Made by a program: the position numbers and the translations under genes
In this document: one piece after another, positions 1 through 39,762 of the stretch
How the letters are laid out: each line of letters begins with the position of its first letter
How positions within the stretch are numbered: the first letter of the stretch is position 1
The notes under the pieces: generated by a model
Told to the model about the DNA's origin: nothing
What the model saw: only the letters and a program-made list of their open reading frames with translations
Databases searched by the model: none
IMG/VR virus record: IMGVR_UViG_2541047839_000005
From: a virus
Taxonomy: Duplodnaviria > Heunggongvirae > Uroviricota > Caudoviricetes
DNA length: 39,762 nt
Direction: 5' to 3' (one strand)

Positions 1-1164
1 TTACGCCTTCTTTATATCCTCCATAATTCCAGAGTGGGACATATTTGGGACATTATCACCAAAAATGTCGTCTATTTTCCTCGCATGCTCTGTCAAATGA
101 TTAGGCGCAAGGTGAGCATACCTACGAACCATTTCTATGGACTCCCATCCGCCCATTTCCTGAAGCACTGATAATGGGACGCCTGACTGAATCAGCCAGC
201 TTGCCCAGGTGTGTCTGAGGTCATGGAAACGGAAATCTTCAATTCCTGCACGACGACAAGCTGATAGCCATGATGTCTTGCTGTCGATGCGCATCTTCCT
301 GACCGCAGGCGTTGATGTTCCATCTGCTCGCTTAGCCGCCTTGGTATGTACAAACACCCATTTGTGATGCTTGCCTATTTGATCACGCAACACTTTACAG
401 GCGGTATCGTTCAGCGCCACACCAATGGCGCGGTTTGATTTGCTCTCTTCTGGATTCACCCAGGCAACTCGTCGCTGCATGTCGATTTGTTGCCATTCCA
501 GATTTATGATGTTCGACTTTCTCAGACCAGTTGCCAGCGCAAACTTGACGACAGATTTCAGTGGTTCGGGGCACTCATCAATAAGGCGTTTTGCTTCCTC
601 CTTTTCCAGCCATCTGACTCGCTTGTTTCTGACCGCTGGTATCTTGATGACAGGCGCTTTTTCCAGCCACTTCCAGTCGCGTTCTGCAGCACGGAGAATG
701 GCCTTTATCATGGCAAGATGCTTTGCCTTTGTCTGAGTTGATACTGGCTTTGGTTCATAAACAGGCGGTTCTTTACCTTTCCTGATGGCGGCCTGAACTT
801 TCTGTTTCCATATTTCTTTCGTCTTTCTGTTATGCATTCTGCTTACAGCAGAGTAAATCTTTGCCTCCGAGATATCTTTAAGCCTTATACCCTCAAAATG
901 TTCAAGCCAGAACTCAATCCGGCTTTTATCTGAATCGAGAGATTTTTTATCAGCTTTTTCCTCAAGCCATCTTAGGCAGGCCTCTTCAAAAGTGACATCA
1001 GGTAAATCCCCTAGCTTTTCTACTCGCCAGAGTTCTGCTTTTCGCTTGTCGTGCAACTCCTGAGCTTGCCGCTTGTCCTTTGTGCCAAGAGATTCCTTAA
1101 TTCGTTTCCCGCCCGGGAGCGAATACGAGGCATACCATATTTCATTTCTGCGGAAGAGTGACAT
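1..1164 (-). CDS. int: phage integrase, tyrosine recombinase (lambdoid Rac/DLP12 type)
   Basis: 387-aa ORF ending at window position 1. C-terminal [39 protein letters not shown] matches the tyrosine recombinase catalytic region. Closely resembles remembered IntR/IntD of E. coli prophages. Confidence 0.9.
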
Positions 1165-1391
1165 TTTCTTTCCTCTGTTATGCCATCACCCGCGCTCACC
1201 TGGACAGTATGCAGCGGAGACTGAAGCGCCGCAATGCAGGCTTGCCGTGTTGTGAGGTAAGGAGATTTTGGCTTGGTTGGATCTTTACGTGTTGCCTGTA
1301 GGCGGCCTGTTCGTATCCAGTTGGTGGCGGTTGGTCTGGATATCTTAAGAAACTGACAGGCCTCATCGAGTGTGAGGCTGTATGATTCCAT
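1020..1391 (-). CDS. xis: excisionase-like protein
   Basis: Directly upstream of int and overlapping its start, as in lambda xis-int. Start [31 protein letters not shown] has an HTH and a GAGGT Shine-Dalgarno about 6 nt upstream. The C-terminal extent is uncertain. Confidence 0.55.
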
Positions 1392-1455
1392 GGTTACCTC
1401 TGCTTTTTGAACGCATGTCACGTAACTTCTTAATGTGTTCTGCCGTTTCGATCTC

Positions 1456-1641
1456 TTATGCTATCCGATCTGCATCAGCTTTATTCACAGGTTCAAAGTC
1501 ATGATTAAAGCGGAACATGCTGGCGATACATGTTCTGCCTTTTCGGATGTAGTGAACTTTGTTGTGGGTAGAACGCAGGATTTTGCAGGGAGTGCCGTGG
1601 TGGTCGACGTACCAGGTGTTAGGAAAAATGATTCTGAACAT
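1456..1641 (-). CDS. hypothetical small protein (early-left region)
   Basis: 61-aa ORF on the same strand as int/xis. An overlapping antisense ORF (1435..1668) exists, so the call is tentative. Confidence 0.3.
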   Translation of the reverse strand: MFRIIFPNTWYVDHHGTPCKILRSTHNKVHYIRKGRTCIASMFRFNHDFEPVNKADADRIA

Positions 1642-1688
1642 TTTTACACCTCAGTTGGACGATGTTGAAATTTGCTGCTTTGAGGCCA

Positions 1689-1907
1689 TCACAGTCCCCA
1701 TTGTTTGTTCTTAAGTTCGATCTCCTCCTGGCAACTCGCACAAGTCCGACAACCCTGAACAGCCAGGCGTCTTCGCTCATCTATCGGATCGCCACACTCA
1801 CAACAATGAGTTGCGGATACAGTCTGGTAGTTCAGACGACGCATTTTTATTGCTGTATTGCGCTGTAATTCTTCGATTTCTGATGCTGAATCAATGATGT
1901 CTGCCAT
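1689..1907 (-). CDS. TraR/DksA-family C4 zinc-finger protein
   Basis: 72 aa with CCECGD...CRTCASC four-cysteine motif near the C-terminus, typical of small phage TraR/DksA-like proteins. Confidence 0.65.
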   Translation of the reverse strand: MADIIDSASEIEELQRNTAIKMRRLNYQTVSATHCCECGDPIDERRRLAVQGCRTCASCQEEIELKNKQWGL

Positions 1908-1956
1908 CTTTCATTAATCCCTGAATTGTTGGTTAATACGCTTGAGGGTAAATGCG

Positions 1957-1984
1957 AATAATAAAAAAGGAGCCTGTAGCTCCC
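1957..1984 (-). terminator. rho-independent terminator-like hairpin
   Basis: Minus strand reads GGAGC-tacag-GCTCC followed by TTTTTTATTATT, immediately downstream of the 2006..2221 gene. Confidence 0.45.
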
Positions 1985-2005
1985 TGATGATTTTGCTTTT
2001 CATGT

Positions 2006-2221
2006 TCACCGTTCCTTAAAGACGCCGTTCAACATGCCGATCGCCAGGCTTAAATGAGTCGGTGTGAATCCCATCAGCGTTACCGTTTCGCGGTGCTTCT
2101 TTAGTACGCTACGGCAAATGTCATCGACGTTTTTATCCGGAAAATGCTGTCTGGCTTTTTTGATTTCAGAATTAGCCTGACGGGCAATGCTGCGAAGGGC
2201 GTTTTCTTGCTGAGGTGTCAT
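2006..2221 (-). CDS. hypothetical protein, lambda orf61-like position
   Basis: ORF MTPQQENALRSIARQANSEIKK... in the b-region between xis and exo. A longer start at 2287 is possible. Confidence 0.5.
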   Translation of the reverse strand: MTPQQENALRSIARQANSEIKKARQHFPDKNVDDICRSVLKKHRETVTLMGFTPTHLSLAIGMLNGVFKER

Positions 2222-2297
2222 TGAACAAGCCCCATGTCGGCAAGCATAAGCACACAGAATATGAAGCCCGCTGCCAGAAAAATGCATTCAGTGGTTG

Positions 2298-2489
2298 TCA
2301 TACCTGGTCTCTCTCATCTGCTTCTGCTTTCGCCACCATCATTTCCAGCTTTTGTGAAAGGGATGTGGCTAACGTATGAAATTCTTCGTCTGTTTCTGCT
2401 GGTATTGGCACAAACCTGACTCCAATTTGAGCAAGGCTATGTGCCATCTCAATACTCGTTCTTAACTCAACAGGAGATGCTTTGTGCAT
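2298..2489 (-). CDS. hypothetical protein, lambda orf63-like position
   Basis: 63-aa ORF on the early-left strand, upstream of the orf60a-like gene and exo. Confidence 0.5.
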   Translation of the reverse strand: MHKASPVELRTSIEMAHSLAQIGVRFVPIPAETDEEFHTLATSLSQKLEMMVAKAEADERDQV

Positions 2490-2644
2490 ACCGCCTCCCG
2501 TTTATTATTTATCTTCTCAGCCAGCCGCTGTGCTTTCAGTGGATTTCTGATAACAGAAAGGCCGGGAAATACCCAGCCTCGCTTTGTAACGGAGTAGACG
2601 AAAGTGATCGCGCCTACCCGGATATTATCGTGAGGATGCGTCAT
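2462..2644 (-). CDS. hypothetical protein, lambda orf60a-like
   Basis: 60-aa ORF ([18 protein letters not shown]...) immediately upstream of and overlapping the exo start, as lambda orf60a does. Confidence 0.5.
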
Positions 2645-3321
2645 CGCCATTGCTCCCCAAATACAAAACCAATTTCAGCCAGTGCCTCGTCCATTTTTTC
2701 GATGAACTCCGGCACCATCTCGTCAAAACTCGCCATGTACTTTTCATTCCGCTCAATCACGACATAATGCAGGCCTTCACGCTTCATGCGCGGGTCATAG
2801 TTGGCAAAGTACCAGGCATCTTTTCGCGTCACCCACATGCTGTACTGCACCTGGGCCATGTAAGCCGATTTTATTGCCTCGAAACCACCGAGCCGGAATT
2901 TCATGAAATCCCGGGAGGTAAACGGGCATTTCAGTTCAAGGCCGTTGCCGTCACTGCATAAACCATCGGGAGAGCAGGCGGTGCGCATACTTTCGTCGCG
3001 ATAGATGATCGGGGATTCAGTAATATTCACGCCGGAAGTGAATTCAAACAGGGTTCTGGCGTCGTTCTCGTACTGTTTTCCCCAGGCCAGCGCCTTAGCA
3101 TTAACTTCCGGAGCCACACCGGTGCAAACCTCAGCCAGCAGGGTGTGGAAGTAGGACATTTTCATGTCAGGCCACTTCTTTCCTGAGCGGGGCTTTGCTA
3201 TCACGTTGTGAACTTCTGAAGCGGTGATGACGCCGAGCCGTAATTTGTGCCATGCATCATCCCCCTGTTCGACAGCTCTCACGTCGATCCCGGTACGCTG
3301 CAGGATAATGTCCGGTATCAT
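2641..3321 (-). CDS. exo: lambda exonuclease (Red alpha)
   Basis: 226 aa, essentially identical to remembered lambda Exo ([65 protein letters not shown]...). Start overlaps the bet stop. Confidence 0.95.
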
Positions 3322-4103
3322 GCTGCCACCTTCTGCTCAGTGGCTTTCTGTTTCAGGAATCCAAGAGCTTTCACTGCTTCGGCCTGTGTCAGTTCTGACG
3401 AGGCGCGAATGTCGCGGCGAAATATCTGGGAACAGAGCGGCAATAAGTCGTCATCCCATGTTTTATCCAGGGCGATCAGCAGAGTGTTAATCTCCTGCAT
3501 GGTTTCATCGTTAACCGGAGTGATGTCGCGTTCCGGCTGACGTTCTGCAGTGTATGCAGTATTTTCGACAATGCGCTCGGCTTCATCCTTGTCATAGATA
3601 CCAGCAAATCCGAAGGCCAGACGGGCACACTGAATCATGGCTTTATGCCGTAACATCCGTTTGGGATGCGACTGCCACGGCCCCGTGATTTCTCTGCCTT
3701 CGCGAGTTTTGAATGGTTCGCGGCGGCATTCATCCATCCATTCGGTAACGCAGATCGGATGATTACGGTCCTTGCGGTAAATCCGGCATGTACAGGATTC
3801 ATTGTCCTGCTCAAAGTCCATGCCATCAAACTGCTGGTTTTCATTGATGATGCGGGACCAGCCATCAACGCCCACCACCGGAACGATGCCGTTCTGCTTA
3901 TCAGGGAAGGCGTAAATTTCTTTCGTCCACGGATTAAGGCCGTACTGGTTGGCGACGATCAACAATGCGATGAACTGCGCATCGCTGGCATCACCTTTAA
4001 ATGCCGTCTGGCGAAGAGTGGTGATCAGTTCCTGTGGGTCGACAGAATCCATGCCGACACGTTCAGCCAGCTTCCCAGCCAGCGTTGCGAGTGCTGTACT
4101 CAT
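3318..4103 (-). CDS. bet: Red beta single-strand annealing protein
   Basis: 261 aa, near-identical to lambda Bet ([66 protein letters not shown]...). Confidence 0.95.
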
Positions 4104-4108
4104 CCGTT

Positions 4109-4405
4109 TTATACCTCTGAATCAATATCAACCTGGTGGTGAGCAATGGTTTCAACCATGTACCGGATGTGTTCTGCCATGCGCTCCTGAAACTCAACAT
4201 CGTCATCAAACGCACGGGTAATGGCTTTTTTGCTGGCCCCGTGGCGTTGCAAATGATCGATGCATAGCGATTCAAACAGGTGCTGGGGCAGGCCTTTTTC
4301 CATGTCGTCTGCCAGTTCTGCCTCTTTCTCTTCACGGGCGATCTGCTGGTAGTGACGCGCCCAGCTCTGAGCCTCAAGACGATCCTGAATGTAATAAGCG
4401 TTCAT
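4109..4405 (-). CDS. gam: Gam, RecBCD inhibitor (short form)
   Basis: 98 aa, near-identical to lambda GamS ([21 protein letters not shown]...[10 protein letters not shown]). Confidence 0.9.
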
Positions 4406-4543
4406 GGATAAACTCCTGAAATTTTGATGTGCGGATCCAGACAGTGCGTTAACTGCATAGTTGTTTGAATGAACTCGCTTGATTAATCAAAATGTTGGAT
4501 CACACTATGTCTTGCTCAAAATCTGATAAATAAGGTGTCTAGA

Positions 4544-4849
4544 ATGCTGATTGATAAGTTAAAGTCTTCTCCGATGTACCCAACCGCAGAAATGGGTAAG
4601 CAGTCGAAAAAGAATCATTGGTATGTAAGGGAAAAGGGGAGTGATCAACCGCAAGACCAGACCTGGAGAGCTTGGTGGGAATCTCGCTCGCTTGGCAAAG
4701 GCCATATCAATTGGAGATCTACATGCGTAGCAGAAAATGTACTCGATCCATTCAATCCGCCATCTCGGTTTGAGGTTGATTTCAAAGCCCCTGATGGGAG
4801 TATCTACAACCTTGAATTTGCTTTGGCTCCACACGGCCCAAACAAGTGA
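4544..4849 (+). CDS. hypothetical protein (Trp-rich), antisense to the early-left operon
   Basis: 101-aa ORF from ATG 4544 with AAGGTG 6 nt upstream. Not recognisable. Convergent with the next gene, stops 4 bp apart. Confidence 0.4.
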   Translation: MLIDKLKSSPMYPTAEMGKQSKKNHWYVREKGSDQPQDQTWRAWWESRSLGKGHINWRSTCVAENVLDPFNPPSRFEVDFKAPDGSIYNLEFALAPHGPNK

Positions 4850-4853
4850 GTAG

Positions 4854-5144
4854 TTAGTGGCTCAGACCACCGCCAGTACCATTCAGGTAAACCTCCACGA
4901 GCAAATCTTTTGTGTACGTTCGTTCGATGCCGCGATGCAAGTAAAGCCGACCGCGCAAATTAGCTGATGCCGTCCAGGTACCATCTTTGTGTTTAACCAG
5001 CATACCTGGCCGGACGGCACCGCGATTAACGGTCTGAGTTCCGTAATGTTGATGAACCATAAAAACTCCTGCCCGTAAGCTGGGCTGCTGAACATATAGA
5101 GACTTCTGCGCGTATTCAGGCGGTGGATGGCCGCCGGTTGTCAT
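4854..5144 (-). CDS. hypothetical protein
   Basis: 96-aa ORF. An internal start MVHQHYG at 5060 has a better Shine-Dalgarno (AGGAG). Sits where lambda carries kil/cIII/ea10/ral, but matches none of them. Confidence 0.35.
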   Translation of the reverse strand: MTTGGHPPPEYAQKSLYVQQPSLRAGVFMVHQHYGTQTVNRGAVRPGMLVKHKDGTWTASANLRGRLYLHRGIERTYTKDLLVEVYLNGTGGGLSH

Positions 5145-5505
5145 AACTAAGCCGCCTCGTTGAAGCGACTGAGGTATGAAGTGTTGAGTTGATTTCAGCT
5201 GGTCACACCGACGTTAACGCGTCCGCTTCACCCCTCGCACTCCCCGGAGCCTGCTGAAATTCAAGCTGCGGATCTAAGCGGTCATCGCAACGGCGAATCA
5301 GGTGGTTGCCGTATCGTTGTGTTGTTGCGACATGGTGATAATAGCTATTGCTATTAGTGATATCAATACTTATTGCTATTGATTGATGCATTTTGATATT
5401 AACTGTTTGATAGCAAAAGGAATTAATTTTGTGACTTGCATCGCATAGCGATAACTGAAGCGGGGGTTATGGTGGTTTTTTGAACGGTGTGTGATGAGGG
5501 GAGGC

Positions 5506-5533
5506 AAAAGAAAACCCGGCACGACGGCCGGGG
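5506..5533 (-). terminator. rho-independent terminator after the cI-operon cargo gene
   Basis: Minus strand CCCGGC-cgtcgt-GCCGGG followed by TTTTCTTTTG, starting 4 nt after the stop codon of 5537..6400. Confidence 0.5.
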
Positions 5534-5536
5534 AAA

Positions 5537-6400
5537 TCATTTCGCATCTACAATAAATAACCTGTTTATCTGGCCTTTTTTAACAGTAGCCTTTGCGGTT
5601 ATAGTGAATACTGCAGATGGATCACCTTTGGTTGATATATATGCACTAAGAGCTCTAATATACGGGTTATTCTTCTTTCCTGCAGCTGGATCGCTAATTT
5701 CAGCAGTGATTCTCTTTTTTGAGTCATCACCATCTAAAATTATTTTAGCTGTCATATTTTGTGCATCAAATTCTGTAAGAAAAGCACGATACTCACGAAG
5801 ACCGAGAACTTCATCATCATCAAGCCTATCAATTTCAGCTTTATCTCTCTCATTAACTTTTAGAAGGCAGCCGTCAACATTTGTTGCAACACTTATCTGA
5901 TCGCAAGTATTACCAATAGGTGATACTGCCTGCCTTACAGAGGGGCGAAGCTCTACAGCCATTCGGTCAATCAAAGAGATCAACTTATCAATGGTTCCAG
6001 CATCCTTGTTTCCTAGTGCCTCTATGGCCTTTTCAAGTGACTGCTGCAAAGCTTTCATTTCATCTTTCTTGTTAGAATTTCTCGCAAAAATATATTGTAG
6101 TATTGCGCCAAGTATAGTTGCGGCGATCCCCGAGAACAACTGGTTCTGAGTGGCGAAGTTAAGAACTGCTTCAAGAGTAAAGCAGTTAGCTTTTGCTTCG
6201 CGTGCGTAAACCTTAACTTCCTGATAATTAATGTATTTACTATATTTTTGTGTAACAGAGAAAGAAGCTGCTGTTGAGAGAACTTTAGAAAAACCCTTTA
6301 GGGATTCTCCTAGGCAGTTCAAATCTATTTCATGATTTAAAGCATCTTTTCCGTCATACCTAAGAGAGATTTTTATATCCTGTAAAGCGTCACAATCCAT
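5537..6400 (-). CDS. hypothetical single-pass membrane protein downstream of cI (rexAB position)
   Basis: 287-aa ORF co-oriented with cI and 66 bp downstream of it. One hydrophobic helix ([18 protein letters not shown]). Visibly more AT-rich than cI. No family recognised. Confidence 0.6.
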
Positions 6401-6466
6401 AAATCGCTCTCGTCTAATTCTAATTAAATTTACTATCCCCTAAACGACTCATCAGCACAGTGCTGA

Positions 6467-7159
6467 TTATCCATGTTTCCTGTACGTCTGGGGCATGCTC
6501 CCAATAACCTTACCGAAGATGAACACCCGGTTCATCTCGTCTTTCTCGATCGGGTCCCACGGTGAGTAGCTCTTGTTATCAGAGATAACCAGCAGCTTAT
6601 CCTTCATCATTTGCAGGCGCTTTACATGGGCGGTGTCGTCGTACAGAAACGCATAGATGCCATCACCGTCGAAAGATTTAACCGTGATATCAACGAACAG
6701 CAGATCACCTGGTTCGATCGTTCCTGACATGCTGTCACCACGCACGTTAATGATGCGGATATTTTCCGCCTTCCTGCCATCGAACATGTGACGAGCATCG
6801 TCAAACGAGTACTCAACCGAGCGTAGGACTTCTACAAACTCACGGTTGATGACTCCCGGCCCAGCACTGACTTCTATATCAAGAACGTCAATCTTGAAGT
6901 ATTTGGAATGGTTGACAGTAGGCTTCCCTGATTGTTGACCGTCATTTCTCATCGGGCCTATGCCTGATGAGAGCCACTCTGTTCGAACACCCAATGCATT
7001 AGCTATTTCAACAATTTTTGTTGAGCCGCGCGCGTTGCCGCTTGTCAGTCTCCAGATTGTGGGTTGAGCTACGCCAGACGCCTTTGCAAGAGCGCCTTGA
7101 GACATCCCAGATTGTTCCATCGCTAGGTTTAAGCGATCAGCAAGAGTTTCTTTTTTCAT
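6467..7159 (-). CDS. cI: CI-type prophage repressor (HTH_XRE plus S24 LexA-like peptidase domain)
   Basis: N-terminal HTH (LAMEQSGMSQGALAKASGVAQPTIWRL). C-terminal S24 motifs (VRGDSMSGTIEPGDLLFVD ... KRL). The ORF is open to 7216, but a promoter-like TTGACC/TATAAA lies just upstream of ATG 7159, suggesting a near-leaderless start as for lambda cI. Confidence 0.85.
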   Translation of the reverse strand: MKKETLADRLNLAMEQSGMSQGALAKASGVAQPTIWRLTSGNARGSTKIVEIANALGVRTEWLSSGIGPMRNDGQQSGKPTVNHSKYFKIDVLDIEVSAGPGVINREFVEVLRSVEYSFDDARHMFDGRKAENIRIINVRGDSMSGTIEPGDLLFVDITVKSFDGDGIYAFLYDDTAHVKRLQMMKDKLLVISDNKSYSPWDPIEKDEMNRVFIFGKVIGSMPQTYRKHG

Positions 7160-7269
7160 AAGTTTTAATTTATACGCTTGCGTATTGATGGTCAAAACAC
7201 GTTTTGCTATTGCCATGGTTAATACGCATTGCTATTATTCATTCATTGTAATACCAATAGGAATTGATA
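7160..7269. promoter_or_regulatory. immunity-region divergent promoter/operator region (pRM/pR-like)
   Basis: Intergenic region between divergent cI and cro-like genes. Contains inverted repeat ATACGC-tt-GCGTAT (7172..7185) and further ATACGC/TTGCTATT motifs. Confidence 0.5.
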
Positions 7270-7497
7270 ATGACAAATCAAACCATTCAACTCGCAATCA
7301 GTATTACAGGTAGTCAAAAACGACTGGCAGATCTATGCGGTGTAGCCCAGCCCACTGTTTGGCGTTGGCTACACGGTGGCGGAATTGATGCCCGCTATGT
7401 AATGAAAATTGTCTCAGCCACTGGTGGAAAGATTAAGCCAGCAGATATTCGTCCCGACCTCGCACCATTGTTTAACGCGAGTAATTCTGCCGCCTAA
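7270..7497 (+). CDS. cro: Cro-like HTH repressor (YdaS-like)
   Basis: 75-aa protein with HTH (QKRLADLCGVAQPTVWRW), divergent from cI. AGGA Shine-Dalgarno about 10 nt upstream of ATG 7270. Confidence 0.75.
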   Translation: MTNQTIQLAISITGSQKRLADLCGVAQPTVWRWLHGGGIDARYVMKIVSATGGKIKPADIRPDLAPLFNASNSAA

Positions 7498-7521
7498 TCT
7501 GCGGCGTTAACTGATAAGGCG

Positions 7522-8067
7522 ATGATTATGCAACCACTTACATACCAACAGACTAGCGGATTTAGCCCGACTGCGGTGATAAATCGTTCTCAAATAAAAC
7601 AGGTGCCAGGCCACGAAAAAATTCGTGATGCCGTCCGCGCCTGGTCTGCTGAAGATAATCAGGATGTAGTTGCCGCACTCATTGTGAATGAGTATCGAGC
7701 ACAGGGCGGCGGCACCATCGATTTTCCTGATGATGTCAGTCGTGCACGCCAGAAGCTGTTCCGCTTCCTCGATAACAAATTCGATTCTGAAAAATACCGA
7801 AATAACGTGCGTGAACTGACCCCGGCAATTCTGGCGGTACTACCGCTGGAATATCGCGGCCACCTGGTTGAGCAGGATAGCTTCATGGCTCGGCTGGCTG
7901 AAATGGAAAAGGAACTCAGTGAGGCAAAGCAGGCGGTCATTCTCAACGCACCACGCCACCAGAAACTGAAGGAGATGAGTGAAGGCATTGTGTCGATGTT
8001 TCGAGTGGACCCGGATCTGGCTGGTCCATTGATGGCGATGGTCACCACCATGCTGGGGGCAATATGA
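7522..8067 (+). CDS. YdaT-family / CII-like regulatory protein
   Basis: Follows cro as ydaT follows ydaS in Rac. Motifs EYRAQGGG and LTPAILAVLP resemble remembered YdaT. Start may be 7528. Confidence 0.6.
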   Translation: MIMQPLTYQQTSGFSPTAVINRSQIKQVPGHEKIRDAVRAWSAEDNQDVVAALIVNEYRAQGGGTIDFPDDVSRARQKLFRFLDNKFDSEKYRNNVRELTPAILAVLPLEYRGHLVEQDSFMARLAEMEKELSEAKQAVILNAPRHQKLKEMSEGIVSMFRVDPDLAGPLMAMVTTMLGAI

Positions 8068-8153
8068 CAGGTTCAAAAATGGCGAAAGTCGGTCTGCGGG
8101 AACAGAACCGACTTTCAGGTGCAAATCGTAACACACTCATTGCGGGAGGAATT

Positions 8154-9083
8154 ATGGCAAACACTGCTGAGATATTCAATTTTCCAGTGCCGGATGCGGC
8201 ACAAAAGGAGCCGCGCGTGGCAGATCTCGATGATGGTTATACGCGCATTGCAAATGAGTTGCTGGAAGCTGTAATGCTGGCCGGATTAACACAGCACCAG
8301 CTTCTGGTCTTCCTGGCTGTCATGCGCAAAACATATGGCTTTAATAAAAAACTGGATTGGGTGAGCAACGAGCAACTTTCCGAGTTGACCGGGATATTGC
8401 CGCACAAGTGTTCTGCTGCAAAAAGTGTTCTGGTAAAGCGTGGGATTTTTATTCAGAGCGGGCGGAATATCGGCATTAATAATGTGGTCAGTGAATGGTC
8501 AACATTACCCGAATCAGGTAAGAAAAATAAAGTTTACCTGAAAGAGGTAAATTTACCTGAATCAGGTAAAAAAAGTTTACCCAAATCAGGTAAAGACGTT
8601 TACCCGAATCAGGTAAACACAAAAGACAAACTAACAAAAGACAATATAAAACCTTTTTCGTCCGAGAATTCTGGCGAATCCTCTGACCAGCCAGAAAACG
8701 ACCTTCCTGTGGAGAAACCAGATGCTGCAATTCAGAGCGGCAGCAGGTGGGGGACAGCAGAAGACCTGACCGCCGCAGAGTGGATGTTTGACATGGTGAA
8801 GACCATCGCGCCATCAGCCAGAAAACCGAATTTTGCAGGGTGGGCTAACGATATCCGCCTGATGCGTGAACGTGACGGACGTAACCACCGCGACATGTGC
8901 GTGCTGTTCCGCTGGGCATGCCAGGACAACTTCTGGTCCGGTAACGTGCTAAGTCCGGCCAAACTCCGCGACAAGTGGACCCAACTCGAAATCAACCGTA
9001 ACAAGCAACAGGCAGGCGTGACAGCTAGCAAACCAAAACTCGACCTGACAAACACAGACTGGATTTACGGGGTGGATTTATGA
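8154..9083 (+). CDS. O: replication initiator O
   Basis: Lambda O-like N-terminus (VADLDDGYTRIANELLEA...) and C-terminus (RKPNFAGWANDIRLMRERDGRNHRDMCVLFRWACQDNFW). Contains the iteron origin. Strong GGGAGGA Shine-Dalgarno before ATG 8154. Confidence 0.9.
   Translation: MANTAEIFNFPVPDAAQKEPRVADLDDGYTRIANELLEAVMLAGLTQHQLLVFLAVMRKTYGFNKKLDWVSNEQLSELTGILPHKCSAAKSVLVKRGIFIQSGRNIGINNVVSEWSTLPESGKKNKVYLKEVNLPESGKKSLPKSGKDVYPNQVNTKDKLTKDNIKPFSSENSGESSDQPENDLPVEKPDAAIQSGSRWGTAEDLTAAEWMFDMVKTIAPSARKPNFAGWANDIRLMRERDGRNHRDMCVLFRWACQDNFWSGNVLSPAKLRDKWTQLEINRNKQQAGVTASKPKLDLTNTDWIYGVDL
8503..8660 (+). repeat. prophage replication origin: five iterons plus AT-rich tract inside O
   Basis: Five copies of about 19 bp (T)TTACCYGAAWCAGGTAA between 8505 and 8618, followed by an A-rich stretch. 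Same architecture as ori-lambda. Confidence 0.75.
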
Positions 9084-9781
9084 AAAACATCGCCGCACAG
9101 ATGATTAACTTTGACCGTGAGCAGATGCGTCGGATCGCCAACAACATGCCGGAACAGTACGACGAAAAGCCTCAGGTACAGCAGGTAGCGCAGATCATCA
9201 ATGGTGTGTTCAGCCAGTTACTGGCAACTTTCCCGGCGAGCCTGGCTAACCGGGACCAGAACGAACTGAACGAAATCCGCCGCCAGTGGGTTCTGGCTTT
9301 CCGGGAAAACGGGATCACCACAATGGAACAGGTTAACGCAGGAATGCGCGTAGCCCGTCGGCAGAATCGACCATTCCTGCCATCACCCGGGCAGTTTGTT
9401 GCATGGTGCCGTGAAGAAGCATCCGTTATTGCCGGACTGCCAAACGCCAGCGAGCTGGTTGATATGGTTTACGAGTATTGCCGGAAGCGTGGCCTGTATC
9501 CGGATGCAGAGTCTTATCCGTGGAAATCAAACGCGCACTACTGGCTGGTTACTAGCCTGTACCAGAATATGCGGGCCAATGCGCTTACTGATACGGAATT
9601 ACGGCGCAAGGCTGCCGATGAACTGACTTGTATGACCGCGCGAATTAACCGTGGTGAGGCGATCCCTGAACCAGTAAAACAACTTCCTGTTATGGGCGGT
9701 AGACCTCTAAATCGTGCACAGGCTCTGGCGAAGATCGCAGAAATTAAAGCTAAGTTCGGACTGAAAGGAGCAAGTGTATGA
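9080..9781 (+). CDS. P: replication protein P (DnaB helicase loader)
   Basis: 233 aa, near-identical to lambda P (MKNIAAQMINFDREQMRRIANNMPEQYDEKPQVQQVAQIINGVF...). Confidence 0.95.
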   Translation: MKNIAAQMINFDREQMRRIANNMPEQYDEKPQVQQVAQIINGVFSQLLATFPASLANRDQNELNEIRRQWVLAFRENGITTMEQVNAGMRVARRQNRPFLPSPGQFVAWCREEASVIAGLPNASELVDMVYEYCRKRGLYPDAESYPWKSNAHYWLVTSLYQNMRANALTDTELRRKAADELTCMTARINRGEAIPEPVKQLPVMGGRPLNRAQALAKIAEIKAKFGLKGASV

Positions 9782-10080
9782 CGGGCAAAGAGGCAATTAT
9801 TCATTACCTGGGGACGCATAAGAGCTTCTGTGCACAGGACGTTGCCGCGGTAACAGGCGCAACCGTAACCAGCATAAATCAGGCTGCGGCTAAAATGGCG
9901 CGGGCAGGAATCCTGGTCGTTGATGGTAAGGTCTGGCGAACGGTGTATTACCGGTTCGCTACCAGAGAAGAACGGGAAGGAAAGGTGAGCACGAATCTGA
10001 TTTTTAAGGAGTGTCGCCAGAGTGCCGCGATGAAACGCTTATTGAGGGTATATAAAAGAACATCAATGGGTACACAATGA
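9778..10080 (+). CDS. ren: Ren protein
   Basis: MTGKEAIIHYLGTHKSFCAQDVAAVTGATVTSINQAAAKMARAGILVVDGKVWRTVYYRFATREEREGK closely matches lambda Ren. Confidence 0.9.
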   Translation: MTGKEAIIHYLGTHKSFCAQDVAAVTGATVTSINQAAAKMARAGILVVDGKVWRTVYYRFATREEREGKVSTNLIFKECRQSAAMKRLLRVYKRTSMGTQ

Positions 10081-10147
10081 TGAAACAGGTGAGTTGATTT
10101 CAAACTGTAGTACAATTCTCTCCAGTTTGAACAGGAAAGAATATGCT

Positions 10148-10480
10148 ATGAACCCTTATATTTATCTTGGTGGTGCAATACTTGCAGAGGTCATTGGTAC
10201 AACCTTAATGAAGTTTTCAGAAGGTTTTACACGGTTATGGCCATCTGTTGGTACAATTATTTGTTATTGTGCATCATTCTGGTTATTAGCTCAGACGCTG
10301 GCTTATATTCCTACAGGGATTGCTTATGCTATCTGGTCAGGAGTCGGTATTGTCCTGATTAGCTTACTGTCATGGGGATTTTTCGGCCAACGGCTGGACC
10401 TGCCAGCCATTATAGGCATGATGTTGATTTGTGCCGGTGTGTTGGTTATTAATTTATTGTCACGAAGCACACCACATTAA
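10148..10480 (+). CDS. emrE: SMR-family multidrug efflux transporter EmrE
   Basis: 110 aa from MNPYIYLGGAILAEVIGTTLMKFSEGF, matching E. coli EmrE (a known DLP12 cargo gene). Four TM helices. Confidence 0.9.
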   Translation: MNPYIYLGGAILAEVIGTTLMKFSEGFTRLWPSVGTIICYCASFWLLAQTLAYIPTGIAYAIWSGVGIVLISLLSWGFFGQRLDLPAIIGMMLICAGVLVINLLSRSTPH

Positions 10481-10510
10481 AAATAATTTGTTTCTAAACG
10501 ACTAAAATAT

Positions 10511-10551
10511 GGAGGCTCTTATATTTATATGAGCCTCGTTTTATGCTTTTT
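10511..10551 (+). terminator. rho-independent terminator downstream of emrE
   Basis: GAGGCTC-ttatatttatat-GAGCCTC followed by GTTTTATGCTTTTT. Confidence 0.6.
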
Positions 10552-10736
10552 GTTAATGTCTTTATTTTTTTATGTATTCTTTTGTGCTTTCAAGATTATG
10601 GCGTAAGAAAATTGCAATACGATTATTGTTGTATATTCAAGATAATGTGACCTTAATTGTCTTTTTAAATAAAAATTAAACAAAAATTATATCTCACCAC
10701 TAAGGTTTATAAAAGCATACGTTAGCAGGTGTCACC

Positions 10737-12263
10737 ATGAAAAAAGCCATAGCATATATGCGATTTTCATCACCAGGTCAGATGTCTGGCGACTCATTAA
10801 ACCGACAGAGAAGACTTATTGCTGAATGGTTAAAGGTAAATAGTGATTATTATCTTGATACCATAACATATGAAGATTTAGGATTAAGTGCATTCAAAGG
10901 AAAGCATGCACAATCAGGAGCTTTTTCGGAATTTTTAGATGCTATAGAGCATGGTTATATATTGCCAGGAACTACATTGTTAGTTGAAAGTCTGGACAGA
11001 CTTTCAAGAGAAAAAGTCGGTGAAGCGATTGAGCGTCTGAAATTGATTTTGAATCACGGTATTGATGTTATAACTCTTTGCGATAATACAGTCTATAATA
11101 TTGACTCTTTGAATGATCCATATTCATTAATAAAAGCCATACTTATAGCACAAAGGGCAAATGAAGAAAGCGAGATAAAGTCAAGTCGGGTTAAATTATC
11201 ATGGAAGAAAAAACGGCAGGATGCACTGGAGTCAGGCACGATTATGACGGCGTCTTGTCCGAGATGGCTCTCCTTAGATGACAAAAGAACGGCTTTTGTT
11301 CCAGACCCCGACAGGGTGAAAACTATTGAGCTAATTTTTAAACTCAGGATGGAAAGGCGCTCATTGAATGCAATAGCCAAGTATTTAAATGATCATGCTG
11401 TAAAGAATTTCTCAGGAAAAGAAAGTGCATGGGGACCTTCTGTAATTGAAAAATTATTAGCGAATAAAGCTCTGATAGGTATATGCGTACCTTCATATCG
11501 TGCAAGAGGTAAAGGAATAAGTGAAATCGCTGGCTATTATCCCAGAGTCATATCAGATGATTTGTTTTACGCTGTGCAGGAAATTCGGTTGGCACCTTTT
11601 GGTATTAGCAATAGTAGCAAAAATCCTATGTTGATAAATCTACTTCGAACAGTTATGAAGTGCGAGGCTTGTGGTAATACCATGATTGTTCATGCGGTAT
11701 CTGGAAGTTTGCATGGCTATTATGTTTGTCCGATGAGAAGACTGCATCGATGTGACAGGCCATCAATAAAGAGAGATTTGGTTGATTATAATATCATTAA
11801 TGAGTTGCTTTTTAATTGTAGTAAAATCCAACCAGTTGAAAACAAGAAAGATGCTAATGAAACTTTAGAGTTGAAAATTATTGAGCTCCAGATGAAAATT
11901 AATAATTTAATTGCTGCATTATCTGTTGCGCCTGAAGTTACCGCTATAGCAGAAAAAATCAGAGTATTAGATAAGGAATTACGAAGGGCTTCTGTATCAT
12001 TAAAAACTTTGAAGAGTAAAGCGGTGAGCTCACTTGGTGATTTTCATGCTATTGACTTAACCAGTAAAAATGGGCGAGAGCTATGTCGTACACTTGCCTA
12101 TAAAACATTCGAAAAAATCATAATCAATACAGATAATAAAACCTGTGATATCTATTTTATGAATGGCATTGTTTTTAAACACTATCCTTTAATGAAAACA
12201 ATATCCGCCCAGCAGGCGATAAGTACTCTCAAATATATGGTTGATGGTGAGGTTTATTTTTGA
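10737..12263 (+). CDS. ybcK: large serine recombinase (YbcK-like)
   Basis: 508 aa. N-terminal resolvase/invertase catalytic domain (AIAYMRFSSPGQ ... SLDRLSR), recombinase domain, Cys-rich zinc ribbon (CEACGN...CPMRRLHRC), coiled-coil tail. Same size and position as DLP12 ybcK. Confidence 0.85.
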   Translation: MKKAIAYMRFSSPGQMSGDSLNRQRRLIAEWLKVNSDYYLDTITYEDLGLSAFKGKHAQSGAFSEFLDAIEHGYILPGTTLLVESLDRLSREKVGEAIERLKLILNHGIDVITLCDNTVYNIDSLNDPYSLIKAILIAQRANEESEIKSSRVKLSWKKKRQDALESGTIMTASCPRWLSLDDKRTAFVPDPDRVKTIELIFKLRMERRSLNAIAKYLNDHAVKNFSGKESAWGPSVIEKLLANKALIGICVPSYRARGKGISEIAGYYPRVISDDLFYAVQEIRLAPFGISNSSKNPMLINLLRTVMKCEACGNTMIVHAVSGSLHGYYVCPMRRLHRCDRPSIKRDLVDYNIINELLFNCSKIQPVENKKDANETLELKIIELQMKINNLIAALSVAPEVTAIAEKIRVLDKELRRASVSLKTLKSKAVSSLGDFHAIDLTSKNGRELCRTLAYKTFEKIIINTDNKTCDIYFMNGIVFKHYPLMKTISAQQAISTLKYMVDGEVYF

Positions 12264-12374
12264 GTAATAATCACTTTTTCAACCGTGCTATAGTAAGAAA
12301 GTTAGGTAAGTACAATAAAATTATCTATCCTGAACGAAGCGTCCTGAGCTATGGTTTTACTATAGGGACTGCCA

Positions 12375-12692
12375 ATGGATGCTGGCGTTCTCGTTCTAGC
12401 AGTTCAACAATCCCCAATCACAAAACAATTCACTGATAACGAACTTTGCACACTCGCCTGGTTATGGCGAGCAGGGAATGTGATGTTAATTGCCTACCAG
12501 AACGTTACTCATCTTCTTCAGGATGCGGAGCATGGTGAAGCTGGTCACTTCACTTCCATCGAGCAAGAATATCCCCAGATACTCAACAGAGCGCGAGCAA
12601 TCCTCGTCCGAGAAACGGCACATGTAAAACTTCAGCCGTGGCAGGATGATAAGTGGAGTCGAGTATTGCCGTATTTGCGTCAAATCTGTTAG
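12375..12692 (+). CDS. hypothetical protein
   Basis: 105-aa ORF between ybcK and the 309-aa cargo gene. No recognisable motif, so it may be non-coding. Confidence 0.3.
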   Translation: MDAGVLVLAVQQSPITKQFTDNELCTLAWLWRAGNVMLIAYQNVTHLLQDAEHGEAGHFTSIEQEYPQILNRARAILVRETAHVKLQPWQDDKWSRVLPYLRQIC

Positions 12693-12896
12693 GAGTATAG
12701 CCGCCAGCCATGAGTGTTGTATTAAAACAAGGATGTCTATATATGGGATAGCGAGAGTATGAATATCAGTTATTTTGAGAGTTAACTGATTGTGAAATTA
12801 GTTTTTTTCACAAACGAGTGGGGTTACTATGATGAGTGTTCTAATGCATAGGGAACACCTAATTTTTTCAATGAATTCAAATTGATAGGATCAAAA

Positions 12897-13826
12897 ATGG
12901 CACAACAGAGAACTACCTCCCTCAGATCCATACCTTTAGACTTAGATGTTAAGCAAGAGGCTGTCATTAACGGTATAGAAATGGGGGTACTCGATAACGG
13001 AATTCCGTACCTTACTCAGAATGGGTTGGCAAATGTTTGTGGTGTTCAGCGTTTGCGAATCAAGGAAATTACCGATGAGTGGGCTCAATCTGTTGAGAAC
13101 GGTATTTTCAAAAAAGGAAGAATGACTTTTATTGGTACATATCTTCTTAATGAAGGTTTTACAGATGAAAAACTTTATATACCAATAATTCGAAATGGTG
13201 TTGAGTACCATGCTTATCCAGATGTTGTATGCATGGCTATACTTGAATACTATGCCTTTGAAGCAAAACAAGCAGAAAGTGAGACTGCAATTAGATCTTA
13301 CAGAGAGCTTGCTAAAAAAGGCCTCAAGACATTTATATACGAGGCGCTAAAATATCAACCGGAGGACCCGTGGAGGCATTACCATGACAGAGTATCTTTA
13401 TTAAAAGATAAGGGAACCATACCTGATGGGTATTTCATTATATTTAATGAAATTGCAGGTATGATGGTAGATCTCATCAATGCTGGATTAGCGATTAATC
13501 AGCATACCGTACCTGATGGCAGTGTTGGTTCTTGCTGGGCGCGTCACTGGAAAGCAAAGGGGTTAGCAACAGAATTTGGAGAAAGAGTAGACTGTGAGCA
13601 TTATTACCCTGAAGATTTTCTTCAGGCAAGTTCCAATCCTCAGATCATTAATGCCTATCCTGATTCTGCATTGTCAGAGTTTCGTAGATGGTTTAAGCAT
13701 GAATATTTAACCACAAAGTTCCCACCGTATATTCTTAAAAAATCAAACGTGCTTCCTGGTGGTACAGAAGATGCTAATCGTCTGATAGAAGCTTTCAAAA
13801 AATCAGAGCTAGAAAATAAACCATAA
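12897..13826 (+). CDS. hypothetical cargo protein (309 aa), nin-region cassette
   Basis: ATG 12897 with AGGA about 6 nt upstream. AT-rich. Occupies the slot filled by ybcL/ybcM in K-12 DLP12. Family not recognised. Confidence 0.6.
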   Translation: MAQQRTTSLRSIPLDLDVKQEAVINGIEMGVLDNGIPYLTQNGLANVCGVQRLRIKEITDEWAQSVENGIFKKGRMTFIGTYLLNEGFTDEKLYIPIIRNGVEYHAYPDVVCMAILEYYAFEAKQAESETAIRSYRELAKKGLKTFIYEALKYQPEDPWRHYHDRVSLLKDKGTIPDGYFIIFNEIAGMMVDLINAGLAINQHTVPDGSVGSCWARHWKAKGLATEFGERVDCEHYYPEDFLQASSNPQIINAYPDSALSEFRRWFKHEYLTTKFPPYILKKSNVLPGGTEDANRLIEAFKKSELENKP

Positions 13827-14022
13827 TTGTTTTTTGGCTTTTGATTTTACATAATCATTTTGCCATAATCATGTCATCGGAGCCTGAACAACTCCGGTGA
13901 CTTCTGCGCTAAACGGGGACGTTTATGCGCACATACAATCCAAACTCTCTTCTCCCTTCACAGATGCAGAGATGCACCTGCGATTTTTTGCATCCAGCGT
14001 TTGACCTCTGCGGAGGTGAAGC

Positions 14023-14478
14023 GTGAATCTCCCACAAGATGGCATCAAATTACATCGCGGTAACTTCACCGCTATCGGTCGGCAGATCCAGCCTTATCTG
14101 GAGGAGGGCAAATGCTTTCGCATGGTGCTTAAACCGTGGCGTGAGAAACGCAGTCTTTCCCAGAATGCACTCAGCCACATGTGGTACAGCGAAATCAGTG
14201 AATACCTCATCAACAGGGGTAAAACGTTCGCCACTCCAGCTTGGGTAAAAGATGCTCTCAAACACACATATCTCGGTTATGAAACCAAAGACCTGGTTGA
14301 TGTCGTAACCGGTGATATCACCACTATCCAGTCGTTACGCCATACCTCCGATCTTGATACCGGAGAGATGTATGTCTTCCTGTGTAAGGTTGAAGCCTGG
14401 GCGGTGAATATTGGCTGCCACCTGACTATTCCGCAGAGCTGCGAGTTCCAGCTGCTCCGTGACAAGCAGGAGGCGTAA
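14023..14478 (+). CDS. ybcN: YbcN-like protein (DLP12 nin region)
   Basis: 151 aa, [61 protein letters not shown] matches remembered YbcN. GTG start. Confidence 0.8.
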
Positions 14479-14648
14479 TGGCTACACCGCTTATTCGTGT
14501 CATGAACGGACACATCTACAGAGTATCAAATCGTCGTAAGCGTAAGCCTGAGCCGAAGCCATCCGAAATACCAACACTGCTCGGATATACCGCTAGCCTG
14601 GTTGATAAAAAATGGTTGCGACTGGCAGCAAGGAGGAATCATGGCTGA
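14478..14648 (+). CDS. ninE: NinE protein
   Basis: 56-aa [59 protein letters not shown], below the ORF-track cut-off. Start overlaps the ybcN stop. Conserved nin-region position. Confidence 0.7.
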   Translation: MATPLIRVMNGHIYRVSNRRKRKPEPKPSEIPTLLGYTASLVDKKWLRLAARRNHG

Positions 14649-14931
14649 TTTGAGAAAAGCAGCGCGTGGTCGGGAATGCCAGGTAAGAATCCCTGGCGTA
14701 TGTAATGGCAATTCTGAAACGTCTGTACTGGCACATATCCGGCTGGCTGGATTGTGCGGTACCGGTATCAAACCGCCAGACCTGATTGCCACCATTGCAT
14801 GTTCTGCCTGCCACGACGAAATCGACCGCCGCACACATTTTGTCGATGCTGCATATGCAAAAGAATGCGCGCTGGAAGGTATGGCGAGAACACAGGTTAT
14901 CTGGCTGAAAGAGGGGGTTATTAAGGCGTGA
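14641..14931 (+). CDS. ybcO: YbcO-like putative nuclease
   Basis: 96 aa from [23 protein letters not shown]... with Cys-rich motif. Matches DLP12 YbcO. Translationally coupled to rusA. Confidence 0.75.
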
Positions 14932-15290
14932 ATACCTACAGTATCACATTACCCTGGCCGCCGAGCAATAATCGCTATTACCGCCATAATCGCGGGCGCA
15001 CGCACGTCAGCGCAGAGGGGCAGGCATACCGCGATAACGTCGCCCGAATCATTAAAAACGCAATGCTGGATATCGGCCTAGCTATGCCTGTGAAAATCCG
15101 CATTGAGTGCCACATGCCGGATCGCCGTCGCCGTGACCTGGATAATCTGCAAAAAGCCGCTTTTGACGCACTCACTAAAGCAGGTTTCTGGCTGGATGAT
15201 GCTCAGGTCGTTGATTACCGCGTTGTGAAGATGCCTGTTACCAAAGGTGGGAGGCTGGAACTGACCATCACCGAAATGGGGAATGAATGA
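14928..15290 (+). CDS. rusA: Holliday junction resolvase RusA
   Basis: 120 aa, [42 protein letters not shown]... matches RusA. Confidence 0.9.
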
Positions 15291-15427
15291 TGTTTGAGTT
15301 TAATATGGCAGAATTTCTTCGCCACCGCTGGGGGCGTCTGCGCTTATATCGTTTCCCCGGTTCTGTTTTGACCGATTACCGAATACTGAAGAATTACGCC
15401 AAAACCCTGACAGGAGCAGGAGTATGA
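15287..15427 (+). CDS. ylcG: YlcG-like small protein
   Basis: 46-aa [49 protein letters not shown], overlapping the rusA stop. Conserved position before Q. Confidence 0.5.
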
Positions 15428-15511
15428 AGTCAGAGATAACAATCAACTAATACTGTTTTGTTGATTTTTGCTTGTAATTGGCGTTCTGGCCTGATTTTGT
15501 GGAGAAAGTTG

Positions 15512-15868
15512 ATGCGTGATATGTATGAAGTAATGGATCGTTGGGGAGCTTGGGCTGCTTCAGACAATAGCGGAGTGGACTGGCAGCCGATAGCGGCTGG
15601 TTTCAAGGGACTTTTACCTCATGGCAAAAAGTCACGGATTCAGTGTGATGATGACGAAGGCATCATGATAGACAGTTGTGTGGCTCGGTTGAGAAGGTAT
15701 AAACCAGAGGAATATGAGCTCATCATCGCCCACTTTGTTATCGGTATCTCATTACGCACTATTGCGAAGAAGAGAAAATGCTCTGATGGCACAATTAGGA
15801 AGGAACTGCAAACTGCAATGGGGTTTGTTGACGGCTGTTTAGCAATGTTAGCTTATAGTATGGCATAA
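15512..15868 (+). CDS. quuD: late-gene antiterminator Q (QuuD-like)
   Basis: MRDMYEVMDRWGAWAAS...WQPIAAGFKGLLP... resembles phage-82/DLP12-type Q. Position is between rusA/ylcG and the lysis cassette. GGAGAAAG Shine-Dalgarno. Confidence 0.7.
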   Translation: MRDMYEVMDRWGAWAASDNSGVDWQPIAAGFKGLLPHGKKSRIQCDDDEGIMIDSCVARLRRYKPEEYELIIAHFVIGISLRTIAKKRKCSDGTIRKELQTAMGFVDGCLAMLAYSMA

Positions 15869-17062
15869 AAAATAAAATAGATTTACTGCCGATTTTTCAA
15901 AAAAGACTGGGAACTGTTTATATCCAACGTAAATAAGGCCTCCATAAAACATGGCTGATGCGAGATATTTAACAGTTCTCATCCTTTTTTTAGCTTTATC
16001 AATCAAACCTGTAATGCTACTCTTAATACTATCTGCATTATCTTTGATTTCTTTATTTTCTTCAAACTTTAAATACTTATCGAAAGCGGACTCCACTCGA
16101 GAACGTAAGTTGTCGAATGTTTCATTGAATATCTCAATAGAAATGTAATTGACTTTTTTTATCATCCAAAGTCCTGCGATAATCAATATTGCTTCGGTTG
16201 TTTCATTAGCCTTCACTAAGCCACCAGCTGCTATTAATGCACCGGGAATAGTCAATGCTTTTGTCTGATTAGATGATATGAATTCGTTAATTTTACTCGT
16301 GAACTCAAGATTTTTCTCATCGAGTTCGTTAAGAATTTTATTTACAGAAAACCTCTTTGTGTAAATCTCATATAGTTCATCATATTTTTTCCTGACGAGT
16401 TCAGTAGAGTTAAGCAAGTCAAAGAAATTGAACGTACCATTTGCTTTAAATACTTCGTTTATGGCTGAGCGTATAACGAGCTTGCGCTCGCTTTTGTGTA
16501 AATCATTGATTTTTATTGTGTCGAGAAGCTCCTTTATAATTTCATATTTAAGAGACGAGTTCGATAAGCGATTAATCTCGCTATATTGTAAAAAATGCGT
16601 GAGTTCGACTGTATAACTTTTGTCTTCATTGGTGAAAAATAAGACAGAGCAGTCACTGTTATGATGATCAGCAATTAATGAAAGGATATCTTTCCACATA
16701 AAGAAAATATGGATTTTTTCGATGCTTTCATTCTTAGAAGTAGGGAGTATTAACGGCGTTCCGATGATATAATTTTTCGGAAGAGCGTTTTGGGTGTTTA
16801 CTCTAGACCAAAAAGACTCAACATTCTCATAAATTATAGCATCATCCCAAGATGAAGCTTGGCGATCTAGCCAAATTTCATTATTTTCGATGCAGGTTGT
16901 TGCCTTTTTATAACCTATAGATTGTAACAGTCTAATTATTTCAGAACTATTTACAATAACAATGCTTTCTTCAAGACTTATGACAGTGTAGTAGCCCTCA
17001 ACTCTGCTTGAGGCTCCGTTAATAATCTGCGCTAATCTTGATAAGTCATCAGCAATTGTCAT
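15848..17062 (-). CDS. hypothetical membrane protein, second gene of the Q-to-holin cargo operon
   Basis: 404 aa. About 260-aa soluble N-terminal region, then hydrophobic helices (ALTIPGALIAAGGLV, AILIIAGLWMI, LASAMFYGGLIYVGY). Start ATG 17062 lies 2 nt after the upstream gene's stop. Very AT-rich. Confidence 0.65.
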   Translation of the reverse strand: MTIADDLSRLAQIINGASSRVEGYYTVISLEESIVIVNSSEIIRLLQSIGYKKATTCIENNEIWLDRQASSWDDAIIYENVESFWSRVNTQNALPKNYIIGTPLILPTSKNESIEKIHIFFMWKDILSLIADHHNSDCSVLFFTNEDKSYTVELTHFLQYSEINRLSNSSLKYEIIKELLDTIKINDLHKSERKLVIRSAINEVFKANGTFNFFDLLNSTELVRKKYDELYEIYTKRFSVNKILNELDEKNLEFTSKINEFISSNQTKALTIPGALIAAGGLVKANETTEAILIIAGLWMIKKVNYISIEIFNETFDNLRSRVESAFDKYLKFEENKEIKDNADSIKSSITGLIDKAKKRMRTVKYLASAMFYGGLIYVGYKQFPVFFEKSAVNLFYFLCHTIS

Positions 17063-17064
17063 TA

Positions 17065-18239
17065 TTAGCTGTCTCTATATCTTTTGAGTTCATCATAATT
17101 TGCCTGACTCAATTTTATCACAATTTCGCATTTGTTGTCAGTGAGAATTACAGGCTTATTTGACTTTTCGTCTCCAATAGCTCCACGCATTATTTTCAAC
17201 TTAAAATTATTGTCGTTATCTGCCACTTCAATTGTAAGCGCGCTTTCAGCTGCTTTAGGAGTTGGTTCAAATTGAGGGTCAATCTGGAAACCATTAAGAT
17301 TAACAAAATCGACAAACGTTCCCTTACATTTGTGTGAATCAGTCAGGCATGAGTCAATTATTTTTGAAATATCCTCTATCTTAACGGACTTATTTCCGTG
17401 TTTATCTTTTGATTTTTTTCCAGTAAGGATTTAACTTCATTGTCAATAGTATCACGCAGTACACGACCGAGTGAGTTTTTACTAGCAAAAATATCTATAG
17501 CACTGAATAATTGCTGAATGCTTCTTTTATTGTCCGAATCATGTCGGCAACCTAATGAGTCTTTGAAAAAATCGCTTTTAGATTTACCTTGCAAGAAATG
17601 TACATATGAGTCACCCTTGTTTTCTGGATAACTGGCTTCGAATAAAGTTAAATCGAACATCGCAGCCTGCCGTAAGGCATCGGTATTAATTGGATTTAAT
17701 CTTGTTGGGGTCAACTTATCCGAATCAAAGTCATAGGCGCTTTGTTTATCAACCATTACGATTAGAAGTTTCCCCAAATCCTCTGGTTCGGTAGACTTAT
17801 AGTGGATGAAAACAACGCTCCCCCCCTGAAGTTGGGCAACTCTCGATTCGTTATTAGCATTATGTTTAAGCTTCTCTATTATAGCTCTAGATAAATCAAT
17901 GAATTCATTATTCTTATTAATGTATTTTTTTAGGATCGTAGGAATGGATGAAGGGTTGTGATCTGAGTCTAGGAAGTTATGAAATTTGTTTTTTCGGCTA
18001 AATTTTTTCTCAATTCTGGTTATGAATTCAGATGTGACTTCATTTTTTAGATCCCAAACTTCACCTAATCGATAATCAAATGCTCTTGAATCATTTTTTT
18101 CAAGATTTGCTGTTACAGCACCAATAGGAAAGTACGATTGTTTGCCCAGCACTACAACATGAGGCGTGGCACCGCATTTATCGCAAGCTACAGTTGGGTC
18201 GTCAAGAACATTGCCACATTCTAAACAAGTTATATCCAT
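17065..18239 (-). pseudogene. zinc-ribbon plus NdpA/YejK-like protein, reading frame broken at a homopolymer
   Basis: N-terminal CxxC..CxxC zinc ribbon (CLECGN...CDKCG). Central region resembles remembered nucleoid-associated YejK (GGSVVFIHY...LLIVMVD; YVHFLQGKSKSDFFKDSLG). The ORF stops at 17376, but a second frame stays open from the T7 run (plus 17411..17417) to TAA 17065..17067 and encodes a YejK-like C-terminus. Confidence 0.6.
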
Positions 18240-18357
18240 TATATATCCCGAATTATAAGAATGAATTTTTATGTGGCTGAAAATTCTATCAAAACACTAA
18301 CGCGTACGCAAAAAATATCGTAATCTGTTAAGTGTGCTCACTTCGCCACACAGCTTA

Positions 18358-18390
18358 AACCCGCCATCGAGCGGGTTTTGTCGTTTCTGG
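18358..18390 (+). terminator. terminator-like hairpin upstream of holin (possible tR' analogue)
   Basis: AAACCCGC-catcga-GCGGGTTT followed by TGTCGTTT, about 140 nt upstream of the holin start. Confidence 0.4.
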
Positions 18391-18530
18391 GTCTGGGGAT
18401 TCCTTGGTCCTAGCCTATCCCGCAGTTATCCATTGACTCGGCTTCTTTGACGTTTCCGCTTCTGATTTGCGGTACATGATGTTTCCTCAATTTGCACCTG
18501 CTGTATCAGCGAGGTGAGAGATAACTACAA

Positions 18531-18857
18531 ATGCCTCATAACCCAAATACATGGCTGGAGTTGGTCCAGAGCTGGTGGCGTGGAGACACACCGCTGGGCG
18601 CAGTGATTATGTCGATTGTTATGGCTGGTTTACGTATTGCCTATTTTGGCGGTGGTGGCGGCTGGAAGCGAAAAACACTCGAAATTCTACTCTGTGGCGC
18701 TCTGACGCTGACTTTTGCATCCGCTCTTGAGTATGTCGGATGGCCTAAATCACTATCTGTTGCCATTGGTGGTGGGGTGGGGCTGATCGGTGTTGATGCT
18801 ATTCGTGGGGCTGCAATGAGAGTAATCGGTAACAAGTTTGGTGGCTCTAAGGAGTAA
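18531..18857 (+). CDS. holin (class I, three predicted TM helices)
   Basis: 108 aa with three hydrophobic segments and a charged C-terminus. Immediately precedes the endolysin gene. Confidence 0.7.
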   Translation: MPHNPNTWLELVQSWWRGDTPLGAVIMSIVMAGLRIAYFGGGGGWKRKTLEILLCGALTLTFASALEYVGWPKSLSVAIGGGVGLIGVDAIRGAAMRVIGNKFGGSKE

Positions 18858-18860
18858 TTT

Positions 18861-19337
18861 ATGCAGGTACTAAATTCCCAGCGTAAAGCTTTCCTTGATA
18901 TGGTGGCATGGTCAGAGGGAACGGATAACGGGCGACAACCGACACGTAACCACGGTTATGACGTTATTGTCGGTGGAGAACTCTTCACTGATTACTCCGA
19001 TCACCCTCGCAAACTTGTCACGCTAAACCCGAAACTCAAATCAACAGCTGCAGGCCGTTATCAACTTCTTTCACGCTGGTGGGTTGCTTACCGCAAGCAG
19101 CTTGGCCTGAAAGACTTCTCTCCGAAAAGCCAGGACGCTGTGGCACTGCAACAGATTAAAGAGCGTGGCGCTTTACCGATGATTGATCGCGGTGATATTC
19201 GTCAGGCTATCGACCGTTGCAGCAATATCTGGGCTTCACTTCCGGGCGCTGGTTATGGTCAGTTCGAGCATAAGGCTGACAGCCTGATTGCAAAATTCAA
19301 AGAAGCGGGCGGAATGGTCAGAGAGATTGAGGTATGA
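18861..19337 (+). CDS. R: endolysin R (lambda-type lytic transglycosylase)
   Basis: 158 aa, near-identical to lambda R ([66 protein letters not shown]...). Confidence 0.95.
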
Positions 19338-19798
19338 ACAGATTAACCGCGATTATCTCCGCTCTGGTTATCTGCATCATCGTCTGTCTGTCATGGGCGG
19401 TTAATCATTACCGTGATAACGCCATTACCTACAAAGCCCAGCGCGACAAAAATGCCAGAGAACTGAAGCTGGCGAACGCGGCAATTACTGACATGCAGAT
19501 GCGTCAGCGTGATGTTGCTGCGCTCGATGCAAAATACACGAAGGAGTTAGCTGATGCGAAAGCTGAAAATGATGCTCTGCGTGATGATGTTGCCGCTGGT
19601 CGTCGTCGGTTGCACATCAAAGCAGTCTGTCAGTCAGTGCGTGAAGCCACCACCGCCTCCGGCGTGGATAATGCAGCCTCCCCCCGACTGGCAGACACCG
19701 CTGAACGGGATTATTTCACCCTCAGAGCGCGACTGATAATAATGCAAAAACAACTTGAAGGGGCACAGCTATACATTCGAGAGCAATGCCTCAGATAA
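19334..19798 (+). CDS. Rz: i-spanin Rz
   Basis: 154 aa, matches lambda Rz ([68 protein letters not shown]...). Confidence 0.9.
19554..19736 (+). CDS. Rz1: o-spanin Rz1 (lipoprotein, embedded in Rz in +1 frame)
   Basis: 60 aa with lipobox LVVVGC and a proline-rich mature region. Wholly inside Rz, as in lambda. Confidence 0.85.
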
Positions 19799-20105
19799 AA
19801 ACCGGCCAAGGATAATCCGCTGAAGATTCGCCGGTGGCTAAAGTGTGCCAAGAGTTCAATTTACGCAATTACTCCTGTCGATGCTATGTACCGTCTTTGT
19901 GAAGTCAATGGATACCTGATTTATTTCTGTGCGCTGTATCGTCGCTGTACTCTTGCATTAATTATGACTGTAGCCTGACGGGGAACTCCTTCTGCACAAG
20001 TGTGGGGGAATAATCAAAAACGATGCACACCGGGGTTACCGGGTACACATATTTCATCATGCCAGCGAGTCCGGTTCTGGCACGGAAGAAACCGGACGTT
20101 ATGAT

Positions 20106-20516
20106 TTAGTGCGGAAATATTTGTGTAGTGTTCTGAATGTTCTCAGTAAAGAGTAATGAATTATCAAAGGTATAGTAATACCTTTTGTTTTCGTGGATAT
20201 TTGTAATCCATCTGAAAACCCCTGCTGTAGCAAGATTTTTCCTGTATTCGTAAAATGATAACTCTCCTGATTTGAATCCTTTTAAGGTGGCTTCTATAAG
20301 GCATTTATTTTTTGAAAATCTTACATTTACAACCTTACCCTGTCCTTTTATTAAAACCGTATTATCGTTTTCAAGAACAAGATGAATATTCTCTGTGGCT
20401 AAATAGTAAATGTAATGTGAGACATTGTGACGTTTTAGTTCAGAATAAAACCAGTGATAGTTTAAATTATTTCGCACTTTATCGAATATTTGTTTAAAAA
20501 TGGCAATCTGAGCCAT
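20106..20516 (-). CDS. ybcV: YbcV-like protein (DUF1398 family)
   Basis: 136 aa from [43 protein letters not shown], resembling DLP12 YbcV. GGAAGG Shine-Dalgarno. AT-rich. Confidence 0.7.
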
Positions 20517-20573
20517 TGTAGTACCTTCCATGTGATATGAGGGGGGGTAGTCTGCACGATTATCTAAATTGCT

Positions 20574-20807
20574 TCAATCTGGTCTGACCTGTTTTCTGAG
20601 CAATTCAGTAATGTCACTCTTTTCTTTGTTTGCTTCAGGCGAAACTCTTTTTTCTGAGCACAGTCTCCGGCGGCAGGCTTCAATGACCCAGGCTGAGAAA
20701 TTCCCGGACCCTTTTTGCTCAAGAGCGATGTTAATTTGTTCAATCATTTGGTTAGGAAAGCGGATGTTGCGGGTTGTTGTTCTGCGGGTTCTGTTCTTCG
20801 TTGACAT
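20574..20807 (-). CDS. small DNA-binding protein (YlcI/DUF3950-like, ribbon-helix-helix-like)
   Basis: 77 aa. RNIRFPNQMIEQINIALEQKGSGNFSAWVIEACRRRL resembles the remembered YlcI family found next to prophage terminase genes. Confidence 0.5.
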   Translation of the reverse strand: MSTKNRTRRTTTRNIRFPNQMIEQINIALEQKGSGNFSAWVIEACRRRLCSEKRVSPEANKEKSDITELLRKQVRPD

Positions 20808-20969
20808 GAGGTTGCCCCGTATTCAGTGTCGCTGATTTGTATTGTCTGAAGTTGTTTTTACGTTAAGTTGATGCAGATCAATTAATACGATACCTGCGTC
20901 ATAATTGATTATTTGACGTGGTTTGATGGCGTAGATGCACGTTGTGACATGTAGATGATAATTATTATC

Positions 20970-21195
20970 ATTTTGCGGGTCCTTTCCGGCGATCCGGCAG
21001 GCTACGGGGCGGAAGGCGCGCGGGTTTTCGCTATTTATGAAAATTTTCCGGTTTAAGGTGTTTCCGTTCTTCTTCGCCGTAACCTAATGTTTTTATTTAA
21101 AACACCCCCTGAAAAGAAAGGAAACGACAGGTGCTGAAAACAGGCCTTTTGGCCTCTGTCGTTTCCTTTCTCTGTTTTTGTCCGTGGAATGAACA
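20970..21195 (+). other. prophage cos region (cosQ, variant cosN, cosB)
   Basis: Co-linear with the lambda genome ends: GGGTCCTTTCCGGCGATCC...ACG then GGGCGGAAGGCG (21007..21018, against lambda GGGCGGCGACCT) then CGCGGGTTTTCGCTATTTATGAAAATTTTCCGGTTTAAGG... up to Nu1. Confidence 0.8.
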
Positions 21196-21715
21196 ATGGA
21201 AGTCAACAAAAAGCAGCTGGCTGACATTTTCGGTGCGAGTATCCGTACCATTCAGAACTGGCAGGAGCAGGGAATGCCCGTTCTGCGAGGCGGTGGCAAG
21301 GGTAATGAGGTGCTTTATGACTCTGCCGCCGTCATAAAATGGTATGCCGAAAGGGATGCTGAAATTGAGAACGAAAAGCTGCGCCGGGAGGTTGAAGAAT
21401 TACGGCTGGCCAGCGAGGCAGATCTTCACCCCGGAACACTTGAATTTGAGCGCCATCGCCTGACTCGTGCTCAGGCGACGGCGCAGGAACTGAAAAATGC
21501 CAAAGAATCGGCTGAAGTGGTGGAAACCGCATTCTGTACTTTCGTGCTGTCGCGTATAGCAAGGGAAATATCCAGTATTCTCGACGGTATTCCTCTGTCG
21601 GTGCAGCGACGTTTTCCTGAGCTGGATAACCGGCATATTGATTTCCTGAAACGGGATATCATCAAAGCCATGAACAAAGCAGCCGCGCTGGATGAACTGA
21701 TACCGGGGTTGCTGA

Positions 21716-21741
<26 letters not shown>
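21196..21741 (+). CDS. nu1: terminase small subunit Nu1
   Basis: 181 aa, near-identical to lambda Nu1 (MEVNKKQLADIFGASIRTIQNWQEQGMPVLRGGGKGNEVLYDSAAVIKWYAERDAEIENEKLRREVEELR...). Confidence 0.95.
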
Positions 21742-25422
<3,681 letters not shown>

Positions 25423-25442
<20 letters not shown>

Positions 25443-26742
25443 TCTCCCGCATATTGCCAGCATGGCCTTTAATGAGCCGCTGATGCTTGAACCCGCCTAT
25501 GCGCGGGTTTTCTTTTGTGCGCTTGCAGGCCAGCTTGGGATCAGCCGCCTGACGGATGCGGTGTCCGGCGACAGCCTGACTGCCGGAGAGGCACCCGCGA
25601 CGCTGGCGTTATCCGGTGATGATGACGGACCACGACAGGCCCGCAGTTATCAGGTCATGAACGGCATCGCCGTGCTGCCGGTGTCCGGCACGCTGGTCAG
25701 CCGGACGCGGGCGCTGCAGCCGTATTCGGGGATGACCGGTTACAACGGCATTATCGCCCGTCTGCAACAGGCTGCCAGCGATCCGATGGTGGACGGCATT
25801 CTGCTCGATATGGACACGCCAGGCGGAATGGTGGCGGGAGCATTTGACTGCGCTGACATCATCGCCCGTGTGCGTGACATAAAACCGGTATGGGCGCTGG
25901 CCAACGACATGAACTGCAGTGCAGGTCAGCTGCTTGCCAGTGCCGCCTCCCGGCGTCTGGTCACGCAGACCGCCCGGACAGGCTCCATCGGCGTCATGAT
26001 GGCTCACAGTAATTACGGTGCTGCGCTGGAGAAACAGGGTGTGGAAATCACGCTGATTTACAGCGGCAGCCATAAGGTGGATGGCAACCCCTACAGCCAT
26101 CTTCCGGATGACGTCCGGGAGACACTGCAGTCCCGGATGGATGCAACCCGCCAGATGTTTGCGCAGAAGGTGTCGGCATATACCGGCCTGTCTGTGCAGG
26201 CTGTGCTGGATACCGAGGCTGCAGTGTACAGCGGTCAGGAGGCCATTGATGCCGGACTGGCTGATGAACTTGTTAACAGCACCGATGCGATCACCGTCAT
26301 GCGTGATGCACTGGATGCACGTAAATCCCGTCTCTCAGGAGGGCGAATGACCAAAGAGACTCAATCAACAACTGTTTCAGCTACTGCCTCGCAGGCTGAC
26401 ATCACCACCGTGGTGCAAGCGACGGAGGGCGAGAACGCCAGCGCGGCGCAACCGGACGTGAACGCGCAGATCACTGCAGCGGTTGCGGCAGAAAACAGCC
26501 GCATTATGGGGATCCTCAACTGTGAGGAGGCTCACGGACGCGAAGAACAGGCACGCGTGCTGGCAGAAACCCCCGGAATGACCGTGGAAACGGCCCGCCG
26601 CATTCTGGCCGCAGCACCACAGAGTGCACAGGCGCGCAGTGATACTGCGCTGGATCGTCTGATGCAGGGTGCACCGGCACCGCTGGCTGCAGGTAACCCG
26701 GCATCAGATGCCGTTAACGATTTGCTGAACACACCAGTGTAA
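25423..26742 (+). CDS. C: head protease / minor capsid protein C (with in-frame Nu3 scaffold in the 3' portion)
   Basis: VTAELRNLPHIASMAFNEPLMLEPAYARVFFCALAGQLGIS... matches lambda C. GTG 25423 after GGAGGAGGAG. The lambda Nu3 scaffold is translated in frame from an internal start, expected near SRMDATRQMF. Confidence 0.9.
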
Positions 26743-26751
26743 GGGATGTTT

Positions 26752-27084
26752 ATGACGAGCAAAGAAACCTTTACCCATTACCAGCCGCTGGGCAACAGTG
26801 ACCCGGCTCATACCGCAACCGCGCCCGGCGGATTGAGTGCGACAGCGCCTGCAATGACCCCGCTGATGCTGGACACCTCCACCCGTAAGCTGGTTGCATG
26901 GGATGGCACCACCGACGGTGCTGCCGTTGGCATTCTGGCGGTTGCTGCTGACCAGACCAGCAACACGCTGACGTTCTACAAGTCCGGCACGTTCCGTTAT
27001 GAGGATGTGCTCTGGCCGGAGGCTGCCAGCGACGAGACGAAAAAACGGACCGCGTTTGCCGGAACGGCAATCAGCATCGTTTAA
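26752..27084 (+). CDS. D: head decoration protein D
   Basis: 110 aa, [70 protein letters not shown]... matches lambda D. Confidence 0.9.
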
Positions 27085-27139
27085 CCTTACCCTTCATCAC
27101 TAAAGGCCGCCTGTGCGGCTTTTTTTACGGGATTTTTTT

Positions 27140-27384
27140 ATGTCGATGTACACAACCGCCCAACTGCTGGCGGCAAATGAGCAGAAATTTAAGTTTGATC
27201 CGCTGTTTCTGCGTCTCTTTTTCCGTGAGAGCTATCCCTTCACCACGGAGAAAGTCTATCTCTCACAAATTCCTGGACTGGTAAACATGGCGCTGTACGT
27301 TTCGCCGATTGTTTCCGGTGAGGTTATCCGCTCCCGTGGCGGCTCCACCTCTGAATTTACGCCGGGATATGTCAAGCCGAAGCA
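27140..27384 (+). pseudogene. E: major capsid protein E, 5' fragment (codons 1 to about 82) truncated by island insertion
   Basis: MSMYTTAQLLAANEQKFKFDPLFLRLFFRESYPFTTEKVYLSQIPGLVNMALYVSPIVSGEVIRSRGGSTSEFTPGYVKPKH matches lambda E to the KPKH codons. The sequence then diverges into island DNA and stops at 27415. Confidence 0.85.
27375..27384 (+). repeat. attL core of the inserted island (AGCCGAAGCA)
   Basis: 10-bp sequence repeated at 38263..38272. Both copies sit exactly where identity to the lambda E gene ends and resumes. Confidence 0.6.
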
Positions 27385-27547
27385 CTTAGCATGGCTTTCT
27401 GAGGCTTTCGTGTAGTTGCTGGTTTTTACACTTAATCTTTTGATAATAAAGAATAAGTTTATCTGGTGCTTTCACTGAATTTTCCTCGTTATCTGTGTGT
27501 TGCAATCATCTCTGTATTGCAGCTTGTATTGCTTTTTGGGGCTAAAA

Positions 27548-28783
27548 ATGGCTGGCGAGAACAAACTGAGCGACAAAGCGCTTAAAGGATATCTGGGGAA
27601 ACCCAGAGAAAAGCAGATCACCATTGCTGATGGAAAGGGGCTTTCTATTCGTGTGAGTACTAAAGGGGCTGTGAGCTTTGTTTTCTTCTACAGGTTAGCA
27701 GGTGGCCGGGCTGCTCCGGTCTGGCTAACGTTGGGTAAATATCCTGATATGTCACTCAAACAGGCAAGGGAAAAGCGCGACGAGTGCCGTGGTTGGTTGG
27801 CTGACAAACGTGATCCGCGTATCCAGATTAAGATTCAGGCTGAAGAACGCTTAAAGCCGGTCACTGTGGAGGATGCACTAAATTACTGGTATGAAAATTA
27901 CTGTAAGGTGCGTCGTAAAACTCATGCTGTAACGCTTGGCAGATTTCGAAAGCATATCTTTCCCTATATCGGTCATTTGCCCGTAAATGACACTCACCTA
28001 TATGAATGGCTGGACTGTTTTGACCGAATTAAACGTAATGCACCAGTTATGGCGGCGTATGTTTTTTCTGACACTAAATTAGCTCTTCGTTTTTGTCGGG
28101 TACGCCAGTACGCGACGTGTGATGCTTTAAAGGATTTGCGCATGAGTGATGTGGGGCAGATTGCAGGTAAGCGGGATCGGGTTCTGGATGAAGCCGAACT
28201 CGGCCAGCTCTGGAAGGCAATTTTTGTCGAGCCTGATTTAAAACTAATGTCTGAATACACGCGAAAAATGTTTGTGCTTTGTACAGTATTTGGATGTCGA
28301 ATGAGTGAAGCCCGATTATCAGAATGGAGCGAATGGGATCTCGAAAGTTGGGTTTGGACTGTACCAAAAGATCACTCAAAAACTGGTGTTGAAATCGTCA
28401 GACCAGTACCTGAAATTCTACGACAGTGGGTAACGGATGTTCACGAAGAGACAAAACATACTGGTTATGTGCTGGGAAGTCTGCGAATTAGAGAAAGCGT
28501 AAGCAAGATTGGGGGGAAAATCGGTAAACGTTTGGGCCATGAAAAACAATGGTCACTACACGACCTTAGAAGAACGCTATCTACTCATCTAAGTGATCTC
28601 GGTGTTGAATTTTATGTAGTAGAACAACTGTTAGGCCATGCGCTACCTGGCGTGGCAGGTGTTTACAACCGGAGTAAGTTTATGGCTAAAAAACTGGATG
28701 CTCTGGAACTCTGGACTACATATCTCAATAGCATCGCAGGTGCTGATTCAAAAGTGATAATCCTCAAACAAAAGGTTGGTTAA
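27548..28783 (+). CDS. int: island integrase (P4-family tyrosine recombinase)
   Basis: About 411 aa from MAGENKLSDKALKGYLGKPREKQITIADGKGLSIRVSTKG (arm-binding N-terminal domain). C-terminal HDLRRTLSTHLSDLGVEFYVVEQLLGHALPGVAGVYNRS carries the catalytic motifs. Adjacent to the att junction. Confidence 0.85.
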   Translation: MAGENKLSDKALKGYLGKPREKQITIADGKGLSIRVSTKGAVSFVFFYRLAGGRAAPVWLTLGKYPDMSLKQAREKRDECRGWLADKRDPRIQIKIQAEERLKPVTVEDALNYWYENYCKVRRKTHAVTLGRFRKHIFPYIGHLPVNDTHLYEWLDCFDRIKRNAPVMAAYVFSDTKLALRFCRVRQYATCDALKDLRMSDVGQIAGKRDRVLDEAELGQLWKAIFVEPDLKLMSEYTRKMFVLCTVFGCRMSEARLSEWSEWDLESWVWTVPKDHSKTGVEIVRPVPEILRQWVTDVHEETKHTGYVLGSLRIRESVSKIGGKIGKRLGHEKQWSLHDLRRTLSTHLSDLGVEFYVVEQLLGHALPGVAGVYNRSKFMAKKLDALELWTTYLNSIAGADSKVIILKQKVG

Positions 28784-28784
28784 C

Positions 28785-29012
28785 ATGAAAAAAATGGCAA
28801 TTGTTGATAAAAAGGGTCTGGAGTACATTCCTAACATTGACCGAATGATCCGTGAGAAAGAATGTCGGGAGCTAACCACTCTTGCGAACAGCACACGCTG
28901 GAAGCTGGAGAAGGAAGGAAAATTTCCTAAGCGGATCAAGATTGGTTCCACTGCTGTTGCATATCGTCTTTCAGAAGTGCAGGCATGGATTCGAGGTGAG
29001 TGGGTAGTTTAA
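28785..29012 (+). CDS. alpA: AlpA-family transcriptional regulator / excisionase-like protein
   Basis: Small HTH protein immediately after int (IDRMIREKECRELTTLANSTRWKLEKEGKFPKRIKIGSTAVAYRLSEVQAWI), the usual int-alpA arrangement of P4-like elements and PICIs. Confidence 0.7.
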   Translation: MKKMAIVDKKGLEYIPNIDRMIREKECRELTTLANSTRWKLEKEGKFPKRIKIGSTAVAYRLSEVQAWIRGEWVV

Positions 29013-29037
29013 ATTATCTCAGAATAAAATATTATGA

Positions 29038-29073
29038 ATTACTGATTTGAGAATTTGTACTCAAATCAGTAAT
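29038..29073. terminator. bidirectional hairpin terminator between alpA and the island cargo gene
   Basis: Perfect inverted repeat (core ACTGATTTGAG / CTCAAATCAGT, extending to about 14 bp) with an 8-nt loop, flanked by T-rich sequence on the minus strand. Confidence 0.55.
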
Positions 29074-29081
29074 AACATTCT

Positions 29082-29618
29082 TTATAAGAGATTAAATCCA
29101 AATAAAGAGTAATCATATACCGGGGTGCATTGCATTCCACTGAATATGCTGATGTTTTTTTCTGTTTCTATCCTTTTTTCAATAAGTTGTTGTATATTTT
29201 TACAGTACAATTTGTGTGTGATGTTATTATCGTAAGCCTGATATAGCAACGTCAATGTTGACGCTAGGAAACATACAGATAAAATTAAAGTAACATATGC
29301 GGTTTTTTTATTTTTTGTCCATGATCTATTTGTTTGTGAAATATAAAGAATTCTGAGGTGGATAATGGTGAGAGACAATAGCAGGCCACTCAATAAAATA
29401 AGTATTGGGTTTGCGTATTTTATTAATGGTTGAGAGCAAAAAACTATTATAGCTCCTGTGACTGCGTATGAGAAAAAGGAGTAATTAAACTTCTTACTCC
29501 TTCTCTCAAGTATTTTAATTTCATCTTGTGTGGGGGTTTTAGATGCCTCTAATATAAGTTTATTGAATGTTTCTGTTATCTTGTTTTTTGTGTTTGTGGC
29601 TATTTTTTTTAGATTCAT
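29082..29618 (-). CDS. hypothetical multi-pass membrane protein (island accessory cargo)
   Basis: 178 aa with about 3 hydrophobic helices, very AT-rich, isolated by AT-rich non-coding DNA and a hairpin terminator. No family recognised. Confidence 0.55.
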   Translation of the reverse strand: MNLKKIATNTKNKITETFNKLILEASKTPTQDEIKILERRSKKFNYSFFSYAVTGAIIVFCSQPLIKYANPILILLSGLLLSLTIIHLRILYISQTNRSWTKNKKTAYVTLILSVCFLASTLTLLYQAYDNNITHKLYCKNIQQLIEKRIETEKNISIFSGMQCTPVYDYSLFGFNLL

Positions 29619-29968
29619 AGCATTCTAACTCCCTTAACTTATTTATTACTTTCTCTTTATGATAAGAGAGGGGAATGACTTGGTAAAGTGATTTGTCATT
29701 AATAATGATAATCCTTGCGATAAATATTTCTGCAAGTTATTTATCTGTTTGTTGCTATCTTGTTAAGCGTTGGGTGTGGTTTATGTTTGGAGCGACTTTA
29801 TTTAATCGTGATTTTATGGATTTATATTTATATCCTGTAAGATAAGCGCATGTTAGTTCAGGAGTAGTGTCAGATAAAATTATTCGGAGTAGAACTACCT
29901 TTTCTGTTTATTGCCAGTATTTACATAGCAATGCGCCGTAGTTACTCACATCACGGCGCTGATACTAA

Positions 29969-30271
29969 TTATTCAGATTCTTTGGCTTTACGCCGCTGGA
30001 GTTCTTCACGAGCGACGGCTACGAGTTGCCCGATTTCCTCCGCTGCCTTGATGCCGATTTGTTCGACCTTAGCTAAGGCATCCAGTGAAGACACGAGGGG
30101 ATTTTCTCCGCTTCCTTCTGCCTGGCGGCGGGCGATCTCACCGCGCATGGCGGTTACTATGAATCCGGCGTTGCTCTCGCCGTCCAGTTTTACGGATTCC
30201 ATGCCCTCCATAACATCGTGGGGAACCCTGATCGTTGTCATTTGCGATTTTGCATTTTTGTATACAGACAT
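29969..30271 (-). CDS. putative small DNA-binding regulator (ribbon-helix-helix-like)
   Basis: 100-aa ORF divergent from the island early operon. MTTIRVPHDVMEGMES resembles an RHH beta-strand. Candidate island repressor. Weak call. Confidence 0.4.
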   Translation of the reverse strand: MSVYKNAKSQMTTIRVPHDVMEGMESVKLDGESNAGFIVTAMRGEIARRQAEGSGENPLVSSLDALAKVEQIGIKAAEEIGQLVAVAREELQRRKAKESE

Positions 30272-30289
30272 AGTTAATCACCAATTTGT

Positions 30290-30395
30290 TATGTGTATAT
30301 CACTATACACAAAAGTGATATATAAAAACACTTGCAATGTATATCACCACAATATAATGTATATCTCACATTATGGTCGCTATGTATCTCACAAT
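30290..30395. promoter_or_regulatory. island divergent promoter region with repeated operator-like motifs
   Basis: Five copies of TGTATATC(T)CAC / GTGATATA in both orientations between the divergent genes 29969..30271 (-) and 30480..30845 (+). Confidence 0.5.
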
Positions 30396-30479
30396 GATCG
30401 ATTCATAAAAACGACGAAACCCGGCAGTGCGCGAACACTAACCGGGCTTCTAACCAAACCGTTAAACGAGGTAACGATT

Positions 30480-30845
30480 ATGGCTGGAACACAGCATACC
30501 CAAACTCACCCTAAATTTATATACACCTTTCTGGCACTACACCACGACCGCATGGCAGATGGAGCAACTACGGTACATGTAGCCGCTGACACGCTGGTTG
30601 ATGCCCGCAAGATGGTTAAGGAGATGGGCTATACTGCGGCTTTCTGGAAAGGGCGTGAAGAAAACACGCTGTTTATTCAGAAATGCGAAAACAATTTCAT
30701 CTGGCGTTTTATCGCCCTGAGTACGGCACAACCGCGCGTGATTCACATCGTGGCCACCAGCGAACAGGAAGCCCGCCAGCAATCCCCGGCTGGTTGCGTG
30801 AGGGTATTCGCCGCCCGTATTCGTCAGGAGGTATGCCGTGCTTAA
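30480..30845 (+). CDS. hypothetical protein (first gene of the island rightward operon)
   Basis: 121 aa from ATG 30480 with GAGGT Shine-Dalgarno. The longer ORF-track entry 29931..30845 is antisense to the divergent gene in its 5' half and is probably not real. Confidence 0.5.
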   Translation: MAGTQHTQTHPKFIYTFLALHHDRMADGATTVHVAADTLVDARKMVKEMGYTAAFWKGREENTLFIQKCENNFIWRFIALSTAQPRVIHIVATSEQEARQQSPAGCVRVFAARIRQEVCRA

Positions 30846-31023
30846 AACCTTCCGTGTATTTGCCCGAGCGGTTAACCCACGAGGCCACACAATTGGTATC
30901 ACTCAGAACGTGAAGGCTGTTAATGTTCAGACGGCTATTGCTGTGGTGAGAAGCGAATCATCAGAATATGGCTTATCACAAGTCATTATTTCAGCAGTGT
31001 ATGAATTAAAAGAGGTGCATTAA
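30838..31023 (+). CDS. hypothetical small protein
   Basis: 61-aa ORF tightly packed in the island operon (overlapping stop/start). Confidence 0.35.
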   Translation: MLKTFRVFARAVNPRGHTIGITQNVKAVNVQTAIAVVRSESSEYGLSQVIISAVYELKEVH

Positions 31024-31214
31024 TGCAGGAAATTACATTACACGAAGCCGCTGAACGTGCGCACCAGACAGAAATTATTTGCCGCCTTCTTGAGGTATAC
31101 CCGAACAAAATTACAGATGCTGATATATCCGCACTGGCGAGCCTACTGGCGCGTCTTTCGGGAAGTGTCGCTAGTTTTTTGATTGAGGAAGAAAGTAAGC
31201 TGGTGGGGGATTAA
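31023..31214 (+). CDS. hypothetical small protein
   Basis: 63-aa ORF starting where the previous ORF stops. Confidence 0.35.
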   Translation: MQEITLHEAAERAHQTEIICRLLEVYPNKITDADISALASLLARLSGSVASFLIEEESKLVGD

Positions 31215-31436
31215 ATGAATACAGAACGGGAAGTCTTTTTTAAATTGTTAGCATGTGCAGAAAGTTCATTAACTTTAAATAATTCAGCAAAAGCAATATT
31301 AAATATGTGGCTTGATTGCATAAATGACAATGAAGATGCAAATATTGCTTATGGCCTGTTGTCACTTATTGATGAAGCAGCAGAAAAACTCAATGACGCA
31401 ATAAATAGTGCCCTGTTATCAAATAAGTCGAGTTAA
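31215..31436 (+). CDS. hypothetical small protein (AT-rich)
   Basis: 73-aa ORF in operon context. Confidence 0.35.
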   Translation: MNTEREVFFKLLACAESSLTLNNSAKAILNMWLDCINDNEDANIAYGLLSLIDEAAEKLNDAINSALLSNKSS

Positions 31437-31453
31437 GTCGAGGAATAAATAAT

Positions 31454-31753
31454 ATGGAAATGAAAAATTCTGGCTTTATTGCCAGCGGCCCCGCTCGGCC
31501 TGAATTTATGAACGGCGATATTTACCGCGATAAATACGGCGGCACGGTAACGATTAAAGGCGTGGCAGAACGGCGCATCACTTACCGCCGTGAGGGGTAT
31601 AGCTATGACTGCGTGATGCCTGTTTATCAGTTCCGGCGTGATTTTTCCCTGGTATATGCCGCACCTCGCAGTAAGCCCACCAGCAGGGAAAAAGCGCGGG
31701 GAAACATCCAGAAAATGAAAAGCATGATTAACGCATTCAGGGGCAAAAAATGA
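31454..31753 (+). CDS. hypothetical protein
   Basis: 99-aa ORF immediately upstream of and overlapping the primase gene start. Confidence 0.4.
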   Translation: MEMKNSGFIASGPARPEFMNGDIYRDKYGGTVTIKGVAERRITYRREGYSYDCVMPVYQFRRDFSLVYAAPRSKPTSREKARGNIQKMKSMINAFRGKK

Positions 31754-33501
31754 AACTGGCACCGAACTTAAAAAAACAGCCACGCGACAGACTGACAGAG
31801 GTAATCATCTTTGCAGGTAGTGATGCGTGGAGCCATGCGAAAGAGTGGCAGGAATGGGCGGGTAAACATATTGCCGCCGACGATGTGCCGCCTGTCGTGC
31901 TGGCTGATGAGCAACTGAAAAACATCATCGATTACCGGATCATTGATGAAGATCGTCAGTGTGTGCGTGTTTACCGCGCAGGACATATCACAGAGCACAG
32001 CATGACGCAGATTGTTACGTTACTGGCTGTGGCTGGAGTGAAGACCGTACACGAATACGCGGGGATTACTGACACCAGCCCCGTGGATTTATCCGACCAG
32101 TTGCCGCGACTCAAAGAGGAATGCGAGCGTGGGGAAAGTCTGGTGCTTAATCTTCCGACGAAGCAAAAGGCGCAACTTTCACAGATGGCAGACAGTGAAC
32201 GTGCACAACTACTTGCCGATCGCTTTGATGGTGTGTGTGTTCATGCAGAAAGTGAAATCGTCCACGTATGGCGCGGCGGGGTATGGTGTCCGGTCAGCAC
32301 AATGGAGCTGAGCCGCGAAATGGTGGCGATCTATTCAGAGCACAGGGCCACGTTCAGCAAACGTGTAATCAATAACGCCGTGGAAGCGTTAAAAGTTATT
32401 GCCGACCCCATGGGGGAGCCGTCCGGTGATTTACTACCGTTCACTAATGGTGTGCTTAACCTGAAAACGGGGGATTTTTCTCCGCACTTACCGGAGCACT
32501 GGAGCACCACGCACAATGGCATTGAGTACACGCCACCAGTAGCAGGGGAAAACATCCGCGATAATGCGCCAAATTTCCATAAATGGCTTGAACATGCTGC
32601 AGGAAAAGACCCGCGCAAGATGATGCGTATATGTGCCGCGTTATACATGATTATGGCGAACCGCTACGACTGGCAGATGTTCATTGAGGCCACCGGAGAC
32701 GGGGGAAGCGGTAAGAGTACATTTACCCATATTGCCACCCTGCTTGCTGGCAAACAGAACACCGTAAGCGCAGAGATGACATCACTCGATGATGCAGGAG
32801 GGCGCGCGCAGGTTGTCGGGAGTCGTCTTATCGTCCTTGCCGATCAGCTGAAATATACGGGGGAAGGCACGGGCATCAAGAAAATCACGGGAGGCGATCC
32901 CGTTGAAATTAACCCGAAATATGAGAAGCGATTCACGACGATAATAAGGGCGGTGGTACTGGCAACCAATAACGACCCGATGATCTTTACCGAACGGGCC
33001 GGAGGTGTGTCACGCCGTCGGGTGATTTTCCGGTTCGACAACATTGTAAGGGAGGACGAAAAAGACAAGGAATTACCGGAAAAGATAGCGGCAGAAATCC
33101 CCGTAATTATCCGCCGCTTGCTGGCTAATTTTGCTGACCCTGAAAAGGCACGGGCTTTATTACTGGAACAGCGTGACGGTGATGAAGCTCTGGCAATAAA
33201 GCAGCAAACGGATCCGGTTGTTGAGCTTTGCGCGGCGCTGGAGTTTCTGGAGGAAGCTCGTGGGCTAATGATGGGCGGTGGTGGTGACACCGTGAAGTAC
33301 ACGACCAGAAACAGCCTTTACCGTGTCTATATGGCCTTCATGGCATATACAGGAAAGGGGAAATGTTTGAGCGTGAATGAGTTCGGAAAGGCTATGAGGT
33401 CAGCGGCGAAAGTTTACGGATATGAATATATTACGCGAAAAGTTAAGGGAGTCACGCAGACCAACGCAACGACTACTGATGATTGCGATGCGTTTTTATA
33501 A
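31750..33501 (+). CDS. island primase/replicase (P4-alpha / PICI Pri-Rep-like, SF3-type NTPase)
   Basis: 583 aa. Walker A GDGGSGKST and Walker B-like LIVLAD in the C-terminal half. Followed immediately by an iteron-rich origin. Confidence 0.8.
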   Translation: MKLAPNLKKQPRDRLTEVIIFAGSDAWSHAKEWQEWAGKHIAADDVPPVVLADEQLKNIIDYRIIDEDRQCVRVYRAGHITEHSMTQIVTLLAVAGVKTVHEYAGITDTSPVDLSDQLPRLKEECERGESLVLNLPTKQKAQLSQMADSERAQLLADRFDGVCVHAESEIVHVWRGGVWCPVSTMELSREMVAIYSEHRATFSKRVINNAVEALKVIADPMGEPSGDLLPFTNGVLNLKTGDFSPHLPEHWSTTHNGIEYTPPVAGENIRDNAPNFHKWLEHAAGKDPRKMMRICAALYMIMANRYDWQMFIEATGDGGSGKSTFTHIATLLAGKQNTVSAEMTSLDDAGGRAQVVGSRLIVLADQLKYTGEGTGIKKITGGDPVEINPKYEKRFTTIIRAVVLATNNDPMIFTERAGGVSRRRVIFRFDNIVREDEKDKELPEKIAAEIPVIIRRLLANFADPEKARALLLEQRDGDEALAIKQQTDPVVELCAALEFLEEARGLMMGGGGDTVKYTTRNSLYRVYMAFMAYTGKGKCLSVNEFGKAMRSAAKVYGYEYITRKVKGVTQTNATTTDDCDAFL

Positions 33502-33509
33502 AAAATGGC

Positions 33510-39762: not shown

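Follow-up and report, generated by a model that had tools for sequence, protein, structure and literature searches.

In lambda, the slot between cI and oL holds rexA-rexB, and the locus analyzed here raises the question of what a single, different gene does in that place. The window, meaning the whole stretch of 39,762 nucleotides from the IMG/VR virus record IMGVR_UViG_2541047839_000005 (Caudoviricetes), carries directly behind its cI-type repressor a gene that an earlier note, made from the letters alone, had taken for an unrecognised membrane-protein gene and a candidate for an anti-phage or superinfection-exclusion function. Our analysis suggests that this cargo gene is a horizontally exchanged moron cassette in a variable slot that extends from the repressor gene to the immunity terminator/oL, and we lean slightly towards a product that, expressed in the lysogen, would act as a stand-alone protein protecting its host from other phages.

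The cargo gene lies at 5537..6400 on the minus strand (stop codon included), begins with ATG and encodes 287 amino acids with two Pfam domains, DUF7946 and DUF7947; it is a homologue of phi80 40A. A 66-bp spacer (6401..6466, minus strand) separates it from the repressor gene on the same strand (6467..7159), which from its RefSeq start at 7159 encodes 230 amino acids with HTH_3 and Peptidase_S24 domains (Pfam, PHROG 4) and at its longest forms an ORF of 6467..7216 (minus strand). Length, strand and spacing are thus as the earlier note had described them, and its statement that the gene ends at an intrinsic terminator was borne out as well. Hairpin scanning and folding place a t-imm-like terminator at 5505..5532 (minus strand), at the end of the cI-cargo unit, with a stem of six G-C pairs (CCCGGC-cgtcgt-GCCGGG, 5532..5515) that begins 4 nt past the stop codon of the cargo gene and is followed by TTTTCTTTTG. 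The predicted folding energy is -17.7 kcal/mol (z = -3.3), a stability not reached by any of 200 shuffled sequences. The ORF list has no second gene between the cargo ORF and this terminator, and an Rfam scan of 4300-8200 returned nothing meaningful. The other 287-aa ORF of the window, at 17376..18239, is unrelated to the cargo gene.

The operators and promoters around the two genes resemble those of a lambdoid immunity region. On the left, repeat and promoter scans found an oL/pL region (5338..5380, unstranded) with two operator-like repeats at 5340-5355 and 5365-5380, which overlap a leftward promoter-like site, TTGATA-17-TATTAT, at 5366..5338 on the minus strand. On the right, an oR region (7169..7236, unstranded) has three such repeats, at 7169-7186, 7196-7211 and 7221-7236, overlapping a pR-like promoter at 7210..7238 on the plus strand. 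The repeats are 16 nt long with a spacing of 25 bp, those of oL end in ATTGCTATT, and together they flank the cargo gene on both sides, which places it within the immunity region. The order oR/pRM, cI, cargo gene, terminator, oL/pL, kil, gam, bet, exo is, as far as the predicted features go, that of lambda with rexA-rexB replaced by the cargo gene.

The promoter scan also found a pRM-like promoter, TTGACC-17-TAAATT, at 7167..7195 on the minus strand, divergent from the pR-like one and likewise overlapped by the oR repeats. Because its -10 element ends 7 nt ahead of the cI ATG at 7159, the cI transcript from this site is suggested to be leaderless, as for lambda pRM. Between cI and the cargo gene, the promoter scan gives no sigma-70 match and neither scanning nor folding finds anything terminator-like in the 66 bp; a small hairpin at 6451-6467 overlaps the cI stop codon and has no U-tract. 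A promoter of the cargo gene's own was considered in this spacer, where a TAGAAT hexamer resembling a -10 element can be made out by eye, and was rejected, as no -35 element accompanies it and the scan was negative. Since the two genes share a strand and the gap between them holds neither a terminator nor a sigma-70 match, transcription in the lysogen most probably starts at the pRM-like promoter, runs through both cI and the cargo gene and is predicted to stop at 5505-5532.

The cargo gene is a real gene under purifying selection and not a chance ORF, because its dN/dS is 0.03-0.06 when compared with copies at 79-85% nucleotide identity and because the family has 494 representatives at E <= 1e-3 in a library clustered at 50%. 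The family is already catalogued, as is its phi80 member, so that "unrecognised" applies to the function of the protein and not to the protein itself, which is listed under DUF7946/DUF7947, under PHROG 5147 (function unknown; full-length match, E 1.5e-178) and as phi80 40A since record X13065. Pfam matches DUF7946 at aa 11-191 (E 3.8e-55, 187.2 bits) and DUF7947 at aa 201-287 (E 1.4e-18, 67.1 bits), both exceeding the gathering cut-off, which is 27 bits for the former and likewise for the latter. Among the best 150 matches, nearly all full-length members measure 265-320 aa and align along the whole profile, which therefore indicates one shared architecture. The identical protein occurs on at least 1,000 contigs, always labelled hypothetical or DUF7946, and the cassette is present at >=99% identity in 77 of 5,426 complete E. 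coli genomes. The family extends through Enterobacterales, Pasteurellaceae, Neisseriales and Burkholderiaceae to one Helicobacter prophage. A search of a literature library found no paper on DUF7946, DUF7947, PF25678, PDC-S42, phi80 40A or the protein accessions.

Comparison with related phages shows what else can occupy the same place. Eight coliphages without the cargo gene share the flank at 5400-5534 (135 nt, hairpin included) at 87-96% identity, and two of them, PhiR30_1 and Perceval, in addition have a cI 99% identical to that of the window, with different genes in the slot. Among E. coli genomes, roughly 1,050 have this flank. In PhiR30_1, these are a pair of 141 and 310 aa corresponding to the PADLOC candidates PDC-M63A/B (E 8e-36 and 4e-42), and in Perceval a 340-aa protein with a 168-aa annotated transmembrane protein. 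The slot of PhiR68_2 holds proteins of 341 and 149 aa, that of IdasGreatGrand proteins of 357 and 125 aa, and that of PhiR5_1 a HipA-like pair. Since other cargo is found in phages that match the window in cI (99% identity) and in the terminator/oL flank, the interval from cI to the terminator/oL is a swappable cargo site with fixed flanks, and the terminator evidently is part of the conserved flank rather than of the cargo cassette. The same architecture has been described for bstA, where the region was called a hotspot of mosaicism (PMC8585504). The earlier note had placed the gene in the rexAB slot, and its position between cI and the terminator/oL, as for lambda rexA-rexB and phi80 40A, agrees with this; such swapping of cargo between fixed flanks is the strongest support for that reading.

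The converse, one cassette with changing repressors, is seen across the family. Viral contigs, genomes and exact-protein look-ups supplied 97 loci, and at each of them we took the nearest same-strand upstream ORF as the neighbour. Grouped at 80% identity, the neighbours form 37 clusters, 25 of them with Peptidase_S24 and 23 with HTH_3, and two more clusters are short HTH proteins. The place behind the repressor is therefore conserved in related prophages, and the S24 repressors that precede the cassette in E. coli, Morganella, Mannheimia, Neisseria and Vitreoscilla are of at least 25 different kinds. In Morganella prophages, two different repressors accompany the family member and the replication modules differ as well, and the homologue in a Vitreoscilla prophage is 49% identical and has a SIR2/PDC-S25 gene next downstream. 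There are also members away from this arrangement: one lies without a repressor in a Serratia island flanked by AlpA and IS elements, one follows the lysis genes at a prophage end, and one is convergent to the repressor in another prophage. The cassette is a single gene in the window, Morganella, Vitreoscilla and phi80, and only the Serratia island has two small ORFs downstream. For the loci of distant relatives, alignment-based searching found no conserved peptide stretches to work from. Because unrelated repressors lie upstream and some loci have no repressor at all, the cassette is best described, on these comparisons, as mobile cargo that prefers the repressor operon and is independent of any particular repressor.

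Composition points in the same direction. The cargo gene has a GC content of 38.3% (GC3 29%), compared with 47.5% (GC3 52%) for cI and 47.1% for the window, as the earlier note had seen from its greater AT-richness. This difference and the occurrence of the same cassette behind at least 25 unrelated repressors together support the separate acquisition that the note had proposed, and the cargo gene was probably acquired apart from cI.

The closest parallel is phage phi80. In a tblastn search against phage genomes, phi80 protein 40A (PHI80_46, AFV29182.1) is 62% identical over residues 1-285, or 99% of the length. UniProt P14817 is a truncated early model of this protein, and record X13065 (1988) splits the phi80 gene into 40A and 40B. 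The two proteins share both Pfam domains, and the two phages share the order pRM, cI, 40A or its counterpart, and oL/pL, with cI at 3154-3864, 40A at 4001-4867 and oL at 5163-5248 in phi80 and the corresponding features at 6467-7159, 5537-6400 and 5340-5380 in the window. Repressor and operators, in contrast, are different, the phi80 spacer measures 136 bp instead of 66 bp, and phi80 has an N gene after pL, whereas none is evident in the window. Full-length homology was found together with a site between the repressor and oL/pL on the repressor strand, so that the cargo gene is a positional orthologue of phi80 40A. Pfam did not recover the "acetate kinase superfamily domain" that GenBank gives as a label for 40A.

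Two known kinds of genes invite comparison in this position. In lambda, rexA-rexB fills the interval from cI to oL, and RexA, at 279 aa, is of similar length; the predicted expression with cI in the lysogen, and the logic we propose below of a sensor with a membrane or assembly effector, are also alike. Aligning the family profile by hhalign with RexA gave a probability of 0.2%, as did aligning it with RexB, and no adjoining gene before the terminator could serve as a RexB-like polytopic partner. BstA of Salmonella BTP1 and E. coli prophages is likewise one lysogen-expressed gene directly behind a repressor, with its own Rho-independent terminator and a conserved association with diverse repressors upstream (PMC8585504). 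The PADLOC BstA model does not match the cargo protein, while the same library finds a true BstA homologue elsewhere in this prophage, at 12882..13826 (E 3.8e-121). Unlike BstA, the cargo protein lacks a DNA-binding domain of the KilA-N/ANT type, and a self-immunity element resembling aba was likewise not identified. The gene is, judged by position and homology searches, a repressor-operon accessory gene like RexAB and BstA in kind and unrelated to both in family.

No validated defence family in PADLOC v2 matches the cargo protein, and no system was named. The sole match, to PDC-S42, is weak and partial (E 1.5e-4, 19.3 bits, profile positions 4-113 of 302) and concerns a candidate that is itself unvalidated; it is shared by 36 of 118 family members, with a best E of 3.2e-8. 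NCBIfam returned only LAPAL_fam, below threshold. PDC-S42, PHROG 3243/13337 and LAPAL_fam resemble the family in their length of 275-302 aa and in a weak similarity over the N-terminal 110-180 residues, but the PDC-S42 match covers about a third of the profile and leaves the C-terminal OB domain unmatched, which indicates a probable distant kinship of the N-terminal region and not membership.

Cargo in this slot need not be defensive, and the position of the gene is suggestive only of an anti-phage function. It could instead be a host-fitness or virulence moron unrelated to phages, run from the constitutively active repressor promoter and acting, for example, on stress tolerance, the cell surface or colonisation, which we consider rather improbable. 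A GC3 of 29% as opposed to 52%, a promoter borrowed from cI and a terminator at the end of the unit are what such a gene would have, the cargo protein is common in clinical and animal isolates of Enterobacteriaceae, and bstA, a gene of the same slot, was at first linked to virulence phenotypes (PMC8585504). Against this, Pfam and NCBIfam show no signal peptide, lipobox, adhesin or enzyme signature, the lifestyles of the hosts are very different, pointing to a phage-directed rather than a niche-directed role, and in other phages the slot is filled by defence candidates or by pairs of the toxin type.

An AlphaFold2 model built with 22 sequences had a pLDDT of 77, and one built with 118 sequences reached a pLDDT of 92 with a pTM of 0.76. 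The DUF7946 domain (aa 11-191; 5828..6370, minus strand; boundaries from Pfam) comprises an alpha/beta part at its N-terminus, then the hydrophobic helix and after it a helical hairpin: the model has a beta-sheet with a long helix and then helices 87-108, 112-128 and 134-150, and the N-terminal secondary structure reads E9-16, H27-50, E62-66, E74-82, H87-108, H112-128, H134-150. The DUF7947 domain (aa 201-287; 5540..5800, minus strand) is modelled as a five-stranded OB-fold beta-barrel that can be superimposed on known OB folds, and the fold search finds it similar to ssDNA-binding proteins; an OB fold by itself is no sign of sensing. Profile and structure searches, which the earlier note had proposed, thus yielded the two domains and the C-terminal fold and gave no PDB fold match for the N-terminal domain. 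PDB sequence searches with the 22- and 118-sequence profiles found nothing below E 0.02, and Foldseek against BFVD returned only uncharacterised viral proteins.

Conservation across the 118-sequence alignment is sparse, and only G17, S33, G36, P161, G163, D237, P238 and Y247 are conserved in at least 90% of members. In the N-terminal domain, conservation falls on small or structural residues and the alignment shows no conserved combination of His, Asp, Glu, Lys or Cys typical of a catalytic site; the DP...Y motif belongs to the OB domain. This pattern speaks for a protein that binds or assembles, and against an enzyme.

The hydrophobic helix at aa 88-106 (6083..6139, minus strand) is the feature from which the earlier note had concluded that the gene encodes a membrane protein. 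That it is single was confirmed: its Kyte-Doolittle mean is 1.85, while every other window of 19 residues stays at or below 1.0, and on the Eisenberg scale its mean hydrophobicity is 0.72 and its moment 0.19. In this protein taken by itself, the segment resembles a transmembrane helix, and the Kyte-Doolittle and Eisenberg values favour insertion. Its function as an anchor is doubtful. A simple Hessa-scale sum of +1.6 kcal/mol is borderline, and in the AlphaFold2 model a turn of 3 residues connects the helix with the highly charged helix at 112-128. It lies inside one Pfam domain and not between independently folding domains, and its charge-free state is not kept in distant homologues. The helix is uncharged in all 13 of the closest homologues (>=41% identity) and in 36 of the next 47, but in the distant tier, the last 58 of the 118 sequences, it has at least one charge in 49 and at least two in 44, and there it is amphipathic with a hydrophobic periodicity of 3.6 residues. 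Columns 88/89, 92/93, 96/97, 100/101 and 104/105 are hydrophobic, and those between are charged in 10-29% of members. From this family pattern and the compact model, the helix is read as an amphipathic packing helix of a soluble fold. Its outer face, in the near clade to which the cargo protein and 40A belong, has become small and apolar (S90, G91, A94, T95, G98, A99 and Q102). A constitutive bitopic anchor would account for such a face less well than would an interface within a homo-oligomer or a membrane-active helix that is exposed under certain conditions. For the protein as a whole, a soluble oligomer has in our judgement a little under an even chance; a constitutive integral membrane protein is doubtful, and conditional or peripheral membrane association somewhat more so.

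The same segment underlies the possibility of constitutive superinfection exclusion at the inner membrane, with aa 88-106 as a single-pass anchor, one domain periplasmic and the other cytoplasmic, blocking DNA entry, a receptor or a translocon as do P22 SieA and HK97 gp15. This appears quite improbable to us. The hydrophobicity and low hydrophobic moment of the 19 residues, their lack of charge in the near homologues and the basic R108, K111 and K112 after the helix, which fit a C-in orientation, are all compatible with such an anchor. The charged helix that follows a 3-residue turn, the charges and periodicity in the distant tier, the location inside a single compact domain model and the borderline Hessa sum are not, and an N-out topology would need the export of an acidic or neutral domain of 86 residues that has no signal peptide.

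A third possibility, with the same low probability in our view, is that the protein modulates the lysis-lysogeny switch or induction of its own prophage, for example through an OB fold that senses ssDNA or DNA damage and tunes repressor cleavage or the lytic transition. A modulating function of this kind has been proposed for lambda RexA. The tight linkage to S24-type, RecA-cleavable repressors in 25 of the 37 neighbour clusters, the resemblance of the OB fold to ssDNA-binding proteins and the predicted operon with cI are in keeping with such a role. It is less easily reconciled with one cassette serving many unrelated repressors and operators, with family members away from repressors (in the AlpA/IS island, after the lysis genes at a prophage end and in the convergent case) and with homo-immune phages that lack the cargo gene and hold other cargo. 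A selfish addiction or toxin element that kills cells losing the prophage is highly improbable, for even though the hydrophobic helix could be toxic and the PhiR5_1 slot holds a HipA-like toxin pair, the cargo is mostly a single gene with no adjacent co-oriented small partner of antitoxin size, it would be co-expressed with a stable repressor, and neither Pfam nor PADLOC gives a match to a toxin-antitoxin family, type II included.

We propose instead that a phage-directed function of the cargo protein would operate in a single chain. The C-terminal OB fold would recognise a cue of infection, such as a nucleic acid or a phage protein, and the N-terminal DUF7946 domain would be the effector; it would work via the unusually apolar helix and either self-assemble or insert conditionally into the inner membrane. 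The outcome would be abortive infection or exclusion, comparable to RexA as sensor and RexB as membrane effector combined in one protein. The defence function, the split into sensor and effector and any action at the membrane are what we infer from the position and the predicted structure.

The phi80 homologue offers a phenotype that may be connected with this proposal. Lysogens of phi80 have been reported not to plate T4, and the paper names no responsible gene (Rotman et al., PMC2885432). Because 40A is, cI apart, the gene whose position most favours expression in the lysogen, it may be what lies behind this phenotype, which could also come from another prophage gene. A bolder version, to which we give a minor chance, would make DUF7946/DUF7947 a widespread one-protein abortive-infection family, carried by temperate phages in their repressor operons, in which the OB sensor on detecting its cue frees a shielded helix to oligomerise in or insert into the inner membrane, with 40A as the determinant of the interference of phi80 lysogens with T4 and P1.

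In conclusion, we find that the DUF7946/DUF7947 family is a swappable cassette that recurs in linkage with repressors; its C-terminal domain has an OB fold, and its N-terminal domain has no PDB match. This is what we add to a family that, like its phi80 member, was already catalogued. The cI-to-oL slot of lambdoid phages has already given RexAB and BstA, and this family is another recurrent occupant. Even without a phage phenotype, the gene marks a site of cassette exchange, delimited by the end of cI and the immunity terminator, that is useful for cargo mining. If its function is defence, it would add a protein that is not homologous to any validated system and whose N-terminal domain resembles no solved structure. 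Phage phi80 is among the commonest prophage contaminants in laboratories, and the proposal, if true, would give a gene-level explanation for the failure of its lysogens to plate T4.

The slot between the cI-type repressor gene and the immunity terminator/oL, which holds rexA-rexB in lambda, carries other cargo in related coliphages. Five of these phages share the terminator/oL flank with the window, and each has a different two-gene cargo in the slot (L098 3645-4999, L099 3641-5191, L105 2734-4189, L106 2748-4321 and L107 2720-4148, in the coordinates of each collected locus). In both phages checked, PhiR30_1 and Perceval, cI is 99% identical to that of the window. One cargo is the PADLOC candidate PDC-M63A/B and another a HipA-like pair; the remaining three are pairs encoding proteins of ~340-357 aa and 125-168 aa, a size pattern that recalls RexA/RexB.

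In a Vitreoscilla prophage, the gene order is S24 repressor, DUF7946 gene and SIR2-domain gene (L011 6661-8274), and the SIR2-domain protein matches both PADLOC PDC-S25 (E 2e-142) and ThsA. As the SIR2/PDC-S25 gene follows the DUF7946 gene, two candidate defence genes are stacked in the slot. In Serratia (L005 5921-6843; also L006 and L007), the homologue (65% identity) lies within an AlpA/IS-flanked island, and is followed by two conserved small ORFs of 147 and 160 aa that are absent from the prophage contexts. These ORFs had no Pfam or PADLOC matches, and may encode accessory partners. Among copies of the gene in E. coli viral contigs, three (L057, L058 and L064) gave a tblastn match of 862 nt versus 861, a 1-nt length change, and in another copy (L090) the match is limited to residues 1-161; these copies may be frameshifted or truncated alleles.

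In the leftward operon, the stretch from the pL-like promoter to kil (5145-5337; kil itself is at 4854-5144) contains no N-like antiterminator ORF, whereas phi80 and lambda have N at this position. Antitermination could instead depend on an element within this ~190-nt leader, either RNA-based (put-like) or of another kind, although an Rfam search gave no match there. Between gam and kil, a 104-aa ORF (4535-4849, +) runs opposite to the operon and matches PHROG 16212, of unknown function (E 1e-69; hypothetical protein in RefSeq).

As in DLP12, ren is followed by genes for an SMR-type transporter (emrE-like) and a large ybcK-like serine recombinase (10094-12263). E. coli N68 carries an identical prophage region integrated at tRNA-Arg beside folD, which is the DLP12 site.

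Two minus-strand ORFs are inserted amid the rightward late-region genes and may represent another cargo module. The first (15848-17062, -) encodes a 404-aa protein without Pfam or PADLOC match, and the product of the second (17376-18239, -) contains a nucleoid-associated-protein domain, NA37 (E 1e-21). At 287 aa, this product has the same length as the DUF7946/DUF7947 protein, yet is unrelated to it.

Downstream of an ORF with a P22AR C-terminal domain (12375-12692, +), a 314-aa protein (12882-13826, +) matches PADLOC BstA (E 3.8e-121). BstA has been described in the cI-downstream slot, but the homologue in this prophage sits in the nin region instead, and the match thus places a validated abortive-infection family there.

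What the first reader, a model, noticed from the sequence alone, without database searches (positions are those of the whole stretch)
10148..13826. Variable cargo cassette beside a large serine recombinase in the nin region
emrE and the ybcK-like serine recombinase are followed not by the ybcL/ybcM genes of K-12 DLP12 but by a possible 105-aa ORF and an AT-rich 309-aa protein of unrecognised family. The region is bounded by the conserved ren and ybcN genes. The recombinase-adjacent slot therefore appears to be an exchangeable cargo site, and the 309-aa protein is a candidate defence or fitness factor.
Basis: partly seen in the sequence, partly recalled or inferred. Interest (0 to 1): 0.55.

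Follow-up and report, generated by a model that had tools for sequence, protein, structure and literature searches.

The report
BstA defence gene in prophage hotspot
The "unrecognised" 309-aa protein is BstA, a known prophage abortive-infection defence protein, sitting in a genuinely exchangeable cargo slot of a lambda-like prophage, and the neighbouring serine recombinase appears to be a bystander.

Summary
The 309-aa protein is not an unknown family. It is a full-length BstA (PADLOC E=4e-121, PHROG E=2e-136, 40% identical to the tested BstA of Salmonella phage BTP1). BstA-carrying lambda-like prophages at tRNA-Arg in E. coli are already published. The 105-aa ORF is the C-terminal remnant of a 202-aa Bro-N/P22AR_C antirepressor-like gene.

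The slot is a real hotspot, with at least 8 alternative contents behind a 98-100% identical ybcK. The same slot with the same sharp right junction also exists in prophages without ybcK. The left breakpoints differ, no att-like repeats flank the cassette, and one cassette is 98-100% identical in ybcK+ and ybcK- backbones while its flanks diverge. Exchange by homologous recombination therefore fits better than recombinase action.

The placement is unusual, in the nin region rather than downstream of cI. The cassette carries its own promoter-like -10 box.

It also carries two copies of a motif 57 bp apart straddling the start codon. That 56/57-bp repeat pair occurs in 50 of 79 diverse BstA loci and matches the ends of the experimentally defined aba self-immunity element.

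The parts
9778..10080 (+). ren, the conserved left backbone gene
   Evidence: ORF; annotated 'protein ren' in the identical stretch of NZ_CP029747.1
10148..10480 (+). emrE (SMR efflux transporter), part of the AT-rich emrE-ylcJ-ybcK block
   Evidence: Pfam Multi_Drug_Res E=2e-35; phrog_1395
10529..10679 (+). ylcJ, annotated as frameshifted
   Evidence: PGAP annotation of the 100% identical stretch in L002
10737..12263 (+). ybcK, a large serine recombinase (508 aa) that looks intact but shows no detectable link to the cargo slot
   Evidence: Resolvase + Recombinase + Zn_ribbon_recom. 98-100% identical in 80 IMG/VR prophage contigs and 12 isolated coliphages. The slot varies with and without it.
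12375..12692 (+). 105-aa ORF, the C-terminal (P22AR_C) remnant of a 202-aa Bro-N/P22AR_C antirepressor-like gene. It is the left homology arm of the cargo slot.
   Evidence: Pfam P22_AR_C E=8e-14. It aligns to residues ~100-198 of the full-length genes of L006 and L011 at 78-82% identity, and no Bro-N part occurs anywhere in the window.
12693..13840 (+). bstA cassette: the sequence unique to this variant, between the end of the P22AR_C remnant and the conserved junction module
   Evidence: blastn breakpoints against 11 variant loci. Found at >=99% identity in 110 E. coli genomes.
12805..12833 (+). Candidate bstA promoter (-35 TTTTCA 12805-12810, 17-nt spacer, -10 TATGAT 12828-12833)
   Evidence: Consensus scan. 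The -10 box is conserved (TATCATA/TATTATA) in ~90%-identical relatives whose sequence further upstream is unrelated. Prediction only.
12850..12918 (+). Candidate aba (anti-BstA) self-immunity element. Copies AGGGAACACCT (12850-12860) and AGAGAACTACCT (12907-12918) lie 57 bp apart and straddle the bstA start codon.
   Evidence: Position -47/+10 and spacing 57 are conserved in 12 of 14 distinct ~90% relatives. The same 56/57-bp architecture occurs in 50 of 79 diverse BstA loci and at the ends of the experimentally defined BTP1 aba. On its own the window pair is weak (7 nt with 1 mismatch; background 0.126).
12897..13826 (+). bstA (309 aa), an abortive-infection defence protein
   Evidence: PADLOC BstA PDLC02356 E=3.8e-121 over 5-291 of 292 profile positions. 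phrog_6287 'BstA abortive infection system, replication inhibitor' E=1.9e-136. 40% identity over residues 3-308 to BstA-BTP1, E=5e-77.
13841..14026 (+). Conserved junction module 'J', the right boundary of every cargo variant. It comprises the promoter-like TTGATT-N6-AATCAT-N5-CATAAT (13841-13869), a 10-bp-stem hairpin (13873-13901) and a 33-aa ORF (13925-14026) whose stop overlaps the ybcN GTG start.
   Evidence: All variants become homologous exactly at TTGATT. The module is duplicated upstream of the full-length Bro-N/P22AR_C gene in ybcK-less loci. Its function is not tested.
14023..14478 (+). ybcN (NinB/Orf family), the conserved right backbone gene
   Evidence: phrog_72 E=2e-52; NCBIfam PRK09741

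Best explanation
Window 12693-13840 is a self-contained bstA 'moron' (an accessory gene with its own expression signals) lodged in a recombination hotspot of the nin region of a lambda-like prophage at the DLP12/argU site.

Shown:
- The 309-aa protein is a full-length member of the BstA family.
- The interval between the antirepressor-like gene remnant and the conserved junction module before ybcN holds at least 8 different contents in otherwise near-identical prophages.
- The same slot exists without ybcK.

Inferred from the published work on BstA-BTP1, BstA-Ec and BstA-Kp: BstA is made in the lysogen from the cassette's own promoter. When a foreign phage infects, BstA goes to the replicating phage DNA and blocks its replication. 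The infected cell dies without releasing progeny (abortive infection).

Inferred from the repeat signature: the prophage escapes its own BstA through an aba DNA element at about 12850-12918. This element has two copies of a motif 57 bp apart flanking the bstA start codon, probably a bipartite site recognised by BstA itself.

Inferred for cargo exchange: homologous recombination (RecA, or the prophage's own Red/Bet system) acts between co-resident lambdoid prophages. It uses the P22AR_C remnant on the left and the junction module plus ybcN on the right as homology arms. The serine recombinase YbcK belongs to a neighbouring, separately acquired AT-rich block (emrE-ylcJ-ybcK). That block replaced the 5' half of the antirepressor-like gene.
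For: BstA identity:
- PADLOC and PHROG full-length hits.
- 40% and 38% identity over the whole length to BstA-BTP1 and to the CL707 protein.
- PGAP labels the identical protein 'BstA C-terminal domain-containing protein' in several genomes.

Hotspot:
- Variants carry ybcL/ybcM, an alpha/beta hydrolase on the reverse strand, nothing, or 260-aa, 118-aa and 169-aa unknown proteins, or a HEPN pair.
- Census of 80 ybcK loci: 20, 15, 13, 12, 9, 3, 2, 1 and 1 for the different contents.

Independence from ybcK:
- The right junction is identical in ybcK-less loci.
- The 169-aa cassette is 98-100% identical between L009 (ybcK+) and L010 (ybcK-), with flanks at 80-90%.
- Spacer bases inside the junction module co-vary with the cargo.
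- ~91% BstA relatives lie in nin regions with no recombinase.
- E. coli genomes carry a median of 2 matching places, so partners for recombination are available.

Own expression signals and aba:
- A conserved -10 box and both motif copies sit in otherwise diverged upstream DNA.
- The family-wide spacing histogram peaks at 57 (37 loci) and 56 (13 loci), against 0-4 for every other spacing from 30 to 90.
- Shifted controls show no such peak.
- The BTP1 aba ends are CCCGCC repeats 56 bp apart and are required for function.

Published context: BstA was found only in lambda-like prophages at tRNA-Arg among E. coli hotspots (PMC10121019). The window starts at intD next to tRNA-Arg in the matching genome.
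Against: - No experiment exists on this allele. It is only 40% identical to the tested proteins and differs from the tested BstA-Ec (897 bp; primer site absent).
- It is not in the canonical place downstream of cI, where transcription in the lysogen is assured. Expression in the lysogen rests on a predicted promoter scoring 9 of 12.
- No intrinsic terminator follows the gene here, although relatives have one.
- The window's repeat pair is imperfect (one mismatch plus a 1-nt indel) and is not significant by itself.
- Homologous recombination is inferred from identity patterns and was not observed.
- The prophage's major capsid gene is interrupted by a 10.9-kb element. Self-immunity may therefore no longer be under selection in this copy.
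Confidence: 0.85

Rival explanations
1. YbcK is the engine of the slot. The large serine recombinase captures and swaps cassettes at a recognition site next to its gene.
For: - The cargo lies directly downstream of an apparently intact recombinase gene with all three domains.
- All ybcK loci share about 70 bp after the stop codon before they diverge.
- The right junction is razor-sharp and starts at an imperfect palindrome, TTGATT-N6-AATCAA.
Against: - The same right junction and the same cargo types occur without ybcK.
- There are five different left breakpoints.
- The palindrome occurs once in the slot, and homology breaks at its edge, not at its centre as serine-recombinase crossover would require.
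- No flanking direct or inverted repeats rise above chance.
- BstA relatives lie in nin regions without any recombinase.
Confidence: 0.04
2. emrE-ylcJ-ybcK plus the cargo is one nested integrative element. YbcK inserted it into the antirepressor-like gene, and the variable genes are that element's own accessory load.
For: - The whole stretch 10100-13900 is AT-rich relative to the backbone.
- The Bro-N/P22AR_C gene is truncated at the same point in all ybcK loci.
- The recombinase sits at one end of the block, as integrases usually do.
Against: - No 5' half of the disrupted gene lies on the other side. Only 67 bp separate ren from emrE, and tblastn finds no Bro-N fragment. This is therefore a replacement, not a clean insertion.
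- The P22AR_C gene plus cargo plus junction module exist as a unit in ybcK-less phages.
- YbcK relatives in the phage collections are either 98-100% identical in this same context or 30% identical or less, so no independent copies of such an element were seen.
Confidence: 0.06
3. The bstA copy here is a silent or decaying passenger that is not expressed in the lysogen or has lost a working aba. The locus would then currently give no defence.
For: - The gene sits in the early-right operon, which is repressed in a lysogen.
- The promoter is only predicted.
- No terminator follows the gene.
- The repeat pair is imperfect.
- The prophage has a disrupted capsid gene.
Against: - The ORF is intact and at least 99.8% conserved in about 110 genomes.
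- Every invariant position of the 13-protein family alignment is, by definition, also present in the window protein, which was one of the 13 rows.
- The -10 box and both repeat copies are conserved across relatives about 10% diverged in protein, while neighbouring DNA is not.
Confidence: 0.1

Closest known systems
BstA-BTP1 and its aba element (Salmonella phage BTP1; Owen et al. 2021, PMC8585504)
   Same: Same protein family over the full length (40% identity). Both are prophage-borne. Both have a pair of direct repeats 56-57 bp apart straddling the start codon.
   Different: BTP1 bstA lies directly downstream of cI and shares its transcript, whereas here it lies in the nin region behind its own predicted promoter. 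The repeat sequence differs (CCCGCC against AGrGAAC..ACC), as expected for cognate pairs. This allele is untested.
BstA-Ec (E. coli NCTC10963) / coliphage CL707 immunity-region ORF CL70704
   Same: An E. coli BstA with proven defence and cognate self-immunity. The CL707 locus contains the published BstA-Ec primer sequence and a 9-of-10 repeat 57 bp apart.
   Different: 38% identity only. The BstA-Ec gene is 897 bp (about 298 aa) by the published coordinates, and the CL707 ORF is 301 aa, against 309 aa here. It sits downstream of cI. The primer site is absent from the window.
BstA-carrying lambda-like prophages at the tRNA-Arg hotspot #32 (Hochhauser et al. 2023, PMC10121019)
   Same: Same kind of prophage and the same chromosomal site. 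This is very probably the same thing.
   Different: That paper counts the system per hotspot. In the passages retrieved by a term search for BstA, DLP12, lambdoid, serine recombinase, argU and prophage hotspot, it says nothing about the intra-prophage slot, its boundaries or the aba signature. I did not read the whole paper.
Phage morons and intra-phage defence hotspots (lambda rexAB slot; P2/P4 hotspots, Rousset et al. 2022, PMC9122126)
   Same: A fixed position between conserved phage genes holds alternative, AT-rich, independently expressed accessory or defence genes. Known defence genes occupy it in relatives: PD-Lambda-1/SNIPE in the adjacent slot and a HEPN pair in this one.
   Different: The position differs (ren to ninB/ybcN). 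The slot is bounded by an antirepressor-like gene and by a repeated promoter-like junction module. I did not find either described in the searched literature.
K-12 DLP12 ybcK-ybcL-ybcM-ybcN
   Same: Same backbone, same recombinase (97-98% nucleotide identity) and same right junction.
   Different: The cargo is ybcL/ybcM, the P22AR_C remnant is absent, and the left breakpoint is at 12302.

Membership tests
BstA abortive-infection proteins | Full-length sequence homology to characterised BstA | tested here: met
   PADLOC PDLC02356 E=3.8e-121 over 5-291 of 292 positions. phrog_6287 E=1.9e-136 over 2-303 of 304. BLASTP to BstA-BTP1 gives 40% identity over 3-308, E=5e-77.
BstA abortive-infection proteins | N-terminal KilA-N-like DNA-binding domain followed by a C-terminal domain | tested here: inconclusive
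   Pfam and NCBIfam give no hit. The alignment to BstA-BTP1 spans its residues 32-147, which Owen et al. assign to KilA-N. A weak PADLOC 'HTH' hit covers residues 30-155, E=2e-8. No structure was predicted and no solved relative exists.
BstA abortive-infection proteins | Encoded on a prophage | tested here: met
   It lies within a lambda-like prophage running from intD to the tail genes.
BstA abortive-infection proteins | Located directly downstream of the prophage repressor (typical, not universal) | tested here: not met
   The gene is in the nin region, about 5.7 kb from the cI-like gene (6467-7216, minus strand). The cI-downstream slot holds a DUF7946/DUF7947 protein instead. Its ~91% relatives are also in nin regions, whereas relatives at 74% identity or less sit behind cI-like genes.
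BstA abortive-infection proteins | Cognate aba DNA element overlapping the 5' end of the gene, with terminal direct repeats | tested here: inconclusive
   A motif pair at -47/+10, 57 bp apart, is conserved in the clade and sits at the family-typical position.
BstA abortive-infection proteins | Blocks replication of infecting phage DNA, with death of the infected cell | not testable with these tools
   Needs plaque, survival and DNA-replication assays.
Serine-recombinase-mobilised cassette or element | Recombinase recognition sites (imperfect palindromes or att half-sites) at both cassette boundaries | tested here: not met
   No repeats above chance. The TTGATT-N6-AATCAA palindrome occurs once in the slot, with 6 matches in the window against 3.45 expected. 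Homology breaks at its edge.
Serine-recombinase-mobilised cassette or element | Cargo exchange confined to loci that carry the recombinase, with constant junctions | tested here: not met
   The slot and cargo are shared with ybcK-less loci. There are five different left junctions.
Phage moron | Present or absent between two conserved genes of related phages, with deviant base composition | tested here: met
Phage moron | Own promoter and terminator | tested here: inconclusive
   A promoter-like site has a clade-conserved -10 box. There is no terminator in the window, although GC-rich hairpin plus T-run terminators follow the stop codon in relatives L024, L029 and L036.

The most novel reading that the evidence does not exclude
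[quoted passage not shown] On this reading aba is a bipartite DNA site with fixed spacing, whose unit often ends in CACC(C) at the 3' end and whose 5' part varies between lineages and sets cognate specificity. That would predict the aba of dozens of untested BstA homologues, including window 12850-12918. It would also make the unsolved question of how aba DNA silences BstA directly testable. Owen et al. describe the repeats only for BTP1, and I found no later paper on this.
Probability: 0.6. Interest if true: 0.55.

Novelty: new member of a known kind. Interest (0 to 1): 0.33.

Why it matters
For the finding as given, the value is a correction. A standard defence-system scan names the protein at once, and BstA-carrying lambda-like prophages at tRNA-Arg in E. 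coli are already in print.

Three things are added:
- A nucleotide-level map of a nin-region cargo hotspot. In relatives it also holds PD-Lambda-1/SNIPE, a HEPN pair and three unknown proteins (260, 118 and 169 aa) that become candidate defence genes by position.
- Evidence that recombinases next to defence genes can be bystanders.
- A family-wide sequence signature that predicts where the self-immunity (aba) element of each BstA lies. This could guide experiments on how a short DNA element switches off an abortive-infection protein.

Tried and rejected
- Direct and inverted repeats around the cassette were searched as possible recombinase sites. Only short chance matches appeared. One 15-nt inverted pair flanking ybcK (10838 / 12265) is not conserved in the K-12 variant.
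- The junction palindrome was searched elsewhere in the window. The one other 1-mismatch match (7264-7281) overlaps the cro start codon and is within chance expectation.
- A second copy of the junction module in the window: none.
- Rfam families in 9700-14600: nothing meaningful.
- Solved structures related to BstA: none.
- NCBIfam and Pfam models for BstA: no hit.
- Identity with the tested BstA-Ec: rejected, because the primer site is absent and the gene length differs.
- A Bro-N fragment upstream of emrE, which would indicate clean insertion of a ybcK element: none.
- Diverged YbcK relatives in other contexts: phage collections contain only 98-100% copies in this same context, or serine integrases at 30% identity or less.
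- PADLOC on the alternative cargo proteins: only the HEPN protein (weak PDC-M28A) and the slot-A protein (PD-Lambda-1) hit.
- No structure prediction was run. The diverse alignment came from fetched loci, which the tool does not accept, and family membership was already clear.
Full report
**1. What is there**

The window is a lambda-like prophage. It begins at intD next to tRNA-Arg in the best-matching genomes. It runs through exo/bet/gam, a cI-like repressor, O/P/ren, the nin genes, Q, lysis genes, and head and tail genes.

- emrE at 10148-10480
- ybcK at 10737-12263, with Resolvase, Recombinase and Zn-ribbon domains
- a 105-aa ORF at 12375-12692
- a 309-aa ORF at 12897-13826

It is bounded by ren (9778-10080) and ybcN (14023-14478). 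G+C falls to 0.27-0.42 between 10300 and 13900, against about 0.50 outside.

**2. Identity of the two 'unknown' ORFs**

The 309-aa protein matches the PADLOC BstA model over its whole length (E=3.8e-121). It also matches PHROG 6287, 'BstA abortive infection system, replication inhibitor' (E=1.9e-136).
- It is 40% identical over residues 3-308 to the characterised BstA of Salmonella phage BTP1.
- It is 38% identical to the BstA-Ec-like protein of coliphage CL707.
- It is not the tested BstA-Ec allele. That gene is 897 bp and its primer site is absent from the window.

Pfam, NCBIfam and PDB sequence searches give nothing. That explains why it looked unfamiliar.

The 105-aa ORF carries a P22AR_C domain. 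It aligns to residues ~100-198 of 202-aa Bro-N/P22AR_C antirepressor-like proteins found at the same place in related prophages. The Bro-N half is missing from the window, so this ORF is a remnant.

**3. The slot is real**

In 5426 complete E. coli genomes, 4504 match part of 9700-14500, but only 107 have this arrangement. The bstA cassette itself is at least 99% identical in 110 genomes.

Fetched variants with the same ybcK carry:
- ybcL/ybcM (K-12 type)
- a reverse-strand BD-FAE alpha/beta hydrolase
- almost nothing (O157 type)
- unknown proteins of 260, 118 or 169 aa

Among 80 IMG/VR prophage contigs with 98-100% identical YbcK, the contents were:

| Content | Contigs |
|---|---|
| ybcL/M | 20 |
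| 118-aa protein | 15 |
| 260-aa protein | 13 |
| 169-aa protein | 12 |
| hydrolase | 9 |
| BstA | 3 |
| O157-like | 2 |
| remnant only | 1 |
| other | 1 |
| incomplete | 4 |

**4. Boundaries**

The right boundary is the same to within 1-2 bp in every variant (window 13839-13841; 13822 in the HEPN variant).

Homology starts exactly at TTGATT-N6-AATCAA-N5-CATAAT. This is a promoter-like sequence whose -35 region is an imperfect palindrome. It is followed by a 10-bp-stem hairpin and a 33-aa ORF whose stop overlaps the ybcN GTG start. The non-consensus bases inside this module co-vary with the cargo. The true crossovers therefore lie further right.

The left boundary is not constant. It is at 12302 (K-12), 12329 (O157), 12548 (hydrolase), and 12680 or 12690 (the others).

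**5. The recombinase is not implicated**

Prophages without ybcK (L006/L012, L010/L011) have a full-length Bro-N/P22AR_C gene, then a cargo (a HEPN pair, or the same 169-aa gene), then the same junction module and ybcK-independent ybcN.
- In place of emrE-ylcJ-ybcK, L010/L011 carry PD-Lambda-1/SNIPE.
- In these loci the junction module is duplicated upstream of the antirepressor-like gene. The gene plus its cargo is therefore bracketed by direct repeats of 100-140 bp.
- The 169-aa cassette is 98-100% identical between a ybcK+ and a ybcK- backbone, while the flanks fall to 80-90% on the left and 88-96% on the right.
- No repeats or second palindrome flank the cassette in the window.
- The ~91%-identical BstA relatives in IMG/VR sit between ren/P-like and NinB/NinE-like genes of other lambdoid phages, among ordinary nin genes (DUF551, dATP/dGTP pyrophosphohydrolase, pol III theta, P63C) and with no serine recombinase.

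These patterns fit exchange by homologous recombination between lambdoid prophages. E. coli genomes carry a median of two matching places, and the prophage encodes Bet and Exo. YbcK looks intact and is carried by viable coliphages. Its role remains unknown.

**6. Anatomy of the bstA cassette**

Against the ~90% relatives, similarity begins about 75 nt upstream of the start codon, at a conserved -10 box (window TATGAT 12828-12833). It ends at the stop codon, where several relatives have a hairpin plus T-run terminator that the window lacks.

Within the 5' region, the best-conserved block is AGrGAACACC at -47. A second copy, AGAGAwCnACC, lies at +10. The spacing is 57 bp in 11 and 56 bp in 1 of the 14 distinct sequences compared.

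**7. The aba signature**

In BTP1 the 63-bp aba element spans -29 to +34. It needs its terminal CCCGCC direct repeats, which are 56 bp apart (PMC8585504).

I found 8-11-nt repeats at 56-57 bp straddling the start codon in CL707, Pseudomonas phage PseuP_222, Klebsiella phage RCIP0114, ETEC H10407 and several IMG/VR loci. In 16 loci the spacing histogram peaks at 57 (8 loci) and 56 (3 loci), with 2 or fewer elsewhere.

The result held in 79 further loci, mostly Proteobacteria with a few records titled as other groups:
- 9-nt repeats with at most 1 mismatch occur at spacing 57 in 37 loci and at 56 in 13.
- Every other spacing from 30 to 90 has 0-4 loci.
- Windows shifted by +300, +600 or -400 nt show no such peak.
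- The first copy lies at -39 to -50.
- Units reach 12-22 nt, often end in CACC(C), and differ between lineages.

The window's pair sits at the family-typical place. It is imperfect and is not significant alone (7 nt with 1 mismatch; background 0.126). I therefore give 12850-12918 as a candidate aba, not a demonstrated one.

**8. Mechanism**

By homology with the tested proteins, BstA made in the lysogen should block replication of infecting phage DNA, at the cost of the infected cell. The resident prophage would be spared by its own aba DNA (PMC8585504). All of this is inferred for the present allele.

The unusual point is position. Canonical bstA genes ride on the cI transcript. This clade sits in the early-right operon and must rely on its own promoter in the lysogen.

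**9. Comparison and novelty**

Hochhauser et al. (PMC10121019) already report that bstA in E. coli hotspots occurs only in lambda-like prophages at tRNA-Arg. The gene and its carrier are therefore known.

Two things were not found in the searched literature: the nin-region slot architecture and the family-wide repeat signature.

**10. Caveats**
- Promoter, aba and recombination mechanism are all predictions.
- The censuses are samples. The census is biased toward the window's YbcK allele.
- The prophage here carries a 10.9-kb insertion in its major capsid gene. It may not be able to complete a lytic cycle unless that element excises.

Noticed in passing
Window 12850-12918; loci L013-L018, L024-L054 and L057-L136 around the bstA start codons: Most BstA loci carry two copies of an 8-22-nt motif exactly 56 or 57 bp apart flanking the start codon. 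In 79 diverse loci, 37 have spacing 57 and 13 have spacing 56, against 0-4 for any other spacing from 30 to 90. The first copy lies at about -45. The unit often ends in CACC(C) and differs between lineages. This matches the ends of the experimentally defined BTP1 aba element, and I did not find it reported for other homologues.
   Followed up: yes
Window 13841-14026; L006 1333-1470; L011 2199-2302: A conserved ~170-bp junction module marks the right edge of every cargo variant. It has a promoter-like TTGATT-N6-AATCAA-N5-CATAAT, a 10-bp-stem hairpin and a 33-aa ORF overlapping the ybcN start. In ybcK-less prophages it is duplicated upstream of the Bro-N/P22AR_C gene, giving direct repeats around that gene plus its cargo. 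Its function is unknown.
   Followed up: partly
Window 27385-38262: A 10.9-kb element is inserted in the prophage's major capsid gene (gpE), flanked by a 10-bp direct repeat AGCCGAAGCA (27375-27384 and 38263-38272). It encodes a tyrosine integrase, a D5_N-type primase, SSB, its own capsid-E homologue, AlpA and a Nu1-like small terminase. This gene set resembles that of a phage satellite (PICI-like); I did not test that. Eleven complete E. coli genomes hold at least 80% of it. A relative (NZ_OZ547086.1) is annotated with TIR and Abi genes and again has 'major capsid protein (x2)' annotated under the match; I did not check where it is inserted.
   Followed up: partly
Window 15848-18239, minus strand, just downstream of the Q antiterminator: A 404-aa protein passes the NCBIfam equivalog cut-off for 'DS1_2_antiphage' (375 bits against 315). 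Next to it is an NA37 nucleoid-associated protein. Here that ORF is 287 aa, against 391 aa in strain 2016C-3878, and the aligned stretch is 1 nt shorter, so it may be frameshifted. This would be a second defence-type cargo site in the same prophage.
   Followed up: partly
Window 5537-6400, minus strand, directly downstream of the cI-like repressor (6467-7216): The canonical BstA/rexAB slot holds a 287-aa DUF7946/DUF7947 protein (phrog_5147, unknown function; weak PADLOC PDC-S42 hit, E=1.5e-4). The immunity region differs from that of the otherwise near-identical prophage in strain 2016C-3878.
   Followed up: partly
L001 6173-6955, L008 3897-4253, L009 3670-4179, L006 2795-3591: The alternative occupants of the same slot are proteins of 260, 118 and 169 aa with no Pfam or PADLOC hit (phrog_6544, 12412 and 1779, all of unknown function), plus a HEPN protein with a 133-aa partner. 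By position they are candidate defence or counter-defence genes.
   Followed up: partly
L010 1-2692 and L011 388-1890: In ybcK-less relatives, the place taken here by emrE-ylcJ-ybcK holds PD-Lambda-1/SNIPE. It is interrupted by IS5 in L010 and has an internal stop in L011. There are therefore two adjacent variable slots between ren and ybcN.
   Followed up: partly
Window 12793-12815: A palindrome, TGTGAAATTAGTTTTTTTCACA, overlaps the predicted -35 of the bstA promoter. It is not conserved in the ~90% relatives.
   Followed up: no
L013 5959-6891 and L014 5956-6885: Other E. coli bstA alleles (~67-76% nucleotide identity) sit as lone plus-strand genes between SNF2 and VRR-NUC or methyltransferase genes. 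They belong to an unrelated DNA-polymerase-encoding prophage integrated next to yfhL. bstA therefore moves between prophage types.
   Followed up: partly

Follow-up and report, generated by a model that had tools for sequence, protein, structure and literature searches.

What function do two AT-rich genes serve when they lie antisense between the antiterminator and the holin of a lambdoid prophage, and does the copy present here still perform it? The DNA analysed, hereafter the window, was the 39,762-nt virus record IMGVR_UViG_2541047839_000005, and the genes in question form a cassette at positions 15848–18239.

Identification of the Cassette as DS-1

Judged by its sequence, the cassette is the published two-gene anti-phage system DS-1; it is thus already known and represents no discovery. 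DS-1B, a putative membrane effector of 404 aa (15848–17062, minus strand), scored 375.2 bits against the NCBIfam equivalog model NF053869 (DS1_2_antiphage; cutoff 315) over profile positions 1–337 of 337, and it was identical (100%) to WP_000150292.1. DS-1A, a YejK-like nucleoid-associated anti-phage protein (gene at 17065–18239, minus strand), scored 349 bits against the equivalog model NF053868 (DS1_1_antiphage; cutoff 330), a threshold passed even by the truncated 287-aa open reading frame encoded here. The DS-1A gene showed a one-base difference in the alignment with the intact allele, WP_000355468.1. RefSeq labelled the pair "nucleoid-associated anti-phage protein / anti-phage protein".

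A sequence-only reading of this DNA had guessed at an anti-phage pair in a cargo hotspot of prophages, one member being YejK-like and nucleic-acid-binding and the other of membrane type, and this guess at function was borne out. It recognised the pair as no named defence system, a view that no longer stands, as the pair is DS-1 of the DefensePredictor study, with curated NCBIfam models and RefSeq annotation. The system had gone unrecognised because PADLOC v2.0.0 (2023) does not contain DS-1; in PADLOC-DB v2.0.0 (2023), no family was matched at E up to 1 by DS-1A, DS-1B or the remnant open reading frame described below.

DS-1 (DefensePredictor system 1, id D390) was reported by DeWeirdt, Mahoney and Laub (bioRxiv 2025 / Science 2026; PMC13092281). 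It consists of WP_000355468.1 and WP_000150292.1 and is listed as defensive (TRUE) in Table S6 and as replicated (TRUE) in Table S8, where a YejK/NA37 annotation is given with an HHpred probability of 1 (PMC13092281). The assay was performed in E. coli MG1655 with the intact allele only, which a low-copy plasmid carried under its native promoter (PMC13092281). The intact system targeted the T1-like phages Bas01 and Bas03 and the T5-like phages Bas26 and T5, and acted weakly on T3 and T7, its effect on Bas03 and T5 being weak as well; the −log10 EOP values in Table S7 were 7.6 for Bas1, 2.7 for Bas26, 1.7 for Bas3, 1.7 for T3, 1.0 for T5 and 0.9 for T7 (PMC13092281). The block of Bas01 was complete, with no plaques and a reduction of >7 logs (PMC13092281). 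The published system and the window share the same two proteins, gene order, 2-nt junction and prophage context. They differ in gene A, which was intact (391 aa) in the validated construct, whereas the window carries a −1 frameshift allele encoding 287 aa without the C-terminal domain.

Genomic Context of the Cassette

The prophage is lambdoid, of the DLP12/argU type, and carries the cassette as antisense cargo in its Q–holin slot. The two minus-strand open reading frames of the earlier reading, 15848–17062 (404 aa) and 17376–18239, were recovered at exactly these coordinates. The AT-richness that it described was likewise observed, with a GC content of 33–38% in the cassette against approximately 50% on either side, and so was the antisense position between the Q antiterminator and a lambda-family holin. 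The Q gene (15458–15868, plus strand; alternative start at 15512) was convergent with DS-1B and overlapped its 3′ end by 21 nt, and the holin gene was located at 18531–18857 on the plus strand. The analogy with the nmpC slot also held, since K-12 DLP12 carries nmpC antisense between quuD and essD. DLP12 nmpC and PDC-M53 of Shigella phage SfII occupy the same Q–S slot as DS-1 does here, antisense between Q and the holin, and are AT-rich as well. The cargo genes themselves are unrelated to DS-1: nmpC encodes a porin, and PDC-M53 is a PADLOC candidate defence pair. Among deposited phage genomes searched at the megablast level, the cassette was found in no record, and the matches comprised Q and the holin only. 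Elsewhere in the window, a DUF1398 gene replaced the iss/bor region of strains LWY24 / EC17GD31, with a match coverage of ≤89%.

Between the cassette and the holin, a strong terminator-like hairpin was observed at 18357–18378 on the plus (late-gene) strand. This hairpin belongs to the flanking context outside DS-1 and falls in a stretch upstream of S that is common to Shigella phages SfII and SfIV; it may be a tR′-type terminator. A promoter-like site (TTGATA-16-AAAAAT; 18265–18292, minus strand), 26 nt upstream of the DS-1A ATG, was the candidate native promoter from a consensus scan, a scan that was uninformative in this region, including for placing the late pR′, as it returned 12 sites against 10.6 expected from shuffles.

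Sequence and Structural Analysis of DS-1A

The NdpA/YejK-like core recognised in the earlier reading was confirmed by both sequence- and structure-based analyses. The core of DS-1A matched NA37/YejK (Pfam PF04245, 1.1e-21), and in a Foldseek search the AF2 model of intact DS-1A matched E. coli YejK (9be2) alone, with an E value of 7.7e-15 over 366 columns. The DS-1A family profile matched PDB sequences at 8.8e-20. DS-1A failed the YejK equivalog model NF001557, with 70.7 bits against a cutoff of 341. On these profile scores, DS-1A is a paralogous, mobile-element-borne branch and not the housekeeping YejK orthologue. YejK/NdpA, the 37-kDa housekeeping nucleoid-associated protein of E. coli (9be2), has its whole fold and its NA37 domain in common with DS-1A. 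The two proteins share approximately 19% identity, and unlike YejK, DS-1A has an extra N-terminal CxxC...CxxC extension, is encoded by mobile elements and always has a B gene as its partner.

The zinc ribbon proposed for this extension stood in part. A four-Cys motif, CxxC-X10-CxxC, was present at residues 5–22 (codons at 18174–18227, minus strand), but Pfam zinc-ribbon matches were sub-threshold (E 0.05–0.2) and AF2 confidence was low there, and the ribbon is best described as putative. All four Cys residues were found in 21 of the 42 aligned DS-1A homologues, comprising every Enterobacterales member and two others; in Pseudomonas and other relatives, an acidic tail replaced the motif.

Sequence and Structural Analysis of DS-1B

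Structure prediction (AF2 model, pLDDT 84.7) and hydropathy analysis agreed with the layout previously described for DS-1B, a soluble N-terminal domain followed by transmembrane helices at the C-terminus, with membrane spanning as a prediction. The protein comprised an acidic N-terminal alpha/beta domain (residues ~1–160), a helical stalk and, conserved across the family, three hydrophobic segments (residues 269–283, 291–305 and 367–381). These segments were short, at ~15 residues, and the best 19-residue Kyte-Doolittle window averaged 1.56. The N-domain carried a net charge of −9 per 160 aa (family median −6 per ~165 aa) with a pI of ~4.8–5.2, which is mildly acidic beside classic DNA mimics, and the C-terminal region was net positive.

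Pfam searches with DS-1B returned noise only (SWIB and CdvA; E >0.09), and its family profile had no match among PDB sequences. A Foldseek search with the DS-1B model found nothing below E 0.2; the top entries were the ClyA-family toxins MakA, SmhB and AhlB, a weak lead and not evidence. Speculatively, DS-1B could form alpha-helical pores in the manner of ClyA, working from the cell interior once bound by the nucleoid protein.

Frameshift in the DS-1A Gene

The DS-1A gene of the window was 1175 nt long compared with 1176 nt in the intact allele, and the missing base lay in a homopolymer at 17413–17419 (minus strand), which on the coding strand reads A7 here and A8 in the intact allele (T7 and T8 on the strand shown). 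In this one assembly, the 1-bp deletion in the A8 run shortened DS-1A from 391 to 287 aa. The resulting open reading frame (17376–18239, minus strand; RefSeq WP_001588485.1) retained the Zn-ribbon motif and most of the NA37 core and was without the C-terminal domain. A remnant open reading frame of 53 aa (17065–17226, minus strand), corresponding to the out-of-frame C-terminal end of DS-1A, matched profile positions 332–369 of NF053868 (the last 38) and stopped 2 nt before the DS-1B ATG. The earlier reading overlooked this frameshift of the sensor gene.

In the intact allele, DS-1A (391 aa) runs from 18239 to 17065, and its TAA lies 2 nt from the DS-1B ATG. The description of the genes as translationally coupled fails in the window, where truncated DS-1A stops at 17376, 313 nt before the DS-1B ATG; this gap and the lost coupling result from the 1-bp deletion in the homopolymer. 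Because the deletion removes the C-terminal domain of DS-1A, the window copy of DS-1 is probably inactive, either switched off or decaying.

To place this allele among others, we refer to the E. coli complete-genome records, of which 106 or 107 were matched, depending on the query: the run was exactly T8 in 87, T7 in 4 and T9 in 2. The +1 slip allele yields a 279-aa protein (P0003), and both the −1 and the +1 alleles recurred in public genomes in different prophage backgrounds. A disrupted gene A beside an intact gene B was common, with the 287-aa form on 373 contigs, the 279-aa form on 97 and the 230-aa form on 87. Gene A lesions outside the homopolymer were also observed, giving 337-aa, 230-aa and 265-aa forms.

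These data bear on whether the locus is inactivated at all. A homopolymer assembly error could mimic the deletion, or slippage along the A-run, in transcription or in translation, could restore enough full-length DS-1A, which in the latter case would make the run a reversible on/off contingency switch. Such a reading would suit a lesion in a homopolymer of 8 nt, where sequencing errors and slippage classically occur, as well as the recurrence of both slip alleles and their intact gene B. We regard it as unlikely. The exact 287-aa product recurred across many sources and is listed under a RefSeq accession of its own, pointing to a real allele; the lesions outside the homopolymer resemble decay more than programmed switching; and A7 runs slip inefficiently. 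The run itself is probably not conserved, as inferred from the protein sequence of the Klebsiella orthologue, which has ERKSKDK where E. coli has EKKSKDK. The specific proposal that the A8 run is a contingency locus, at which slippage to A7 or A9 turns an abortive-infection system off and back on while the effector stays intact, appeared doubtful and quite unlikely to us; if it were true, the window would represent a phase-off variant and not a dead gene.

The disrupted alleles also bear on the roles of the two proteins. Since A-disrupted, B-intact alleles were common, B alone is tolerated, and the existence of natural sensor-null, effector-intact alleles argues that DS-1A would act as an activator of the effector and not as an antitoxin restraining it. 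The pair could instead be a toxin–antitoxin or addiction module, with B as a membrane toxin and A as its antitoxin, or non-defence lysogenic-conversion cargo that affects phages only incidentally. In favour of such readings, the pair resembles many morons in being AT-rich cargo antisense in a prophage, and its membrane-type protein has no enzymatic motif. The toxin–antitoxin reading was rejected on the frequency of A-null, B-intact alleles, found on hundreds of contigs, a state that cells would not survive if B had to be neutralised by A. Furthermore, neither gene of the PANGU system is toxic alone (10.64898/2026.04.06.716658). A non-defence role is at odds with the replicated defence seen when a low-copy plasmid carried the system under its native promoter (PMC13092281) and with the occurrence of relatives in defence neighbourhoods. 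Taken together, this alternative was considered very improbable.

Conservation of the Gene Pair

The co-occurrence of the two genes, a point on which the sequence-only reading had left its proposal to be judged, was confirmed: in 16 of 16 distinct loci, an NA37 gene lay directly upstream of B on the same strand, abutting or overlapping it. The paired loci ranged, within the Gammaproteobacteria, from Enterobacterales to Pseudomonas, Colwellia, Thalassotalea, Pseudoteredinibacter and Pokkaliibacter, and some of them had AbiEii, AAA_21, BstA_C or integrases as neighbours. In the window DNA, A likewise preceded B on one strand, the gene A frame ending at 17065 and the B ATG lying at 17062.

Proposed Mechanism of DS-1

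Type II PANGU, described in a 2026 preprint, consists of a YejK-like Pag2A and of Pag2B, in which an acidic DNA-mimic (DMK) domain at the N-terminus is combined with a TM region at the C-terminus (10.64898/2026.04.06.716658). Both genes are needed, and the phenotype is Abi-like; upon infection, Pag2A-GFP departs from the nucleoid, and the N-domain of Pag2B is bound with a KD of 19 nM (10.64898/2026.04.06.716658). In the published model, the sensor comes off the degraded nucleoid and binds the membrane effector, leading to abortive infection (10.64898/2026.04.06.716658). Compared by description, DS-1 is by analogy a system that fits the type II PANGU architecture: both are two-gene operons in which the YejK-like gene comes first and is followed by one for a protein of ~400 aa, whose soluble N-terminal domain is acidic and whose C-terminal helices are hydrophobic. 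One tested example of type II PANGU is from E. coli. PANGU-Ecu blocks T4 and not T1 or T5 (10.64898/2026.04.06.716658); DS-1, by contrast, targets T1-like and T5-like phages, T4 not being among its scored rows. A zinc ribbon, putative in DS-1A, is unmentioned for Pag2A.

By analogy with PANGU, DS-1A would rest on the chromosome as a YejK-fold nucleoid-associated protein. An infecting phage that degrades or remodels host DNA would release it, and free DS-1A would then bind the acidic N-terminal domain of DS-1B. Damage to the inner membrane by the hydrophobic C-terminal helices of DS-1B would follow, aborting the infection. We assign a probability of about 0.6 to the overall reading, in which DS-1 is Q–holin cargo with a PANGU-like nucleoid-release abortive mechanism and the A7 copy is most likely off or decaying.

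The same system could work by another mechanism. DS-1A, with its Zn-ribbon and NA37 body, might directly recognise incoming phage DNA or a phage protein, and DS-1B might block genome entry or early steps at the membrane, giving exclusion without cell death and independent of host-chromosome degradation. A complete block, such as that of Bas01, is what interference at entry or at an early step typically gives, and the phage range of DS-1 is unlike that of PANGU-Ecu. The putative Zn-ribbon, an addition specific to one clade, could contribute to recognition, and the system is prophage-encoded, superinfection exclusion being common in prophages. Against this, no sequence specificity is known for DNA binding by the YejK family, and type II PANGU, similar in architecture, behaves as an abortive-infection system with sensor relocalisation. 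Exclusion is held to be improbable as the mode of action, and nucleoid release followed by abortive infection is preferred.

For DS-1, the PANGU model provides a concrete hypothesis of mechanism, though the reported phage ranges are nearly opposite. The natural sensor-null, effector-intact alleles, that of the window included, are ready-made controls.

Identification of the Cassette as DS-1

The products of the antisense cassette (window 15848-18239) were compared with the NCBIfam equivalog models. It was observed that the product of gene A, the YejK-like (NA37) first gene, passed DS1_1_antiphage ('nucleoid-associated anti-phage protein') with 349 bits against a cutoff of 330, and that of gene B, the putative membrane effector, passed DS1_2_antiphage ('anti-phage protein') with 375 bits against a cutoff of 315. 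The identical locus carries these same names in recent RefSeq annotation, and the gene B product was identical to WP_000150292.1. A previous study has reported this protein and WP_000355468.1 as the two-gene anti-phage system DS-1 (working id D390; NZ_RRVY01000002.1 220602-222994; supplementary tables of DeWeirdt, Mahoney and Laub, PMC13092281; 10.1101/2025.01.08.631726). For DS-1, the tables give defensive TRUE and replicated TRUE, and the first protein is assigned to YejK/NA37 by HHpred; the YejK domain was named as newly implicated in defence, and DS-1 was taken no further (PMC13092281). These results indicated a known system that has already been curated. The sequence-only reading had described a possible abortive-infection pair belonging to no named defence system and had proposed profile searches. 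Its defence reading was right, since the pair matches the published defensive DS-1 and NCBIfam assigned both proteins to anti-phage families; the pair does have a name, both equivalog cutoffs being passed. Neither protein has a model in PADLOC v2.0.0 (2023), which explains why the pair had not been recognised.

In the published assay, MG1655 cells harbouring DS-1 under its native promoter on a low-copy plasmid were challenged with 24 phages (PMC13092281). According to the scored rows of those tables (PMC13092281), the -log10 EOP was 7.6 for Bas1, 2.7 for Bas26, 1.7 for both Bas3 and T3, 1.0 for T5, 0.9 for T7 and -0.15 for SECphi27. Bas01-13 belong to the Drexlerviridae, and Bas26 to the T5-like Markadamsvirinae.

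Position of the Cassette in the Prophage

The gene order of the prophage was that of DLP12, and related complete genomes carry the prophage at argU/intD. The cassette lay between antiterminator Q, which ends at 15868, is convergent with gene B (404 aa, 15848-17062, minus strand) and shares 21 nt with its end, and a lambda-family holin (18531-18857). Homology breakpoints placed its borders at about 15840 and 18291, and its GC content was 0.33-0.38, compared with about 0.50 in both flanks. In K-12 DLP12, the quuD-essD slot is occupied by nmpC, likewise antisense. The ORF coordinates, the AT-richness and the nmpC slot of the earlier reading were thus all borne out.

The same antisense Q-holin slot held the PADLOC candidate PDC-M53A/B in Shigella phage SfII (L009 841-2455; 2.1e-32 and 2.8e-54) and, in the Stx2a_1447 phage (L010 2899-4462), a 343-aa and 179-aa pair that matched nothing in NCBIfam or PADLOC. 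The slot looks like a defence hotspot. A BstA abortive-infection gene was found in the same prophage about 2 kb upstream of Q (12882-13826, plus strand; PADLOC BstA 3.8e-121; RefSeq 'BstA C-terminal domain-containing protein'), and in Serratia marcescens the immediate neighbour of the DS-1-like pair is a BstA_C gene (L006 7423-8334). The stretch separating the cassette from the holin contained, on the late-gene strand, a strong terminator-like hairpin (18357-18378, plus strand; 8-bp stem with five GC pairs, then a T-run), which lay within sequence conserved with SfII and SfIV and may be a tR'-type terminator. After the Rz gene, an AT-rich antisense DUF1398 gene (20106-20531, minus strand; YbcV-like, Pfam 3.3e-43) occupied the position of iss/bor in the closest complete genomes. 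Because of this replacement, the complete E. coli genomes in the collection each covered at most 89% of window 15000-22000.

Conservation of the Gene Pair

Homologue searches yielded 110 relatives for A and 69 for B, with contigs recurring in both lists. In all 16 distinct loci whose DNA was checked, B was directly preceded on its own strand by an NA37 gene that abutted or overlapped it, and the co-occurrence that the sequence-only reading had proposed to check was thus confirmed. Twelve loci were species-level genomes, including Pseudescherichia, Yersinia (where a contig end cuts the NA37 gene short), Proteus, Morganella, Phytobacter, Pantoea, Pseudomonas, Colwellia, Thalassotalea and Pseudoteredinibacter; the other four were Serratia, Pseudoalteromonas, a second Pseudoteredinibacter assembly and a distant Pokkaliibacter (profile E 9e-24). 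A decayed pair was found in Photorhabdus viridis (L022 2594-3972), with an A fragment and B split into three ORFs. Several pair loci neighboured AbiEii, AAA_21, BstA_C, integrases or prophage genes. The B family was large, with 769 representatives at 50% identity clustering in an exhaustive profile search (363 at E <= 1e-10). A 2.6-kb contig binned to a 'Lactobacillales bacterium' MAG (L012) also carried both genes of a DS-1-like pair in complete form (B 38% identical); all other matches were gammaproteobacterial, and this pair probably reflects a binning artefact and not cross-phylum transfer.

Frameshift in Gene A and Its Natural Alleles

Gene A as encoded in the window is a 287-aa ORF (17376-18239, minus strand). 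A copy aligned from strain PEC403 was 99.96% identical and differed solely by one homopolymer base, T7 in the window (17413-17419) versus T8 (A7 and A8 on the coding strand). With A8, gene A spans 18239 to 17065 and encodes 391 aa, ending in a TAA that lies 2 nt before the gene B ATG. This spacing is the translational coupling described in the sequence-only reading; in the window itself, the two ORFs stand 313 nt apart with a 53-aa ORF (17065-17226) between them. That reading overlooked the frameshift, and its observation was otherwise essentially right. Of the 369 positions of the NCBIfam profile NF053868, the 287-aa ORF covered 3-277 and the 53-aa ORF 332-369. The truncation removed residues 277-391, of which 288-391 formed the C-terminal domain of a whole-length YejK fold when the intact protein was modelled with AF2.

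The locus was present in 106 or 107 E. coli complete-genome records, depending on the query, with exact T8 in 87, T7 in four and T9 in two. The exact 287-aa form (-1 slip) occurred on 373 contigs and a 279-aa form (+1 slip in the same run) on 97; further disrupted forms had 337, 265 and 230 aa. Slip alleles in public E. coli genomes included L023 5996-6859 and L024 3185-4361. T7 was also seen in another, Stx-phage-like prophage with a different Q and B variant, and T9 in a DLP12-type prophage, indicating from these sequences that the run is a recurrent mutation site. The T7 in the window may instead be an assembly error, or low-level slippage may rescue gene A; the window copy is a minority allele and probably inactive. 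In the frameshifted copies examined (window, LWY24, 2018-166 and PK12), gene B kept its full 404 aa. Evidently, B without functional A is tolerated, and a toxin-antitoxin relationship was therefore ruled out.

Protein Anatomy and Likely Mechanism

The AF2 model of intact A (pLDDT 83, pTM 0.74) had E. coli YejK (9be2) as its only significant PDB match (Foldseek E 7.7e-15, 366 columns), and a profile search of PDB sequences also pointed to YejK (8.8e-20), in agreement with the NdpA/YejK-like core noted earlier. The zinc ribbon proposed for A stood in part: a CxxC-X10-CxxC motif was present at residues 5-22, and Pfam zinc-ribbon models gave only below-threshold matches. All four Cys were retained in 21 of 42 aligned homologues, including every Enterobacterales member, and an acidic tail took their place in Pseudomonas and other relatives, indicating on sequence comparison that the motif is a clade-specific addition. 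The B model (pLDDT 84.7) had a helical stalk after an alpha/beta domain at about residues 1-160, and three family-conserved hydrophobic stretches (269-283, 291-305 and 367-381) lay on long helices, consistent with the N-terminal domain and C-terminal membrane helices previously suggested. Across the family, the N-domain was acidic throughout (median -6) and the C-terminal region net positive; block 226-284, covering the stalk and first hydrophobic helix, was the most conserved.

A 2026 preprint has reported PANGU systems, which combine a YejK-like NAP with an effector (10.64898/2026.04.06.716658). In type II, Pag2B has an acidic N-terminal DNA-mimic domain, bound by Pag2A with a KD of 19 nM, and a C-terminal TM region; Pag2A-GFP departs the nucleoid upon T4 infection, both genes are required, neither is toxic by itself, and PANGU infection outcomes resemble abortive infection (10.64898/2026.04.06.716658). 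Compared at the level of architecture, DS-1 probably has this layout. The phage ranges differ, in that T4 is restricted by PANGU-Ecu, the E. coli example, and T1 and T5 are not, whereas DS-1 does restrict T1-like and T5-like phages. Based on the probable common architecture, the PANGU model would be the most likely mechanism for DS-1. The natural variation supports a role for gene A as the putative activator of gene B.

What the first reader, a model, noticed from the sequence alone, without database searches (positions are those of the whole stretch)
17065..17420. Frame break at an A7/T7 homopolymer splits the NdpA-like gene
The annotated ORF stops at 17376, but a second frame, entered by a single-base shift at the T7 run (plus strand 17411..17417, AAAAAAA in the mRNA), stays open to the TAA at 17065..17067. 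That is 2 nt before the start of the downstream gene, and the second frame encodes a C-terminus resembling the YejK C-terminal domain (FKLKIMRGAIGDEKSNKPVILTDNKCEIVIKLSQ). The intact protein would be about 395 aa. The break is a sequencing indel, a recent inactivating mutation, or a slippery site used for programmed frameshifting or transcriptional slippage, as is common at A-runs.
Basis: seen in the sequence. Interest (0 to 1): 0.55.

Follow-up and report, generated by a model that had tools for sequence, protein, structure and literature searches.

The report
Frameshifted allele of DS-1 defence gene
The broken gene is real: a prophage-borne anti-phage gene (DS-1A, a YejK-like protein) has lost one A from a run of eight A's, an ordinary but recurrent inactivating mutation and not a programmed frameshift.

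Summary
The minus-strand ORF 18239..17376 (287 aa) stops at TAG. The -1 frame is then open from 17430 to TAA 17067..17065, 2 nt before the next gene's ATG. The homopolymer is T7 at 17413..17419, not 17411..17417. Adding one A gives a 391-aa protein identical to WP_000355468.1. That protein is DS-1A, the first gene of the two-gene DS-1 anti-phage system validated in the DefensePredictor study (Science 2026). The downstream 404-aa gene is identical to DS-1B (WP_000150292.1).

Of 107 complete E. coli records with the locus, about 99 have A8 (in frame), 4 have A7 and 4 have A9. In the large protein collection the A7 product is on 373 contigs, the A9 product on 97 and the intact product on at least 1000. 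A7 occurs on four SNP haplotypes and in three prophage backbones. Otherwise identical A8 alleles exist for three of those haplotypes.

Homologues down to 32% identity are continuous proteins of about 390 aa. The A-run is absent from the Raoultella, Klebsiella and Pectobacterium genes, and no stimulatory RNA structure follows it.

Verdict: a genuine, recurrent replication-slippage frameshift at a mutational hot spot. It probably switches DS-1 off. It is neither recoding nor, most likely, an assembly error. Interest is low.

The parts
17376..18239 (-). 5' part of DS-1A as it now reads: 275 native residues (Met1-Lys275), then 12 out-of-frame residues (NQKINTEISPLR) and TAG. Identical to RefSeq WP_001588485.1.
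   Evidence: On its own it matches only positions 3-277 of the 369-position NCBIfam NF053868 profile (349 bits).
17413..17419 (-). A7 tract in the mRNA (T7 on the + strand), the site of the 1-nt deletion. The functional allele reads GAA AAA AAA TCA (A8).
   Evidence: L002 and L003 have A8; the window and L001 have A7. A9 alleles were seen.
17065..17412 (-). 3' part of DS-1A in the -1 frame (residues 276-391 of the intact protein, plus TAA). It encodes the conserved C-terminal alpha/beta subdomain.
   Evidence: Invariant residues F309, F324, D341, G356, K362 and P363 in 18 homologues. The AF2 model places the break at the end of helix 258-277.
15848..17062 (-). DS-1B, the 404-aa partner gene, identical to WP_000150292.1. 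Its ATG lies 2 nt after the DS-1A stop in the intact allele and 311 nt after the premature stop in this allele.
   Evidence: (NF053869, 375 bits against a cut-off of 315).
17820..17826 (-). G7 tract in DS-1A (C7 on the + strand), a second length-variable homopolymer in other isolates.
   Evidence: P0007 (265 aa, 8 contigs) corresponds to a G8 allele.
15512..15868 (+). Q antiterminator gene of the lambdoid prophage. It is convergent with DS-1B and overlaps it by 21 nt. It marks one edge of the cassette.
   Evidence: PGAP annotation of the identical stretch in L001; Pfam Phage_antitermQ.
18531..18857 (+). Lambda-family holin gene. It marks the other edge of the cassette.

Best explanation
The window carries a naturally occurring frameshift allele of DS-1A. 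DS-1A is the YejK/NA37-like 'nucleoid-associated anti-phage protein' that, with DS-1B, forms the two-gene DS-1 defence system. The system is carried as a low-GC cassette between Q and the lysis genes of lambdoid prophages. The functional allele has eight A's (Glu274-Lys275-Lys276-Ser277) and encodes 391 aa. Here one A has been lost, most likely by strand slippage during DNA replication. Ribosomes therefore leave the frame after Lys275, add 12 unrelated residues and stop 311 nt before DS-1B. Shown: the indel, its identity with the validated system, its recurrence, and the absence of recoding signals. Inferred: the truncated protein lacks the conserved C-terminal subdomain, translational coupling to DS-1B is lost, and this copy of DS-1 is therefore off or badly crippled. 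The A8 tract is the longest homopolymer in the gene and behaves as a mutational hot spot that repeatedly yields A7 and A9 alleles, which could in principle revert.
For: (1) Adding one A restores a protein identical to WP_000355468.1, and DS-1B is identical to WP_000150292.1. These two accessions are system D390 = DS-1 in the DefensePredictor supplement. When cloned in MG1655 it gave -log EOP of 7.6 against Bas1, 2.7 against Bas26 and 1.7 against Bas3 and T3 (PMC13092281). (2) NCBIfam equivalogs DS1_1 (451 bits, cut-off 330) and DS1_2 (375 bits, cut-off 315). (3) Of 107 complete E. coli records, 4 are A7, 4 are A9 and the remainder (about 99, by subtraction; 60 listed rows and 3 fetched loci inspected) are A8, annotated as a 391-aa CDS. 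(4) The exact A7 product is on 373 contigs, the A9 product (...EKKIKR) on 97 and the intact product on at least 1000. (5) A7 lies on four SNP haplotypes and in three prophage backbones. A8 alleles that differ only by the indel exist for haplotypes A, B and C. Haplotype B has a SNP 20 nt from the tract, so at least two A7 events are independent. A9 occurs on haplotypes A and B. (6) The window is 100% identical over 20,864 nt to a 2013 draft scaffold (L011). It differs from an A8 genome by a single gap in 6,963 nt, so the assembly is not riddled with indels. (7) Indel rates rise exponentially with homopolymer length in E. coli, and 8-9-bp runs are hot spots (PMC8510543). AAAAAAA is under-represented in E. 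coli genes (PMC4066793). (8) The same prophage also has a nonsense codon in its portal gene and a truncated capsid gene, so it is decaying.
Against: No reads were available, so the tract length in this particular isolate is not directly verified. Loss of function of the A7 allele has not been tested: the truncated protein still scores above the DS1_1 cut-off (349 bits) and DS-1B is intact. All A7 alleles are otherwise undecayed. That fits a recent event or continued selection on the rest of the cassette, and also fits a reversible switch. Recombination could explain part of the spread of A7 among haplotypes A, C and D.
Confidence: 0.8

Rival explanations
1. Adaptive phase variation. The A8 tract is a contingency switch that reversibly turns DS-1 off (A7 or A9) and on (A8). 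Lineages could then escape a cost of the system, such as autoimmunity or interference with prophage induction, and regain defence under phage pressure.
For: The tract length is polymorphic in both directions (A7 and A9) among near-identical alleles, on several haplotypes and backbones. Off alleles carry no further decay. About 7.5% of complete-genome alleles are out of frame at this one site.
Against: The tract is not conserved: A6 in Raoultella, interrupted in Klebsiella sp., absent in Pectobacterium. An A8 run or longer is expected by composition in about 18% of shuffles of this AT-rich gene. Eight bases is short for a contingency tract in a mismatch-repair-proficient E. coli. IS insertions and a G-run variant also disrupt the gene in other isolates, as expected for plain decay. 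No OFF-to-ON event was demonstrated.
Confidence: 0.12
2. Assembly or sequencing error. The isolate really has A8, and the consensus lost one base in the homopolymer.
For: Homopolymer under-calling is a common artefact. Some of the A7 and A9 complete genomes may be long-read assemblies. No reads could be inspected.
Against: The identical 287-aa product occurs on 373 contigs in 744 index blocks from NCBI, ENA and Logan, including two 2013 draft assemblies (GCA_000457065.1, GCA_000459275.1), and is shared by related isolates. The window shows no other indel against close relatives over 7-20 kb. The other broken gene in the prophage is broken by a base substitution, not an indel.
Confidence: 0.06
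3. Programmed recoding. Full-length DS-1A is made from the A7 allele by -1 ribosomal frameshifting on A_AAA_AAU or by RNA polymerase slippage on the A-run, giving two useful products as in dnaX or IS911.
For: The zero-frame context GAA AAA AAU forms an X_XXZ_ZZN heptamer. The two frames overlap by 55 nt around the tract, and the fused product is the real protein.
Against: Most alleles and all distant homologues are a single ORF. The tract is not conserved. The 131 nt around the site fold no better than shuffles (z = -0.73), and no Shine-Dalgarno-like element lies upstream. Heptamers without a stimulator give only 2-10 times a background of about 0.05% in E. coli (PMC4066793). E. coli RNA polymerase needs at least 7 T's and more than 7 A's to bypass indels (PMC6260861). 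Selection against slippage becomes evident at about 9 nt (PMC1088944).
Confidence: 0.02

Closest known systems
DS-1 anti-phage system (working ID D390; DS-1A WP_000355468.1 + DS-1B WP_000150292.1), DefensePredictor study, Science 2026 (PMC13092281); NCBIfam NF053868 and NF053869
   Same: DS-1B is 100% identical. DS-1A is identical once one A is restored. Same gene order and 2-nt junction. The prophage site between Q and the lysis genes recurs in the E. coli and other enterobacterial loci fetched here.
   Different: This copy has A7 instead of A8, so DS-1A is cut to 275 native residues plus 12 foreign ones. The mechanism of DS-1 itself is not described in the paper's main text.
E. coli nucleoid-associated protein YejK/NdpA (Pfam NA37 PF04245; PDB 9be2)
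   Same: Pfam NA37 match E = 1e-23 over residues 64-376. The only significant structural match of the AF2 model is 9be2 (Foldseek E = 7e-15, 361 aligned columns).
   Different: 19% identity. Scores 81 bits against a 341-bit cut-off of the YejK equivalog. Has an extra N-terminal CxxC...CxxC segment. Is prophage-borne, low in GC, and always paired with a ~404-415-aa partner.
-1 programmed ribosomal frameshifting and transcriptional slippage at A-runs (E. coli dnaX, IS911/IS3 A_AAA_AAG sites; Thermus thermophilus dnaX A9)
   Same: An A-rich heptamer or tract lies exactly where the two frames meet, and the trans-frame product would be the full protein.
   Different: No stimulator. The two-frame layout is not conserved and the tract is not conserved. 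The majority allele is in frame.
Simple-sequence contingency loci that phase-vary restriction-modification and other defence genes (own knowledge: Type III mod genes of Haemophilus, Neisseria and Helicobacter)
   Same: Homopolymer length changes toggle the reading frame of a defence gene, and both +1 and -1 variants circulate.
   Different: The tract has only 8 bases and is not conserved. The host is mismatch-repair proficient. The switching rate and any reversion are unmeasured.
Genes interrupted at poly(A) runs and partly rescued by polymerase slippage (Citrobacter rodentium tssM, PMC4256274; cases in PMC1088944)
   Same: A frameshift mutation inside an A-run leaves the downstream frame intact.
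   Different: Published thresholds for E. coli RNA polymerase make appreciable rescue at A7 unlikely. No product data exist here.

Membership tests
DS-1 anti-phage system (NCBIfam NF053868 + NF053869) | First protein scores above the curated cut-off of the DS1_1 equivalog | tested here: met
   Restored 391-aa protein scores 451 bits against a cut-off of 330, profile 3-369/369. The truncated 287-aa product scores 349 bits but covers only profile 3-277.
DS-1 anti-phage system (NCBIfam NF053868 + NF053869) | Second protein scores above the curated cut-off of the DS1_2 equivalog and lies immediately downstream on the same strand | tested here: met
   375 bits against a cut-off of 315. Identical to WP_000150292.1. 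ATG lies 2 nt after the DS-1A stop of the intact frame.
DS-1 anti-phage system (NCBIfam NF053868 + NF053869) | Intact, full-length DS-1A reading frame as in the validated construct | tested here: not met
   A7 instead of A8 gives a premature stop at 17378..17376. This copy is therefore a frameshifted allele of the system.
DS-1 anti-phage system (NCBIfam NF053868 + NF053869) | Protects cells against phage | not testable with these tools
   Shown for the A8 allele in MG1655 (Table S7 of PMC13092281). Never tested for A7.
YejK/NdpA nucleoid-associated proteins (NA37) | Pfam PF04245 above the gathering score, and YejK-like fold | tested here: met
   84.5 bits against 24.6. Foldseek hit to 9be2, E = 7e-15.
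YejK/NdpA nucleoid-associated proteins (NA37) | Orthologue of chromosomal YejK (NCBIfam NF001557 equivalog cut-off) | tested here: not met
   81.4 bits against a 341-bit cut-off.
Programmed -1 frameshift / slippage sites | Slippery heptamer or run at the frame junction | tested here: met
   GAA AAA AAU = A_AAA_AAU in the zero frame; A7 run.
Programmed -1 frameshift / slippage sites | Stimulatory element (upstream SD-like sequence or downstream structure) | tested here: not met
   Fold z-score -0.73, with 48 of 200 shuffles folding as well. No SD-like motif is seen in the sequence.
Programmed -1 frameshift / slippage sites | Two-frame architecture and slippery site conserved among homologues | tested here: not met
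   About 99 of 107 complete-genome alleles and homologues down to 32% identity are single ORFs. The tract is absent in Raoultella, Klebsiella and Pectobacterium.
Simple-sequence contingency (phase-variable) loci | Tract-length polymorphism among otherwise identical alleles, arising more than once | tested here: met
   A7, A8 and A9 on haplotypes A and B; A7 also on haplotypes C and D.
Simple-sequence contingency (phase-variable) loci | Tract maintained or over-represented beyond what composition predicts | tested here: not met
   P(A8 or longer) is about 0.18 in shuffles of the gene. The tract is not conserved outside the E. coli/Salmonella allele.
Simple-sequence contingency (phase-variable) loci | High-frequency reversible ON/OFF switching within a clone | not testable with these tools
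   Needs read-level heterogeneity data or fluctuation assays.

The most novel reading that the evidence does not exclude
The A8 tract of DS-1A works as a reversible ON/OFF switch, i.e. homopolymer phase variation of a prophage-encoded anti-phage system in E. coli. It would be maintained because DS-1 is costly in some settings. The A7 and A9 alleles seen on hundreds of contigs would then be the off state and not dead genes.
Probability: 0.12. Interest if true: 0.5.

Novelty: already known. Interest (0 to 1): 0.2.

Why it matters
The main value is for annotation and interpretation. This locus should be read as a frameshifted copy of the validated DS-1 defence system, not as a short 'nucleoid-associated protein' plus an orphan gene, and not as a recoding site. 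Defence-system surveys that count DS-1 by HMM hits would score this copy as present, because the truncated protein still passes the cut-off, although it is probably non-functional. There is a modest biological point as well. One 8-nt A-run accounts for most natural disruptions of DS-1A seen here (about 7.5% of complete-genome alleles). That makes it a simple natural ON/OFF series (A7, A8, A9) for testing what the C-terminal subdomain and the coupling to DS-1B contribute.

Tried and rejected
- The PADLOC-DB scan of both proteins gave no hits; the library dates from 2023 and predates DS-1.
With the window's own protein it found nothing, so distant DNA was fetched through the look-up of encoding contigs.
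- The 'phages' collection has no match to the cassette.
The A8 contig count therefore stays capped at 1000, and A9 contexts come only from complete genomes.
- The promoter scan around the cassette found no more sites than shuffles (12 against 10.0 +/- 2.8), so no promoter is claimed.
- A Kyte-Doolittle scan of DS-1B found only one weak hydrophobic window, so no membrane-effector claim is made.
- The idea that the downstream frame is expressed separately was rejected. Its first ATG is Met351 (KIMRGA), and the listed GTG ORF is only 53 aa.
- The idea that the frameshift marks an error-prone assembly was rejected. It is the only gap in about 7 kb against an A8 relative.

Full report
**Observation**

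On the minus strand an ORF runs from ATG 18239 to TAG 17378..17376 (287 codons). It ends ...NEVKSLLEKNQKINTEISPLR*. The frame reached by a -1 shift (equivalent to adding one base) has no stop from 17430 to TAA 17067..17065. The next gene's ATG is at 17062, two bases later.

The open second frame is not chance. Upstream of the break that frame has 39 stops in 269 codons. Downstream it has none in 121 codons before its terminal TAA. Shuffles of the downstream segment give an open frame with P about 2.5e-5. Inserting one A gives a 391-aa protein. Its Pfam NA37 match (residues 64-376) and its NCBIfam DS1_1 match (residues 10-377, the whole 369-position profile) run uninterrupted across the junction.

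**What the gene is**

The restored protein is identical to RefSeq WP_000355468.1. The downstream 404-aa protein is identical to WP_000150292.1. NCBIfam calls them 'nucleoid-associated anti-phage protein' (NF053868, 451 bits, cut-off 330) and 'anti-phage protein' (NF053869, 375 bits, cut-off 315). The newest PGAP annotations use these names.

The supplement of the DefensePredictor paper (PMC13092281) lists exactly these two accessions as transcription unit D390, renamed DS-1, a 'predicted novel defense gene' that was cloned in MG1655 and replicated. Its Table S7 gives these -log(EOP) values:

| Phage | -log(EOP) |
|---|---|
| Bas1 | 7.6 |
| Bas26 | 2.7 |
| Bas3 | 1.7 |
| T3 | 1.7 |
| T5 | 1.0 |
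| T7 | 0.9 |

The main text mentions the 'YejK nucleoid-associated domain' only as newly implicated in defence.

An AlphaFold2 model built from 18 homologues (pLDDT 82.8, pTM 0.71) has E. coli YejK (PDB 9be2) as its only significant PDB neighbour (Foldseek E = 7e-15). Sequence identity is 19%, and the protein scores far below the YejK equivalog cut-off (81 against 341 bits). It is therefore a YejK-fold paralogue, not YejK.

The cassette has 34.9% GC against 47.1% for the window. It sits, antisense, between the Q antiterminator (15512..15868) and the holin gene (18531..18857) of a lambdoid prophage. Homologues in Salmonella, Raoultella and Klebsiella occupy the same Q-to-lysis site, and all, including the Pectobacterium locus (where no Q or lysis gene is called), keep the two-gene layout.

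**Is the break conserved, an error, or a mutation?**

Tract length in the 107 complete E. coli records that carry the locus:

| Tract | Records | Notes |
|---|---|---|
| A7 | 4 | LWY24, EC17GD31, 2018-166, STEC2018-553 |
| A9 | 4 | PK12, 21AR0303, and CB6886 deposited twice |
| A8 | about 99 | by subtraction; 60 listed rows and 3 fetched loci inspected; annotated as one 1176-nt CDS |

Contig counts in the 15-billion-protein collection:

| Product | Contigs |
|---|---|
| Exact 287-aa A7 product | 373 |
| 279-aa product ending ...EKKIKR, the reading predicted for A9 | 97 |

The A7 product is indexed in 744 blocks of the contig collection. It was retrieved in three different prophage backbones:
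- lambda/DLP12-like, as in the window;
- an HK97-like head module with DUF968/KilA-N;
- an Stx-phage-like module with NanS-p/AraC.

Across the 2.4-kb cassette the A7 alleles fall into four SNP haplotypes:
- For haplotypes A, B and C, complete genomes carry alleles that differ from the A7 allele only by the extra A.
- For haplotype D, the nearest A8 alleles score about 17 bits lower than the exact A7 matches, equivalent to the one-base gap plus roughly two substitutions.
- Haplotype B has a SNP 20 nt from the tract, so its A7 allele cannot easily derive from the others by recombination.
- A9 occurs on haplotypes A and B.

At least four independent length changes at this tract are therefore needed, and more probably six.

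The window itself is 100% identical over 20,864 nt to scaffold KE700944.1 of GCA_000459275.1. Against an A8 relative it shows a single gap in 6,963 aligned bases, which is the tract. These facts argue strongly against a one-off assembly error. They identify the tract as a mutational hot spot. That agrees with the exponential dependence of indel rate on run length in E. coli and with the hot-spot behaviour of 8-9-bp runs (PMC8510543).

**Is it recoding?**

No. The family search returned 110 homologues at E <= 1e-10. Nearly all non-partial sequences are 362-423 aa (most 380-396) and cover 79-100% of the query, down to 32% identity (Enterobacterales, Pseudomonas, Oceanimonas, Vogesella).

The region after the break contains invariant residues (F309, F324, D341, G356, K362, P363). 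In the model it forms an alpha/beta subdomain that starts just after helix 258-277.

The tract is lineage-specific:

| Host | Sequence at the tract |
|---|---|
| E. coli, Salmonella | GAA AAA AAA TCA |
| Raoultella | GAT AAA AAA (A6) |
| Klebsiella sp. | GAT AAG AAA |
| Pectobacterium | GAT AAA AGG |

An A-run of 8 or more arises in about 18% of shuffles of this A-rich gene. The RNA around the site folds no better than shuffled sequence (z = -0.73), and no Shine-Dalgarno-like element precedes it.

Published measurements point the same way:
- Unstimulated heptamers reach 2-10 times a background of about 0.05% (PMC4066793).
- E. coli RNA polymerase needs at least 7 T's, and more than 7 A's, to bypass an indel (PMC6260861).
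- Selection against slippage-prone runs becomes visible at about 9 nt (PMC1088944).

Any full-length product from the A7 allele should therefore be well below 1%. This is an inference.

**Consequence (inferred, not tested)**

The A7 product keeps residues 1-275, including the N-terminal CxxC...CxxC segment and most of the NA37 core. It loses 116 residues, about a quarter of the family profile. Translation now ends 311 nt upstream of DS-1B instead of 2 nt upstream, so any translational coupling is lost. The most likely outcome is an inactive or crippled DS-1.

The prophage is decaying in other ways. Its portal gene has an in-frame TGA at 24309..24311, and the capsid gene is truncated beside an integrase gene. 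DS-1A is also hit by IS1 and ISKpn26 insertions and by a G7-to-G8 change in other isolates. This fits plain gene loss under relaxed or fluctuating selection. The recurrent A7 and A9 alleles, which show no further decay, leave room for a reversible-switch reading, to which I give about 12%.

**Comparison and novelty**

The system (DS-1) and both proteins are already described and are in RefSeq and NCBIfam. The truncated product is also in RefSeq (WP_001588485.1). A homopolymer frameshift in a defence gene is a familiar event. What I did not find in the literature searched is any mention that DS-1A carries a length-polymorphic A-run. That is a small addition, not a new kind of thing.

**Verdict**

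Interest is low (0.2).

Noticed in passing
window 17820..17826 (C7 on + strand, G7 in the DS-1A mRNA): A second homopolymer in DS-1A also varies in other isolates. P0007 (265 aa, 8 contigs) reads as a G8 allele. P0004 (230 aa starting at Met162, 87 contigs) implies a further upstream break.
   Followed up: partly
window 23841..25442 (+), stop at 24309..24311: The prophage portal gene has an in-frame TGA at codon 157, against an intact 533-aa gene in strain LWY24. The gene is called as two ORFs (363 + 156 aa) in the identical scaffold L011. It is a base substitution, not an indel.
   Followed up: yes
L011 1..1100 (window about 27140..28239): The capsid E gene is reduced to 91 aa and abuts a phage integrase gene. 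The prophage is therefore truncated or interrupted there and probably defective.
   Followed up: no
NZ_OZ547033.1 and NZ_CP182203.1 (related loci): DS-1A is interrupted by IS1 in one genome and by an IS5-like ISKpn26 in another. These are independent disruptions of the same gene.
   Followed up: no
window about 12897..13826 (+): A 309-aa gene in the same prophage is annotated 'BstA C-terminal domain-containing protein' in recent PGAP records (Pfam BstA_C). It may be a second prophage defence gene a few kb from DS-1.
   Followed up: no
window 15848..15868: The 3' ends of DS-1B (minus strand) and the Q antiterminator gene (plus strand) overlap convergently by 21 nt.
   Followed up: no
window 18357..18378 (+): A strong terminator-like hairpin (8 bp, 5 GC, followed by a T-run) lies between the DS-1A start and the holin gene. 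It may be the tR'-type terminator on which Q acts. If so, the cassette sits upstream of the late promoter region.
   Followed up: no
NZ_CP146675.1 and NZ_CP146678.1 (strain MS 69-1): One strain carries the DS-1 locus twice, on the chromosome and on a 64-kb record classed as a plasmid. Both copies are A8.
   Followed up: no

Follow-up and report, generated by a model that had tools for sequence, protein, structure and literature searches.

The window analysed here, a stretch of 39,762 nucleotides from a Caudoviricetes record, carries a satellite in which a single small gene lies between the integrase-alpA module and the regulatory region. The question raised by this locus is whether this gene encodes a functional protein and, if so, whether that protein serves the satellite, its helper phage or the bacterial host. 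A sequence-only reading had proposed that it was defence cargo, protecting the host or the helper-satellite pair against competing phages.

The gene was found as an ATG-started open reading frame of 537 nt at 29082..29618 on the minus strand. Its translation contained three hydrophobic segments, in agreement with the 178-aa multi-pass membrane protein described previously, and the identical gene in RefSeq was the hypothetical protein WP_001588495.1. A Shine-Dalgarno sequence, AAGGGAG, was located at 29629-29635, 10 nt 5' of the ATG. All 21 IMG/VR loci and about 65 of the 68 complete genomes had the 537-nt reading frame intact, and the omega (dN/dS) of the coding sequence without its variable patch was 0-0.24. 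Moreover, relatives in other genera, with identities of 21-37%, kept the length, the transmembrane (TM) pattern and all of the invariant residues; P71, C139, Q143, F159, and C164 were invariant across these distant relatives. AlphaFold2 gave an all-helical model with a mean pLDDT of 84 from a 14-sequence alignment of diverse relatives, while near-identical sequences gave a pLDDT of 44 only. These findings show a real gene on which purifying selection acts. A chance open reading frame without function in AT-rich spacer DNA might also be hydrophobic and lysine-rich, as such frames arise from AT-rich DNA, and the annotation in databases as "hypothetical protein" only would suit it. However, the intact frame in nearly all copies, the selection outside the patch, the good Shine-Dalgarno sequence, the features kept by relatives in other genera and the confident model given diverse sequences all argued against it. 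Because of the conservation data, this explanation was refuted for practical purposes, and its probability is negligible.

The island that carries the gene is of a known type (PMC10111431), namely a helper-embedded PICI (HE-PICI) that has capsid gene E of a lambdoid prophage as its insertion site. The satellite splits this major capsid gene of the helper into a 5' fragment at 27140..27385 on the plus strand and a 3' part at 38265-39053, and the latter matched positions 94-328 of the Pfam Phage_cap_E profile with an E-value of 8e-50. The insertion site was E:Phage_cap_E:80 of PMC10111431. The genes of terminase, portal, S49 protease, and gpD were upstream of E, and FI and tail genes were downstream of it in the RefSeq relatives. 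The integration module occupied 27548..29012 on the plus strand, where both the tyrosine integrase (27548-28783) and AlpA (28785-29012) had Pfam matches. The Pfam families of the island were Arm-DNA-bind_3 with Phage_integrase, Phage_AlpA, DUF4222, D5_N with DUF5906, Phage_Nu1, and a second AlpA-like HTH. The gene order was that of HE-PICIs: an inward tyrosine integrase, AlpA, a replication zone (primase/D5_N, DUF5906, SSB), and a late zone. Because the site and the gene order were identical, the integrase very likely belongs to the single phylogenetic clade of PMC10111431. When a core of at least 10 nt shared by attL and attR was searched, there was one 11-nt match only, away from the junction; the true att core, around the "PKH" codons, would be shorter.

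On the other side of the membrane-protein gene was a small regulator of the YlcI/YnfO family, encoded at 29969..30271 on the minus strand (100 aa; NCBIfam NF041551, E = 8.5e-20; PHROG 6522). It had a ribbon-helix-helix-like N-terminal domain and aligned with the 59-60-aa regulators of related islands. Its gene was divergent from the icd-like/primase operon and was the upstream same-strand neighbour of the membrane-protein gene. The Pfam matches of the integrase and AlpA and the NCBIfam match of the regulator thus agreed with the earlier placement of the gene between an int-alpA module and a regulatory gene. As to the accompanying comparison with satellites of the P4 and PICI types, the element is a PICI, embedded in a prophage capsid gene, and is not a free-standing P4- or SaPI-like island.

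The slot between int-alpA and the replication module is a true accessory slot. The int-alpA module was present, with an identity of at least 95%, in about 175-177 of the 5426 complete E. coli genomes. Among about 175 of these, the slot held the membrane-protein cassette in 68, a DUF2971 gene in 33-36, a TIR gene (PDC-S35) in 37, and other genes in the rest; at least five different cassettes occupied it. Comparing related islands, as had been suggested from the sequence, therefore showed a variable slot, and because the membrane-protein gene was found in only 68 of about 175 islands, it is not a core gene and its accessory status stood. The TIR occupant matched the PADLOC candidate system PDC-S35 with an E-value of 7e-67, and the DUF2971 occupant had a weak match to PDC-S31, whereas three other occupants and the membrane-protein gene matched nothing in PADLOC. 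In addition, the 3' slot of sister islands held DUF2971, TIR, or a DUF262+HEPN pair resembling Nsn/PD-T4-2. The zone after alpA is a two-sided cargo hotspot, the commonest occupant of which, in 38% of the islands, is an unstudied membrane protein. The carriers came from many sources (soil, water, dog, pig, chicken, and human), and they included bloodstream, APEC, and AIEC isolates such as NRG 857C.

The swappable cassette, consisting of a hairpin, the gene and its upstream region, spanned 29005..29924 between the conserved alpA and the conserved YlcI-like module. Homology among the islands with int-alpA at least 95% identical stopped at about 29004 and resumed at about 29925 (megablast breakpoints at query positions 492-505 and 1425-1432 of the segment 28500-30480). 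The G+C content was 0.302 in the cassette, 0.456 in the island and 0.471 in the whole window, and the values of 29001-29500 and 29501-30000 were 0.302 and 0.330, respectively; the DNA is indeed very AT-rich, as the first inspection had noted. The perfect hairpin noticed on the same occasion was also found. It was a 14-bp inverted repeat with an 8-nt loop at 29038..29073, separating the convergent alpA and membrane-protein genes, and it began 8 nt past the stop codon of the minus-strand gene. Its folding energy was -21.2 kcal/mol (z = -6.4), and 0 of 200 shuffles folded as well. Since other islands share homology only up to about 29004, the hairpin is part of the swappable cassette; a role as a two-way terminator of transcription or as an insulator is probable.

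The AT-rich region upstream of the gene (29619..29968, read on the minus strand) was 350 bp long by direct reading of the sequence and contained no open reading frame of 60 aa or more, only a 50-aa frame starting with TTG and the start of a spurious long frame, consistent with the non-coding stretch of about 350 bp reported before. A sigma-70-like site, TTTACC-17-TATCAT, was located at 29687..29659; it may be a weak promoter, with 9 of 12 consensus matches in a region where the number of such sites was not above that of shuffles. The Rfam scan of 27300-31000 found no family inside the cassette or the upstream region. Just downstream of the YlcI-like gene, at 29932..29960, was a GC-rich hairpin with a 7-bp stem (GCGCCGT...ACGGCGC). 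Homology to other islands with the YlcI module began at 29924-29931, and this hairpin is part of the conserved regulator module. In the window, a hairpin and 350 bp separate the membrane-protein gene from the regulator gene, but the isolation noted earlier does not extend to related islands: relatives with 35-40% identity occupied the corresponding slot, 12-66 bp downstream of a YlcI-like gene, in three other embedded-satellite lineages (Kosakonia/Phytobacter, Enterobacter asburiae, and L059). In those islands the gene appears to belong to the transcription unit of the YlcI-like regulator.

The topology of this small inner-membrane protein was predicted to be N-in, with three TM helices and a periplasmic C-terminus. 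The hydrophobic segments in Kyte-Doolittle windows, at about residues 46-61, 71-94, and 107-127, correspond to predicted TM1, TM2, and TM3, preceded by a cytoplasmic N-terminus (1-45). The loop between TM1 and TM2, SQPLIKYANP, would be periplasmic, and that between TM2 and TM3 is basic and would be cytoplasmic. The C-terminal part was predicted to be a periplasmic helical hairpin containing Cys139 and Cys164. The net charge was +6 for the N-terminus and +4 for the TM2-TM3 loop, both being positive in nearly every family member, and the predicted periplasmic loop and C-terminal domain had little net charge. The topology prediction proposed with the original description thus yielded three TM segments and a charge pattern that predicts an N-in/C-out protein. 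Conservation peaked in the predicted periplasmic loop (0.71), where the family motif was QPLxK[FY]ANP, and in the C-terminal domain, which had nine columns of at least 0.8 and two invariant cysteines. On the predicted topology, the most conserved surface would be the periplasm-facing loop together with the C-terminal helical hairpin, which is probably stapled by a Cys139-Cys164 disulfide.

The variation within E. coli was concentrated elsewhere. Two allele classes were divided by a dimorphic patch at codons 78-119 (29262..29387, minus strand), which runs from the inner half of TM2 through the cytoplasmic loop to the middle of TM3. Inside the patch the nucleotide identity between the classes was 67.5%, on either side of it 99-100%, and dS and dN inside the patch were about 0.52 and 0.40, respectively. 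The allele of the window was present in 23 of the 68 genomes and the other in 45. The greatest variation was thus in the cytoplasmic loop with TM3, not on the periplasmic face, and therefore any specificity may be read inside the membrane or the cytoplasm. Such variability fits an abortive-infection sensor as well as exclusion.

No family match of the 178-aa protein was found in Pfam, PADLOC, PHROG, NCBIfam, PDB or fold searches. Foldseek gave no match to viral or PDB structures, the family profile gave none to PDB sequences, and tblastn gave none in the phage collection or in 72,556 plasmids; a literature search by protein accession found nothing. The homology check that had been called for likewise revealed no similarity to a transporter, holin or lysis protein in Pfam, PHROG, NCBIfam, and profile searches. 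A word-indexed protein search with the single sequence returned E. coli copies only, but an exhaustive HMMER search reached distant relatives, and the size of the family was about 30 clusters among 5.8 billion.

In an Enterobacter satellite inserted in a CLP-protease gene, a putAbiC gene followed the relative on the same strand. Other relatives were beside Hachiman HamB and beside SIR2+DUF87/HerA, and PDC-M29A/B was 3 kb from one more. The relative of P. mandelii was 48 bp from a type XI retron RT-protease, and SoFic and DUF4238 were also near this retron-linked relative. For the Pantoea relative, the nearest same-strand neighbour was a type IV methyl-directed restriction enzyme, and the Edwardsiella relative was at the accessory end of a prophage with HigBA. 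Some relatives had plain chromosomal surroundings (Ewingella and a MAG contig). Furthermore, the Pantoea relative was just past a type VI secretion (T6SS) gene cluster, and 3 kb separated the relative of Pseudomonas sp. R3-56 from a pyocin S/immunity locus. Such associations are an imperfect guide to function, and the T6SS- and pyocin-linked relatives would fit a toxin-immunity role. A conserved two-gene module was considered and rejected, as the 203-aa neighbour in Kosakonia had no similarity to the 191-aa or DUF4760 neighbours in L008. The type XI retron was also rejected as a partner, since the 48-bp adjacency was seen at a single locus and type XI has been described as a stand-alone RT-protease fusion.

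The position of the gene, the neighbours of its distant relatives and the predicted topology suggest an anti-phage or exclusion function. The best explanation was a lysogeny-expressed, envelope-acting phage-exclusion or defence protein carried as accessory cargo of the helper-embedded PICI, which we regard as quite possible, although short of probable. The gene would be cargo in the variable zone between the int-alpA and replication modules, transcribed opposite to the late genes of both satellite and helper. It would be expressed downstream of the YlcI-like regulator and, in this island, possibly from its own promoter-like site too, and the strong hairpin would insulate it from alpA. With the opposite strand, the regulator-linked position and the insulating hairpin, the protein would most likely be made while satellite and helper are quiescent, that is, in the quiescent lysogen. 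It would then most likely act at the cell envelope to shield the lysogen from incoming phages, and the likeliest route would be superinfection exclusion, in which the protein interferes with the passage of the phage genome through the inner membrane. However, no homology to a known exclusion, abortive-infection or defence protein was found in PADLOC and PHROG, co-transcription with the regulator is not evident in the window, with a hairpin and 350 bp between them, and the region of the promoter-like site has no more such sites than shuffles. A more far-reaching form of this explanation, in which the protein founds an unrecognised single-gene envelope anti-phage family, is co-transcribed with YlcI as rexAB is with its regulator, blocks entry of competing phages by a disulfide-stapled periplasmic hairpin and sets the phage range by the two alleles of its TM2-loop-TM3 segment, is conceivable but doubtful.

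Among the other explanations, a membrane-level effector or sensor-effector of abortive infection would, by itself or together with a partner from the host or phage, depolarise or permeabilise the inner membrane on infection, so that the cell dies or arrests before phage release. This was judged less likely than superinfection exclusion and, on its own, rather unlikely. The same-strand putAbiC gene of the Enterobacter satellite and the adjacency of relatives to abortive-type systems (retron XI, Hachiman, and SIR2-HerA) are in its favour, and the hypervariable patch on the cytoplasmic loop and TM3 suits a sensor facing the cytoplasm; single members also gave sub-threshold matches to Saf_2TM (E = 0.038) and DUF4231 (E = 0.021). 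However, the surface conserved family-wide was predicted to be periplasmic, there was no significant match to an Abi, SLATT or 2TM effector family, and the gene stands alone in the island with no sensor or enzymatic partner. Hundreds of E. coli strains keep the gene intact and seem to tolerate it, which is neutral rather than decisive. Membership of the SLATT/2TM effectors was rejected, as the matches were sub-threshold only and the island had no partner gene. A different proposal makes the protein a factor of lysogenic conversion or host fitness that has no connection with phages, acting for instance in envelope stress tolerance or colonisation. Lambdoid prophages carry bor/iss as morons, and the low G+C, own probable terminator and opposite strand give this gene a moron-like build; the bloodstream, APEC, and AIEC carriers and the plain chromosomal relatives also agree with it. 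Nevertheless, this explanation is unlikely: the alternative occupants of the slot were of defence type, not virulence genes, most relatives with informative surroundings adjoined defence systems, and the varied sources of the carriers gave no obvious link to a niche.

It was considered quite improbable that the satellite carries the gene as a competitive trait, encoding an orphan immunity protein against a bacterial toxin that acts on the membrane or in the periplasm (a T6SS effector, for example, or a pore-forming colicin or pyocin). Immunity proteins of pore-forming colicins are small multi-pass inner-membrane proteins in a similar size range, and the build of the 178-aa protein, its conserved predicted periplasmic face and the T6SS- and pyocin-linked relatives in Pantoea and Pseudomonas sp. 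R3-56 would agree with such a role. However, 0 of the 14 members scanned matched the Pfam colicin/microcin immunity families, no toxin gene was adjacent in the E. coli, Kosakonia, Enterobacter, Kluyvera, Edwardsiella, and P. mandelii loci, and in Pantoea the restriction enzyme was the nearest same-strand neighbour. Colicin operons live on plasmids, and the tblastn search of plasmids gave 0 matches. Very unlikely, finally, is a function in the life cycle of the satellite or helper, either in holin/antiholin-like lysis timing or as a membrane sensor feeding the YlcI-like regulator. The gene is directly downstream of a YlcI-like gene in four embedded-satellite lineages, and class I holins also have three TM helices. 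However, because it is absent from about 60% of the islands with the same int-alpA, islands with the YlcI-like regulator included, the gene is dispensable for the life cycle. Some relatives belonged to defence islands and not to satellites, Pfam and PHROGs gave no match to a holin or lysis family, and the helper already encodes a holin, an endolysin and spanins in a lysis cassette at about 18531-19798. The predicted N-in/C-out arrangement, with a 45-aa basic N-terminus and a C-terminal cysteine pair, is also unlike that of class I holins; membership of this class was rejected, as there was no match, no adjoining endolysin or spanin gene, and the predicted topology was not N-out/C-in.

In about 3% of complete E. 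coli genomes, a lambda-like prophage has an embedded satellite of this integrase type in its late operon, and the contribution of embedded satellites to the cell has hardly been explored. If the protein is an exclusion or defence factor, it would add a new, very small single-gene envelope defence to the catalogue, provide a concrete benefit of the satellite to both host and helper, and offer a natural two-allele system for specificity mapping. If it has no phage phenotype, hotspot position and defence-island neighbours would be insufficient to call a defence gene. The gene is a good candidate of moderate interest, in a known kind of hotspot, from a rare and uncharacterised family.

The "11capE" family of HE-PICIs (Tommasini, Mageeney & Williams 2023, PMC10111431) is, like this island, located inside the lambdoid capsid gene E and co-oriented with it. 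The zone after alpA was named the "Bro zone" in that study, where Bro-network DNA-binding proteins and immunity RNAs were discussed. In the present island, by contrast, this zone lacked Bro-family genes and contained the membrane-protein gene. None of the words membrane, TIR, DUF2971, cargo, and YlcI is used in the main text of PMC10111431, and "defense" occurs in its reference list only. Immune systems have been reported at the 5' or 3' ends of PICIs (Fillol-Salom et al. 2022, as cited in a passage of PMC11364771). These PICI-end hotspots, as that passage describes them, and the hotspots of P2 and P4 (Rousset et al. 2022, PMC9122126) also have conserved flanks and swappable cargo of low G+C, and the sister islands carry TIR, DUF2971, and DUF262+HEPN in the same two slots. 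Unlike the cargo of those hotspots, the 178-aa protein matched no known or candidate defence family in PADLOC. A precedent is the PICI EcCIMP1, which contributes to superinfection immunity even though no defence system can be recognised in it (PMC11773190).

The gene shares with the lambdoid morons a deviant G+C content (0.30 vs. 0.456 for the island), a probable hairpin terminator and transcription against its flanks. Of the features of a moron, the composition and the hairpin were present, and the promoter was represented by the 9/12 consensus match without regional excess. However, morons are autonomous promoter-gene-terminator units and reside in phages, whereas this gene resides in a satellite and, in related islands, apparently in the transcription unit of a regulator.

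In lambda, rexAB is made alongside cI. The cI-rexA-rexB arrangement of lambda, SieA of P22, gp15 of HK97, and Imm of T4 are likewise cases of small inner-membrane proteins whose genes adjoin the maintenance regulator of a temperate element on its downstream side. No link in sequence or fold to SieA, SieB, Imm, gp15, RexB or AbiC-type proteins was found with PHROGs, PADLOC, and Foldseek. RexB is the partner of RexA, whereas the 178-aa protein has no RexA-like partner, and to our knowledge its predicted periplasmic cysteine-pair domain has no counterpart in the Rex, Sie, gp15, and Imm proteins. Like the rexAB and sie genes, however, the membrane-protein gene would be on the strand active in quiescence, and it is dispensable for the life cycle of its element.

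The single minus-strand membrane-protein gene described by the sequence-only reading was found at 29082..29618, as an ATG-started ORF of 178 aa with three hydrophobic segments (about 46-61, 71-94, and 107-127, Kyte–Doolittle) and a Shine–Dalgarno sequence, AAGGGAG, 10 nt 5' of the ATG. The surrounding DNA was indeed very AT-rich, with a G+C content of 0.30-0.33 over 29001-30000; the cassette had 0.302, compared with 0.456 for the island and 0.471 for the window. Furthermore, the perfect hairpin at 29038..29073 had a 14-bp stem and a folding energy of -21.2 kcal/mol (z = -6.4), which 0 of 200 shuffles matched. The non-coding stretch of about 350 bp reported beyond the gene measured 350 bp from the start codon to the next gene and held no credible ORF, and an Rfam scan of it gave no match. 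The earlier description of the locus was correct, positions included.

In RefSeq genomes with an identical segment, the gene order was int, alpA, the 178-aa gene, YlcI/YnfO-family, icd-like, DUF4222, primase, SSB, capsid E-like, decoration, AlpA-like HTH, and small terminase, and the whole array interrupted a lambdoid prophage's major capsid gene. In the window, the island (27386-38264) splits helper gene E into a 5' fragment (27140-27385) and a 3' part (38265-39053). The satellite's own capsid gene (34711-35751) shared 45% and 35% identity with the two E fragments, and its decoration gene (35761-36102) was 38% identical to helper gpD; a split helper E with such satellite genes is the published HE-PICI layout (PMC10111431). 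The island is the helper-embedded PICI that Tommasini et al. (2023) described at site E:Phage_cap_E:80 (PMC10111431). That study called the zone after alpA a dynamic "Bro zone"; the words membrane, TIR, DUF2971, cargo, and YlcI are absent from its main text, and its only use of "defense" is in the reference list.

Several other features of the helper and satellite were observed. The helper portal gene (23841-25442) lay in two ORFs (23841..24311 and 24351..25442), and the matching RefSeq genome GN06489 has an internal stop annotated there, so the helper of this strain may be incapable of capsid production regardless of satellite excision. An AT-rich helper stretch (10000-13500, G+C 0.32-0.42) contained a gene for a 314-aa protein (12882-13826, plus strand) matching BstA, a defence protein of prophages (PADLOC, E = 3.8e-121), adjoined by a large serine recombinase (10737-12263) with Resolvase, Recombinase, and Zn_ribbon_recom domains. 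Another AT-rich block (15848-18369, minus strand, G+C 0.33-0.37), which separates the late regulator from the lysis genes, is further moron-like cargo; it encoded an NA37-type nucleoid-associated protein and a 404-aa protein with no match in Pfam or PADLOC. In addition, a weak Rfam match to the antisense RNA SymR (30413-30485, minus strand; 35.3 bits, below the gathering score of 61; E = 3.6e-4) lay between the divergently transcribed YlcI-like and icd-like genes, antisense to the rightward operon's leader, and may be a satellite immunity or antisense RNA, or a chance match.

The sequence-only reading took the site for a satellite accessory slot and looked to related islands for variation in its content. 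Such variation was found: several other cassettes stood behind near-identical int-alpA. In a megablast search of 5426 complete E. coli genomes with 28500-30480, homology to other islands ended at about 29004, in the last codons of alpA, and further matches began at about 29925, just before the hairpin downstream of the YlcI-like gene. Among islands with int-alpA 90-99% identical to that of the window, alpA was followed by DUF2971 proteins, a TIR protein (Pfam CAP12-PCTIR_TIR; PADLOC PDC-S35, E = 7e-67), a 273-aa unknown protein, or an unknown gene disrupted by IS66. The window-type int-alpA occurred in 175-177 of the 5426 genomes, the membrane-protein cassette in 68, the TIR cassette in 37, and the DUF2971 cassette in 33-36. 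The order capsid fragment, int, alpA, 178-aa gene, and ylcI-like gene was kept in 68/68 E. coli copies and 21/21 IMG/VR contig copies, and primase alleles differed among the islands carrying this cassette. In E. coli IAI39 (locus positions 9289-11771), the island integrase gene was truncated by an IS3-family insertion and adjoined a remnant integrase at tRNA-Arg, and the primase had an internal stop; this satellite copy is immobilised, yet its membrane-protein gene is intact.

PICI immune systems have been reported at the 5' or 3' ends of PICIs (PMC11364771). The 3' end of the sister islands was also variable, with DUF2971, TIR, or a DUF262+HEPN pair resembling Nsn/PD-T4-2; in the window, this 3' slot (37535-38264) was empty of annotated genes and held one 95-aa minus-strand ORF.

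Relatives with 35-40% identity to P0016, which served as query representative in the family profile search, occupied the equivalent place in three other embedded-satellite lineages, always transcribed in the opposite direction to int and directly 3' of a 59-60-aa YlcI-like gene. The gap was 66 bp in the Kosakonia/Phytobacter satellite, 57 bp in the Enterobacter asburiae satellite, which lies in a CLP-protease gene and continues with a same-strand putAbiC, and 12 bp in a third satellite (L059), where DUF2971 follows alpA. In the window island, a hairpin and the 350 bp separate the two genes. The small YlcI-like regulators of these satellites aligned with one another. The slot is two-sided: DUF2971, TIR, and others lie downstream of alpA, and on the other strand the membrane protein, sometimes with putAbiC, lies behind the YlcI-like regulator; only the regulator-side half is occupied in the window. 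In Kosakonia sp. S29, the gene just after alpA (8534-9145, minus strand) is another candidate cargo gene; its 203-aa product had an N-terminal membrane helix, matched nothing in Pfam or PADLOC, and bore no resemblance to the proteins encoded beside other family members.

Elsewhere, relatives neighboured a Hachiman helicase (L008), a SIR2+DUF87 pair (Kluyvera), a retron XI RT-protease, SoFic, and DUF4238 (P. mandelii), and a type IV restriction enzyme at a locus following a type VI secretion cluster (Pantoea); in Pseudomonas sp. R3-56, PDC-M29 lay about 3 kb away. The Edwardsiella relative was at the accessory end of a prophage, the Yersinia one at the edge of a prophage remnant, and those in Ewingella and one MAG were among ordinary chromosomal genes. 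On two unrelated contigs that differ in the upstream system (Hachiman in L008, SIR2-HerA in L057), the family member was followed by the same minus-strand pair, a 187-191-aa unknown and DUF4760 (8609-9844 and 7617-8840, respectively), and the three genes may form a module or share a hotspot flank.

Searches of Pfam, PHROGs, NCBIfam, and PADLOC gave no significant match to the 178-aa protein, nor did single scans of 14 family members; a profile search of PDB sequences found none, and tblastn gave 0 matches among 50,697 phage and 72,556 plasmid records. Exhaustive HMMER of 1.84 billion representative proteins returned only seven distant relatives (29-37% identity, 113-175 aa), and the profile search extended the family to about 30 clusters, all from Enterobacterales or Pseudomonas, the named ones mostly labelled "hypothetical". 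All three hydrophobic segments are retained across the alignment, as are a QPLxK[FY]ANP loop and a C-terminal motif, HDxYCxxIQ...EKNSxIFNNMQCR, in which two cysteines are invariant. The N-terminus (net charge +6) and the TM2-TM3 loop (net charge +4) were positive in nearly every member, and the predicted periplasmic segments carried little net charge. This distribution predicts an N-in/C-out topology, which would therefore put the conserved loop and the cysteine-pair domain, the best-conserved parts of the family, in the periplasm. Adjacent A6 and A7 runs (29300-29316, codons 101-106) encode the lysine-rich, predicted cytoplasmic loop.

Two E. coli allele classes (23 versus 45 genomes) were 99-100% identical in the flanks and most of the gene, but only 67.5% identical over a 126-nt patch (codons 78-119). 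Omega was 0-0.24 outside the patch, indicating purifying selection on the gene; inside, dS was about 0.52 and dN about 0.40, and the patch is an imported or long-maintained dimorphic segment. In the predicted topology it runs from the inner half of TM2 through the cytoplasmic loop into the first half of TM3, and family-wide this is the least conserved region. Truncated database entries were a minority: at least one (P0006) breaks at the A6/A7 run, P0007 diverges in the same loop region, and in P0008 the break comes sooner, after residue ~60. The truncated entries may reflect genuine frameshifts or homopolymer sequencing errors, and the changes at the A-runs may reflect slippage-prone switching or, again, such an error.

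The regulator-side placement, the strand, and the hairpin suggest that the gene is expressed while satellite and helper are quiescent; promoter evidence was weak. Because of these features, the conserved surface predicted to face the periplasm, and the relatives' neighbours, an envelope-acting anti-phage role is tentatively preferred, at somewhat under even chances, with genome-entry exclusion favoured: the protein would exclude incoming phage genomes at the cell envelope. Membrane abortive infection was considered unlikely, and a fitness factor unrelated to phage rather more so. Immunity to a toxin was judged less probable again, and a role in the satellite life cycle very improbable. A chance ORF was excluded in practice.

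Both this type of island and the concept of defence hotspots in satellites are already known, and the gene family is very rare and uncharacterised. The gene is a well-supported candidate and not a new kind of system. As in lambda cI-rexAB and prophage morons, it sits behind a regulator gene, is transcribed against the late genes, and is insulated by a strong hairpin.
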